Source: Candidatus Pacearchaeota archaeon (GTDB taxonomy: Archaea; Nanobdellota; Nanobdellia; Pacearchaeales; UBA284). Taken from it: 32,000 nt of DNA. The stretch covers positions 540,001 through 572,000 of the forward strand of contig CP061211.1 of assembly GCA_026016245.1 (NCBI GenBank), in the 5' to 3' direction. The stretch's first letter is position 1. Each line of letters begins with the position of its first letter. The position numbers were made by a program, and so were the translations under genes. The notes under the pieces were generated by a model. The model made no database searches, was not told the DNA's origin, and saw only the letters and a program-made list of their open reading frames with translations. This document shows, one piece after another, positions 1 to 32,000 of this stretch.

Positions 1-1568
1 GTTGTTCGTGTCGCATTTCTTAGATATCTGAAATTTTTATATTTGCTTTTTTTGAGATTGGGAAAAGATCCTCTTTTCTTTCCAAGATAAATACTTGCAT
101 TTCTTGCCTCTATGTTGATGAAAGACATGATTCTTTTTGCAGTCTTTAATGCTTTTTTTGAATTGTAAGGAATCCTTAATTTTATTAACATATCAGCAAA
201 ACCCATTATCCCTAAACCTATTTTTCTGTTTGCTTTGGTTATCTGTTCTATTTCAGGAAGAGGATATTTGTTTTTTTCTATCACATTGTCTAGAAAATGG
301 ATTGCTGTGTGGATAACTTTTCTTAGTTTTGTGTAGTTGATTTTTTCCTTCTCAACAAATTTTGACAAATTGATTGAGCCAAGATTACAAGATTCATATG
401 CAAGCAACGGAAGTTCCCCGCAAGGATTTGTTGCTTCTATTTTATCTAGTTTTGGTGTTGGTTGTTTTCTGTTAATTTCATCAATATATATCATCCCTGG
501 ATCCCCTGTTTTCCAGGCAGCTTTGTATATTTCGTTAAATAGTTTTTTTGCATCAATTTTTTTTGCTACTTTTCTTGTCCTAGGATTTATTAGATTAAAG
601 GTTTTGTTTTTTGTAGCGGCATTCATAAAAGAATCTGTTACAGCCACGCTTATGTTAAAGTTACTAAGCTGTCTTTCTTTTCCTTTTGCATGAATAAATT
701 CTTCTATGTCTGGATGTGTACAATGCAAGACAGCCATATTCGCCCCCCTTCTTTTACCACCTTGTTTTATTACATCTGTTGTCGCATCATAAATTTTGAT
801 AAAGCTGACTGGTCCTGATGCAACTCCTTTTGTGCTTTTAACTATGTCCCCTTTTGGCCTTAGGTTTGAGAATGAAAAGCCAGTGCCACCTCCAGATTGC
901 TGTATTTTTGCCATATCTTTAAGTGTTGTGAAAATGCTATCTAAACTGTCTTCTATTGGCAAGACAAAACATGCACTTAACTGTCCAATAGGTGTTCCAG
1001 CATTCATTAAAGTAGGGCTGTTAGGCAGGAATTCCAGATTTTTCATCATTTCTAAAAATTCTTTTTCAGTTTTTTTGGGATTCTGTCTAAATTTTTTGTC
1101 TGCACTTGCAACTGCTTTTGCAATTCTTTTAAACATTTGAGTCGGTGTTTCAATAATCTTGCCTTTATTATCCCTTAACAAATACCTTTCCTCCAAAACT
1201 TTTAATGCATTAGCACTGAATTTCATATCATCTTTAATTTTGAAGAAATTTCTAATTTCTCTTGCAGGATGTCTTGAACGCCTGTAGAGAGAATAGACTT
1301 TGAAAAGCCTTTCATTGTACTTTTCTAAAACTTCTTCTACTATCTCTTGTATCTGTTCAACTGTTGGTGTTTTTCTTTCCCATTTATTTATTCTTTCATT
1401 AAGCAAGAAAATAACATCAAAGGTAATTCTTCTAGCAGCTCTTTTGTTATCAAGGTCAAAAACTTTCATTGCTTTTATGATAGCATTAGTAATTTTTTTT
1501 GAATTGAAAGACACTATAGAACCGTCTCTTTTTCTTATTTTCTTGATTCTATTTTTCCTCTTTTTCAT
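1..1568 (-). CDS. nrdJ: Class II (adenosylcobalamin-dependent) ribonucleotide reductase, N-terminal ~522 aa; partial, runs off the left edge
   Basis: Hand translation of the minus strand from ATG at 1566-1568: MKKRKNRIKKIRKRDGSIVSFNS (ATP-cone-like start), ALKVLEERYLLRD, GGGTGFSFSNLRPKGD, DVIKQGGKRRGANMAVLHCTHPDIEEFI, EATNPCGELPLLAYESCNLGSINL. The frame stays open to position 1. It is absent from the ORF track because no stop lies in the window. The + ORFs 337-693, 796-1140 and 1300-1671 are antisense shadows. Confidence 0.8.
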   Translation of the reverse strand, partial: MKKRKNRIKKIRKRDGSIVSFNSKKITNAIIKAMKVFDLDNKRAARRITFDVIFLLNERINKWERKTPTVEQIQEIVEEVLEKYNERLFKVYSLYRRSRHPAREIRNFFKIKDDMKFSANALKVLEERYLLRDNKGKIIETPTQMFKRIAKAVASADKKFRQNPKKTEKEFLEMMKNLEFLPNSPTLMNAGTPIGQLSACFVLPIEDSLDSIFTTLKDMAKIQQSGGGTGFSFSNLRPKGDIVKSTKGVASGPVSFIKIYDATTDVIKQGGKRRGANMAVLHCTHPDIEEFIHAKGKERQLSNFNISVAVTDSFMNAATKNKTFNLINPRTRKVAKKIDAKKLFNEIYKAAWKTGDPGMIYIDEINRKQPTPKLDKIEATNPCGELPLLAYESCNLGSINLSKFVEKEKINYTKLRKVIHTAIHFLDNVIEKNKYPLPEIEQITKANRKIGLGIMGFADMLIKLRIPYNSKKALKTAKRIMSFINIEARNASIYLGKKRGSFPNLKKSKYKNFRYLRNATRT

Positions 1569-1674
1569 GTTTAAGAAAAGGTATTTGATTTTAAAAGCCT
1601 TTTCTATCACATACTTTCTTTTATATTTTTTAAATTATAATGATACTTATAAATCTGATAAATTTCTATAGAGA

Positions 1675-2172
1675 ATGAAAAGGCCTGAAAAAGATATTTA
1701 CTATTTGGGTATTGCGAGGCAGATAGCTAGAAGAGGAACTTGCCTGAGAAGAAGGATTGGGGCTATAATTGTTAAAAATGATGCTGTTATTTCTAGTGGC
1801 TATGCTGGGGCTCCTAGAGGAACCCCAAATTGCATAGACTTGAAAGAGTGTGTAAGAGATAAATTAAATATAAAAAGGGGGCAGAGATATGAATTATGCA
1901 GAAGTGTTCATGCTGAAGCAAACACGATAATAAATGCTGCAAGAACTGGAGCTAATATTCTTGGAGGTATGATGTATCTTTTTATGGAACACCCTGATGG
2001 AACCATTCTTTATGATAAACCTTGTAAGATGTGCAGAAGAATGATCATTAATGCAGGAATCAAAGAAGTAGTTGTGCCTTGGAAAGGGGGTATTAAAAGA
2101 TATGAAGTAAAGAACTGGGTAAAAGAATCAAGAAAAGATCCATTTAAGGAGGTTAGAGAAGAAGGATATTAA
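1675..2172 (+). CDS. dCMP (deoxycytidylate) deaminase, zinc-dependent
   Basis: CMP/dCMP deaminase zinc motifs VHAEANTI and PCKMCRRMIINAGIKEVV; size 165 aa. Confidence 0.85.
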   Translation: MKRPEKDIYYLGIARQIARRGTCLRRRIGAIIVKNDAVISSGYAGAPRGTPNCIDLKECVRDKLNIKRGQRYELCRSVHAEANTIINAARTGANILGGMMYLFMEHPDGTILYDKPCKMCRRMIINAGIKEVVVPWKGGIKRYEVKNWVKESRKDPFKEVREEGY

Positions 2173-3701
2173 AATCCATTAATTTTCTTTTGTTCTTTTT
2201 CTTTTATATTATCTTCAAAATCTTTTCTCATATCTTCCAGGGCCTCATACATCTTTTTTTCTTTATGATAAGCTGCCCAGTGATAACTTTCATCTCTTGT
2301 TCCCTTTGTCATCAAAATTATTAGCTTGCCTGGTTTTAGTCTTGCTGTTCTTCCTGTTCTTTGGATTTTCCTTATTGCACTTGGAATTGGCTCATAGAAT
2401 ATTACGAGATCAACTTCAGGAATATCTAAACCTTCTTCACCTATACTTGTTGAAACTAAAATATTAATCTTGCCTTGTTTGAATTCTCTTAGAATGGCTT
2501 GTTGCTCAATTTGTGTTAAGCCATTGGTTTTCCTTTTTGCTTGTCCTATAAATACTTTTGATTTTATTCTCTGCGATTCAAGAATCTGAGAAATTTTATT
2601 TACACTATCCCTATATTGGGAAAAAACAATTGCCCTCAATTCCTTGTTCTGTTTAATTTCCTCTTTTATTATTTCTTTCAATTTCTCAAACTTTGGATGC
2701 TCTATATTATTTCCAAATAGTTTCATCAAAATTAAGTATGAATCAGTAAAAGCTTTAGAATTTACAAGTTGTTTTACAGCCTTGCTTTTTCCTTGTTCTG
2801 CTTGCTCAAATAAATTCTGCATATAATTATGACTAGCTTCAATACCCTGGGTCTCAATTAATTCGAGGAGATGTTGTAATTTTATAGCCTGCGCGCATAC
2901 ACTAACTCCTCTAAGAATATTGAAATGTCTGTTTCCAGAACCAATCATTCTCTGCAGCTTTTTTTGTAGATCTATTATATTTGTTTTGGTTGCTCTTGAA
3001 AATAAGAGCTTTCTATTCTTTAACTCATCAACTCTTTTTTTATAAACTTCTTGTAAGAGAAACCTTATATTTTGCAGTTCTTTTGTCAATTCAACCTTTA
3101 CTATTTTTTTCTCGAGTTTTTGTAAATAGGGTTTAACATCAGGGCTTTCTCTTGTTCTGATTTCTACAGCATCTATTCCTAGATTCTTACATACTCTTTT
3201 TATTATAGTGGCGTCACTACCCGGACTTGCTGTAAGCCCAAGAAGTCTGGATTTTTCTGCTTCTTTCAAGTATCTTTTAGCAACATAAACATAAGCATAA
3301 TTTTTCAGGCATCTATGAACTTCATCCTCAATTAACAGAGAAACATTTTCCAAGGCTATTCTTTCATACTTCAAATCATTTTCAATGCATTGTGGTGTAG
3401 AAAAGATGATTTTTGCATTTTTCCATATCTCTTTTCTTATGCTAGGATTAATTTTTCCAGTAAAAATGTGACTTTCATATTTTTTTTGCATATTTTTTTT
3501 GAAATAATTGTAGTGCTGTTCTACTAATGGGCGTGTTGGAGCAAGGAATAGGATTTTTGAATCTGGAAATTTTTCAAGTCTGTGAGAAGCTAAGAGAAAG
3601 GCTATGAGGGTTTTGCCAAGACCTGTTGGAAGTACAACTAAGGTATTGTGTTTTTTAGCTGTTTTAAAAATAGCTTCCTGATATGCCCTTGGCCTTTCCA
3701 T
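2169..3701 (-). CDS. Hef/ERCC4-related SF2 helicase (helicase domains only, no nuclease domain)
   Basis: Motif I VLPTGLGKT, motif II DEVH, motif III TASPG, motif VI QRTGRTAR. The track start at 3707 is GTG; the ATG at 3701 (MERPRAYQ) is more likely. The stop overlaps the deaminase stop by 4 nt (convergent). Confidence 0.8.
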   Translation of the reverse strand: MERPRAYQEAIFKTAKKHNTLVVLPTGLGKTLIAFLLASHRLEKFPDSKILFLAPTRPLVEQHYNYFKKNMQKKYESHIFTGKINPSIRKEIWKNAKIIFSTPQCIENDLKYERIALENVSLLIEDEVHRCLKNYAYVYVAKRYLKEAEKSRLLGLTASPGSDATIIKRVCKNLGIDAVEIRTRESPDVKPYLQKLEKKIVKVELTKELQNIRFLLQEVYKKRVDELKNRKLLFSRATKTNIIDLQKKLQRMIGSGNRHFNILRGVSVCAQAIKLQHLLELIETQGIEASHNYMQNLFEQAEQGKSKAVKQLVNSKAFTDSYLILMKLFGNNIEHPKFEKLKEIIKEEIKQNKELRAIVFSQYRDSVNKISQILESQRIKSKVFIGQAKRKTNGLTQIEQQAILREFKQGKINILVSTSIGEEGLDIPEVDLVIFYEPIPSAIRKIQRTGRTARLKPGKLIILMTKGTRDESYHWAAYHKEKKMYEALEDMRKDFEDNIKEKEQKKINGF

Positions 3702-3723
3702 ATCCACTTTAGGTTTTGAAAGT

Positions 3724-4131
3724 TTATAAAGAATTCTTTATTTTATCTGCTATTTTTTGTAATTCTTCTTTGGACTTTACTTTTCCAGGCCAAAGTTTGT
3801 AACCATCACCTTCAAATCTTGGCATAATGTGGACATGTAAATGAAAAAAAGATTGGCCTGCTATTTTTTTATTATTGATTCCTATATTAAATCCTGGGGC
3901 ATTTAATACTTCAGTGATTGTTTTGCTTAGTTTTTGGACAACCCCCATCATCTCACAAAGAATATTTTGTGGAATATCTAAAAGATTTTCATAATGCTTT
4001 TTTGGAATTACAAGAGCATGTCCTGGATTTACTGGTTGAATGTCAAGAAATGCAAAAAAATCATCATCCTCATAAATTTTATAAGAAGGAATTTCTCCTG
4101 TGGCAATTTTACAGAATATACAATCAGGCAT
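3724..4131 (-). CDS. HIT-family nucleotide hydrolase/transferase
   Basis: Histidine triad HLHVHIMPR; N-terminal CIFCKI and PVNPGHALVIPKKH are typical of Hint-like proteins. Confidence 0.85.
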   Translation of the reverse strand: MPDCIFCKIATGEIPSYKIYEDDDFFAFLDIQPVNPGHALVIPKKHYENLLDIPQNILCEMMGVVQKLSKTITEVLNAPGFNIGINNKKIAGQSFFHLHVHIMPRFEGDGYKLWPGKVKSKEELQKIADKIKNSL

Positions 4132-4137
4132 TTTATT

Positions 4138-4272
4138 TTAGCCGATATAACGACTTATAATCTCTTTATCTTCTTGGGTAAATTGGTCAATAGAATCAGA
4201 ATCTGTTAGTTCTTTTTCAAGTTCAAGTATTTCCTCAGCCTCTGTTTTGTCTTTTTTCCTTTTCTTTTTCAT
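4138..4272 (-). CDS. Possible small acidic protein (44 aa), hypothetical
   Basis: Internal ATG of track ORF 4138-4362; the upstream part of that ORF is the tRNA-Ala gene and cannot be coding. Product MKKKRKKDKTEAEEILELEKELTDSDSIDQFTQEDKEIISRYIG. No recognisable family. Confidence 0.25.
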   Translation of the reverse strand: MKKKRKKDKTEAEEILELEKELTDSDSIDQFTQEDKEIISRYIG

Positions 4273-4320
4273 TGTAACCACCAACATAAGAAGTTGAAGT
4301 TTATAATTCTTTCTGAGAAA

Positions 4321-4392
4321 TGGACTCGCCGGGATTCGAACCCGGAACCTCACCCTAGCCAAGGGCGCATTCGACCATTGAACTACGAGCCC
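4321..4392 (-). tRNA. tRNA-Ala (anticodon GGC)
   Basis: Minus-strand cloverleaf by hand: acceptor GGGCUCG/CGAGUCC with the Ala identity pair G3:U70, anticodon stem CGCCC/GGGUG, loop UUGGCUA, T arm CCGGG-UUCGAAU-CCCGG, discriminator A. No encoded CCA and no intron. Confidence 0.9.
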
Positions 4393-4425
4393 ACAATTTA
4401 AGAAATGGGAAGAGGTTTTTAATTT

Positions 4426-4950
4426 TTAAGGTTTTATTTTTGTGACAAAAGCTGTTATTTCTTGAATTCCCTGATTGCCAATGATTAAATATAATGTAAA
4501 TAAAAGCAATATAATGAAAAAGATTTGTTCTGAAATAGTTCCTGTGCTTATTTTCCACTTTAAGTGAAAGGTTTTTGATTTCCAAAGCCATTTTATTCCA
4601 GAGATGTTTAAGGAATCTGCTGCTAGATGCATAAAATAGCCTATTGGCAGTGCTATGGAGAAGATAAGGGGGGCATTGATGAAGTAAACAATAACAAAAG
4701 AGATAACAAAAAAGATTAACAAGCCATAAATGCTATGCCAAAAACCTCTGTGTTTTGAGAAGGCTGCAACACCTCTACCAAATCCAAGCAGATAGTTTCT
4801 ATTCACATAACTTCTTGGAGAATCTATGTCTGGAAGAATAGCTCCAAAACACAAAACTAAAGTAAAAATTATTGAAAATTGTATTGGAAAGATGGTTATG
4901 AATAAAAGATAAAAGAAAAGTGCAAAGAGAATATGTGTACGGAACATCAT
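4426..4950 (-). CDS. YdjM/DUF457-type membrane-bound metal-dependent hydrolase
   Basis: Multi-TM protein with N-terminal MMFRTHILFAL, LPDIDSP and HRGFWHS motifs characteristic of that family. Confidence 0.65.
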   Translation of the reverse strand: MMFRTHILFALFFYLLFITIFPIQFSIIFTLVLCFGAILPDIDSPRSYVNRNYLLGFGRGVAAFSKHRGFWHSIYGLLIFFVISFVIVYFINAPLIFSIALPIGYFMHLAADSLNISGIKWLWKSKTFHLKWKISTGTISEQIFFIILLLFTLYLIIGNQGIQEITAFVTKIKP

Positions 4951-4951
4951 T

Positions 4952-6445
4952 TTACATTATATTTTTTAATTCAACAAGAAGAGTGCCTATCTTAACTCGT
5001 TTTTGTTTCATGCTATCCCTTTCTCTTATTGTTACTGTGTCATCTTTAAGAGTTTGGCTGTCTATTGTTATGCAATAAGGTGTTCCTATCTCATCTTGTC
5101 TTCTGTAGCGTCTGCCTATTGCTCCTGTTTCATCATAAAAACATAAAAGGTCTTTTTTCAATATATTATAAACTTCTTTGGCTTTTTCTGGCATTGCTTC
5201 TCTACTTACAAGAGGGAATATTGCTATGTCTATTGGGGAAACTGTTATGGGAAATGAGAATACTGTTCTTTCTTTTTCCTCTTTAAAGAAAATATCCATT
5301 AAGGCCCAGATGTCTCTATCGATTCCTAAGCTGATTTCTAAAACATGAGGGATAAATTTTTTGTTATTATAGAAAATCTTAAGATTTTCTTTACTGTATT
5401 TTTCATGCCCCCCCAAATCATGATCTGTTCTGTAATGGACCCCCCCAACTTCTCTAAATTCGCCAAGAGTTTCAAGTTCTAATTCAACATCCCAATGGAT
5501 CTTATTGTAGAATGCTCTTTCCTTCTCACTCAATTCTCTAAGTCTGAACTTACTTTTTGGTATTTTTAGTTGTTCAATATAGAATTTTTGTGCCAGAGCG
5601 AGATTTTTGACATAAAATTTTGGTAACTTAAGTTTTTTGTTCGTATCTTCGCAGGTTATTTCTTTTACTTTCTTTTCCTTTTGTGGAAGCATGATTAATT
5701 TGTATTTTGAAATTTGTTTCCATTCTTCTTTATCTAATCTATTTATTTCTGCAGGATCAAAGAAAATTTGGAGTTCTGCCTGATGGAATTCTTTCATCCT
5801 GGTTATTAGCTGTCTGGGAGAGAGTTCGTTTCTAAAAGCTTTTCCTATAATAGCTATACCTAAAGGTAATTTTTTCCTCGTTGCCTCAAATTCCCTTTTG
5901 AAAGCAAGATAAGAGGCTTGTGCTGTTTCTGGCGTCAAATAAGCCATGTCCTTTATTCCTACAGCTCCTAGCTGTATTGGGAACATCATATTGAACCATT
6001 TTACCTGTCCTAGGTGCCAAGATCCACATTTAGGACATTTTAATTTATTTTTTCTTATTAAATCAGACATTTCTTCTGGTGTCAATTCTTCAACCTTTAT
6101 TTTTAGCCTGCTTTCAAGAAATTGATCTGCTCTGAATCTAAAATGACAGGTTTTGCATTCAACTAAAGGATCATTAAAATGCTCAAGATGACCTGAAGCA
6201 ATAAAAACTTTTTCTGGTAGAATAACCGAAGACCCAATCTCATAATAATTTTCATTACTTTTTATAAAATATTCCTTCCAGAGATTCTCAAATTTGTTTT
6301 TCATGGCTTTACCAAGGTGGCCATAGCTAAGCAGTCCGGCCTTTCCTCCATAAATTTCAGCTGTAGGCCAGAAAAATCCCCTTTTGAGGGCTATTGTTGT
6401 TATTTTACTTAATTTCTCTACAGCTTCTTTCTCTTTTTTTCTCAT
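4952..6445 (-). CDS. glyS: Glycine--tRNA ligase (archaeal/eukaryotic dimeric type)
   Basis: RGFFWPTAEIYGG, GLLSYGHLG, class II core FRNELSPRQLITRMKEFHQAE, C-terminal anticodon-binding region RRYRRQDEIGTPYCITID. Confidence 0.9.
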   Translation of the reverse strand: MRKKEKEAVEKLSKITTIALKRGFFWPTAEIYGGKAGLLSYGHLGKAMKNKFENLWKEYFIKSNENYYEIGSSVILPEKVFIASGHLEHFNDPLVECKTCHFRFRADQFLESRLKIKVEELTPEEMSDLIRKNKLKCPKCGSWHLGQVKWFNMMFPIQLGAVGIKDMAYLTPETAQASYLAFKREFEATRKKLPLGIAIIGKAFRNELSPRQLITRMKEFHQAELQIFFDPAEINRLDKEEWKQISKYKLIMLPQKEKKVKEITCEDTNKKLKLPKFYVKNLALAQKFYIEQLKIPKSKFRLRELSEKERAFYNKIHWDVELELETLGEFREVGGVHYRTDHDLGGHEKYSKENLKIFYNNKKFIPHVLEISLGIDRDIWALMDIFFKEEKERTVFSFPITVSPIDIAIFPLVSREAMPEKAKEVYNILKKDLLCFYDETGAIGRRYRRQDEIGTPYCITIDSQTLKDDTVTIRERDSMKQKRVKIGTLLVELKNIM

Positions 6446-6483
6446 GCTTATATTTGTAATGATATTTATTTAAATTTTATTAA

Positions 6484-7083
6484 TTATTCTTCCTCACTTT
6501 CTTCTTCTTTTTCTTCCTCTTCCTCTTCTTCAGCTTTTGGTTCTAGAAATTGTAAAATCCAGAAAAAGAGAACAGTCACAATGAAAAGGAAAAGCACTGC
6601 TGGAAGAAGTGATAGATTTATAGGAATGTTAGAATAGATAAGGACAATACTAATGACACCAATATAATTCATGATTAATGCAGATGAAAGTCCAAATGCA
6701 AATCTCTTTGAAACAAGATGAAAAAAGTTTAGGACTAGCAAGAAGATGCTTTCAAGAAGGATTATGAACGCAATAAATGTTTTCTGGGAGGCTACTTCTA
6801 GTACTTCTGGAGCAACTGTTGTTAAACCCACAAGCATATTTTTTGAGTAAAGAAAAGAAGCTAAATTCATACCAACAAAAAATAACACTATAGAGTTACT
6901 CACAGCGCTATTCCATCCAAGCTTTTCTTCTTTATACCTGCCAAAATATAATTCCATTAAGAATAAAGCCACCAGCAAGGGAAGCAGAATCCACAACATC
7001 TCTGTATTTATTAGCGGTTGTTTTAATATGTCTACGGTTCTTTCTAACATCAAGTTTATTGCTGTTTCAAGGCCACTTACCAT
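6484..7083 (-). CDS. Hypothetical polytopic membrane protein with poly-Glu C-terminal tail
   Basis: About 5-6 hydrophobic segments; ends EPKAEEEEEEEKEEESEEE. No recognised family. Confidence 0.55.
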   Translation of the reverse strand: MVSGLETAINLMLERTVDILKQPLINTEMLWILLPLLVALFLMELYFGRYKEEKLGWNSAVSNSIVLFFVGMNLASFLYSKNMLVGLTTVAPEVLEVASQKTFIAFIILLESIFLLVLNFFHLVSKRFAFGLSSALIMNYIGVISIVLIYSNIPINLSLLPAVLFLFIVTVLFFWILQFLEPKAEEEEEEEKEEESEEE

Positions 7084-7090
7084 CTCCTAT

Positions 7091-7672
7091 TTACCTCTTT
7101 TTCTTCTTCTTTGTTTTAGTTTTTTGTATTTTTAACTTTTTCCAACTATTTTTTATTATGAATGCTACTATATAGATGATCATAATGCCAGTAACCACAT
7201 CACTAAGATAATGTAAGCCAAACCATATTCTCGTGAAAATAATTAAACAAGATATTATAAGCCAGATTATTTTAAGGTATTTTTCTTTTTTATAATCCAA
7301 AAATGGAAGAATAGTAAAAATTAAAGGATGACCAGAAGGGAAAGAGTCCTGTGATCCAGGTAAAAAGGGCCTGGGTCTCAATATTATATTTTTTAATAAT
7401 AAGATTAATATCAAGGAGATAAGGAAAGTAATAGTGAATGGTAAAATGTTTTTTCTTTTTTTCCAAAAAACAATTCCAAAAGTGGATAATATCACAAGAG
7501 GATAGTAGATAAATGCATCTTCAATAAATAGGAGCCATGAAAAGAAAGTATCCATAACAGGATTCCTAATAGACTGTATTAAAAAAAAGATTTGGTTATC
7601 TAACATAAGACTTACAATAAAAACAATGATAGCTATAATAAAAAAAATAATTGTTTTTGCCTCTTTCTTCAT
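7091..7672 (-). CDS. PAP2-family (type 2 phosphatidic acid/undecaprenyl-diphosphate) phosphatase
   Basis: The three PAP2 motifs: KNIILRPRP, SFPSGH, TRIWFGLHYLSDV. Confidence 0.75.
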   Translation of the reverse strand: MKKEAKTIIFFIIAIIVFIVSLMLDNQIFFLIQSIRNPVMDTFFSWLLFIEDAFIYYPLVILSTFGIVFWKKRKNILPFTITFLISLILILLLKNIILRPRPFLPGSQDSFPSGHPLIFTILPFLDYKKEKYLKIIWLIISCLIIFTRIWFGLHYLSDVVTGIMIIYIVAFIIKNSWKKLKIQKTKTKKKKKR

Positions 7673-7720
7673 TCTGTTTCTTATCTAAAGATATTTAAAT
7701 AATTTTGTTATGATAAGATT

Positions 7721-8245
7721 ATGGAAAAAGAGATCAAGGAAATTCTTTTAAGATATTTTATTGGGGTGGTTGTTGCCATCATTGCTTTATTTGTTCCTTT
7801 ATTTTATTTTATTTTTAGACCCTTAACAGTTTGGCCAACTTTTTTGATTTTAGATATTTTTTATGATGTTTCTTTGAATGCTTTGGATAATATTGTGGTG
7901 GAGGGATTTACAATAGAATTTATAGATGCTTGTATTGCTGGTAGTGCTTATTTTCTATTATTTTTGTTGAATGTTTTGACTTTTGGAATAGGTCTAAAGA
8001 AGAGATTTTTTATCTTTATTTTTAATGCTGCTCTTTTATTAATTATGAATATACTAAGACTTGTTATTCTTATTGTTCTTGTTGTTAATGGATCAGCAAT
8101 CTTTGATGTGACACATAAGGTATTTTGGTATGGGATAAGCACAGGATATGTTGCTCTGATTTGGATTCTTACAGTTGTAGTTTTTAAGATAAAGGCTATT
8201 CCATTTATTTCTGATATTAGATTAATTTTAAGTAAGAAGAGATGA
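7721..8245 (+). CDS. Miniature exosortase/archaeosortase-family protein (174 aa)
   Basis: Polytopic protein with candidate Cys-Arg-His catalytic residues in the family's typical contexts: IDACIAGSAYF (compare CSG motif), MNILRLVIL (compare NxxRI) and DVTHKVFWYG. Confidence 0.55.
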   Translation: MEKEIKEILLRYFIGVVVAIIALFVPLFYFIFRPLTVWPTFLILDIFYDVSLNALDNIVVEGFTIEFIDACIAGSAYFLLFLLNVLTFGIGLKKRFFIFIFNAALLLIMNILRLVILIVLVVNGSAIFDVTHKVFWYGISTGYVALIWILTVVVFKIKAIPFISDIRLILSKKR

Positions 8246-8719
8246 TTAGATTAACCTGAATAGTGTTATTATTCCTGTTGTAGCTAATGTTACAATTATT
8301 CCTGCTATTATTATTCCTAATGCTATAGCCAGGAAACTTCTTCTTCTTTTTAGGTTTAGAAGCCATGCTATTAAGGTGCCAGTCCATGCTCCTGTTATTG
8401 GTAAGGGGATAGCCACAAAAAAGGTTAGAGCTATGATACCATAAGTTTGATAATTTCTCTCGACTTTTTTCTTTCTTGTTCTTATTCTTTTTAAGAATAT
8501 ATCAAATGTTTTTTTGTAAGGCTTGATTTTAAGCAGGTGTTTGTGGAGATAGTCAAGAAATAAGAAAATAGGGAGAATAATGATTATATTGGCGAGAGTA
8601 CAGAAAATAAAAGCAGTTAAGGGATTAATGCCATGTGCAATTGCAAAAGGTATGCCTCCTCTTAGTTCTATTATAGGTAGAAGACTGATGAGCATACCAG
8701 CTAAAAGAGAGTCCATCAT
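8246..8719 (-). CDS. Small membrane protein, COG2426/Sm_multidrug_ex-like
   Basis: LLPIIELRGGIPFAIAHGINP motif. The track start at 8731 is TTG and overlaps P1; the ATG at 8719 (MMDSLL) avoids the overlap. The stop abuts the stop of the + gene at 8245. Confidence 0.6.
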   Translation of the reverse strand: MMDSLLAGMLISLLPIIELRGGIPFAIAHGINPLTAFIFCTLANIIIILPIFLFLDYLHKHLLKIKPYKKTFDIFLKRIRTRKKKVERNYQTYGIIALTFFVAIPLPITGAWTGTLIAWLLNLKRRRSFLAIALGIIIAGIIVTLATTGIITLFRLI

Positions 8720-8723
8720 ATTT

Positions 8724-9005
8724 CTAGCCAAATAATGCAGCTAGACCTTCTGCAGCTTCTTCTTTCTTTTCCTCTTTCTTCTCTTCCTTCTTCTCTTCAG
8801 GTTTGGCTGCTGGAGCTGTTACCGGCATTGCTGCAGCTTCCTTCAATGCTTTTTCTATGTCTACCCCTTTCAAACTAGCTATCACTGTCTTTAGTCTGGA
8901 TTCATCTACTGTAGAACCTGCTGCTTCCATCACTTTCTTAAGGTTCTCTTCAGTTATTTCCTTCCCAAGTTTATGCAATAATAAAGCCGCATATACATAT
9001 TCCAT
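8724..9005 (-). CDS. rpl12: Ribosomal stalk protein P1 (aL12)
   Basis: [11 protein letters not shown] start, Ala/Pro hinge, [14 protein letters not shown] acidic region and conserved GLAALFG C-terminus. GGAGGA Shine-Dalgarno 4 nt upstream. Confidence 0.9.
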
Positions 9006-9015
9006 TTTTCCTCCA

Positions 9016-9798
9016 TCATTTAATTAAATTTAAAATGATATTTGCTTCTTGATTTGCTTTTGCTATTATAAAATTAGTTGTTTCTTTTGTCAGATAATTT
9101 ATATTTAGGGCAAGATTTAATGCCTCTATTGATATGCCTTTAATATTCTTTAGCATTTCTTCTTTGTCTACTTTTATTCTTTCATATACCTTACTTTGTT
9201 TTGTATCATAAGCTGCCAGTGGTACAAAACCTATTAAAAATGGCGTGATTTCTAATTTTGCAAGAATCATCGCTGCTGCTTTATTTATACTTTCTCCTTT
9301 TTTAGCTACAACGCATGATTCTTTTATTGTGATCTTTCCTGCCTTAATTCCTGCTTTGATGTTTAGTTTACCAAGTTCAGAAATAATGGGGCCAGCTGGC
9401 AAGTCAGTTTGGCCAGCCTCTATAATTATATCTTCTGGAGCTGTCTGTCCAGCTTTTGCCTTGGATGGGAATTTATTGTCTGCAAGTATTGAAGCCAGTT
9501 CAAATGGATCAATATTGGAAAAAATAATAGCAAAACCTTTTTCTAACCATTTCTCAAGACCCTCAATATCTTTTTTTGTTTTCTTTGCTTCTTCCAAAGC
9601 TTTTAACATAAAAGTTTTTTTGATTACCTTGACTATTGCTTGATCTTTTAGTGAACGTTTAATTTTCTGGAACTGTGGCGCTGAAATATTTTCTATTGAT
9701 ACTATCATCACAGTATTACTTTTTTTAATAAGATCAATTAAATTAACCAATACATTTTTCTTTTTTTTTGGAATATCCTTTGTTCTTTTGCTTGCCAT
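9016..9798 (-). CDS. rpl10: Ribosomal stalk protein uL10 (P0), short form lacking the acidic C-terminal tail
   Basis: Archaeal L10 pattern ([60 protein letters not shown]). The ATG follows the uL1 stop by 1 nt. Confidence 0.85.
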
Positions 9799-9799
9799 T

Positions 9800-10429
9800 T
9801 TACTTTTTTTGTTTTTTAATTTTTACAGGCGGGCTCATGGTGAATTTAAGTAGAACAGATCTGACATTAATCTCTTTTTTTGGCAGAGCTTTAATTATTG
9901 TTTCCAAAGCAACATCAGCATTTTTTACAAGGTCTTCATCAAACATACTTTCTTTACCTATTCCTATCTTGATACTTGCTTCTTTTAAACGAATTTTGAC
10001 TATGCTAGAGATTTTCTTGATTGATGAGGAAATAGTTTCATCAGTTTCTTGAGCTAAGACCCCTCCTATTTTCGGGTCAGGCATTTTTCCAGCACTTCCC
10101 AAAACTTTTCCAAACTTTGATGCTATCTTAGGCATTAGTTTGGCGTTTGCTATAAAGAAATCATATTCTTTTACTAATTTCTTAACATCTTTAGAACTTA
10201 TCTTATCTATATCCTCCTTAGTGATTACATAATCAACAGTCTTTGAGGGGTGTTCAAGAAAAGCACAGATATTCTTTTTTTTGCTTATATTGGGAAGAAT
10301 AACAAAAATACTTAGGGCCTCACGGCGTGGGTCAAAATTTTTGAGATTTATTATTAGATCTAGAGTCTGGTCAAAATTTCTTTTTTTACTTTTTTTTCTT
10401 AGTTCTTGCAGTTCTTCAGAAAAATTCAT
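9800..10429 (-). CDS. rpl1: Ribosomal protein uL1
   Basis: FDQTLDLIINLK, KIASKFGKVLGSAGKMP. The track start at 10444 is GTG. The ATG at 10427-10429 is preceded by GGAGG (10434-10438) and is the likely start. Confidence 0.9.
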   Translation of the reverse strand: MNFSEELQELRKKSKKRNFDQTLDLIINLKNFDPRREALSIFVILPNISKKKNICAFLEHPSKTVDYVITKEDIDKISSKDVKKLVKEYDFFIANAKLMPKIASKFGKVLGSAGKMPDPKIGGVLAQETDETISSSIKKISSIVKIRLKEASIKIGIGKESMFDEDLVKNADVALETIIKALPKKEINVRSVLLKFTMSPPVKIKKQKK

Positions 10430-10433
10430 CTTT

Positions 10434-10438
10434 CCTCC
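10434..10438 (-). promoter_or_regulatory. Shine-Dalgarno sequence of uL1
   Basis: Minus strand reads taGGAGGaaagATG. Confidence 0.6.
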
Positions 10439-10506
10439 TACCACCTTCCTGAACTAGCCTAAACAGGCTGTAGTAATAACGGAACATAAATAAAAATGAA
10501 ATTAGC

Positions 10507-10514
10507 TTTATAAA
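10507..10514 (-). promoter_or_regulatory. Candidate TATA box for the uL1-P0-P1 operon
   Basis: Palindromic TTTATAAA about 85 nt upstream of the uL1 ATG. Implies a ~55-nt leader that contains a small hairpin (10456-10469). Confidence 0.3.
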
Positions 10515-10519
10515 GGTTT

Positions 10520-10969
10520 CTAATTAATTTTTTCTAATTCGTCGAGGTATTCCTTGATTCTTTTCACTATAGAAATGATGTAAAATTTTTCTATTTTTTC
10601 TTCAAATATCTTCTTAAGACCTTCAAATTCTGAAATTCTATAATTATTTGCTTTTTTTTCTACAATGAATACATCTCTAAGTCTTTTGAGCTGTCTCCGT
10701 ATGTTTGAGTTAGCAATGCCTTTAAGTTCATAATTATTATTCTTACGCAATTTTATTACTCGGCTTTTTATTTCTTCAAGATCCATCTCCTTTTTCTGTT
10801 TTCTTGCATTAAGCAAAGCAAGAAGAATATCAACTATCACGTCCCTAGAATCTCCTGGTTGAAGTAATCCGAGGCTTAAACATATCTTTTTAACTAGTTC
10901 TCTAGAATTCAGCTGATAGGGTTTTTCATATTTTCTTAAAGTAATTTCTCCCAGAGATTCTTCTTTCAT
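10520..10969 (-). CDS. Hypothetical protein, probable winged-helix DNA-binding regulator
   Basis: 149 aa. LRKYEKPY...RELVKKICLSLGLLQPGDSRDVIVDILLALL followed by a helical region. The pattern recalls small archaeal wHTH regulators; assignment is by eye only. Confidence 0.45.
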   Translation of the reverse strand: MKEESLGEITLRKYEKPYQLNSRELVKKICLSLGLLQPGDSRDVIVDILLALLNARKQKKEMDLEEIKSRVIKLRKNNNYELKGIANSNIRRQLKRLRDVFIVEKKANNYRISEFEGLKKIFEEKIEKFYIISIVKRIKEYLDELEKIN

Positions 10970-11066
10970 TTTGCAATATAATATAGAGAAAAAAGAGATT
11001 ATTAAATTTTATTATAGTATATAGTCTTTCATAAATCTTTATAAATAAAAAAGGAATAAAGAAAAG

Positions 11067-11429
11067 ATGGAACTCATTGCTTTGCTTTCAAGTGGAAAAG
11101 GTACTTGGGGGCAAGTTGCAGGACTTATCAATAGAGGTGAATGGGATAAAACTATCCTTGTCATTAGTGATTTTTTTAAATCAATAATTAAAAATTTTGA
11201 TTTTAGTAAAAAAGCAGACATTATTTTTATTGATTTTAATAAGGATATCAAAAAAGTCATAGAGGAAATAAGAGAAAAATTAAAAAATAAGGTTCAGGGT
11301 ACAGAGATTGCCTTAAGTATTGCAAGCGGATCAGGCAAAGAACACATGGCTTTAATTTCTGCTCTTTTACAGTTACCTGTAGGTATAAAATTTGTAGTTC
11401 TTACAAAAGAAGGAATAACAGAAATATAA
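11067..11429 (+). CDS. Hypothetical 120-aa alpha/beta (Rossmann-like) protein
   Basis: Alternating hydrophobic strands and helices: LIALLSSGKGTWGQV, ILVISD, IIFIDF, IALSIASGSGKEHMALISALL, KFVVLT. No confident family. Confidence 0.5.
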   Translation: MELIALLSSGKGTWGQVAGLINRGEWDKTILVISDFFKSIIKNFDFSKKADIIFIDFNKDIKKVIEEIREKLKNKVQGTEIALSIASGSGKEHMALISALLQLPVGIKFVVLTKEGITEI

Positions 11430-11456
11430 ATTTAAAAAAAATAAAAAAATAAAAAT

Positions 11457-11510
11457 TTATTTCTTCTTTTTCTTAGCTTTTTTCTTTGCTTTCTTTTTTC
11501 TTTTTGCCAT
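11457..11510 (-). CDS. Possible 17-aa lysine-rich micro-ORF (MAKRKKKAKKKAKKKKK)
   Basis: ATG at 11508-11510 preceded by aGAGGTttcaa (SD-like, 5-nt spacer); TAA at 11457-11459. Composition resembles eL41-type basic peptides but has no Arg/Trp signature. Confidence 0.2.
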   Translation of the reverse strand: MAKRKKKAKKKAKKKKK

Positions 11511-11639
11511 TTGAAACCTCTTTTTATTTTAAAAATTTCTGAGAATAAAAGATGCTTTTACTTTAAATACTTTTCTATTTTTTTAAAAATTTATGGAAAG
11601 AAAAAAATTTCCCTCGACGGAAAAATTAGAAGCCAAAAT

Positions 11640-11701
11640 TGGAATTAAATAAAAATAAAATAAAAATAAAACAAAATTAAATAAAAACAAATAAAAAATC
11701 A
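11640..11701 (-). terminator. Oligo-T rich stretch downstream of tRNA-Ala(CGC)
   Basis: The minus strand reads as successive T4-T6 runs (tttttt att tgttttt att taattttgtttt atttttattttattttt) immediately 3' of the tRNA. This matches archaeal oligo-T termination. Confidence 0.4.
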
Positions 11702-11773
11702 TGGACCGGACGAGAATTGAACTCGCAACCTCTGCTTAGCGAGAGCAGCGTTCTACCGTTGAACTACCGGCCC
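11702..11773 (-). tRNA. tRNA-Ala (anticodon CGC)
   Basis: Acceptor GGGCCGG/CCGGUCC with G3:U70, anticodon stem CUGCU/AGCAG, loop CUCGCUA, T arm GCGAG-UUCAAUU-CUCGU, discriminator A. No CCA and no intron. Confidence 0.9.
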
Positions 11774-11776
11774 TTA

Positions 11777-13183
11777 TTAAAAAACTTTACTTACCCAAAC
11801 CAACATTAAAACCAAAAAGATTAAAAGAACCATAAATGCCGCTATCTGATAAACAATCTCAGCTTTCTTCTTTGATCCAGTCAAAGTTAGGGCAGTTATA
11901 TAAATAAATTTTCCACCATCGAGAATTCCTAAAGGCAACATGTTAAGTAATGCTACAGAAAAACAAATTAGAATAAGCCAGAAAAATAAATTATAGATGA
12001 ATGTTAAAATTTCTGGATTATATTTTGGTTCAGCATAGATATATGGAGAAAAAAATGGAGAAGTTAGACTTGATAAAAAGACTGCTATTCCAGAAATCTG
12101 TGGGAATCCTATTCCTAAATAACCTCTTGAAGAATTTTCTGGATGTTCATCTAAAGTAATCAAATAATTTTTTTCACTTGTTTGGATTTCAATGATATCT
12201 CCTGGTTTATAGGATCTTAAAGTTTCATATACATCTTCAATAGATTCTATTTCCTTATCATCTATTTTTTGAAATGCTCCAGATAAATTTGCTCTTATAG
12301 CAGGGGTGTCAGAATATAGGGCCATTGTCTCAATTTTTTCTTTTTTTGCTTGTTCTAAAAAAGAATATAGCTCTGGTCTTAGATAGTGTGTTTTATTATT
12401 TACTTTTACAGGTAATGTTTCTGTTATATTTTCTATTTCCTTATCACTTAGATTTAGAAATTCTTCATAACTATAATTGCCAATTTCCTCTATGTCTGTT
12501 ACATTAACTTGTCCAAAGGCATACATATAGCCTATAATTCCTGCTTGCTCATAACAACCAATGAAAAAAAGTTGTAAAACTAGAAGGAATATTATAGCAA
12601 AAATAAAATTAGAGAAGGTTCCTGCGCTAAGAATACTTAACTGAGCTTTTTTACTTTTTCTTGCCATCGATTTCTCATCAGGTTCTACGAACGCAGCAAG
12701 AAATGGCCCTAAGAAACCAAAACCAGTTGACTTTATTTTTATTTTGTAATAACGAGCAAAAACTCCATGCGCGAATTCATGGGTTACAGCCACTATTGAG
12801 ATGATCACTATCCAATATGTGAAATAAAAGGGTGGTAGAGGCAGATTAAAAATTTGTGGTAGATAAGGGATTAAAGGCATAATAGGAGGAATCTTTGGTA
12901 CTGATACAAGAGTTGTCATCATCCTGATGCTAATATAGAATAAGATAAAGACAGAGGCCATAGCAAAATAGCCAAAAGTTATGGAAACATAACTCAGAAC
13001 ATTCCATAAACTAGAAAATTTTTTACTAGCCCAGTTCATTAATCTCAATCCAATTTTCGTCCTATACATCAAAAATATCTTTGATTCAACCTTTACTCTC
13101 TTCCTATTTTTATAAAGAAATAAAGCAATAGCTGAGCCGACTATAACAAGAAAAATTATATCATAAATGTAAACAGCATCCAT
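11777..13183 (-). CDS. Site-2 protease (peptidase M50) with an inserted PDZ-like domain
   Basis: HEFAHG (HExxH) in a TM segment, NMLPLGILDGGKF second metal-ligand motif, and a ~200-aa soluble insert with PDZ-like PGDIIEI. Confidence 0.85.
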   Translation of the reverse strand: MDAVYIYDIIFLVIVGSAIALFLYKNRKRVKVESKIFLMYRTKIGLRLMNWASKKFSSLWNVLSYVSITFGYFAMASVFILFYISIRMMTTLVSVPKIPPIMPLIPYLPQIFNLPLPPFYFTYWIVIISIVAVTHEFAHGVFARYYKIKIKSTGFGFLGPFLAAFVEPDEKSMARKSKKAQLSILSAGTFSNFIFAIIFLLVLQLFFIGCYEQAGIIGYMYAFGQVNVTDIEEIGNYSYEEFLNLSDKEIENITETLPVKVNNKTHYLRPELYSFLEQAKKEKIETMALYSDTPAIRANLSGAFQKIDDKEIESIEDVYETLRSYKPGDIIEIQTSEKNYLITLDEHPENSSRGYLGIGFPQISGIAVFLSSLTSPFFSPYIYAEPKYNPEILTFIYNLFFWLILICFSVALLNMLPLGILDGGKFIYITALTLTGSKKKAEIVYQIAAFMVLLIFLVLMLVWVSKVF

Positions 13184-13188
13184 CTTTA

Positions 13189-13362
13189 CTATCCTTTACT
13201 CGTTTTTTTACTTTTTGGCCTTAATGCTGTACTTTTACACTTTCTACATCTCACCTTACCTTCAGCGACTTTTCTTGACTGTGCTTTTATTTTAGCCCCA
13301 CATCTCTTGCAAACAAAAACTTCTTTAAAAATTCTTGAATAAGCAGCTTCTATTTTTGCCAT
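13189..13362 (-). CDS. rpl40e: Ribosomal protein eL40 (57 aa)
   Basis: Hand translation: MAKIEAAYSRIFKEVFVCKRCGAKIKAQSRKVAEGKVRCRKCKSTALRPKSKKTSKG. CxxC...CxxC zinc ribbon with the eL40 pattern. Below the track size cutoff. It fills the gap between aIF5A and S2P exactly. Confidence 0.8.
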   Translation of the reverse strand: MAKIEAAYSRIFKEVFVCKRCGAKIKAQSRKVAEGKVRCRKCKSTALRPKSKKTSKG

Positions 13363-13367
13363 TTTAT

Positions 13368-13763
13368 TTATGCTTTACGTTTTATTATTTTTTTGCCTTC
13401 AACATTCCAATACTCTATCTGCATACTTTCTTCAATATCCTCAATTAAATTAGGATCTATTGAAACATCAAGAGTTTCAAAACTCTCTAGATCCATGACA
13501 CTTACTTTTTTCTCTTCTTTGTTTATATTTAATACTTGTGCTTTTCTTTTTTCTATTATTGGAACCTGTACACGTTCAGAGCCAGGCATAACTTTAATAT
13601 GTTTTTTTCCATCAATAATACCCATTGCCGCAATTCTTGCTTTTGCATGCCCGTGTTTTCCTGTCTTGCTGATGTCTATAGATCTAACAATACATGGTGT
13701 ATCATCAAGAATAACAAAACCTCCTGAACGTAATTCTGTAGCATTAACCAATTTTATAGCCAT
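13368..13763 (-). CDS. eif5a: Translation initiation factor 5A (aIF5A)
   Basis: Hypusine loop SKTGKHGHAKA; N-terminal SH3-like and C-terminal OB pattern. Confidence 0.9.
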   Translation of the reverse strand: MAIKLVNATELRSGGFVILDDTPCIVRSIDISKTGKHGHAKARIAAMGIIDGKKHIKVMPGSERVQVPIIEKRKAQVLNINKEEKKVSVMDLESFETLDVSIDPNLIEDIEESMQIEYWNVEGKKIIKRKA

Positions 13764-13785
13764 TAAAAAGAAAGAGAAAATAAAC

Positions 13786-14187
13786 TTATAAAGATTTTGC
13801 TATCTTTATGTTACTTATACTTTTTCTATTTCTTTTCTTTATTTTCTTTATTACCTTTTTTGATATTTTCTTTGTTCTTTTTTTAATTATCTTTCCACTT
13901 GCTAGCTCTTTGATAAATTTTTCCACTTCTTTCTCCTCTTTTTTTCTTCTAGCTGCATTTTTTTGTTTTAACTTTGGACTACCTATATTTTGTAAAGTTC
14001 TTTCAATATAATCAATCTTTAACTTGAGATCATGAAGCTGTCTAGACAAAACAGCTAGGGCAATCCACATTTGTGCTTTTCCTTTATCCTTAGATGTATC
14101 ATAAGATTCTTTATGATTCATGCTTTCAAGAATAAGCCTTTCAATATAAGGTTTCAGGCTTTTATCAACATACTTTCGCCATGTCAT
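13786..14187 (-). CDS. Hypothetical protein with Lys-rich C-terminal tail
   Basis: The track start at 14202 is TTG. The ATG at 14187 (MTWRKYVDK) lies 1 nt after the upstream stop. C-terminus KKRTKKISKKVIKKIKKRNRK. Confidence 0.5.
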   Translation of the reverse strand: MTWRKYVDKSLKPYIERLILESMNHKESYDTSKDKGKAQMWIALAVLSRQLHDLKLKIDYIERTLQNIGSPKLKQKNAARRKKEEKEVEKFIKELASGKIIKKRTKKISKKVIKKIKKRNRKSISNIKIAKSL

Positions 14188-14188
14188 C

Positions 14189-14593
14189 TTATTCTTTATC
14201 AAAATTTATTTTTAGAACTTTCCTATCATCTAGCGTGTAAAAAATAATTGAAGGATTATAAAGTTCAGTACTAGAGATAATATCAACTGCATTTATTTGG
14301 AAATCTGAAGAAATATGTGCACCATCAAGTATATCCATTGAAAGCATACCCCATTCAAACTTATTATATTTTTTATAAGATAATTCACACAATAAGGGAT
14401 TTTCAATATTTATACTATGATATTTACTAGAAATCTCAATATTTTTAATATTATAAATATCTAAAATTTCATTAATAGTTTTGATATTTCTTTTGATCCA
14501 TGAAGCATTTCTTACTCTTATCCTTCTTCCTTTCTTATTTCTCTCTTTCAAGTTTCCTTCTAGTTTCCCAAGTAGATCTGTTATTTCTTTCAT
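14189..14593 (-). CDS. Hypothetical protein (134 aa)
   Basis: ATG at 14593 (MKEITDLLGKLEG). The first 27 codons of the track ORF are AT-rich intergenic-like sequence. Confidence 0.45.
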   Translation of the reverse strand: MKEITDLLGKLEGNLKERNKKGRRIRVRNASWIKRNIKTINEILDIYNIKNIEISSKYHSINIENPLLCELSYKKYNKFEWGMLSMDILDGAHISSDFQINAVDIISSTELYNPSIIFYTLDDRKVLKINFDKE

Positions 14594-14727
14594 AATCCAA
14601 AATAAGAAAATAGATATATAAAGTTTTCGATTTAGTGTAACACAAGAGTAATAAAAAGAAAGGTTTATAAACAATTTTAGTTTAAGTTTTTTGTCTTAAA
14701 TTTTAATTTTAAATTTGTAGGAAAAAA

Positions 14728-14991
14728 ATGACAGGGAATGAAAAAAGTTTAGATGAGATTTTTGGTTTTTTTGTAGGAACTCCGATAAGACTAGATGCTG
14801 AGATCAATGGAGTGCATCTAAAAGGTCTTTATGTTTTTGCTGGAAACTGTAAAGCAGGAGTTAAATGCATCAAAGTTGAAATAGTGGATAATAGAATAAG
14901 ATATGCCAAATCATGTACAATAATAAGAAGTGCTGAACAAGTTAATTCTGTAACTGAAATACCACCTTTACTTGACTACTTTAAGTTATAA
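14728..14991 (+). CDS. Hypothetical small protein (87 aa)
   Basis: ORF with normal composition; no recognised motif. Confidence 0.4.
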   Translation: MTGNEKSLDEIFGFFVGTPIRLDAEINGVHLKGLYVFAGNCKAGVKCIKVEIVDNRIRYAKSCTIIRSAEQVNSVTEIPPLLDYFKL

Positions 14992-15029
14992 TAGGAAAAA
15001 CATTTAAAGAAATTCTTTTTTAGAAAATT

Positions 15030-15668
15030 ATGAAAACCAAGAAAGGAAATTTTATTGAGTTAGATTTTGTTGCTTCTGTAAAAGATGGGAATGTTTTTGA
15101 TACAACAAAAGAGGAAGAGGCGAAAAAGACAGGATTAGTGAATGAGAAAGAGAGGAGAGAGTTTAAGCCATTAGAGATTTGTATTGGTGAAAGTATGGTT
15201 ATTAAAGGTCTTGATAATGCTTTGACTGATAAAGAAATTAATAGAGAATATGAAGTTGAAATAGGGTCAAAGGAAGCTTTCGGTGTCAGGAATGCTAAGT
15301 TGATGAAGACTGTTCCGCTCAGTGCTTTCAAAGAGATGCCTGTTCCTGGAATGTTTGTTAATGTTAATGGTATGATTGCTAGAGTTGTGACTGTTACTAG
15401 TGGCAGGGCATTGATTGATCTTAATAATCCTCTTGCAGGAAAAGTTGTGGTTTATAAGTTTAGGATTAATAAAATTATAGAAGATAATAATAAGAAGATA
15501 AAATTGCTTGCTAGGTCTTTTGGAGTGGGTGTGGAAAGTGTTAAGATAGAAAATAAAAAAGCTAAAATTAAGGTTAAGAATAAAAAAGAGGTAGATGAAG
15601 CAAAAGTTTTGGAGAAATTTAAGGATAAGATAAAAACCATTATGGGAATTGAGGCTGAGTTTGAATAA
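15030..15668 (+). CDS. FKBP-type peptidyl-prolyl cis-trans isomerase (SlyD-like, with insert-in-flap domain)
   Basis: DGNVFDTT, VIKGLDNAL, and IDLNNPLAGKVVVYKFRI (compare DFNHPLAGK). Confidence 0.8.
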   Translation: MKTKKGNFIELDFVASVKDGNVFDTTKEEEAKKTGLVNEKERREFKPLEICIGESMVIKGLDNALTDKEINREYEVEIGSKEAFGVRNAKLMKTVPLSAFKEMPVPGMFVNVNGMIARVVTVTSGRALIDLNNPLAGKVVVYKFRINKIIEDNNKKIKLLARSFGVGVESVKIENKKAKIKVKNKKEVDEAKVLEKFKDKIKTIMGIEAEFE

Positions 15669-15742
15669 ATATACCTATGGAAATAGGGATTATAGAATAC
15701 TAAAATTTATAAATTAAATTCTATTGTTTATTAAAGAAAAAG

Positions 15743-16828
15743 ATGGCAGACTTTGAGATTAAAGAGGAAGAGAAAAAAGAGATAGATAAGGAATTAGAGG
15801 AAATTATCTCAAAACAAAAAGCAGCCATTAAGGTTTTTGGTTGTGGAGGTGGAGGAGGTAATACTCTAACAAGGATGAAAGAAATAGGTATTAAAGGCGC
15901 AGAGCTTGTAGCTGTAAACACAGATGCTCAAGATTTGCTTTACACATATGCTGATTCTAAAATTCTTATTGGCAGAGAATTGACTCATGGTCTTGGTGCT
16001 GGAAGTAACCCTCAAATTGGAGAAGAAGCAGCTCATGAATCAGAGCATGAGATTAAACAAAGGTTGCAAGGTAGTGATATGGTTTTTATTACTTGCGGCT
16101 TAGGAGGAGGAACAGGAACTGGCGCAGCTCCTATTGTTGCAAAAACAGCCAAAAAAATGGGCGCTTTGACTATTGGAGTTGTTACATTACCTTTTACAAT
16201 TGAGGGCCAGAGAAGGTATGAGAATGCTATGTTAGGATTAGAAAAAATGGAGCATGCTGTTGATACTCTTATTGTTATTCCAAATGATAAGCTTCTTGAG
16301 TTAGCTCCTGACTTGCCTTTACATACAGCTTTCAAGGTGGCAGATGAAATATTGACAAATGCTGTTAAAGGAACTACAGAACTTGTGACAAAAGCAGGTT
16401 TAGTTAATCTTGATTTTGCTGACATCAAGGCAGTGATGAGTAATGGAGGGGTAGCTATGATTGGTGTTGGTGAGAGTGATAGCCAAGATAGGGCAGGGGA
16501 GGCTGTTGAGAAAGCAATAGAAAATCCTCTTCTTGATGTTGATATATCTAATGCTTCTGGAGCCTTGGTTAATATTATTGGTGGTCTTGATTTATCATTG
16601 GATGAGGCAAAAAAAGTTATTGAAGCTATTGCAAATAAAATAAACCCAAATGCTAAGTTAATATGGGGTGCTCAGCTTAGTGAGGATATGGATAAAACTA
16701 TTCGTGTTTTATTGATTGTGACAGGAGTTAAGAGTAGCCAGATTCTTGGCCCTGGTGAAGGTAGATTAGATAAGGAAAAAGAAGAATTAGAAGAAGAGTT
16801 AGGAATAGAGTTTGTTGAAGAAAAGTAA
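15743..16828 (+). CDS. ftsZ: Cell division GTPase FtsZ
   Basis: GCGGGGGN, tubulin signature [23 protein letters not shown]. Confidence 0.95.
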
Positions 16829-16875
16829 AAAACTAGAAAAGTAAGATTTTTAAGGTTTCTGATTTTTAAGAACAG

Positions 16876-17073
16876 ATGGAAGAACAGCCAAAAAAAAATG
16901 TTTTTAGGTCATTAGGAATATTTTATCATAAGTGCGTTAGAGTGCTTAAGGTAGCTAGAAAACCAAATTCAACAGAAGTCAAACAAGTTTCAAAAGTTTC
17001 TGCTTTAGGAATTTTGGTTATAGGGGTGATAGGTTTTATTATCGGCCTTATTTTCACTATATTTTTCCTGTAA
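16876..17073 (+). CDS. secE: Protein translocase subunit SecE (Sec61 gamma)
   Basis: 65 aa; VLKVARKPNSTEV followed by a single C-terminal TM; located between ftsZ and spt5. Confidence 0.8.
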   Translation: MEEQPKKNVFRSLGIFYHKCVRVLKVARKPNSTEVKQVSKVSALGILVIGVIGFIIGLIFTIFFL

Positions 17074-17089
17074 ATAAAAATAATAAAAA

Positions 17090-17554
17090 ATGATATTTGT
17101 GGTTAAGGTTACAACGAATAAAGAAGACCAGGCAACTGATCTCTTAGCTGCAAGAATAGAGAAAAAAGGCCTAAATATTTTTTCTATTGCTCGGCCACAT
17201 GGATTAAGAGGATATATTATTATTGAGGCTCAAGACACTGAATCTGCTGAGCAGGCTGCTTTCAACCTGCCTTATGTAAAAGGTTTGATAAAAAGGCAGA
17301 TAACTTACAAGGAAATAGAGAATATGATTAAGCCAGTTGCTGCAGCCATCAATATTGAAAAAGGGGATATAGTTGAGATGCTAACAGAGCCTTTTAAGAG
17401 AGAGAAGGCGAGAGTCAAAAGAATAAACAAACAGAAAGAGGAAGTTGTTGTCGAGCTTCTTGAGGCAGCTGTTCCAATTCCAGTCACAGTAAAGATAGAT
17501 AATGTCAAAGTAATCAGGAGAACGAAGGAAGAAGGCGAAGAAGAGGAAGAGTAA
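17090..17554 (+). CDS. spt5: Transcription elongation factor Spt5 (archaeal NusG)
   Basis: NGN domain (IFVVKVTTNKE...GYIIIEA) and KOW motif (KGDIVEMLTEPFKREKARVKRI); acidic tail. Confidence 0.85.
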   Translation: MIFVVKVTTNKEDQATDLLAARIEKKGLNIFSIARPHGLRGYIIIEAQDTESAEQAAFNLPYVKGLIKRQITYKEIENMIKPVAAAINIEKGDIVEMLTEPFKREKARVKRINKQKEEVVVELLEAAVPIPVTVKIDNVKVIRRTKEEGEEEEE

Positions 17555-17609
17555 AAAATAGAAAGTTATAAAAAAGATTTCTTACATCTGATTCGAACTA
17601 AATTTTAAA

Positions 17610-17615
17610 GGAGGT
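17610..17615 (+). promoter_or_regulatory. Canonical Shine-Dalgarno (GGAGGT) for ORF 17621
   Basis: aaaGGAGGTaataaATG, with a 5-nt spacer. Confidence 0.6.
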
Positions 17616-17620
17616 AATAA

Positions 17621-18286
17621 ATGGAAAATCAGACTTTCTGGGCATTTCTTGTGATAGCTTTAGTTGTCGGATTCGTATTAGGAATGGCTTATACAAATTC
17701 AACAATAACAGGAAAAGCCATCTGGGATGTTTTTAAAGTTAAAGAACCGACAACGCCTGCTCAACCAGACGCATTTCAACCAGCAACGACTCAACTAGTA
17801 GATGCATGGTTTGATGGAACGCAATTTCCACACTGTGAAACGACTTTTGATTTTAATCTAGATAGCGAAAATAGTGTTTTTTTCTTGGAAAAATGTTTTA
17901 AAGCAGTTTTTGTAGAAGAAAACAGAAGGAAAGAAGTTACTCTTCATGGAACATTTTTTGACACCACAAGACAAGAATTTGTAGCACATATAGAATTTAA
18001 AGATTTTTTAGGGAGTACTTTATGCTTTGAAGAGGATATAATTACAGCTGTAGAAGACATTGGGTTTGCAGTTGATGTATTAGAGATAACATTAAAATCT
18101 TCCAATGCAGAAACTGTAGAGGCTGCACTAGTAGTAATTCCAGATAATTTCTTTGAGGAATTTTGTTTTACTACAACAGATCCAAATCTCATAGAAGGAA
18201 CCTTTACTGATAAAAAATATGTGATTGATAGTAATGGAATTGATTGTAAACAAGGATTTGGGAGATGTGCTGCCGCAGTTAATTGA
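17621..18286 (+). CDS. Hypothetical N-terminally anchored acidic exoprotein (221 aa, 7 Cys, Phe-rich)
   Basis: Signal anchor FWAFLVIALVVGFVLGMAY and a strong SD. No recognised domain. The antisense ORF 17944-18318 is judged spurious. Confidence 0.6.
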   Translation: MENQTFWAFLVIALVVGFVLGMAYTNSTITGKAIWDVFKVKEPTTPAQPDAFQPATTQLVDAWFDGTQFPHCETTFDFNLDSENSVFFLEKCFKAVFVEENRRKEVTLHGTFFDTTRQEFVAHIEFKDFLGSTLCFEEDIITAVEDIGFAVDVLEITLKSSNAETVEAALVVIPDNFFEEFCFTTTDPNLIEGTFTDKKYVIDSNGIDCKQGFGRCAAAVN

Positions 18287-18307
18287 TTCCAAAAATTTTT
18301 TTCTTTT

Positions 18308-19030
18308 TTATTTTTCATATAAAGTATAGTAGGCTATTGTTATTATTGCTGCTAGAAGTAGAGCTATGATTATCGTCGCAAAAGTGTTTGTCAGGTTCAT
18401 TAATAGCAAGATAAATAAAGAGAATATGAAAGCAAAGAACCATGTTACTCTTGTGCTGTTCAGGATTTTGAATCCAAGGCCAATAGGAATTAATGTTAAA
18501 AAGGCAAGCCATGCACATATCATTGCAAACTCGTTGTAGCCAGCTACTCTTATGATAAGGCCCAGAATGAGAACAGCAATAGGGCCGGAGAGTGCTATCT
18601 TTCCAATATCAGCCTCTGTAAGCTCTTCCCATCTTCTTCTTACTCGGCTAGGTTTTGGTTCAATATCAAAGTTAAGGATGGCAAGCCACTTAAAAAAGCC
18701 GTTTGTGATAATAACTAAAATTAAAGGCAAAGCAAGCCAGGCTGGAAATTCAAATGGAAATTCTGCTTTTGCTCCTTCTCTTAATGGCCTGAACCAATAT
18801 TTTCTGAAACTTAAGAGTTTAATTCTTATTTTACAGTCAAGATAGTCTGCTGTTGCTTTTTGAGCAAGAACAAAAATTCCTAATATTGCTAGAGAGAGAA
18901 GAAAGTAGATGAAAAAATCATCTGGCTCAAAACTGATCATCGGCAATGAGACATTTAAAGCAAGCACAAAACCTAAAAATAAAGATGCTAGGACTATGAT
19001 GGTAATTTCCTTGATCAGATCTTTTTCCAT
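18308..19030 (-). CDS. M50/S2P-like polytopic membrane protein lacking the catalytic motifs (putative pseudoprotease)
   Basis: Aligns by eye with the bona fide S2P in this window. FVLAQKATADYLDCKIRIK matches THEFAHGVFARYYKIKIK, KIALSGPIAVLILGL matches LSILSAGTFSNFIFAI, and AFLTLIPIGLGFKIL matches ALLNMLPLGILDGGKF. HExxH and the LDG Asp are both replaced. Confidence 0.5.
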   Translation of the reverse strand: MEKDLIKEITIIVLASLFLGFVLALNVSLPMISFEPDDFFIYFLLSLAILGIFVLAQKATADYLDCKIRIKLLSFRKYWFRPLREGAKAEFPFEFPAWLALPLILVIITNGFFKWLAILNFDIEPKPSRVRRRWEELTEADIGKIALSGPIAVLILGLIIRVAGYNEFAMICAWLAFLTLIPIGLGFKILNSTRVTWFFAFIFSLFILLLMNLTNTFATIIIALLLAAIITIAYYTLYEK

Positions 19031-19052
19031 TTTTAAATAAATGAATAGAGGC

Positions 19053-21344
19053 TTATATTTTTTTCTTTTTTAGCTCTTTTTTAAGCCAGTCCTGCCATTC
19101 CTTGAAAACTTGTCTGCCCTGAGGTACTCCAATATCTTGTCTTACTTTATCACTTATATTATGAAACATATTATTTGCTTTAAGAACCCATGGTGCCTCA
19201 AGTAATTGTGGCCTCTTTATTTTCTTGGCTGTTTTTACCATTGCTTCTTTTATTTTTGCCCTCAGTAAGATATTGTCCCAGACAGCATCCCAACTTCCTG
19301 CCCATCCTTTGACATTTCCTGCAATATCTTTCAAAATCTCGCTTTCTCCATTAATAAGATCATCAGTTGGAATAAGCTCATCTTTTCTTACATCATACCT
19401 AAATAAGTCAAGGAAACCATGTTCAATACTAGGGTCAGATATCCAGTGCTTTCTTATTTCAGCAAGCTGCAAGACTCTTCTCCATCTGTGGAGACCATCA
19501 GGACTTTTGATTGGATTACATATAAGAATTATATCTGTTGCTTTGAAACTTGTTGCCGGCACTTTCAAATCATTAACAACCCTATCAAAAACTCCATAAG
19601 GACTTGCTCCATGAATTGTTCCTGCCACTACATTAGCTAAAGCACCAATTCTCATGGCTTCATATAATGCCAAAGCTTCTTCACTTCTTACCTCACCTAC
19701 TATCAAAGAAGAGTCTCCAAGACGCAGAGAAGTACGGATACCTTCTGCTGCACTCATTTCTGTTGTTTCTCTTGCCAAAGCTTCTCTAACTTTCATTCTT
19801 AAAATATCATAACCAAGGTCTCGAAGAGAATTAACTGGCAGTTCCATTGTTCCTTCAATAACAATAACTCTATAACGCGGCATAATCTCTAACATGCAGG
19901 CCCCTAACATAGATGTTTTACCAGAGCTTCTTGTTCCTGCAATAATTAGGGTTCTGCCTCCATCAATCAAGAAAGAGAGAACACCAGCTGTCATCGGATT
20001 AATCATTCTGTTTTGAATAAAAAGAGGCAGGGTCCATGGTTTTTCTCTATGTCTTCTGATTGCATAAGCCAAACCATAAGGACTTAATGGTTTTTGAATT
20101 ATAGATACTCTTGCCCTTGCTGCCCCAATTATTAATTCAGTGTCAAGAACAGGATTAGCTTCATCTAATGCCCTCCCAGAAATCATTCTAAATTTAGCTG
20201 CCCATGATTCAGCATCTTCATGACTTGGAATAATATTAGTATTACACTCATCAAATTCTTGATGTCTTATAAATATAGGAACAATGCCTATAGGTGCATT
20301 AATCATTATGTCCTGAATTTTATCATCCTGTAAAAGCACTTCTACTAAACCAAAACCAATAGTATGCCTTACAAGAATTACTGCTAATTTGTTTATTTGC
20401 CTATAACTTAGAGATATTTTTTTTGTTTCAGCAAGCTCTCTGATAAGGTCACGGGCAATATTAAAGAAAACCTGTCTTATTCTAGATGGGTCAACAAATT
20501 CTTCTGCCCTTGGTTTGTGTTCGAGCAAGACATTCCTGGCCATATTAACTAGGCTTTGGAGTTCTTCAGATAAAGTGAATTCAGGAGCCATAATATGATA
20601 AATATCTTTGGTTTTCCCAGGAATTTTCAGTATAGTGATTGTACTTTTATCATATTCTGGGCCTATATCATATTGGTCAATGATTTCAGATTCTGGAGGA
20701 AAAGAAGACATTAACCTAGTGAATGTAAAGTTAGGAACTATCTCTGGCCTAAAAATTTCTTTGTATAGTGTTCTGTCTCCAACTTTATGCCCTAAAAGTC
20801 TTTCTTTTACTATTTTTATTATTGTCAAGCCCTCTAGCAAAGAGAGTATTTTTGTTAAAAGTCTGATATAATGCATCTCAGAAGTTTGTTCTGCTTTAGG
20901 AAGTTTTTTCGCAATGATTCTTTCTTCTCTGAGCAATCTTTTTGCTTCAACATAACAAGCCAGAGGATCTTGTTTAAGAAGAGTTAAAACAAGATAACGC
21001 ATTGTGTCATATCTTTGTGGCAGGTATTTTTTGTATTTGTATGGTTCTAGTGTTGAGGTTTCTAGAACTTTCACTTGTTTTATTAAATGCACATAAAGCT
21101 GCCCAACTTCAACTAGCAATGAGACTTGTCTGAAATCATAACTATAGTTTCTTTGCTGGACAAAAACCACTCTTGAAACATTTGGTGATTCAATAATAGA
21201 TTCAACAGTGCGGGCCATTACAATAGGAGAATCTGCGATAGTTGGCACATAGGGAGCACCAAGATAATTAATATACATAACATCCTGGCCAGCCTCTCTT
21301 GTGATTTCATAAGCATATAATTTTGTTTCTGGTTTAAAAATCAT
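19053..21344 (-). CDS. Type II/IV secretion-family ATPase (FlaI/PilB/VirB11 superfamily), enlarged 763-aa form
   Basis: Walker A GTRSSGKTSMLGA, VIVIEGTMELP, Walker B/Asp-box region SSLIVGEVRSEEA, His box AGTIHGASP. Long N-terminal (~450 aa before Walker A) and C-terminal (~120 aa) regions. Confidence 0.9.
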   Translation of the reverse strand: MIFKPETKLYAYEITREAGQDVMYINYLGAPYVPTIADSPIVMARTVESIIESPNVSRVVFVQQRNYSYDFRQVSLLVEVGQLYVHLIKQVKVLETSTLEPYKYKKYLPQRYDTMRYLVLTLLKQDPLACYVEAKRLLREERIIAKKLPKAEQTSEMHYIRLLTKILSLLEGLTIIKIVKERLLGHKVGDRTLYKEIFRPEIVPNFTFTRLMSSFPPESEIIDQYDIGPEYDKSTITILKIPGKTKDIYHIMAPEFTLSEELQSLVNMARNVLLEHKPRAEEFVDPSRIRQVFFNIARDLIRELAETKKISLSYRQINKLAVILVRHTIGFGLVEVLLQDDKIQDIMINAPIGIVPIFIRHQEFDECNTNIIPSHEDAESWAAKFRMISGRALDEANPVLDTELIIGAARARVSIIQKPLSPYGLAYAIRRHREKPWTLPLFIQNRMINPMTAGVLSFLIDGGRTLIIAGTRSSGKTSMLGACMLEIMPRYRVIVIEGTMELPVNSLRDLGYDILRMKVREALARETTEMSAAEGIRTSLRLGDSSLIVGEVRSEEALALYEAMRIGALANVVAGTIHGASPYGVFDRVVNDLKVPATSFKATDIILICNPIKSPDGLHRWRRVLQLAEIRKHWISDPSIEHGFLDLFRYDVRKDELIPTDDLINGESEILKDIAGNVKGWAGSWDAVWDNILLRAKIKEAMVKTAKKIKRPQLLEAPWVLKANNMFHNISDKVRQDIGVPQGRQVFKEWQDWLKKELKKKKI

Positions 21345-21503
21345 AATACTCTCCTCTTTTCTTTCCTTTGTTTTTATGAGATATCCTACATTTTTAATTA
21401 TTGCGTTAATGTATTATAATGCAAGAGTAATACAAGATAAATATTTAAATCAAAATTTCTTTTTAAAAGTAATAAAAGTAAAAGAGGAAGAGGAAAAAGA
21501 AAG

Positions 21504-21896
21504 ATGGATGAAAGAGAGTTAGGAGCTGTTTCTGCTCTTCTGACAGAATTTAGTACTAGAGTGAATGATTTAGAAGAAAGGAGTAGATTGATTAGGGAAA
21601 GGCTTCTTACTTTAAGTCAAACCGTATTGAAACAGAATGAAAGGCTGAACAAGGAAATTGGTGTTTTAAAGGAAGACATGAGAGAGATTAGAAATGAGAG
21701 TGATAGATTAAAAGAAGCTGTTGAGCATATTATCCGTGAGAGTTCTGAGCTAGCAAGAAAAGAAGAGCTGAGAGTTGTGGAGAGATATATGAAACTTTTT
21801 GAGCCACTTAAATTTGCAACTATTGAGGATGTTAAGAGGATTGTGAAGAAAGAGCTAAAAAAGAAGAAGGATGGAATTATAGAGATAGAAGAATAA
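21504..21896 (+). CDS. Hypothetical coiled-coil protein (130 aa)
   Basis: Heptad-rich sequence (LEERSRLIRERLLTLSQTVLKQNERLNKEIGVLKEDMREIRNE); divergent from the ATPase. Confidence 0.55.
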   Translation: MDERELGAVSALLTEFSTRVNDLEERSRLIRERLLTLSQTVLKQNERLNKEIGVLKEDMREIRNESDRLKEAVEHIIRESSELARKEELRVVERYMKLFEPLKFATIEDVKRIVKKELKKKKDGIIEIEE

Positions 21897-21917
21897 AAAA
21901 TTTAAAAATAAAAAATA

Positions 21918-22802
21918 ATGCTTAAAAATAAAAATATGCCAAAAAAAACACCTGTTAATGAAGTTCTTAGGTTGATTAAACAGGGCTATACAGATGCAGA
22001 TATAATTCGTTATTTGAGAGAACAAGATTATAGTCCAACTGAAATAAATGATGCCATGAATCAGGCAAAGATTAAGATAGAGCTAGCTGAGACTGCTGGT
22101 ATGGAAACTGAAGTTGCTCCTGCTGAATATGCTGAAACAGCAGAAGAGGAAATGACTCCATCAATAATGTCTCAAGAAGAAGTTGAGGCTGGGCCAGTTT
22201 ATTATGCTCCGGCGCCAGCAGAAGAAGAAGCTCCAGCTGAAGCGCCTGTAGAAGAAGTTCCTTTAACAACAGAAGCAGGATATCCTTATTCTTATCCATA
22301 TGCTTATCCTACTGAAGCTCCTGGAGCTCAGGTTATGCCATCAACAACAGAGATGGAAGAACTTGCTGAAGAAATCATAAATGAAAAATGGCAAGAGTTC
22401 ATGAGAAAAGCTGGGGACATTCCAGAATTCAAAACTAATGTCAAGTCAAGGCTAAAAAGCGCTGAGGACAGAACCAAGAGATTGGAGAGAGCTTTTGAAA
22501 GGCTTCAAGAAACAACTTTATTAAGAGTACAGGAACAAGGGAGGGATATTAAGGCATTAAGTACAGAGATAGGGGCATTAGAAGGAGCTTTTAGTAAAAT
22601 TTTAGAGCCATTAACAACATCAGTAAAAGAATTAATAGAACTAAGCGAGGAAATAAAGGGAATAAAACCAAAAGAAGCAGCAAAAATAAAGAAAGCAGTA
22701 ATAAAAGTAGAAAAAGCTTTAAAGACAAAAGCAAGACCAAAAACAAAAGCAAAAAAAGCAATCAAGAAAAAAACAATAAAGAAGAAAGTAAAGAAAAAAT
22801 AA
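21918..22802 (+). CDS. Hypothetical protein: small helical N-domain, Pro/Ala/Glu linker, coiled coil, Lys-rich tail
   Basis: N-terminus VNEVLRLIKQGYTDADIIRYLREQDYSPTEINDAMNQA. Linker with YPYSYPYAYP. Coiled coil with ALEGAFSKILEPL. Tail KAKKAIKKKTIKKKVKKK. Confidence 0.55.
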   Translation: MLKNKNMPKKTPVNEVLRLIKQGYTDADIIRYLREQDYSPTEINDAMNQAKIKIELAETAGMETEVAPAEYAETAEEEMTPSIMSQEEVEAGPVYYAPAPAEEEAPAEAPVEEVPLTTEAGYPYSYPYAYPTEAPGAQVMPSTTEMEELAEEIINEKWQEFMRKAGDIPEFKTNVKSRLKSAEDRTKRLERAFERLQETTLLRVQEQGRDIKALSTEIGALEGAFSKILEPLTTSVKELIELSEEIKGIKPKEAAKIKKAVIKVEKALKTKARPKTKAKKAIKKKTIKKKVKKK

Positions 22803-22864
22803 TCATTAGAAAATATTCTTTTTTTGGTAATTAATATTATATAATATTCTTATATATTTTTCAT

Positions 22865-23776
22865 ATGGATCCTGGAGTAATGAGTTATTCAAAAATTAAT
22901 ACATATAAAGGCTGTCCTTTTAGTTATTTTTTAGGCTATGGTCTTGGAGTTATTGTTCCTGATAATCCAGCTCTTGCTTTGGGGAGTATGTTACATACCC
23001 ATGCAAAACGATTTTGGGATATAAATTATAAATCAGTTGATAAGTTTGTTGGAGCTTTTAGAGGGATGTATTTACAAAGAGTTTTTGGTAAACTTAAAAA
23101 TCACCAGCCAGTGGCTTTTAAGTATAAGGATGAACCATGGATTAGGTTGAAGCAAGGGGAAAAAATGATTGAATTATTCTACAGACAGAATATCAGAAAT
23201 AAAGAAAGAGAAAAAAGACCAATACTTTTAGAAAAACAAGTTAGGGCTCCTTTTAGAGGGTTCAGAGTTTTAGGTAAATTAGACAGGGTAGATGAATTAA
23301 AAGCAAGAAAAAAAGGACCCAAAAAAATAATTATTGATTATAAAAGTGATAAGATTGTTCCGGTAGATGAACTAGAAGCTAACTTTGTTTATAGTTCTCA
23401 GTTTGTTATCTATAGAATAATACATAAACATGAATTTAAAGAGAATGCTGATGTTTATGTATGGTATCTTCGTATAGGCAGGATGTTTTTAATAAAACCT
23501 AAACCAAATGATAAAAATTGTCTTGAAAAATTATTGATAGAAGTTACAGATGATATAAAAAAAGACAAATTTCCTATGTTTAAAGGATTTCATTGTAAAA
23601 GTGTTTGCGAGTATTTTAAGCCTATCTGTAAACACATCAAAAATTCAGACAAATGTATTCTTGAACTTGAGAGGATGATTAGAAAAGGAAAGCTAAAAGT
23701 AAGTAAGAATAAATGGAAAAAATATCTTGAAAGAAAAAAACTTATATTTCATCCTGTAAGCCATCAGCTGTTATAA
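22865..23776 (+). CDS. PD-(D/E)XK nuclease, Cas4/RecB-like, with Cys cluster for a probable 4Fe-4S centre
   Basis: N-terminal Cys (YKGCPFSYFL). Nuclease core GKLDRVDEL...IIIDYKSDK and a QxxxY-like YSSQFVIYRI. C-terminal CKSVCEYFKPIC. The 3' end overlaps radA by 35 nt (convergent). Confidence 0.75.
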   Translation: MDPGVMSYSKINTYKGCPFSYFLGYGLGVIVPDNPALALGSMLHTHAKRFWDINYKSVDKFVGAFRGMYLQRVFGKLKNHQPVAFKYKDEPWIRLKQGEKMIELFYRQNIRNKEREKRPILLEKQVRAPFRGFRVLGKLDRVDELKARKKGPKKIIIDYKSDKIVPVDELEANFVYSSQFVIYRIIHKHEFKENADVYVWYLRIGRMFLIKPKPNDKNCLEKLLIEVTDDIKKDKFPMFKGFHCKSVCEYFKPICKHIKNSDKCILELERMIRKGKLKVSKNKWKKYLERKKLIFHPVSHQLL

Positions 23777-24707
23777 AGAAAATACATTCTGCTTCTGGCA
23801 AGTTTGGAGAATCAATCATTTTTGCAACTCTTGAATCTTTTCTTCCTCTTCTTAAATAAATTCGGTATGTTGAGGCATGGCCAACAATATGTCCGCCAAT
23901 TGCTTGTGTTGGATCTCCGAAAAGAACATCAGGACGGGCCATGACTTGGTTTGTTATATAAATAGCAAGATTGTTTGCTTCAGCAATCCTCATTAGACTA
24001 TGTAAATGCTTGTTGATTCTTTGCTGCCTGTCTGCCAACATTCCACGACCTGTAAACTCTGCTCTGAAATGTGCTGTAATTGAGTCAACTATCAAAAGTC
24101 GTATTGGTTCTCCTCTCCTTATTAAATCATTAACTTTCTCTACTAGAAGAATTTGATGATCACTATTGAAAGCACGAGCAACAAAAATATTCTTTAATGT
24201 TTTCATTGGATCTAGACCCTGGGCCTGAGAGATTTGTTTTATTCGCTCTGGTCTGAATGTTCCTTCTGTATCAATCCACACAACCTTAGCATTAGCACCA
24301 CCTTTTTCTTTAGGAAGTTGGGTTGTTACAGCAATCACATGCGCTATCTGGCTTTTTCCAGTACCATATGCACCAAAAGTTTCTGTTATAGCTCTTGTTT
24401 CTATCCCCCCACCTAACAATGCATTTAGATTTTTGCTTCCTGTGCTGATTTTGAAAATTTCTTCCCTCTTTTTTAGATATTCTGTTGCATCTTCAAATTC
24501 AAGATGGAGCATTTTTCGAGCTGCAGCTATAGCTTTTCTTGCAGAAGCCCCAGTAATATCAGCCACAGTGCTTAAATCATTAGGAGTCATTACTGCTATG
24601 CTCATTAAATCACCATAACCTACTGATTCTAGTTTTGATGCTGTTGTCTGGCCAATGCCAGGTAAATCTGTTAACTTCATCTCTTTTTTATCTTTGTCCT
24701 TAGCCAT
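23742..24707 (-). CDS. radA: DNA repair and recombination protein RadA
   Basis: N-terminal HhH (LTDLPGIGQTTASKLESVGY), Walker A GAYGTGKSQ, Walker B LLIVDS. Confidence 0.95.
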   Translation of the reverse strand: MAKDKDKKEMKLTDLPGIGQTTASKLESVGYGDLMSIAVMTPNDLSTVADITGASARKAIAAARKMLHLEFEDATEYLKKREEIFKISTGSKNLNALLGGGIETRAITETFGAYGTGKSQIAHVIAVTTQLPKEKGGANAKVVWIDTEGTFRPERIKQISQAQGLDPMKTLKNIFVARAFNSDHQILLVEKVNDLIRRGEPIRLLIVDSITAHFRAEFTGRGMLADRQQRINKHLHSLMRIAEANNLAIYITNQVMARPDVLFGDPTQAIGGHIVGHASTYRIYLRRGRKDSRVAKMIDSPNLPEAECIFFITADGLQDEI

Positions 24708-24761
24708 AGTGTTTTAAGGGGCAAGAGTTTTATAAAGATTATTCTACCGAGAAATATGTTT

Positions 24762-25733
24762 TTATTTGCTTAATTCCATAATAATATCATCTGGGTTAAC
24801 TTCTTTTAAACTGTTAATAATAAACTCATTTCTGTTGAACATTACATTTTTTCTAGCTCTGCCAGAAAAGAGCATTTCAGCTCCCAAAATTTCCTGTTTT
24901 TTGTCGAGCATGAAAGATGAATCTTGCAGTTTTTCTATCTCCTCTTCTTTTATCTTGAATATGTTAGTTATTGTCTCATTAAATGCTACTGCTCTCATGC
25001 TTTCACTCCCATCATCAATAATCAGGCTAATCAATGCTCTTTTTTTTGGGATAACAGCATTATGTTTCATGCATACAGCTTTATCTCCTTCATAAGAAAC
25101 TTTCATACCACATTCTGGGCAGGTCATGAAAAAGTTTGGCTGGAAAACCTGGACAATATTACCCCTAACACTCACCCCCTCCCCAGGTTGTAATTCAGAG
25201 AGTTTCTTTATTGGCAGTGTTTCTTTTCTTATTTTTACTGTCTTAATTTCCTTATCACTTAACTCAATACTTGAATTAGAACTAAGATGGATCTCTCTTA
25301 TTGTTGTGCCTCTTACATCAGCATTTTTTATATCAACAACAGAGTCTTTCTTAATTGTTCCATTTTTTATCTTGTCTATGTGGTGGGTATCCCACAAAAC
25401 AACACGAATACTTGAGCTATCATCAGCAAGTAAGAAGGAACCTATCTCCCCTTCATGTTCTGCTCTCCTAAATTTTCTTGTGGGATAAATCTCAATTACT
25501 TTTCCTATGGTTTGAATTTTTTTCATTCCTATAAGCATATCAATTACCTTAAATTTTTGTTTCTCAAAACTTATTCCAAGTTCAGCTGCTACAACTTGGG
25601 CTGCTCCTAAACTACTAATAAGGCCAGAAAGCTTAGCTTTTTTTGCATCTACTCTCCTTTGTATCTCTTCTATACCAAGACCAGAAAGACGAGCTATTCT
25701 CTCTATAAGTTGTTGATATGTTGCGTGAATCAT
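24762..25733 (-). CDS. Replication protein A-like ssDNA-binding protein (OB folds plus zinc ribbon)
   Basis: N-terminal IERIARLSGLGIEEIQRRVDAKKAKLSGLISSLGAAQVVAAELGI is typical of archaeal RPA. OB-fold region. Zinc ribbon CPECG...CMKH. Confidence 0.75.
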   Translation of the reverse strand: MIHATYQQLIERIARLSGLGIEEIQRRVDAKKAKLSGLISSLGAAQVVAAELGISFEKQKFKVIDMLIGMKKIQTIGKVIEIYPTRKFRRAEHEGEIGSFLLADDSSSIRVVLWDTHHIDKIKNGTIKKDSVVDIKNADVRGTTIREIHLSSNSSIELSDKEIKTVKIRKETLPIKKLSELQPGEGVSVRGNIVQVFQPNFFMTCPECGMKVSYEGDKAVCMKHNAVIPKKRALISLIIDDGSESMRAVAFNETITNIFKIKEEEIEKLQDSSFMLDKKQEILGAEMLFSGRARKNVMFNRNEFIINSLKEVNPDDIIMELSK

Positions 25734-25768
25734 TTTATCTTATTAGGAAAGAAGGACTTTTTTTAAAT

Positions 25769-25789
25769 ATTTATATCATAATTTATATC
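25769..25789 (-). promoter_or_regulatory. Candidate promoter of the RPA-radA pair with duplicated TATA-like 9-mer
   Basis: The minus strand reads GATATAAATtatGATATAAATatttaaaaaaag, 35-65 nt upstream of the RPA ATG (25733). Confidence 0.3.
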
Positions 25790-25856
25790 AGTTTAATTTT
25801 ATGTCATACCGCAGAAACAGAACAAAGGAATTAAGGAATGCGACAATATTCTTATA

Positions 25857-26657
25857 CTAAATTATCATTGCAAATTTTAATATAATTTTTTCAAATTTCA
25901 TTCCTTTATCCTCAAAAAAGAAATATTCTTCTGTTTCTAATTCAAATATAAGATATGAGCCTTGTTTTTTTACATCAACTGTCCATCCATCAAACTCAAG
26001 TTTATTTTTTACACAAAGAACCATATCAACAGCTTCTTCATCTCTGCATTCTCTTATATCAGAATTTGTTTTTATATAAATGAAATCAAAACTATCTAGA
26101 TTTATATTCTCTTCTTCCAAGATTAAGGTTATAGAAGGATTAAATTCATATTCAAGCTTATAGGTTGCAAAAGTTCCTTTTTCTTCACTGCTAAATGTTT
26201 TGGGATCAGTTTTTGTTTTTATTTCTCCATTTTCAAAAGTATGTGTGTAGGTTATGTCTGTAAGGTTTGTTTCAGAATATGCCTTTAGAGAATCAAAGAA
26301 ACTTTTTCCATACTCATCTGTGAATTTGTTCTGCAAGAAGATTTTTTCTGGCATACAATTTGAGTTCCATATTATTGTATCTCCAGTAACAGTGCAAGAA
26401 GGATTGTCTTTGTCTATTGCAGAATCTTTTACAATCTCATAAAAAGCCTGCGATGCTGCTAGTTTTGATGATTCATTGATGTAGAAGGAAAGCCTATCAC
26501 CCATGTTTTTTATATTTATTGAAGCAGTAGTTTTGATAACTCCAGCATTAATATTTTTGTTTGTGGTTGAGAAAGCATGCCATGACATTCCTATGAAGAT
26601 GATCATTCCTAAAACCAAGCCAATTGCAAATACTCCTGCTTTTTTGTTTTTTATCAT
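25857..26657 (-). CDS. Pilin-like protein 11 of operon (266 aa), class III signal peptide
   Basis: MIKNKKAG|VFAIGLVLGMIIFIGM. 4 Cys in the mature part. The ATG overlaps the upstream stop (ATGA). Confidence 0.65.
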   Translation of the reverse strand: MIKNKKAGVFAIGLVLGMIIFIGMSWHAFSTTNKNINAGVIKTTASINIKNMGDRLSFYINESSKLAASQAFYEIVKDSAIDKDNPSCTVTGDTIIWNSNCMPEKIFLQNKFTDEYGKSFFDSLKAYSETNLTDITYTHTFENGEIKTKTDPKTFSSEEKGTFATYKLEYEFNPSITLILEEENINLDSFDFIYIKTNSDIRECRDEEAVDMVLCVKNKLEFDGWTVDVKKQGSYLIFELETEEYFFFEDKGMKFEKIILKFAMII

Positions 26658-27070
26658 TTTATTTCTAATCGTATGGTTATTATTTCATCAGATGGAATAT
26701 AGAATAATGAACCTGCTTGTTTGTTGAATTCATAATTATAGATGCCAAGGGATTTTTCTGCCTCCTGATTTAATATTTCTTCATATATTGGATTAATCTT
26801 AGAAAGCCTTATTAGTTCAGCTATTGTTATATCTTGTTTCTCCTCTTCAATTTCTATCTCTACTGTTTTTTGAAGCCATGCTTGAAGAGAGAGATGTTCC
26901 TGGTCTTTTGTTATCTGTTCTGTGGCAATTTTTTCTATTTCTTTTTTTGGAGCGCCCCATAATACAGTGGATATAATGATAAAAATTATTAGAAGAAGAG
27001 CAACAATTACAAGTCCAACTGTATCTTGTACAAGCTCTCCTGCCTGTGCTTTTTTATTTTTTATCTCCAT
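26654..27070 (-). CDS. Pilin-like protein 10 (138 aa), class III signal peptide
   Basis: MEIKNKKAQAG|ELVQDTVGLVIVALLLIIFIIIS. The signal is near-identical to that of protein 9. Confidence 0.7.
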   Translation of the reverse strand: MEIKNKKAQAGELVQDTVGLVIVALLLIIFIIISTVLWGAPKKEIEKIATEQITKDQEHLSLQAWLQKTVEIEIEEEKQDITIAELIRLSKINPIYEEILNQEAEKSLGIYNYEFNKQAGSLFYIPSDEIITIRLEIK

Positions 27071-27075
27071 TTTAT

Positions 27076-27531
27076 TTACAGATTTTTTTCAACTTTTTTA
27101 ATTGCCAAAAATAAATCTATCTTAGTATCTTCATTATTTTTGAGAACATAATATTCCTCTTGCAAGCATGATGGGTAATACTTGACTTTCACTTTTTCTT
27201 TTTCAGCTTGACATAGAGCAAAGAGAAATTCATCACCAAGAGCAATATTATCATTTTTTAAAGTTATGTTAATATAGATCTCTTGTTCATTAAAGTACAT
27301 ACAATCTCTTATGGCATCTTCACTGAATTCATCAACAATACCATTTGGGGCAACACACTCCATTATATTTCTAGCTACTGTGCTTGCTTCAATATCACGC
27401 ATATCATACTGCTTGGAATAGTGGGCTGTCACAACTGCAACCACCCCCCCAACAACAATAACTAATATGAGGAATTTGTGAAGCCAGGTCACTGCATGTC
27501 CTGCCTGTGCTTTCTTATTTTTTATCTTCAT
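27076..27531 (-). CDS. Pilin-like protein 9 (151 aa), class III signal peptide
   Basis: MKIKNKKAQAG|HAVTWLHKFLILVIVVGGVVAVV; 4 Cys. Confidence 0.7.
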   Translation of the reverse strand: MKIKNKKAQAGHAVTWLHKFLILVIVVGGVVAVVTAHYSKQYDMRDIEASTVARNIMECVAPNGIVDEFSEDAIRDCMYFNEQEIYINITLKNDNIALGDEFLFALCQAEKEKVKVKYYPSCLQEEYYVLKNNEDTKIDLFLAIKKVEKNL

Positions 27532-27548
27532 TTTTCTATTTTTTCATT

Positions 27549-27896
27549 TTATCTTATATTTATAATCGTGAAAGCATCTTTTCTTGAAAAATCCACATTA
27601 TCCTTAAGATAACAATCATAGAAATAGCCTCTATCAAATTCCCCCTCTTTGACCACAACACCATTACCCTCTTTTTCTATACTTACTCTAGTATCATGCT
27701 CTATTATAATTCTTGTTCCTGGCTCAGCTGTTGATATAAGGAGACAAGTTTCTTTTGCAAGAACCTGTTTTTTCATTGCTATTCCTGAAGCTTGATTACT
27801 GACCCATAAAGTGAGAATGATTATTATAGCTATGATGAAGATAAGAGTGAAGATAAATTCCCACCCAAGTTCAACACCTCTTTTATCTTTAAGCAT
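27549..27896 (-). CDS. Pilin-like protein 8 (115 aa), class III signal peptide
   Basis: MLKDKRG|VELGWEFIFTLIFIIAIIIILTLWV; 2 Cys. Confidence 0.7.
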   Translation of the reverse strand: MLKDKRGVELGWEFIFTLIFIIAIIIILTLWVSNQASGIAMKKQVLAKETCLLISTAEPGTRIIIEHDTRVSIEKEGNGVVVKEGEFDRGYFYDCYLKDNVDFSRKDAFTIINIR

Positions 27897-27917
27897 TTTA
27901 TCGAAAAAGTATCAGGA

Positions 27918-28841
27918 TTATGGAATACTCTCTATATTATTGCATACTGCACCTATTTCAGAAGCTTTCATAGGTGCAAGAATAAGATGATAACAGCCTT
28001 CCCATTCTTCGTTACATTTTGAGGATACATATGAATTACCTATTATAGTTGATACTGCTTGTGTTCCTAATGCTGATCCAACAACAATAGCAACAACTAT
28101 TGGATGTTTAAATGCTGTGCTGGCTACTTTTCCAATTAATCTTCCAGTAGTCCAAGGTCCAGTTGTTACCATACTTACTGCTCCGAGCCCTGCTACTATT
28201 TTCAAATCATTTTTAAGAACTTCCCAATAACTTCTACCACGTATGCCCATATAAATAATTACATAATCTGAATCAGTTCTTATTTTTGGGGCCTCTATAC
28301 CTACAGCAAGATCTTTATCTGCCTGGTCTGTGAAATATTCATAATAGGTTATGTTGCTAAGAGGAATCTTAGTTTGTACAAGATAATTAAACATATCTAT
28401 TTCCTTTACTTTTTCTTTAACATTATCATCGAACTTTATAGTAGTACAGATAACACAAGCTGATTTGGGGTAACCTGCTCCTGGAACAGCATAACTTTGC
28501 CAGATACTTTCACTAAAAAAATCCATTTCTCCCTCACCTAACATCCACCAACAGTCATACATCTGGTTTGCTATCTCTCTTTTGATAAAGTTTTCATCTG
28601 TTGAGCTTATTTCTATATGCTGTGTTTTGCAATTTAATGGAATACCAGCAAGCTGTCCAGGTTGCAGGCCAGCTATCTCCTGACTTCTTAGAATTACAGA
28701 TTGATGACATGCCTCTTTATTGATTGTTTCCTCATAAGGAAAAATTTTCAGAAAATAAAAAAGTATTGCAGCAGTTATTATTAGAATCACAATACCTATA
28801 ATAATGTTCTGGACTAAAGCCCCTTTTTTGTTTTTCATCAT
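27918..28841 (-). CDS. Pilin-like protein 7 (307 aa), class III signal peptide plus a second Gly/Ala/Val-rich hydrophobic region
   Basis: MMKNKKG|ALVQNIIIGIVILIITAAILFYF. 8 Cys. Residues ~213-268 (IVAGLGAVSMVTTGPW...IVVAIVVGSALGTQAVSTIIG) are hydrophobic. Confidence 0.7.
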   Translation of the reverse strand: MMKNKKGALVQNIIIGIVILIITAAILFYFLKIFPYEETINKEACHQSVILRSQEIAGLQPGQLAGIPLNCKTQHIEISSTDENFIKREIANQMYDCWWMLGEGEMDFFSESIWQSYAVPGAGYPKSACVICTTIKFDDNVKEKVKEIDMFNYLVQTKIPLSNITYYEYFTDQADKDLAVGIEAPKIRTDSDYVIIYMGIRGRSYWEVLKNDLKIVAGLGAVSMVTTGPWTTGRLIGKVASTAFKHPIVVAIVVGSALGTQAVSTIIGNSYVSSKCNEEWEGCYHLILAPMKASEIGAVCNNIESIP

Positions 28842-28871
28842 CTTAATTTGTATTTTTATTTATATAAATTT

Positions 28872-29003
28872 TTATATTACCCCATATCTCTTCAACAGAT
28901 AAATTATCATACCTCCAATTATTGCAAAAAGTATTATTAAAAATAATATTTTGATTAGTGTTTCAACTGCCATGGCTTTCTTGTTTATTTTCTTTTTTAT
29001 CAT
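28872..29003 (-). CDS. Pilin-like mini-protein 6 (43 aa), class III signal peptide
   Basis: Hand translation MIKKKINKKA|MAVETLIKILFLIILFAIIGGMIIYLLKRYGVI. The ATG overlaps the SLT gene stop (ATGA). Below the track cutoff. Confidence 0.55.
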   Translation of the reverse strand: MIKKKINKKAMAVETLIKILFLIILFAIIGGMIIYLLKRYGVI

Positions 29004-30079
29004 ATCAACTCCATTTTTGCCCTAATTTTTTCTGCATAAATACGTCCGGCAAATGTTGATGGGCATCCTGTAATTGTTAATGGTTCACAATTATTTCTTA
29101 CTCCGCCAGAGCCAGTATTATATGCAGCTATCCCTAACCATTGATTTTGAAATTCAGCTATTCTTTCAGCAAGGAATCTTGTACCAGCATCAATGTTTTT
29201 TATAGGATTAAATCTTTCATCTTCTTCTTTATTGCAATTTTCTGGATGTACTTTATTGCAAATTGATATTGAAGTTCTTTTTTCAGACATGCATGGAGAA
29301 AGCTGACTTATATCTTCTGTTCCATAGTCAGGCACAGAAAGACCGAGCAGCTTGGCTGTTTGTGGCATGATTTGCATTAGTCCCACTTCACCATCACAAC
29401 CTATTGCATCCTCAACAGATAGAGATTCCTGAATTATTATTGCTCTGATAATTTTTTCAAATTCCTCTTTGTTTGCAATATAATTACTAAGTTGATATTG
29501 GCTGTAGTATTTTTCTACTATGCTCGCCAACTCGCTATCCCACTCCTTTGTTTTCATCTTATTATAAGCAAAATTAACATCTACTTTTTCTTCCTCACTT
29601 AATTTTACCCCTACTACTGCAAGTTCTATCTTACTTACCTCATAATGATCTATTTGATGTGCAAGCCAGATATCCACAATTTCAATCTTTATGTTAGCAG
29701 GCTTTTCTTCTTGTTTTAAAGGCAGTTCAATCACACGACAGAGTTTGCTTTCACATTTTTTCTTACAAACACAAAGAACATTTTTTTGGAATAATGTTGT
29801 AGGTTTTTGGAAATTCTCATTAATATTGTGTTGCTCATCAAAAGCAACTACATACCAGCCTTTAGGAGCTAAAAGAGTGTATCTTGCTACTTCAGCTTCT
29901 TCAAGGCTGTTTAGTTCTTGTATTAAACTATCTAGTGTTCCTTGTGCCTGCATTTCATCCTGTTTACCAAAATATGTTCTGAAAAGGATAGTGCTAGCAT
30001 ATAGGAGAATAAGGATAACAGCAATTGCAACTATTATTTCAATTATTTGTTTAAGCAAAAGCAAACCTCTTTTGTTCAT
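29000..30079 (-). CDS. Pilin-signal-anchored lytic transglycosylase (SLT domain), 359 aa
   Basis: The track start at 30094 is TTG; the ATG at 30079 gives MNKRG|LLLLKQIIEIIVAIAVILILLYA. The C-terminal half carries the family-1 LT motifs in order: IIIQES (catalytic Glu-Ser), GLMQIMPQTA, AAYNTGSGG. 10 Cys. Confidence 0.8.
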   Translation of the reverse strand: MNKRGLLLLKQIIEIIVAIAVILILLYASTILFRTYFGKQDEMQAQGTLDSLIQELNSLEEAEVARYTLLAPKGWYVVAFDEQHNINENFQKPTTLFQKNVLCVCKKKCESKLCRVIELPLKQEEKPANIKIEIVDIWLAHQIDHYEVSKIELAVVGVKLSEEEKVDVNFAYNKMKTKEWDSELASIVEKYYSQYQLSNYIANKEEFEKIIRAIIIQESLSVEDAIGCDGEVGLMQIMPQTAKLLGLSVPDYGTEDISQLSPCMSEKRTSISICNKVHPENCNKEEDERFNPIKNIDAGTRFLAERIAEFQNQWLGIAAYNTGSGGVRNNCEPLTITGCPSTFAGRIYAEKIRAKMELI

Positions 30080-30125
30080 AAAAGAAACATACAAAGATAT
30101 TATTTAAAATTTCTTGTTATTATTA

Positions 30126-30305
30126 CTACTGAACTTGTGTTGCGTTCCAAAGACCGAGAGCATTTTTAAGTTTTGCCATCAAATCAGACATGAACTGCCT
30201 CATTGCTCCAGAGAAAATGAGGACAATAACAACAAGAACAATAATAGCAAGAATTATAATCACAATAGTATTGATTGAGAGTCCTACAGCCTTCTTGTTG
30301 CGCAT
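30126..30305 (-). CDS. Pilin-like protein 4 (59 aa), class III signal peptide
   Basis: Hand translation MRNKKA|VGLSINTIVIIILAIIVLVVIVLIFSGAMRQFMSDLMAKLKNALGLWNATQVQ. Below the track cutoff. Paralogous N-terminus to protein 3. Confidence 0.6.
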   Translation of the reverse strand: MRNKKAVGLSINTIVIIILAIIVLVVIVLIFSGAMRQFMSDLMAKLKNALGLWNATQVQ

Positions 30306-30310
30306 TTTGC

Positions 30311-30685
30311 TTACTTGCTTCTTATAGTTTCACACATGTCTGAAGTAAATCCTGCCCCTAGACATTCTTCCTCATCCAATGCTTTGATAAGATTGTTATC
30401 ACAGTAGACTGGTAGGGTTCCTATAACTTCTCCATCTGACATTTCTCTTATTGTAAATTCATGTGTGCAAAAACTGGTTTTGTCTCCAGCGCTGCAATAT
30501 AGAGTGCATGCATTCCTAGTCTGTTCTATGTCTGTTTGTGAATAGGCCCCAGGGATTGGTATGATCTTTTGCCAAAGTTGTTGTATTCCTCCAGTAAAGT
30601 AAAGTGCAAGAATAACTAGAACAAGAATTGCAAGAATTACTATAATTATTGTATTAACGTTTAACTCAACAGCTTTCTTATTCAT
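30311..30685 (-). CDS. Pilin-like protein 3 (124 aa), class III signal peptide
   Basis: MNKKA|VELNVNTIIIVILAILVLVILALYF; 6 Cys in the globular part. Confidence 0.7.
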   Translation of the reverse strand: MNKKAVELNVNTIIIVILAILVLVILALYFTGGIQQLWQKIIPIPGAYSQTDIEQTRNACTLYCSAGDKTSFCTHEFTIREMSDGEVIGTLPVYCDNNLIKALDEEECLGAGFTSDMCETIRSK

Positions 30686-30740
30686 TTTTTACCTCTTTTT
30701 ATTTTTTTATTAAGTATGACTTGTTTTTAAAATTTTCTTT

Positions 30741-31331
30741 TTATTCAGCACATCTCTCAAGCTGAATTATGGGTGGTTTTTCATAGCTTATCACAAAATA
30801 AAGCCCATCTTGTTTTTTGTAAAAGAAAGGACTTATAACATTAATTTCTTCACTCCACCATAAAGCACCTTTTTTTGACCCCTCTTGTTTAAACAATGGT
30901 GGCTCTTTACTGAAGTCAACAACTTTTTTTATTCTGTAAGGAACTTCTTGTTTTGTTTCGTAAAATATTGCAGAAATCTTCAGATCACTTAGAGTAGTGC
31001 TTTTATAATCCTTATTTCCGTGAGTTAGTGTGATTTCTACAGCGCGCCCAGGTAATTCAGTAAAAACAAGGTTTGAATTCTGAACAAAACTTGCTGGAAA
31101 ATTAGGCAGGCCGTCACATACGCAATCATTATTCTGCAAAGAAAGACATTTGTCTATATTGCTGATAAGGACATCAAAATTATCTTCATTCTGCTGTTGC
31201 TGTTCTATGTTAAGCTTCCCCCCTCTTATTGCCGCATAGAGAGGATTGAAAAAACCAAGAAGTATAAGCACGACAACAGCTATTACTATTACAGCGATTG
31301 AAGCTCTAATAATCTCCCATATTCCCATCAT
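30741..31331 (-). CDS. Pilin-like protein 2 (196 aa), short atypical class III-like signal
   Basis: MMG|IWEIIRASIAVIVIAVVVLILLGFF. It lacks the Lys run but keeps Gly followed by a hydrophobic helix with an early Glu. 4 Cys. Confidence 0.55.
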   Translation of the reverse strand: MMGIWEIIRASIAVIVIAVVVLILLGFFNPLYAAIRGGKLNIEQQQQNEDNFDVLISNIDKCLSLQNNDCVCDGLPNFPASFVQNSNLVFTELPGRAVEITLTHGNKDYKSTTLSDLKISAIFYETKQEVPYRIKKVVDFSKEPPLFKQEGSKKGALWWSEEINVISPFFYKKQDGLYFVISYEKPPIIQLERCAE

Positions 31332-31339
31332 TTTTATTT

Positions 31340-31495
31340 CTACCTACCAAATCTCAAAAAAGCTTTGAGTTCTTCTAAAATATTTACCCCTCGTTTTTGT
31401 AAAACAAATATAAAGATTATGACAAGAGCAAGAACAACTAGTCCAATAACCCACCAGTTTATCTCGCTCCAGACCAAACCTCTTTTGTTTTTCAT
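31340..31495 (-). CDS. Pilin-like mini-protein 1 (51 aa), class III signal peptide; first gene of operon
   Basis: Hand translation MKNKRG|LVWSEINWWVIGLVVLALVIIFIFVLQKRGVNILEELKAFLRFGR. ATG at 31493-31495, TAG at 31340-31342. Below the track cutoff. Confidence 0.6.
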   Translation of the reverse strand: MKNKRGLVWSEINWWVIGLVVLALVIIFIFVLQKRGVNILEELKAFLRFGR

Positions 31496-31550
31496 CTAAA
31501 CAAAAAGTTTTTTAACTTTAAAAATTTAATCTGAGTGAGGCTTGGGAAAG
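31496..31550. promoter_or_regulatory. 55-bp divergent intergenic region with a shared AT-rich TATA-like core
   Basis: The core aactttaaaaatttaat (about 31513-31530) lies ~25 nt from the minus-strand ATG (31495) and ~30 nt from the plus-strand ATG (31551). This fits leaderless divergent transcripts. Confidence 0.4.
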
Positions 31551-32000
31551 ATGAACAGGTTATTGGCTATTTTTTTATCTTTATCTACTGCTATTTCTCC
31601 AATTGCTCTAGCACAAGAATATCAGGGAATGAAGCTGGAACAAAGAATAAAGGATTTTAATGAGGTCATCAGAAGAAGGAATTTCTCAAATTATGATGTG
31701 CCTATAATTCATCTTCAAGTAGTTGATAAGGATTCTAAATGGCCTTTGGAAGATGCAAGAGTTGAATTAAAACATGAGGATAAGAGGATAACAGATGGTT
31801 ATCCTGTCCCTGGAGATTATATGTATTATAATCCTTATAGATCCAAAACTGATGAAGAAGGAAATGTTATTTTTAGCGTGACTCCATGTCATGAAGAGGA
31901 AATAACAAGATTAGAAGTAAAGTGCCAAGGTTATTATCCAATTGATGTAGATTTTCCCTTGCTTAATCTTTTAGCACATATTAATAACACTTTAAGTAAC
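31551..32000 (+). CDS. Secreted protein, partial (first 150 aa), Sec signal peptide; possible carboxypeptidase-regulatory-like beta domain
   Basis: Hand translation MNRLLAIFLSLSTAISPIALA|QEYQGMK..., then HLQVVDKDSKWPLEDARVEL...KTDEEGNVIFSV. Open to the window edge, so not in the track. Confidence 0.55.
   Translation, partial: MNRLLAIFLSLSTAISPIALAQEYQGMKLEQRIKDFNEVIRRRNFSNYDVPIIHLQVVDKDSKWPLEDARVELKHEDKRITDGYPVPGDYMYYNPYRSKTDEEGNVIFSVTPCHEEEITRLEVKCQGYYPIDVDFPLLNLLAHINNTLSN

What the first reader, a model, noticed from the sequence alone, without database searches (positions are those of the whole stretch)
25857..31495. Eleven-gene operon in which every product starts with a class III (type IV pilin-like) signal peptide
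Eleven consecutive minus-strand genes have gaps of -4 to 55 nt and two ATGA start/stop overlaps. All of their products open with M-x(0-8)-[KR]-[GA] followed by a ~20-residue hydrophobic helix. The N-termini are MKNKRG|LVW, MMG|IWE, MNKKA|VEL, MRNKKA|VGL, MNKRG|LLL, MIKKKINKKA|MAV, MMKNKKG|ALV, MLKDKRG|VEL, MKIKNKKAQAG|HAV, MEIKNKKAQAG|ELV and MIKNKKAG|VFA. This is the archaeal prepilin-peptidase (PibD/FlaK) substrate pattern. Mature parts range from ~20 to ~330 aa, and I recognise no similarity in them except the SLT domain. Cys counts in the eight larger products are all even (4, 6, 10, 8, 2, 4, 0, 4), which fits disulfide-bonded extracellular domains. Three members (51, 59 and 43 aa) are invisible in the ORF track. 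Eleven different pilin-like subunits in one transcription unit of a reduced-genome archaeon suggests a multi-subunit surface fibre or pseudopilus. Such a structure is plausibly the host-contact apparatus of an episymbiont. No FlaB-type archaellin or FlaF/G/H/J genes accompany it.
Basis: partly seen in the sequence, partly recalled or inferred. Interest (0 to 1): 0.88.

Follow-up and report, generated by a model that had tools for sequence, protein, structure and literature searches.

The report
Pacearchaeal pilus operon with wall-cutting pilin
This operon encodes the ten or so pilin-like subunits of a previously unannotated type IV filament machine found across the tiny Pacearchaeota archaea, and one subunit carries a swappable bacterial-cell-wall-cutting enzyme, which hints that these archaea use the filament to attack or attach to bacteria.

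Summary
The eleven co-directional genes are real. Ten of the eleven products carry a conserved N-K-[KR]-[GA] leader followed by a hydrophobic helix. The second gene (g2, 196 aa) does not.

Comparison with 84 related loci shows this is the substrate array of a type IV filament (TFF) system found in at least 592 species-level Pacearchaeota genomes. The usual gene order is TadA/FlaI-like ATPase, a 724-aa platform, about ten pilin-like genes in conserved order, then an A24 prepilin peptidase.

In the window's clade the ATPase (19053-21344) and the peptidase are unlinked from the array. The platform lies about 1 kb beyond the window end. Pfam does not recognise it, but fold matches (EpsF, OutF, PilC) and divergent family members that hit T2SSF identify it.

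No curated pilin family matches the subunits. Their mature domains are unrelated to one another and to solved structures.

The main new point concerns g5, a modular pilin-like carrier. In the window's clade it carries SLT (GH23). In a close relative the same carrier (51% identical) carries a FlgJ-like GH73 glucosaminidase, and in others an MltA-type 3D domain. These are three unrelated peptidoglycan-cleaving modules.

Not shown: signal cleavage, a filament, or an A24 gene in this genome. Verdict: a new variant of a known kind.

The parts
31340..31495 (-). g1: 51-aa headless pilin-like protein, MKNKRG|LVW..., with a conserved C-terminal FGR
   Evidence: ORF. Orthologues occur in about 60-76 loci, almost always as the first gene after the platform. 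87% have the leader motif.
30741..31331 (-). g2: 196-aa bitopic protein with an N-terminal helix but no conserved class III leader. Either an accessory protein or a 'leaderless' subunit.
   Evidence: only 37% of orthologues have [KR][GA]. It fails the FlaFind core motif.
30311..30685 (-). g3: 124-aa pilin-like subunit (MNKKA|VEL...), a candidate abundant filament subunit
   Evidence: It has the only strong Shine-Dalgarno (AGAGGT) and a 55-nt upstream gap. There are 41 homologues with a near-invariant N-terminal 38 aa and 6 conserved Cys. The AF2 model (pLDDT 84) has helix 3-41 plus a small alpha/beta head, with no PDB fold match. Other clades carry 1-3 tandem copies next to A24.
30126..30305 (-). 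g4: 59-aa headless Flp-like subunit (MRNKKA|VGL...)
   Evidence: Weak Pfam Flp1_like hit (E=4e-4) and NCBIfam prepilin N-terminal hit (E=3e-3). Flp1_like recurs in 5 of 142 orthologues of the small families.
29000..30079 (-). g5: 359-aa modular pilin-like protein. The carrier is residues 1 to about 166 (a conserved Trp and four conserved Cys, three of them in the CxCxxxC stretch). The SLT/GH23 lytic transglycosylase module is residues about 196-359 (nt 29003-29494). An alternative TTG start lies at 30094.
   Evidence: Pfam SLT scores 79 bits against a cut-off of 21.3. The QES, GLMQIMP and AAYNTG motifs align to Slt 5OHU/6FBT. The carrier occurs in about 63-71 loci. The module is replaced by GH73 in L010 and L019 and by a 3D domain in L016 and L017.
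28872..29003 (-). g6: 43-aa headless pilin-like protein (MIKKKINKKA|MAV...), with an ATGA overlap with g5
   Evidence: The leader is present in 50% of orthologues.
27918..28841 (-). g7: 307-aa minor-pilin-like protein with 8 Cys, the most widely conserved large subunit
   Evidence: 71 orthologues in 68 loci, 89% with the leader. No PDB relative by profile.
27549..27896 (-). g8: 115-aa minor-pilin-like protein (MLKDKRG|VEL...)
   Evidence: 96% with the leader.
27076..27531 (-). g9: 151-aa minor-pilin-like protein, probably cleaved at KKA|QAG
26654..27070 (-). g10: 138-aa minor-pilin-like protein, KKA|QAGE, with Q at +1 in 39 of 47 orthologues
   Evidence: Weak ComGD hit at E=0.017.
25857..26657 (-). 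g11: 266-aa minor-pilin-like protein and last gene of the unit, with an ATGA overlap with g10
   Evidence: No PDB relative. T-rich tracts follow the gene, and a separate A/T-rich element precedes RPA.
19053..21344 (-). Assembly ATPase of 763 aa (T2SSE family, TadA/CpaF/FlaI-like) with an N-terminal extension of about 300 aa
   Evidence: Pfam T2SSE 2e-10. NCBIfam FlaI 8e-38 (below the equivalog cut-off) and TadA 7e-33. PDB: afGspE2 2OAP 4e-28, CpaF 3e-23, FlaI 6e-17. It is adjacent to the platform in most related loci (63 of 84 within 10 kb).
21504..22802 (+). Two coiled-coil proteins (130 and 294 aa) divergent from the ATPase, possible cytoplasmic accessory parts
   Evidence: They co-occur with the ATPase in 50 and 46 of 63 loci. 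No family assignment.
18308..19030 (-). 240-aa polytopic membrane protein directly downstream of the ATPase, a conserved neighbour of unknown role
   Evidence: Found near the ATPase in 29 loci. No family. The M50-like idea was rejected.

Best explanation
The operon encodes the secreted and assembled subunits of a Tad/Epd-like type IV filament (TFF) machine that is a core feature of Pacearchaeota.

Proposed mechanism:
1. Each product (g1 and g3-g11) inserts into the membrane through its N-terminal helix.
2. An A24 aspartic prepilin peptidase removes the short N-K-[KR]-[GA] leader on the cytoplasmic side.
3. The 724-aa two-repeat T2SSF-type platform, which lies about 1 kb upstream just outside the window, and the 763-aa TadA/CpaF/FlaI-like ATPase (19053-21344) extract the mature subunits from the membrane and polymerise them through their hydrophobic helices.
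4. The headless or small-headed subunits (g1, g4, g6, g3) would form the fibre.
5. The six products with larger, mutually unrelated, Cys-containing heads (g5, g7-g11) would act as low-abundance 'minor pilins' that prime or cap it.
6. g5 is a modular pilin. Its conserved carrier presents a peptidoglycan glycan-strand-cleaving enzyme. This is SLT/GH23 here, and GH73 or a 3D domain in relatives. The filament or its base can therefore cut murein, most plausibly that of a bacterial host or prey, since archaea are not known to make murein.

Shown here: the gene set, its conservation and order, the leader motif, the identities of the ATPase, platform and peptidase, the intact SLT motifs, and the module swap.

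Inferred: cleavage, polymerisation, which subunit is the major one, tip location of g5, and the bacterial target.
For: - **Observation:**
- **Synteny:** in L005 the order is ATPase, platform, 11 small genes, then Peptidase_A24 (Pfam 47.3 bits against a cut-off of 26.5).
- **Across 84 loci:** the platform family was matched in at least 592 species-representative genomes. The order ATP-PLAT-1-(2)-5-6-7-8-9-10-11-3-A24 recurs. The ATPase is within 10 kb in 63 loci and A24 in 45. The catalytic D24 and GGD86 of A24 are 100% conserved.
- **Leader:** N58%/K87%/[K66 R34]/[G66 A34] over 544 N-termini, present in 87-96% of members of eight families. Known archaeal processing sites have the same form (PMC4371748).
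- **Platform:** the AF2 model has pLDDT 82. The only Foldseek hits with probability 0.97-1.0 are EpsF, OutF and PilC cytoplasmic domains, with TM(target) 0.65-0.74. Divergent family members hit Pfam T2SSF above threshold (32.8 and 30.4 bits against 25.2).
- **ATPase:**
- **g3:** long N-terminal helix plus a small disulfide-rich head.
- **g5 modules:** SLT; Glucosaminidase PF01832 at E=6e-22 and 3D PF06725 on orthologous carriers; carrier 51% identical between the SLT and GH73 versions (E=1e-57) with unrelated C-termini; the GH73 module's nearest solved relative is FlgJ at 8e-9.
Against: - No A24 gene was found in the 49 kb of this organism's own DNA that I could read.
- No curated pilin or class III family reaches its threshold on any subunit.
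- Only 6 of 11 subunits match the FlaFind 1.2 core motif, and the g3 and g4 families match in about 10% of members.
- The g3 head has no structural match to any solved pilin (best Foldseek E=0.85).
- The platform does not hit T2SSF directly, and the Foldseek E-values for it are 0.5-2.7.
- g2 lacks the leader.
- No clear major pilin stands out.
- Muralytic modules occur only in the window's broader clade, in about 9 of 17 loci.
- No expression, cleavage or imaging data exist.
Confidence: 0.8

Rival explanations
1. The same machine builds no long fibre. It builds a short pseudopilus or a bindosome-like surface assembly. Its job would be to anchor and expose functional proteins such as the g5 enzyme at the cell surface, as the Sulfolobus Bas system does for sugar-binding proteins, or to push proteins out as in type II secretion.
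For: - Ten different subunits are encoded in one unit with roughly equal gene dosage and no obvious dominant pilin.
- An enzyme carries the class III-type leader.
- NCBIfam scores the ATPase against the bindosome ATPase BasE at 6.6e-18.
- The 2026 TFF preprint reports widespread class III signals on non-pilin binding proteins.
Against: - Three headless Flp-like subunits and a small-headed, tandemly duplicated g3 family are typical of fibre-forming pilins.
- The ATPase is closer to CpaF and afGspE2 than to BasE.
- No secretion substrates or binding-protein domains were found in the cluster.
Confidence: 0.12
2. The muralytic module on g5 serves the archaeon itself. It would open a murein-like wall of its own so that the filament can pass, as FlgJ, VirB1, EtgA and BfpH do in bacteria.
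For: The three module types (GH73, SLT, MltA-like 3D) are exactly the classes bacteria use to get trans-envelope machines through their own wall. The nearest solved relative of the GH73 module is FlgJ. A PAP2-type undecaprenyl-diphosphatase-like gene lies in the window.
Against: - Archaea are not known to possess murein (PMC5744192; PMC8204110).
- Most g5 orthologues (about 60 of 70) have no module although the rest of the machine is conserved. The module is therefore not needed for assembly.
- No mur genes were seen in the 49 kb examined.
Confidence: 0.04
3. The system is a competence-type pseudopilus that takes up DNA. This would suit organisms thought to live on scavenged nucleotides.
For: - RPA follows the pilin array in 42 loci in both gene arrangements. 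In the window, RadA and a PD-(D/E)XK nuclease follow too.
- g10 has a weak ComGD hit (E=0.017).
- Multiple minor pilins are typical of Com systems.
- Nucleotide-salvage metabolism has been proposed for Pacearchaeota (PMC8204110).
Against: - RPA and RadA are housekeeping genes, and the linkage may be inherited gene order.
- No ComEC or ComEA-like channel or DNA-binding domain was found in the cluster.
- The ComGD hit is not significant.
- The muralytic modules are not explained by this reading.
Confidence: 0.03
4. The N-termini are ordinary Sec-type signal anchors. The products would be unrelated membrane-anchored proteins that merely share composition in an AT-rich genome.
For: - No curated pilin family matches.
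- 5 of 11 fail the FlaFind core motif.
- g2 looks like a plain signal anchor.
- The g3 head is not a known pilin fold.
Against: - The N-K-[KR]-[GA] motif is conserved in position across 544 sequences. A generic anchor would not keep it.
- 0 of 29 other window proteins and 0 of 88 other ORFs show the pattern.
- The array keeps conserved physical linkage with the ATPase, platform and A24 peptidase.
Confidence: 0.01

Closest known systems
Archaeal TFF 'system 1' / Epd pilus of Methanococcus maripaludis (Makarova 2016, PMC4858521; Sivabalasarma & Albers 2026 preprint)
   Same: - A cluster of about 11-12 genes with a secretion ATPase, a TadB/C-type platform, a dedicated A24 peptidase and many different pilin-like genes.
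- Headless Flp-like subunits.
- Frequent Gln at +1.
- Reported in general terms as occurring in 'DPANN'.
   Different: - One fused two-repeat 724-aa platform gene instead of two platform genes.
- The platform and all pilin families escape Pfam and NCBIfam.
- The ATPase has an N-terminal extension of about 300 aa.
- The leader has its own N-K-[KR]-[GA] signature with Glu or Gly allowed at +2.
- A muralytic modular subunit is present.
- In the window's clade the ATPase and peptidase are unlinked.
- arCOG or clade membership was not tested.
Bacterial Tad/Flp pilus (CpaF/TadA, TadB/C, TadV, Flp, TadE/F)
   Same: - The ATPase's second-best solved relative is CpaF.
- Very short headless pilins.
- Pseudopilin-like minor subunits.
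- A dedicated A24 peptidase lacking a methylase domain.
   Different: - No secretin or outer-membrane parts.
- Archaeal-type leader (K/R at -2, G/A at -1) rather than the Flp G|XXXXEY motif.
- Far more distinct subunits.
Modular type IV pilins (S. sanguinis PilB/PilC; Raynaud et al. 2021, PMC8179133)
   Same: g5 has the same design: an N-terminal pilin-like carrier with a functional module grafted at the C-terminus. The module differs between relatives.
   Different: - Known modules are mainly adhesive (vWA, lectin).
- That paper's main text mentions no transglycosylase, lysozyme or hydrolase module.
- Its survey was confined to bacterial IPR012902 pilins.
- Here the modules are three classes of murein-cleaving enzymes, in an archaeon.
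Specialised lytic enzymes of bacterial trans-envelope machines (FlgJ GH73, VirB1/EtgA/BfpH SLT-type)
   Same: The same enzyme families are encoded inside the operon of a filament or secretion machine.
   Different: The bacterial enzymes are soluble or rod-associated and cut the cell's own wall. Here the enzyme is fused to a pilin-like carrier in an organism not known to have murein.
Large extracellular SLT-domain proteins of Woesearchaeota/Pacearchaeota (Castelle 2021 PMC8204110; Vigneron 2022 PMC9723730)
   Same: The same domain, the same lineages, and the same proposed target (bacterial cell walls).
   Different: Those are proteins of up to 3,000 aa with no reported link to pili. g5 is 359 aa, has a class III-type leader and sits inside the TFF subunit operon.
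Sulfolobus bindosome (Bas) system
   Same: Functional, non-structural proteins carry class III signals and depend on a TFF ATPase/platform pair.
   Different: Bas substrates are sugar-binding proteins, and no Flp-like subunits are involved.

Membership tests
Type IV filament (TFF) superfamily system | Hexameric secretion ATPase of the T2SSE / PilB / TadA / FlaI family | tested here: met
   Window 19053-21344: Pfam T2SSE scores 40.4 bits against a cut-off of 24.9. NCBIfam FlaI 8e-38 and TadA 7e-33. PDB 2OAP 4e-28 and CpaF 3e-23.
Type IV filament (TFF) superfamily system | Polytopic platform protein of the T2SSF / PilC / TadB-C / FlaJ family | tested here: met
   - The 724-aa protein itself has no Pfam or PDB sequence hit.
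- Its AF2 model (pLDDT 82) matches EpsF, OutF and PilC cytoplasmic domains at probability 0.97-1.0 and TM(target) 0.65-0.74.
- Divergent full-length members of the same family hit PF00482 above the cut-off (32.8 and 30.4 bits against 25.2).
- The gene lies outside the window (L001:6842-9016).
Type IV filament (TFF) superfamily system | A24 aspartic prepilin peptidase | tested here: inconclusive
   The peptidase is present and linked to the orthologous array in 45 of 84 related loci, with both catalytic Asp invariant. It was not found in the 49 kb available from this organism. The rest of the genome could not be read.
Type IV filament (TFF) superfamily system | Substrates with class III signal peptides: a short basic leader, G/A at -1, then a hydrophobic helix of about 20 residues | tested here: met
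   10 of 11 products meet this. The motif is conserved in 87-96% of orthologues in eight families. The FlaFind 1.2 core motif matches only 6 of 11. g2 does not meet it.
Type IV filament (TFF) superfamily system | Leader cleavage and polymerisation into a helical filament | not testable with these tools
   This needs N-terminal proteomics, cryo-ET or cryo-EM.
Archaeal TFF system 1 (Epd-type) | Two separate platform genes | tested here: not met
   A single 724-aa gene has two helical-bundle-plus-TM repeats.
Archaeal TFF system 1 (Epd-type) | EppA-type substrates with conserved Gln at +1 (PMC4371748) | tested here: inconclusive
   Gln at +1 occurs in 21% of pooled N-termini. It is dominant only in g10 (39 of 47) and common in g3 (34 of 81).
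Archaeal TFF system 1 (Epd-type) | ATPase, platform and pilins belonging to the system's arCOGs | not testable with these tools
   No arCOG library is available.
Curated pilin N-terminal families (Pfam Flp1_like PF16982, Class_IIIsignal, Pilin_N; NCBIfam prepilin-type N-terminal domain) | Score at or above the family's curated cut-off | tested here: not met
   The best result is g4 against Flp1_like at 20.1 bits, against a cut-off of 33.5. Only 5 of 142 orthologues match Flp1_like at E below 0.01. The NCBIfam hits are far below their cut-offs.
Type IV pilin fold | An N-terminal alpha-helix whose C-terminal half packs on a beta-sheet head resembling solved pilins | tested here: inconclusive
Archaellum | FlaB-type archaellins, FlaF/G/H, and a FlaI equivalog | tested here: not met
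   No archaellin, FlaF, FlaG or FlaH hits in the operon or its neighbours. The ATPase scores 130 bits against a cut-off of 550 for FlaI.
SLT / GH23 lytic transglycosylase (g5 C-terminal module) | Pfam SLT above threshold with the catalytic Glu-Ser, GLMQ and AYNxG motifs | tested here: met
   79.2 bits against a cut-off of 21.3. The QES, GLMQIMP and AAYNTG motifs align to Slt 5OHU/6FBT. Enzyme activity was not tested.
Modular type IV pilins | An N-terminal pilin module plus a grafted functional module joined by a linker | tested here: inconclusive
   The architecture and the module exchange are shown. Whether the carrier has a pilin fold, and whether it is incorporated into a filament, was not tested.

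The most novel reading that the evidence does not exclude
Pacearchaeota use this filament as a cross-domain attack or attachment device. A pilus or pseudopilus presents an exchangeable murein-cutting 'bit' (SLT, GH73 or 3D domain on subunit g5) that breaches the peptidoglycan of bacterial hosts or prey. On this reading, at least this clade of DPANN archaea are episymbionts or predators of bacteria rather than of other archaea.
Probability: 0.3. Interest if true: 0.9.

Novelty: new variant of a known kind. Interest (0 to 1): 0.7.

Why it matters
Pacearchaeota are among the most abundant uncultivated archaea in freshwater and groundwater. Their hosts and their way of contacting other cells are unknown.

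This analysis makes four contributions:
1. It assigns a function to a block of about 15 'hypothetical' genes that is conserved in at least 592 species-level genomes.
2. It shows that standard tools (Pfam, NCBIfam, the FlaFind core motif) miss both the platform and most of the pilins. That may be why earlier censuses could not find the cognate pilins of nanoarchaeal ATPases.
3. It reveals a pilin-like carrier on which three unrelated peptidoglycan-cleaving modules have been exchanged between close relatives.
4. It gives a concrete, testable molecular link between a DPANN surface machine and bacterial cell walls. This turns the 'which hosts?' question into experiments: enzyme assays on sacculi of candidate hosts, and cryo-ET of contact sites.

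Tried and rejected
- **Direct sequence link of the 724-aa protein to T2SSF.** Pfam, NCBIfam, a PDB profile search, hhalign against E. coli HofC, and hhalign of the N-half against the C-half were all negative. The question was only resolved by fold and by divergent family members.
- **Iterative HMM searches across the pilin families.** They drifted through the shared hydrophobic helix. I replaced them with best-family assignment. My first 'SLTdom' profile was contaminated by full-length sequences, so SLT counts rely on the SLT-only phmmer search and on Pfam.
- **A24 in the organism's own DNA.** tblastn on the window and two contig extensions found nothing.
- **Homology search with the SLT domain alone.** It gave only 2 hits.
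- **Metagenome scan with the g5 carrier.** It gave only 5 loci.
- **m240 as a degenerate M50 protease.** Rejected.
- **Paralogy among mature domains.** None was found.
- **Bacterial promoter and terminator scan.** No enrichment, and not applicable to an archaeon.
- **g7 and g11 profiles against the PDB.** Nothing was found.
- **Other large class-III-type proteins in related clusters.** Eight of the ten scanned have no Pfam domain.

Full report
**1. The observation**

The eleven minus-strand ORFs exist at the stated coordinates, with the stated spacing, two ATGA overlaps and the stated Cys counts. The array is complete. Upstream of 31495 lies a divergent + strand gene with an ordinary Sec signal (MNRLLAIFLSLSTAISPIALA|QEY). 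Downstream lies RPA, preceded by T-rich tracts and its own A/T-rich element.

The N-terminal pattern is not a by-product of AT-rich composition. Among 99 ATG-ORFs of at least 40 aa in all six frames of the window, the 10 that have [KR][GA] within 12 residues followed by a hydrophobic 19-mer are all in this operon. None of 29 other window proteins matches the FlaFind 1.2 core motif.

- g2 (MMGIWEIIRA...) has no basic residue before the proposed site, and its orthologues mostly start directly with the helix.
- g9 and g10 are better read as KKA|QAG.
- Only 6 of the 11 match the published FlaFind core motif [KRDE][GA][ALIFQMVED][ILMVTAS] (quoted in PMC4307647).

**2. Organism and context**

The window carries archaeal housekeeping genes and a pacearchaeosortase (E=1e-50). 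Identical proteins map to a 710-kb contig of a Candidatus Pacearchaeota MAG.

The window also holds a 763-aa T2SSE-family ATPase at 19053-21344. Its closest solved relatives are A. fulgidus GspE2 and the Tad ATPase CpaF, ahead of FlaI.

Extending the contig showed a 724-aa polytopic membrane protein about 1 kb upstream of the operon. It is separated from the operon only by the divergent Sec-signal gene, which is a lineage-specific insertion seen in 3 loci.

**3. The 724-aa protein is the platform**

- It has more than 4,200 homologues. The top 120 are 57-83% identical, and JGI names a few of them TadB.
- Direct sequence tests against T2SSF all failed.
- An AlphaFold2 model built from 111 homologues (pLDDT 82, pTM 0.79) shows two repeats of a helical bundle followed by long membrane helices.
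- In Foldseek against the PDB, the only hits with probability 0.97-1.0 are the cytoplasmic domains of EpsF, OutF and PilC. Their TM-scores normalised to the target are 0.65-0.74 at about 3 Å rmsd. Global E-values are weak, at 0.5-2.7.
- An exhaustive profile search found 1,256 cluster representatives. Of ten divergent full-length members, two hit Pfam T2SSF above the gathering score and four just below it, all over the first bundle.

Fold, transitive homology and gene context therefore agree.

**4. Comparative genomics**

With the platform as anchor I fetched 3 contexts and 80 species-representative loci out of at least 592 matches.

In L005 the genes run ATPase, a 59-aa gene, platform, eleven small genes, then a Peptidase_A24 gene (Pfam 47.3 bits against 26.5).

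Local phmmer and hmmsearch assigned orthologues of nearly all operon genes in 50-70 loci. The gene-order table shows a recurrent arrangement: ATPase, platform, 1, (2), 5, 6, 7, 8, 9, 10, 11, 3, A24, followed by a HIT gene and RPA. The ATPase is within 10 kb in 63 loci and A24 in 45. In those 45, the two catalytic aspartates (D24 and GGD86) are invariant.

The window's clade has a derived arrangement. Genes 3 and 4 have moved forward, RPA follows gene 11 directly, and the ATPase and A24 are unlinked. I could not find the A24 gene of this organism in the 49 kb accessible, so this remains the main gap.

**5. The leader**

Over 544 orthologous N-termini the composition is:

| Position | Composition |
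|---|---|
| -4 | N 58% |
| -3 | K 87% |
| -2 | K 66% / R 34% |
| -1 | G 66% / A 34% |
| +1 | Q 21%, then I, D, E, A |

A hydrophobic helix follows. Eight families keep the motif in 87-96% of members. g6 keeps it in 50% and g2 in 37%.

Experimentally mapped archaeal sites have the same form: EpdB-E KG|Q, EpdA RA|Q, UpsA KA|I and AapA RA|L (PMC4371748).

The g3 and g4 families usually have Glu or Gly at +2 and so fail the FlaFind core motif in about 90% of members. No curated pilin family reaches threshold on any subunit. Only Flp1_like recurs, and only weakly. This probably explains why these genes are annotated as hypothetical. It may also explain why an earlier census found nanoarchaeal ATPases without cognate pilins (PMC4858521).

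**6. The subunits**

- g1 (51 aa), g4 (59 aa) and g6 (43 aa) are headless.
- g3 (124 aa) has a near-invariant N-terminal 38 residues and six conserved Cys. Its model (pLDDT 84) is a 39-residue helix plus a small head with no match among solved structures.
- g3 has the only strong Shine-Dalgarno in the operon. It occurs in 1-3 tandem copies next to A24 in other clades, which would suit an abundant subunit. g1 is equally a candidate, because it always comes first after the platform.
- The heads of g2, g3, g5 and g7-g11 are unrelated to each other.
- g7 and g11 have no relatives in the PDB by profile.

**7. The g5 module swap**

The SLT domain of g5 is intact. Pfam gives 79 bits, and the QES, GLMQIMP and AAYNTG motifs align to Slt.

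Most g5 orthologues are 150-230 aa and consist of the carrier only. Among the long ones, Pfam finds three modules:
- SLT in four;
- Glucosaminidase (GH73, E=6e-22) in two (L010, L019);
- the 3D domain (MltA/YuiC type) in two (L016, L017).

Between the window and L010 (platform 78% identical), the carrier is 51% identical over 166 residues (E=1e-57), while the C-terminal modules share nothing. The nearest solved relative of the L010 module is the flagellar muramidase FlgJ (8e-9). A metagenome scan added one more diverged SLT-bearing carrier.

So three unrelated enzymes that all cut the glycan strands of murein occupy the same position on the same carrier. This argues that murein cleavage is the selected function.

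**8. Mechanism and rivals**

The best-supported model is a Tad/Epd-like type IV filament machine whose subunits are encoded here. g5 would be a modular, enzyme-bearing minor subunit.

Because archaea are not known to make murein, and because most lineages lack the module, the target is most plausibly foreign peptidoglycan. This matches earlier proposals based on large free SLT proteins in these lineages (PMC8204110, PMC9723730). Those studies did not link the enzymes to pili, and the 2026 TFF preprint does not mention such enzymes.

Alternatives are scored in the rivals section:
- a short pseudopilus or bindosome-like display system;
- self-wall remodelling;
- DNA uptake, prompted by the conserved RPA neighbour;
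- plain signal anchors.

Cleavage, polymerisation, subunit stoichiometry and enzyme activity are all inferred and not shown.

**9. Novelty**

TFF systems in DPANN are known in outline. The closest described relative is system 1, the Epd pilus, which also has an 11-gene cluster.

New here are:
- the delineation of this Pacearchaeota-wide system;
- its unrecognised fused platform and ten unrecognised subunit families;
- its distinctive leader;
- the exchangeable muralytic modules on one subunit.

I rate it a new variant of a known kind, with interest 0.7.

Noticed in passing
window 7721-8245 (+); L001:2463-3332 (-): A pacearchaeosortase (NCBIfam NF033505, E=1e-50). A CARDB-like secreted protein with a C-terminal TM helix and an RKKRKK tail lies about 13 kb beyond the window end and looks like a possible sortase substrate.
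   Followed up: partly
L001:4790-6704 (-), just outside the window end: Three paralogous four-TM proteins of 159-177 aa (pairwise E=1e-10 to 4e-4) and a 97-aa PRC-barrel protein lie divergently next to the platform gene. They stay near the platform or ATPase in 39-53 of 84 loci. They may be unknown accessory parts of the machine.
   Followed up: partly
window 21504-22802 (+): Two coiled-coil proteins (130 and 294 aa) are divergently transcribed from the ATPase and co-occur with it in 50 and 46 of 63 loci. No family assignment.
   Followed up: partly
window 18308-19030 (-): A 240-aa polytopic membrane protein sits 22 nt downstream of the ATPase and is conserved near it in 29 loci. A resemblance to M50 site-2 proteases that I suspected from reading the sequence was not supported (hhalign probability 1%).
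   Followed up: yes
window 24762-25733 (-), 23742-24707 (-), 22865-23776 (+): RPA directly follows the pilin array and does so in 42 related loci, in both gene arrangements. In the window, RadA and a PD-(D/E)XK nuclease follow. This may be inherited gene order, or a hint of a DNA-related role.
   Followed up: partly
window 31551-32000 (+), runs off the end: A 251-aa Sec-signal protein is inserted in the opposite orientation between the platform and the operon. It is found in only 3 of 84 loci, so it is a recent lineage-specific insertion. No family match.
   Followed up: partly
window 30741-31331 (-) and orthologues; g6 orthologues: g2 and half of the g6 orthologues begin directly with what looks like a mature pilin N-terminus (M[A]ELTISNLIKIIIG...). 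They could be 'leaderless pilins' that need no peptidase.
   Followed up: partly
window 19053-21344 (-): The ATPase carries an N-terminal region of about 300 residues that lies before the stretch matching FlaI, CpaF and TadA. It was not analysed further.
   Followed up: no
window 6484-7083 (-): A 199-aa membrane protein ends in a run of about 15 Glu-rich residues (EEEEEEEKEEESEEE). No family match.
   Followed up: no
L051:4124-8875, 12183-13874, 14376-16232 (+): Three paralogous large proteins (564-1584 aa) with ordinary Sec signals (…VSA|GWF) are inserted in and around the pilin cluster of one relative.
   Followed up: no
L063:5778-6827, L029:13348-14313, L068:11007-11912: Long g5 variants of other clades (300-350 aa) have C-terminal extensions with no Pfam match. 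These could be further, unrecognised grafted modules.
   Followed up: partly

What the first reader, a model, noticed from the sequence alone, without database searches (positions are those of the whole stretch)
29000..30079. Lytic transglycosylase (SLT) domain fused to a pilin-type signal inside the archaeal pilin operon
The fifth gene encodes MNKRG|LLLLKQIIEIIVAIAVILILL, then a ~150-aa Cys-containing linker domain, then a C-terminal half (about nt 29015-29542). That half contains the three signature motifs of family-1 lytic transglycosylases in the correct order: IIIQES (catalytic Glu), GLMQIMPQTA and AAYNTGSGG. SLT enzymes cleave the MurNAc-GlcNAc bond of bacterial murein. Archaea make no murein, and pseudomurein has a different linkage, so the substrate is presumably foreign. 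In bacteria, dedicated LTs (for example VirB1-type) accompany envelope-spanning machines. Here the enzyme itself appears to be a pilin-like subunit, that is, a fibre-delivered cell-wall cutter. Its AT-rich composition and signal-peptide style match its neighbours, which argues against assembly contamination. It implies an interaction with peptidoglycan-bearing (bacterial) cells, such as attack, attachment or scavenging. The segment between the GLMQ and AYN motifs also has a Cys-rich insertion (SPCMSEKRTSISICNKVHPENCNKEEDERF).
Basis: partly seen in the sequence, partly recalled or inferred. Interest (0 to 1): 0.88.

Follow-up and report, generated by a model that had tools for sequence, protein, structure and literature searches.

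The report
Archaeal pilin-like protein carrying a murein cutter
A tiny (DPANN) archaeon encodes a pilus-subunit-like surface protein whose outer end is an enzyme that cuts bacterial cell wall. Related archaea carry other bacterial-wall-cutting enzymes on the same carrier, which gives a concrete, testable handle on how these uncultured archaea may attack or attach to bacteria.

Summary
Window 29000-30079 (-) encodes a 359-aa protein, and residues ~196-359 are a family-1 (GH23) lytic transglycosylase. Pfam SLT scores 79 bits against a cutoff of 21.3. Glu218 aligns with the catalytic Glu of Slt. All four motifs are present, and the AF2 model matches solved lytic transglycosylases.

The N-terminal 160 aa is a conserved carrier module, not a linker. 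It has a leader MNKRG|, a 56-residue helix and a small 4-Cys beta domain. This module defines a family of more than 1,000 cluster representatives. 91% of the 148 inspected have [KR][G/A] before the hydrophobic helix, and Glu is most often at +5.

The gene is fifth of 11 consecutive pilin-like genes, the only ORFs in the window with this signal, near a CpaF/FlaI-type ATPase. In orthologous loci of Pace-/Woesearchaeota the same slot holds the carrier alone, or fused to SLT, GH73 glucosaminidase, Amidase_2, M15/VanY or a 3D domain. One related cluster ends with a prepilin peptidase.

The contig is not chimeric. SLT proteins in these archaea are already published and this gene is already annotated. 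The pilin-carrier architecture with exchangeable murein hydrolases appears undescribed. Display on a filament is inferred, not shown.

The parts
29000..30079 (-). Gene 5 of the operon: a 359-aa bimodular protein (pilin-like carrier plus SLT lytic transglycosylase), including the stop codon
   Evidence: ORF list; Pfam SLT at 79.2 bits; 100% identical NCBI Pacearchaeota entry
30065..30079 (-). Short basic leader MNKRG, the putative class III (prepilin-type) signal; cleavage is predicted after Gly5
   Evidence: N2/K3/R4/G5 are invariant or nearly so in the family. Position -1 is G or A in 135 of 148 family representatives.
29906..30064 (-). Residues 6-58: a long N-terminal helix, with a hydrophobic first half (membrane/filament core) and an amphipathic second half
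   Evidence: AF2 gives helix 3-58 in both models, pLDDT 82 and 90
29633..29890 (-). Residues 64-149: the small beta domain of the carrier module, with four near-invariant Cys (C103, C105, C109, C114)
   Evidence: AF2 strands 64-149; Cys conservation; translation
29495..29632 (-). Residues 150-195: a connector and two helices leading into the catalytic domain
   Evidence: AF2 helices 162-175 and 181-194, with a pLDDT dip at residues 151-160
29003..29494 (-). Residues 196-359: the SLT / GH23 family-1 lytic transglycosylase domain, with motifs ES (218-219), GLMQ (233-236), AYNTG (319-323) and Y348
   Evidence: Pfam; PDB alignments; Foldseek hits to solved lytic transglycosylases; conservation
29426..29428 (-). 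Codon of the predicted catalytic Glu218
   Evidence: Translation IIQES. It aligns with the Slt catalytic Glu, where the E503Q mutant has Q. Invariant in 18 sequences.
29210..29347 (-). Residues 245-290: a variable insertion between motifs II and III, Cys-rich only in the closest relatives
   Evidence: Translation; pLDDT below 50 for residues 254-278; not conserved in distant members
31340..31495 (-). Gene 1: 51-aa pilin-like protein (MKNKRG|LVWSE...)
   Evidence: orthologues in L001, L011, L013, L016 and L017
30741..31331 (-). Gene 2: 196-aa protein with an N-terminal hydrophobic helix; its signal motif is only a loose match
30311..30685 (-). Gene 3: 124-aa Cys-rich pilin-like protein (MNKKA|VELN...)
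30126..30305 (-). Gene 4: 59-aa all-helical Flp-like protein (MRNKKA|VGLS...), a candidate major filament subunit
   Evidence: Sub-threshold hits to Pfam Flp1_like (E=4e-4) and to a prepilin-type N-terminal NCBIfam model (E=0.003). It lies directly upstream of the modular gene in all loci.
28872..29003 (-). Gene 6: 43-aa pilin-like protein (…NKKA|MAVE…); its start overlaps the stop of gene 5 by 4 nt
27918..28841 (-). Gene 7: 307-aa pilin-like protein (MMKNKKG|ALVQ...) with a hydrophobic C-terminal region
   Evidence: orthologues in L011 and L015
27549..27896 (-). Gene 8: 115-aa pilin-like protein (MLKDKRG|VELG...)
27076..27531 (-). Gene 9: 151-aa pilin-like protein (MKIKNKKA...)
26654..27070 (-). 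Gene 10: 138-aa pilin-like protein (MEIKNKKA...), with a weak ComGD minor-pilin hit
   Evidence: NCBIfam ComGD E=0.017, below threshold
25857..26657 (-). Gene 11: 266-aa pilin-like protein (MIKNKKA|GVFA...), the last gene of the cluster
19053..21344 (-). 763-aa type IV filament assembly ATPase (T2SSE family), 4.5 kb from the cluster; in L013 it lies directly beside the cluster
   Evidence: Pfam T2SSE 1.9e-10; PDB A. fulgidus GspE 4e-28, CpaF 3e-23, FlaI 6e-17; L013 gene order

Best explanation
Proposal. The gene encodes a bimodular, type-IV-pilin-like surface protein of a Pace-/Woesearchaeota (DPANN) archaeon. An N-terminal carrier module is fused to a catalytically complete family-1 lytic transglycosylase. 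The carrier consists of a class-III-type leader MNKRG|, a ~56-residue helix and a small 4-Cys beta domain.

Proposed mechanism.
1. The basic leader stays in the cytoplasm and the helix inserts in the membrane, so the enzyme faces outward. This follows from the sequence.
2. A prepilin peptidase removes the leader. The CpaF/FlaI-type ATPase and a platform protein then assemble the carrier, together with the ten other pilin-like products of the operon, into a filament or short pseudopilus. The enzyme module is exposed, most likely at the tip. This step is inferred.
3. On contact with a bacterium, the enzyme cleaves the MurNAc-GlcNAc bonds of murein. This opens the wall locally for attachment, penetration or lysis, or releases muropeptides as food. 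This step is also inferred.

Basis. The carrier is a core subunit of the apparatus and the wall-cutting domain is an exchangeable graft. In orthologous loci the same slot holds the carrier alone, or the carrier fused to SLT, GH73 glucosaminidase, Amidase_2, M15/VanY peptidase or a 3D domain. Every identifiable graft is murein-directed.
For: SLT identity:
- Pfam scores 79.2 bits against a cutoff of 21.3.
- The catalytic Glu aligns with that of Slt.
- E218, S219 and Y320 are invariant; the GLMQ motif, G323 and Y348 are conserved in at least 90% of sequences.
- The AF2 model's top Foldseek hits are all solved lytic transglycosylases.

Carrier as a pilin-like module:
- AF2 predicts helix 3-58 followed by beta strands 64-149, at pLDDT 89.6.
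- A profile search finds 1,392 cluster representatives at E<=1e-3.
- 135 of the 148 inspected have [KR][GA] just before the hydrophobic helix (G 100, A 35). The first Glu is most often at +5 (42 cases). 25 match [KR][GA]-Φ-x-Φ-x-E, for example KRG|LTLLE and KRG|ILLPE.

Operon:
- All 11 motif-bearing ORFs among the window's 97 are the consecutive genes at 25857-31495.
- An ATPase of the afGspE/CpaF/FlaI type lies at 19053-21344.
- In L013 the order is ATPase, a 720-aa polytopic protein, then the operon.
- The related cluster L015 ends with Peptidase_A24, a prepilin peptidase.

Exchangeable graft:
- Pfam on 148 members gives SLT 16, Glucosaminidase 7, Amidase_2 4, 3D 4, VanY 3 and M15 3.
- Clustering of C-termini gives SLT 34, GH73 8, 3D 5, Amidase_2 4 and M15 3, plus unknown groups.
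- The same slot is confirmed for GH73 (L004/L005, L011), Amidase_2 (L013), M15 (L014), 3D (L016) and carrier-only (L017, seen on at least 24 contigs).

Archaeal host genome: RadA, RPA, FtsZ, L10/L1/P1, aIF5A and Spt5 are in the window. All related GTDB loci are Pace-/Woesearchaeota or unclassified 'archaeon' MAGs.
Against: - No curated pilin or class-III-signal HMM (Pfam, NCBIfam) hits the protein.
- This subfamily has Lys at +5 and Glu at +9. The distance from Gly to that Glu varies among members.
- The candidate platform protein has no T2SSF signature, even at E<=10.
- No prepilin peptidase lies within the 32-kb window.
- There is no evidence of processing, filament incorporation, enzyme activity or a bacterial partner.
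- If the partner is Gram-negative, its murein lies under an outer membrane.
Confidence: 0.62

Rival explanations
1. Membrane-anchored ecto-enzyme for scavenging. The N-terminal helix acts only as a signal anchor or a short stalk. The enzyme stays on the archaeal surface and digests free or dead-cell peptidoglycan to obtain amino sugars and amino acids. No filament and no living partner are involved.
For: - The carrier matches no solved pilin and no pilin HMM.
- This subfamily lacks Glu at +5.
- Use of peptidoglycan from dead bacteria by Pacearchaeota has been proposed (PMC11537232).
- Archaeal precedent, from my own knowledge: the Sulfolobus sugar-binding proteins carry class III signals without forming long pili.
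Against: - G/A is strictly conserved at -1 after K/R in 91% of the family. A plain anchor would not need this.
- The gene is embedded among ten other pilin-like genes, next to an ATPase, and in L015 next to a prepilin peptidase.
- Carrier-only orthologues occupy the same slot, so the module has a role of its own in the apparatus.
Confidence: 0.22
2. Antibacterial weapon or lysis factor coupled to nucleic-acid acquisition. The apparatus lyses neighbouring bacteria, much like competence-linked fratricide hydrolases, to release DNA or nucleotides that the archaeon takes up.
For: - RPA-like and RadA genes follow the operon on the same strand in the window and in L001, L003, L013, L014 and L017. 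A PD-(D/E)XK nuclease gene follows RadA in the window, L001 and L003.
- Pacearchaeota are proposed to live on scavenged nucleotides (PMC8204110).
- 'Vampiristic' Woesearchaeota with GH23 enzymes and pore-forming toxins have been proposed (PMC9723730).
Against: - RPA and RadA are housekeeping genes, and the synteny may simply be inherited within one lineage.
- No DNA-binding pilin, DNA-uptake channel or toxin was seen in the window.
Confidence: 0.1
3. Self-directed 'space-maker'. As with VirB1, BfpH or FlgJ in bacteria, the enzyme opens the cell's own wall so that the filament can pass.
For: In bacteria, dedicated SLT enzymes are encoded in pilus, secretion and flagellar operons (established knowledge; the NCBIfam best hit is a flagellar assembly lytic transglycosylase, E=2.7e-7, far below its cutoff).
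Against: - Archaea are not known to make murein, and no mur genes are in the window.
- Carrier-only orthologues show the apparatus does not need a hydrolase.
- Grafts include an amidase and a D-Ala-D-Ala/M15-type peptidase. These target stem peptides with D-amino acids, which archaeal walls lack.
Confidence: 0.03
4. Artefact: bacterial contamination, a chimeric assembly, or chance motifs.
For: SLT is a typically bacterial domain. The nearest relatives outside the family are bacterial SLT proteins at 26-34% identity.
Against: - Composition is flat across the gene and its surroundings.
- The N-terminal module is fused in frame and conserved.
- The same gene order recurs in independent assemblies from ENA, JGI, Logan and NCBI, with archaeal RadA/RPA next door.
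- The HMM score is far above threshold.
Confidence: 0.01

Closest known systems
Bacterial modular type IV pilins (e.g. Streptococcus sanguinis PilB with a vWA module and PilC with a lectin module; Raynaud et al. 2021, PMC8179133)
   Same: A small N-terminal pilin module with a class III signal is joined by a short linker to a grafted functional module. The proposed role is presentation on the filament, probably at the tip. Many alternative grafts occur on one carrier type.
   Different: This case is archaeal. The carrier lacks the IPR012902/N_methyl signature and has a beta-domain with no detectable similarity to solved pilins. The grafts are enzymes that degrade another organism's cell wall, not adhesins. 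A murein hydrolase was not among the modules named in the passages I read.
Large extracellular SLT-domain proteins of Pacearchaeota/Woesearchaeota (fam00969 in Castelle et al. 2021, PMC8204110; GH23 in Vigneron et al. 2022, PMC9723730; earlier Rinke 2013 and Castelle 2015)
   Same: Same lineages, same catalytic domain family, and the same inferred target (bacterial murein), suggesting episymbiosis with or predation on bacteria.
   Different: Those proteins are up to ~3,000 aa and are not described as pilin-like or as operon components. This one is 359 aa, sits on a pilin-like carrier in a fixed operon slot, and is interchangeable with four other murein-hydrolase types.
Machine-associated specialised lytic transglycosylases of bacteria (VirB1 of T4SS, BfpH and R64 PilT of type IVb pili, EtgA of T3SS, FlgJ/SltF of flagella; from my own knowledge)
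   Same: An SLT-family enzyme is encoded within the operon of an envelope-spanning filament machine.
   Different: Those enzymes are separate Sec-exported periplasmic proteins that open the producer's own murein. Here the enzyme is fused to a subunit-like carrier, and the producer has no murein.
Archaeal non-pilus proteins with class III signal peptides (Sulfolobus sugar-binding proteins / bindosome; the FlaFind survey of Szabó et al. 2007; from my own knowledge)
   Same: Functional extracellular proteins of archaea use a prepilin-type signal and a dedicated ATPase/membrane-protein system for surface assembly.
   Different: The cargo there is solute-binding proteins, not wall hydrolases. No conserved carrier beta-domain or graft exchange is known for them.
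Small single-domain bacterial SLT proteins (MltE/Slt-type catalytic domains)
   Same: Motifs ES, GLMQ, AYNxG and Y are shared, as is the lysozyme-like fold. The nearest sequence relatives outside the family are bacterial proteins of 160-280 aa.
   Different: Identity is only 26-34%. The score drops from 123 to 82 bits on leaving the family, so no donor lineage can be named. There is an extra ~45-residue insertion between motifs II and III.

Membership tests
Family-1 lytic transglycosylase (Pfam SLT PF01464 / CAZy GH23) | Profile-HMM match above the curated threshold | tested here: met
   79.2 bits against a gathering cutoff of 21.3, E=2.2e-22, in two stretches around an insertion
Family-1 lytic transglycosylase (Pfam SLT PF01464 / CAZy GH23) | Catalytic Glu in the E-S motif, aligned with the experimentally defined catalytic Glu | tested here: met
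   Glu218 of IIIQES aligns with the Glu of RQES in P. aeruginosa Slt; the E503Q mutant chain has Q there. E218 and S219 are invariant in 18 sequences.
Family-1 lytic transglycosylase (Pfam SLT PF01464 / CAZy GH23) | Motifs II-IV (GLMQ, AYNxG, downstream Tyr) in the correct order | tested here: met
   G233-L-M-Q236 and A319-Y-N-T-G323 are present. Y320 is invariant, and G233, Q236, A319, G323 and Y348 are at least 90% conserved.
Family-1 lytic transglycosylase (Pfam SLT PF01464 / CAZy GH23) | Lysozyme-like all-helical fold | tested here: met
   AF2 pLDDT is 82, with most of the domain above 85. The Foldseek top hits are lytic transglycosylases, plus a few family-23 goose-type chitinase chains, at probability 1.0.
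Family-1 lytic transglycosylase (Pfam SLT PF01464 / CAZy GH23) | Cleaves MurNAc-β1,4-GlcNAc with formation of 1,6-anhydroMurNAc | not testable with these tools
   Needs recombinant enzyme tested on sacculi
Type IV pilin-like protein (class III signal peptide) | Short basic leader ending in Gly/Ala, directly followed by a ~20-residue hydrophobic stretch | tested here: met
   MNKRG|LLLLKQIIEIIVAIAVILILLYA. 135 of 148 family members have [KR][GA] at this place. In the window, 0 of 86 ORFs outside the operon carry it.
Type IV pilin-like protein (class III signal peptide) | Glu at +5 of the mature protein (bacterial consensus; not required in archaea) | tested here: not met
   This protein has Lys at +5 and Glu at +9. 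In the wider family, +5 is the most common position of the first Glu (42 of 135).
Type IV pilin-like protein (class III signal peptide) | Match to a curated pilin or class III signal model | tested here: not met
   No Pfam or NCBIfam pilin model hits the protein at E<=1. Neighbouring genes give only sub-threshold hits: Flp1_like 4e-4, prepilin-type N-terminal model 0.003, ComGD 0.017.
Type IV pilin-like protein (class III signal peptide) | Long N-terminal α1 helix followed by a globular domain, resembling solved pilins or archaellins | tested here: inconclusive
Type IV pilin-like protein (class III signal peptide) | Genomic association with an assembly ATPase, a platform protein and a prepilin peptidase | tested here: inconclusive
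   The ATPase is present at 19053-21344 and is adjacent to the operon in L013. Peptidase_A24 is in the related cluster L015 but not in the window. The platform candidate (a 720-aa polytopic protein) has no T2SSF signature.
Type IV pilin-like protein (class III signal peptide) | Leader cleaved and subunit polymerised into a filament | not testable with these tools
   Needs proteomics or cryo-EM of an enrichment or a heterologous host
Modular pilin (carrier plus grafted effector module; Raynaud et al. 2021) | The pilin module also occurs alone and with alternative C-terminal modules | tested here: met
   Lengths are bimodal, with 60 of 148 under 200 aa. Carrier-only L017 occupies the same slot. 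Grafts are SLT, GH73, Amidase_2, 3D, M15/VanY and unknown types.

The most novel reading that the evidence does not exclude
Pace-/Woesearchaeota build a type-IV-filament-like organelle whose subunit in one fixed operon slot is an exchangeable 'can-opener': lytic transglycosylase, glucosaminidase, amidase, endopeptidase, or as yet unknown modules. The organelle is used to breach the murein of living bacterial hosts. This would be a cross-domain attachment or penetration device, with the type of graft tracking the wall chemistry of the host.
Probability: 0.33. Interest if true: 0.9.

Novelty: new variant of a known kind. Interest (0 to 1): 0.72.

Why it matters
Pacearchaeota and Woesearchaeota are among the most widespread uncultured archaea. 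Their genomes are tiny and their hosts are unknown. All cultivated DPANN archaea so far depend on archaeal hosts (PMC11291902, abstract).

A dedicated surface apparatus displaying interchangeable murein hydrolases is specific molecular evidence that many of these archaea act on bacteria. It turns a vague idea ('they have an SLT domain') into testable predictions:
- which subunit is involved;
- where it sits on the cell;
- which bond it cuts;
- which wall types, and therefore which hosts, are susceptible.

It also extends the 'modular pilin' principle to archaea and to enzymatic cargo. The unknown C-terminal modules on the same carrier become candidates for new wall-active domains.

Tried and rejected
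- **Chimera or contamination:** rejected, based on flat GC and conserved synteny.
- **Curated pilin models:** Pfam and NCBIfam scans of all operon proteins gave nothing above threshold.
- **Structure search of the carrier module against PDB:** no significant hit.
- **Profile of the carrier against PDB sequences:** only E~1 hits to geopilins.
- **Platform protein:** I tried to show that the 720-aa polytopic neighbour is a PilC/FlaJ/TadC-type platform. Pfam at E<=10 and a PDB profile search both came back empty.
- **Donor lineage of the SLT domain:** the single-sequence search returned only family members. The profile search reached many bacterial SLT proteins but no close outgroup, so no donor can be named.
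- **First related-loci run:** the 18-sequence alignment failed for lack of a conserved stretch. A 10-sequence alignment worked.
- **Literature:** searches linking pilin, peptidoglycan and Woese-/Pacearchaeota, or DPANN, type IV pili and wall hydrolases, found no description of this architecture. Subscription-only papers are not covered.
- **Pseudomurein as the substrate:** considered and set aside. The alternative grafts (Amidase_2, M15/VanY) target MurNAc-L-Ala and D-amino-acid peptide bonds, which pseudomurein lacks. This is an inference from established chemistry.
Full report
**1. The observation**

The ORF at 29000-30079 on the minus strand is real. It runs 359 aa from the ATG at 30079, and an upstream TTG at 30094 would add MYVSF. 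Homologues start at or near MNKRG, so the ATG is the likely start.

The gene is the fifth of a tightly packed minus-strand cluster. Intergenic gaps are 5-55 nt, with two 4-nt overlaps.

The window is archaeal and AT-rich, with GC of 0.27-0.375. It carries RadA, an RPA-like protein, FtsZ, ribosomal proteins L1, L10 and P1, aIF5A, Spt5/NusG, a class II tRNA synthetase and two tRNA-Ala genes.

The protein is 100% identical to an NCBI entry named 'MAG: lytic transglycosylase domain-containing protein [Candidatus Pacearchaeota archaeon]' on a 710,724-bp contig. The basic annotation therefore already exists.

**2. The catalytic half**

- Pfam SLT (PF01464) matches at E=2.2e-22 and 79.2 bits against a cutoff of 21.3. 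The match is in two stretches because of an insertion.
- In phmmer alignments to solved structures, IIIQES pairs with the RQES of P. aeruginosa Slt. The chain of the inactive E503Q mutant has Q at exactly that column. AAYNTGSGG pairs with AAYNAGPGR.
- Across 18 family members, E218, S219, K294, Y320 and C339 are invariant. G233, Q236, A319, G323 and Y348 are at least 90% conserved.
- An AlphaFold2 model built from the family alignment has mean pLDDT 82.3. Residues 162-358 are all-helical.
- The best Foldseek PDB matches of that model are lytic transglycosylases: LtgA, Slt, Slt70, MltD, MltE, MltC, Cj0843 and MltF. They score probability 1.0 and E down to 4e-5.
- The insertion between motifs II and III (residues ~245-290) is poorly predicted, with pLDDT below 50 for residues 254-278. 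Its cysteines are conserved only among the closest relatives.

By every test that sequence and predicted structure allow, the C-terminal half is a catalytically complete family-1 lytic transglycosylase.

**3. The N-terminal half is a carrier module, not a linker**

AF2 predicts one long helix (residues 3-58) followed by a compact beta domain (strands between 64 and 149). The isolated module has pLDDT 89.6. Four cysteines (C103, C105, C109, C114) are nearly invariant.

A profile of this module, searched against 1.84 billion cluster representatives, finds 1,392 proteins at E<=1e-3 and 234 at E<=1e-10. Among the best 148:

- Lengths are bimodal. Sixty are under 200 aa, which is the module alone, and most of the rest are 250-400 aa.
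- 135 have [KR][GA] immediately before the hydrophobic helix: Gly in 100, Ala in 35.
- The first Glu after that point is most often at +5 (42 cases) or +6 (18 cases).
- 25 match [KR][GA]-Φ-x-Φ-x-E, for example KRG|LTLLE and KRG|ILLPE. This is close to the bacterial prepilin consensus.

The window protein itself reads KRG|LLLLKQIIE, with Lys at +5 and Glu at +9.

The pilin-like nature therefore rests on the signal motif, the predicted helix-plus-globular-domain layout, and the genomic context. It does not rest on detectable homology to a known pilin.

**4. Genomic context**

I scanned all 97 ATG-initiated ORFs of at least 40 aa on both strands of the window. The test was a [KR][GA] dipeptide in the first 16 residues, followed by a strongly hydrophobic stretch. 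Exactly 11 pass, and they are the 11 consecutive genes at 25857-31495. One of them, the 196-aa gene 2, is only a loose match.

The 59-aa gene 4 resembles Flp-type mini-pilins. It gives sub-threshold hits to Flp1_like (E=4e-4) and to a prepilin-type N-terminal model (E=0.003).

A 763-aa T2SSE-family ATPase lies 4.5 kb away at 19053-21344. Its best solved relatives are A. fulgidus GspE (4e-28), the Tad ATPase CpaF (3e-23) and the archaellum ATPase FlaI (6e-17).

Related loci show the same arrangement:

- In L013 the order is ATPase, a 720-aa polytopic membrane protein, the pilin-like operon, then RPA and RadA.
- The 720-735-aa protein also sits just upstream of the operon in L001, L011, L016 and L017. 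It has no T2SSF signature. Calling it the platform protein is an inference from its position and topology.
- A more distant cluster, L015, contains a fragment of that protein and 11 genes with KRG/KKA-type N-termini. It ends with a 273-aa Peptidase_A24, the prepilin peptidase family.

**5. The decisive comparative result**

The fifth slot of the operon is occupied in different genomes by the same carrier with different C-termini:

| C-terminal module | Loci |
|---|---|
| SLT | window, L001-L003, L006-L010 |
| GH73 glucosaminidase (PF01832) | L004/L005, L011 |
| Amidase_2 (PF01510) | L013 |
| M15/VanY peptidase | L014 |
| 3D domain | L016 |
| Unknown module | L015 |
| None (157-aa carrier only, on at least 24 contigs) | L017 |

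Across the 148 representatives, Pfam finds SLT in 16, Glucosaminidase in 7, Amidase_2 in 4, 3D in 4, VanY in 3 and M15 in 3. No other family reaches E<=1e-4.

I pooled these representatives with the 20 proteins from the earlier searches. Clustering the C-termini of that set gives SLT 34, GH73 8, 3D 5, Amidase_2 4 and M15 3. There are also two unknown groups of 7 and a number of singletons.

Every identifiable graft attacks a different bond of bacterial murein. That is hard to explain unless murein cleavage is the selected function. The amidase and D-Ala-type peptidase grafts argue against pseudomurein as the substrate, an inference from the known chemistry. The carrier-only orthologues show that the carrier is a component of the apparatus in its own right, and that the enzyme is an add-on.

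**6. Origin**

All seven related loci in species-representative genomes come from Pacearchaeota, Woesearchaeota or unclassified 'archaeon' MAGs. GC is uniform across the gene (0.35 and 0.334), the operon (0.328) and the window (0.325).

A profile of the SLT domain finds family members first. The score then drops from 123 to 82 bits, to small bacterial SLT proteins of 160-280 aa at 26-34% identity. These come from Endomicrobium, Clostridia, Desulfoplanes, Brachyspira and Moranbacteria. The domain is of bacterial type but long resident, and no donor can be named.

**7. Mechanism**

- **Shown by sequence:** a basic N-terminus followed by a single hydrophobic helix places the rest of the protein outside the cell. 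The outside part ends in a complete lytic transglycosylase.
- **Inferred with good support:** the protein belongs to a type-IV-filament-like system, and its leader is removed by a prepilin peptidase.
- **Inferred with moderate support:** it is polymerised with the other ten pilin-like proteins so that the enzyme is displayed on a filament or pseudopilus. By analogy with bacterial modular pilins, the likely position is the tip (PMC8179133).
- **Inferred:** on contact with a bacterium it cuts glycan strands, opening the wall for attachment, penetration or lysis, or liberating muropeptides.

The main rival is a non-filament, membrane-anchored scavenging enzyme. A self-directed 'space-maker' role is unlikely, and an artefact is excluded.

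**8. Comparison with what is known**

SLT/GH23 proteins in Pace-/Woesearchaeota, and the hypothesis that they target bacteria, are published (Rinke 2013 and Castelle 2015 as cited in PMC8204110; PMC9723730; PMC11537232). Those reports concern large proteins of up to 3,000 aa and do not mention a pilin-like carrier or an operon.

Modular pilins are established in bacteria (PMC8179133). Class III signals on non-pilus proteins are known in archaea, and operon-encoded lytic transglycosylases are known for bacterial machines (both from my own knowledge).

What appears new is the combination: an archaeal pilin-like carrier in a fixed operon slot, bearing interchangeable murein hydrolases. My literature searches found no description of it. 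These searches do not cover subscription-only papers.

**9. Verdict**

I class it as a new variant of known kinds. Interest is high but not maximal, for three reasons:
- the gene is already annotated as a lytic transglycosylase;
- the idea that these archaea target bacterial peptidoglycan is already in print;
- filament display is unproven.

Noticed in passing
window 22865-25733; also L001, L003, L013, L014, L017: The pilin-like operon is followed on the same strand by an RPA-like gene (24762-25733) and RadA (23742-24707). This holds in the window and in L001, L003, L013, L014 and L017. A PD-(D/E)XK nuclease gene (22865-23776, +) follows RadA in the window, L001 and L003, and in the window it overlaps RadA's 3' end. 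The linkage could be inherited synteny, or a functional tie to DNA handling.
   Followed up: partly
L001 3634-5808; L011 2625-4787; L013 2185-4347; L016 3673-5880; L017 4270-6429 (just beyond window position 32000): A highly conserved 720-735-aa polytopic membrane protein (78% mean column identity among four copies) sits between the ATPase and the operon. It has no Pfam or PDB match, even at E<=10. It is a candidate for a very divergent PilC/FlaJ/TadC-type platform.
   Followed up: partly
window 29738-29773 (residues 103-114 of the SLT protein) and the whole carrier family (alignment A4): A C-x-C-x3-C-x4-C motif is nearly invariant across 148 distant family members. It could form two disulfides or a metal site in the carrier beta domain.
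   Followed up: no
proteins P0122/P0163 and P0088 with their clusters (7 members each); L015 2743-3729: Two recurrent C-terminal modules on the same carrier, plus many singletons, have no Pfam match. Every identifiable graft is a murein hydrolase, so these are candidates for new wall-active domains.
   Followed up: partly
window 27918-28841 (gene 7, 307 aa); L011 8550-9437; L015 3870-5114: This pilin-like protein also has a Gly/Ala-rich hydrophobic C-terminal region. Its extreme C-terminus is conserved: ...CNNIESIP, ...CQNIESIS and ...CSIIESIP. Function unknown.
   Followed up: no
carrier family N-termini: Many members of this archaeal family carry a bacterial-looking prepilin motif, with Glu at +5 (KRG|LTLLE, KRG|ILLPE). 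The SLT subfamily in the window instead has KRG|LLLLKQIIE, and the spacing between Gly and the conserved Glu varies.
   Followed up: partly
window 30080-30094: An in-frame TTG at 30094 would extend the protein by MYVSF. Homologues start at or close to MNKRG, which favours ATG 30079.
   Followed up: partly
window 31535-32000 (+): An ORF runs off the window end on the opposite strand. It lies where related loci have a 241-248-aa gene without a Pfam match, between the operon and the 720-aa protein.
   Followed up: no
window 4320-4393 and 11702-11773: Two tRNA-Ala genes (anticodons GGC and CGC) lie on the minus strand. They are the only Rfam hits in the window.
   Followed up: yes
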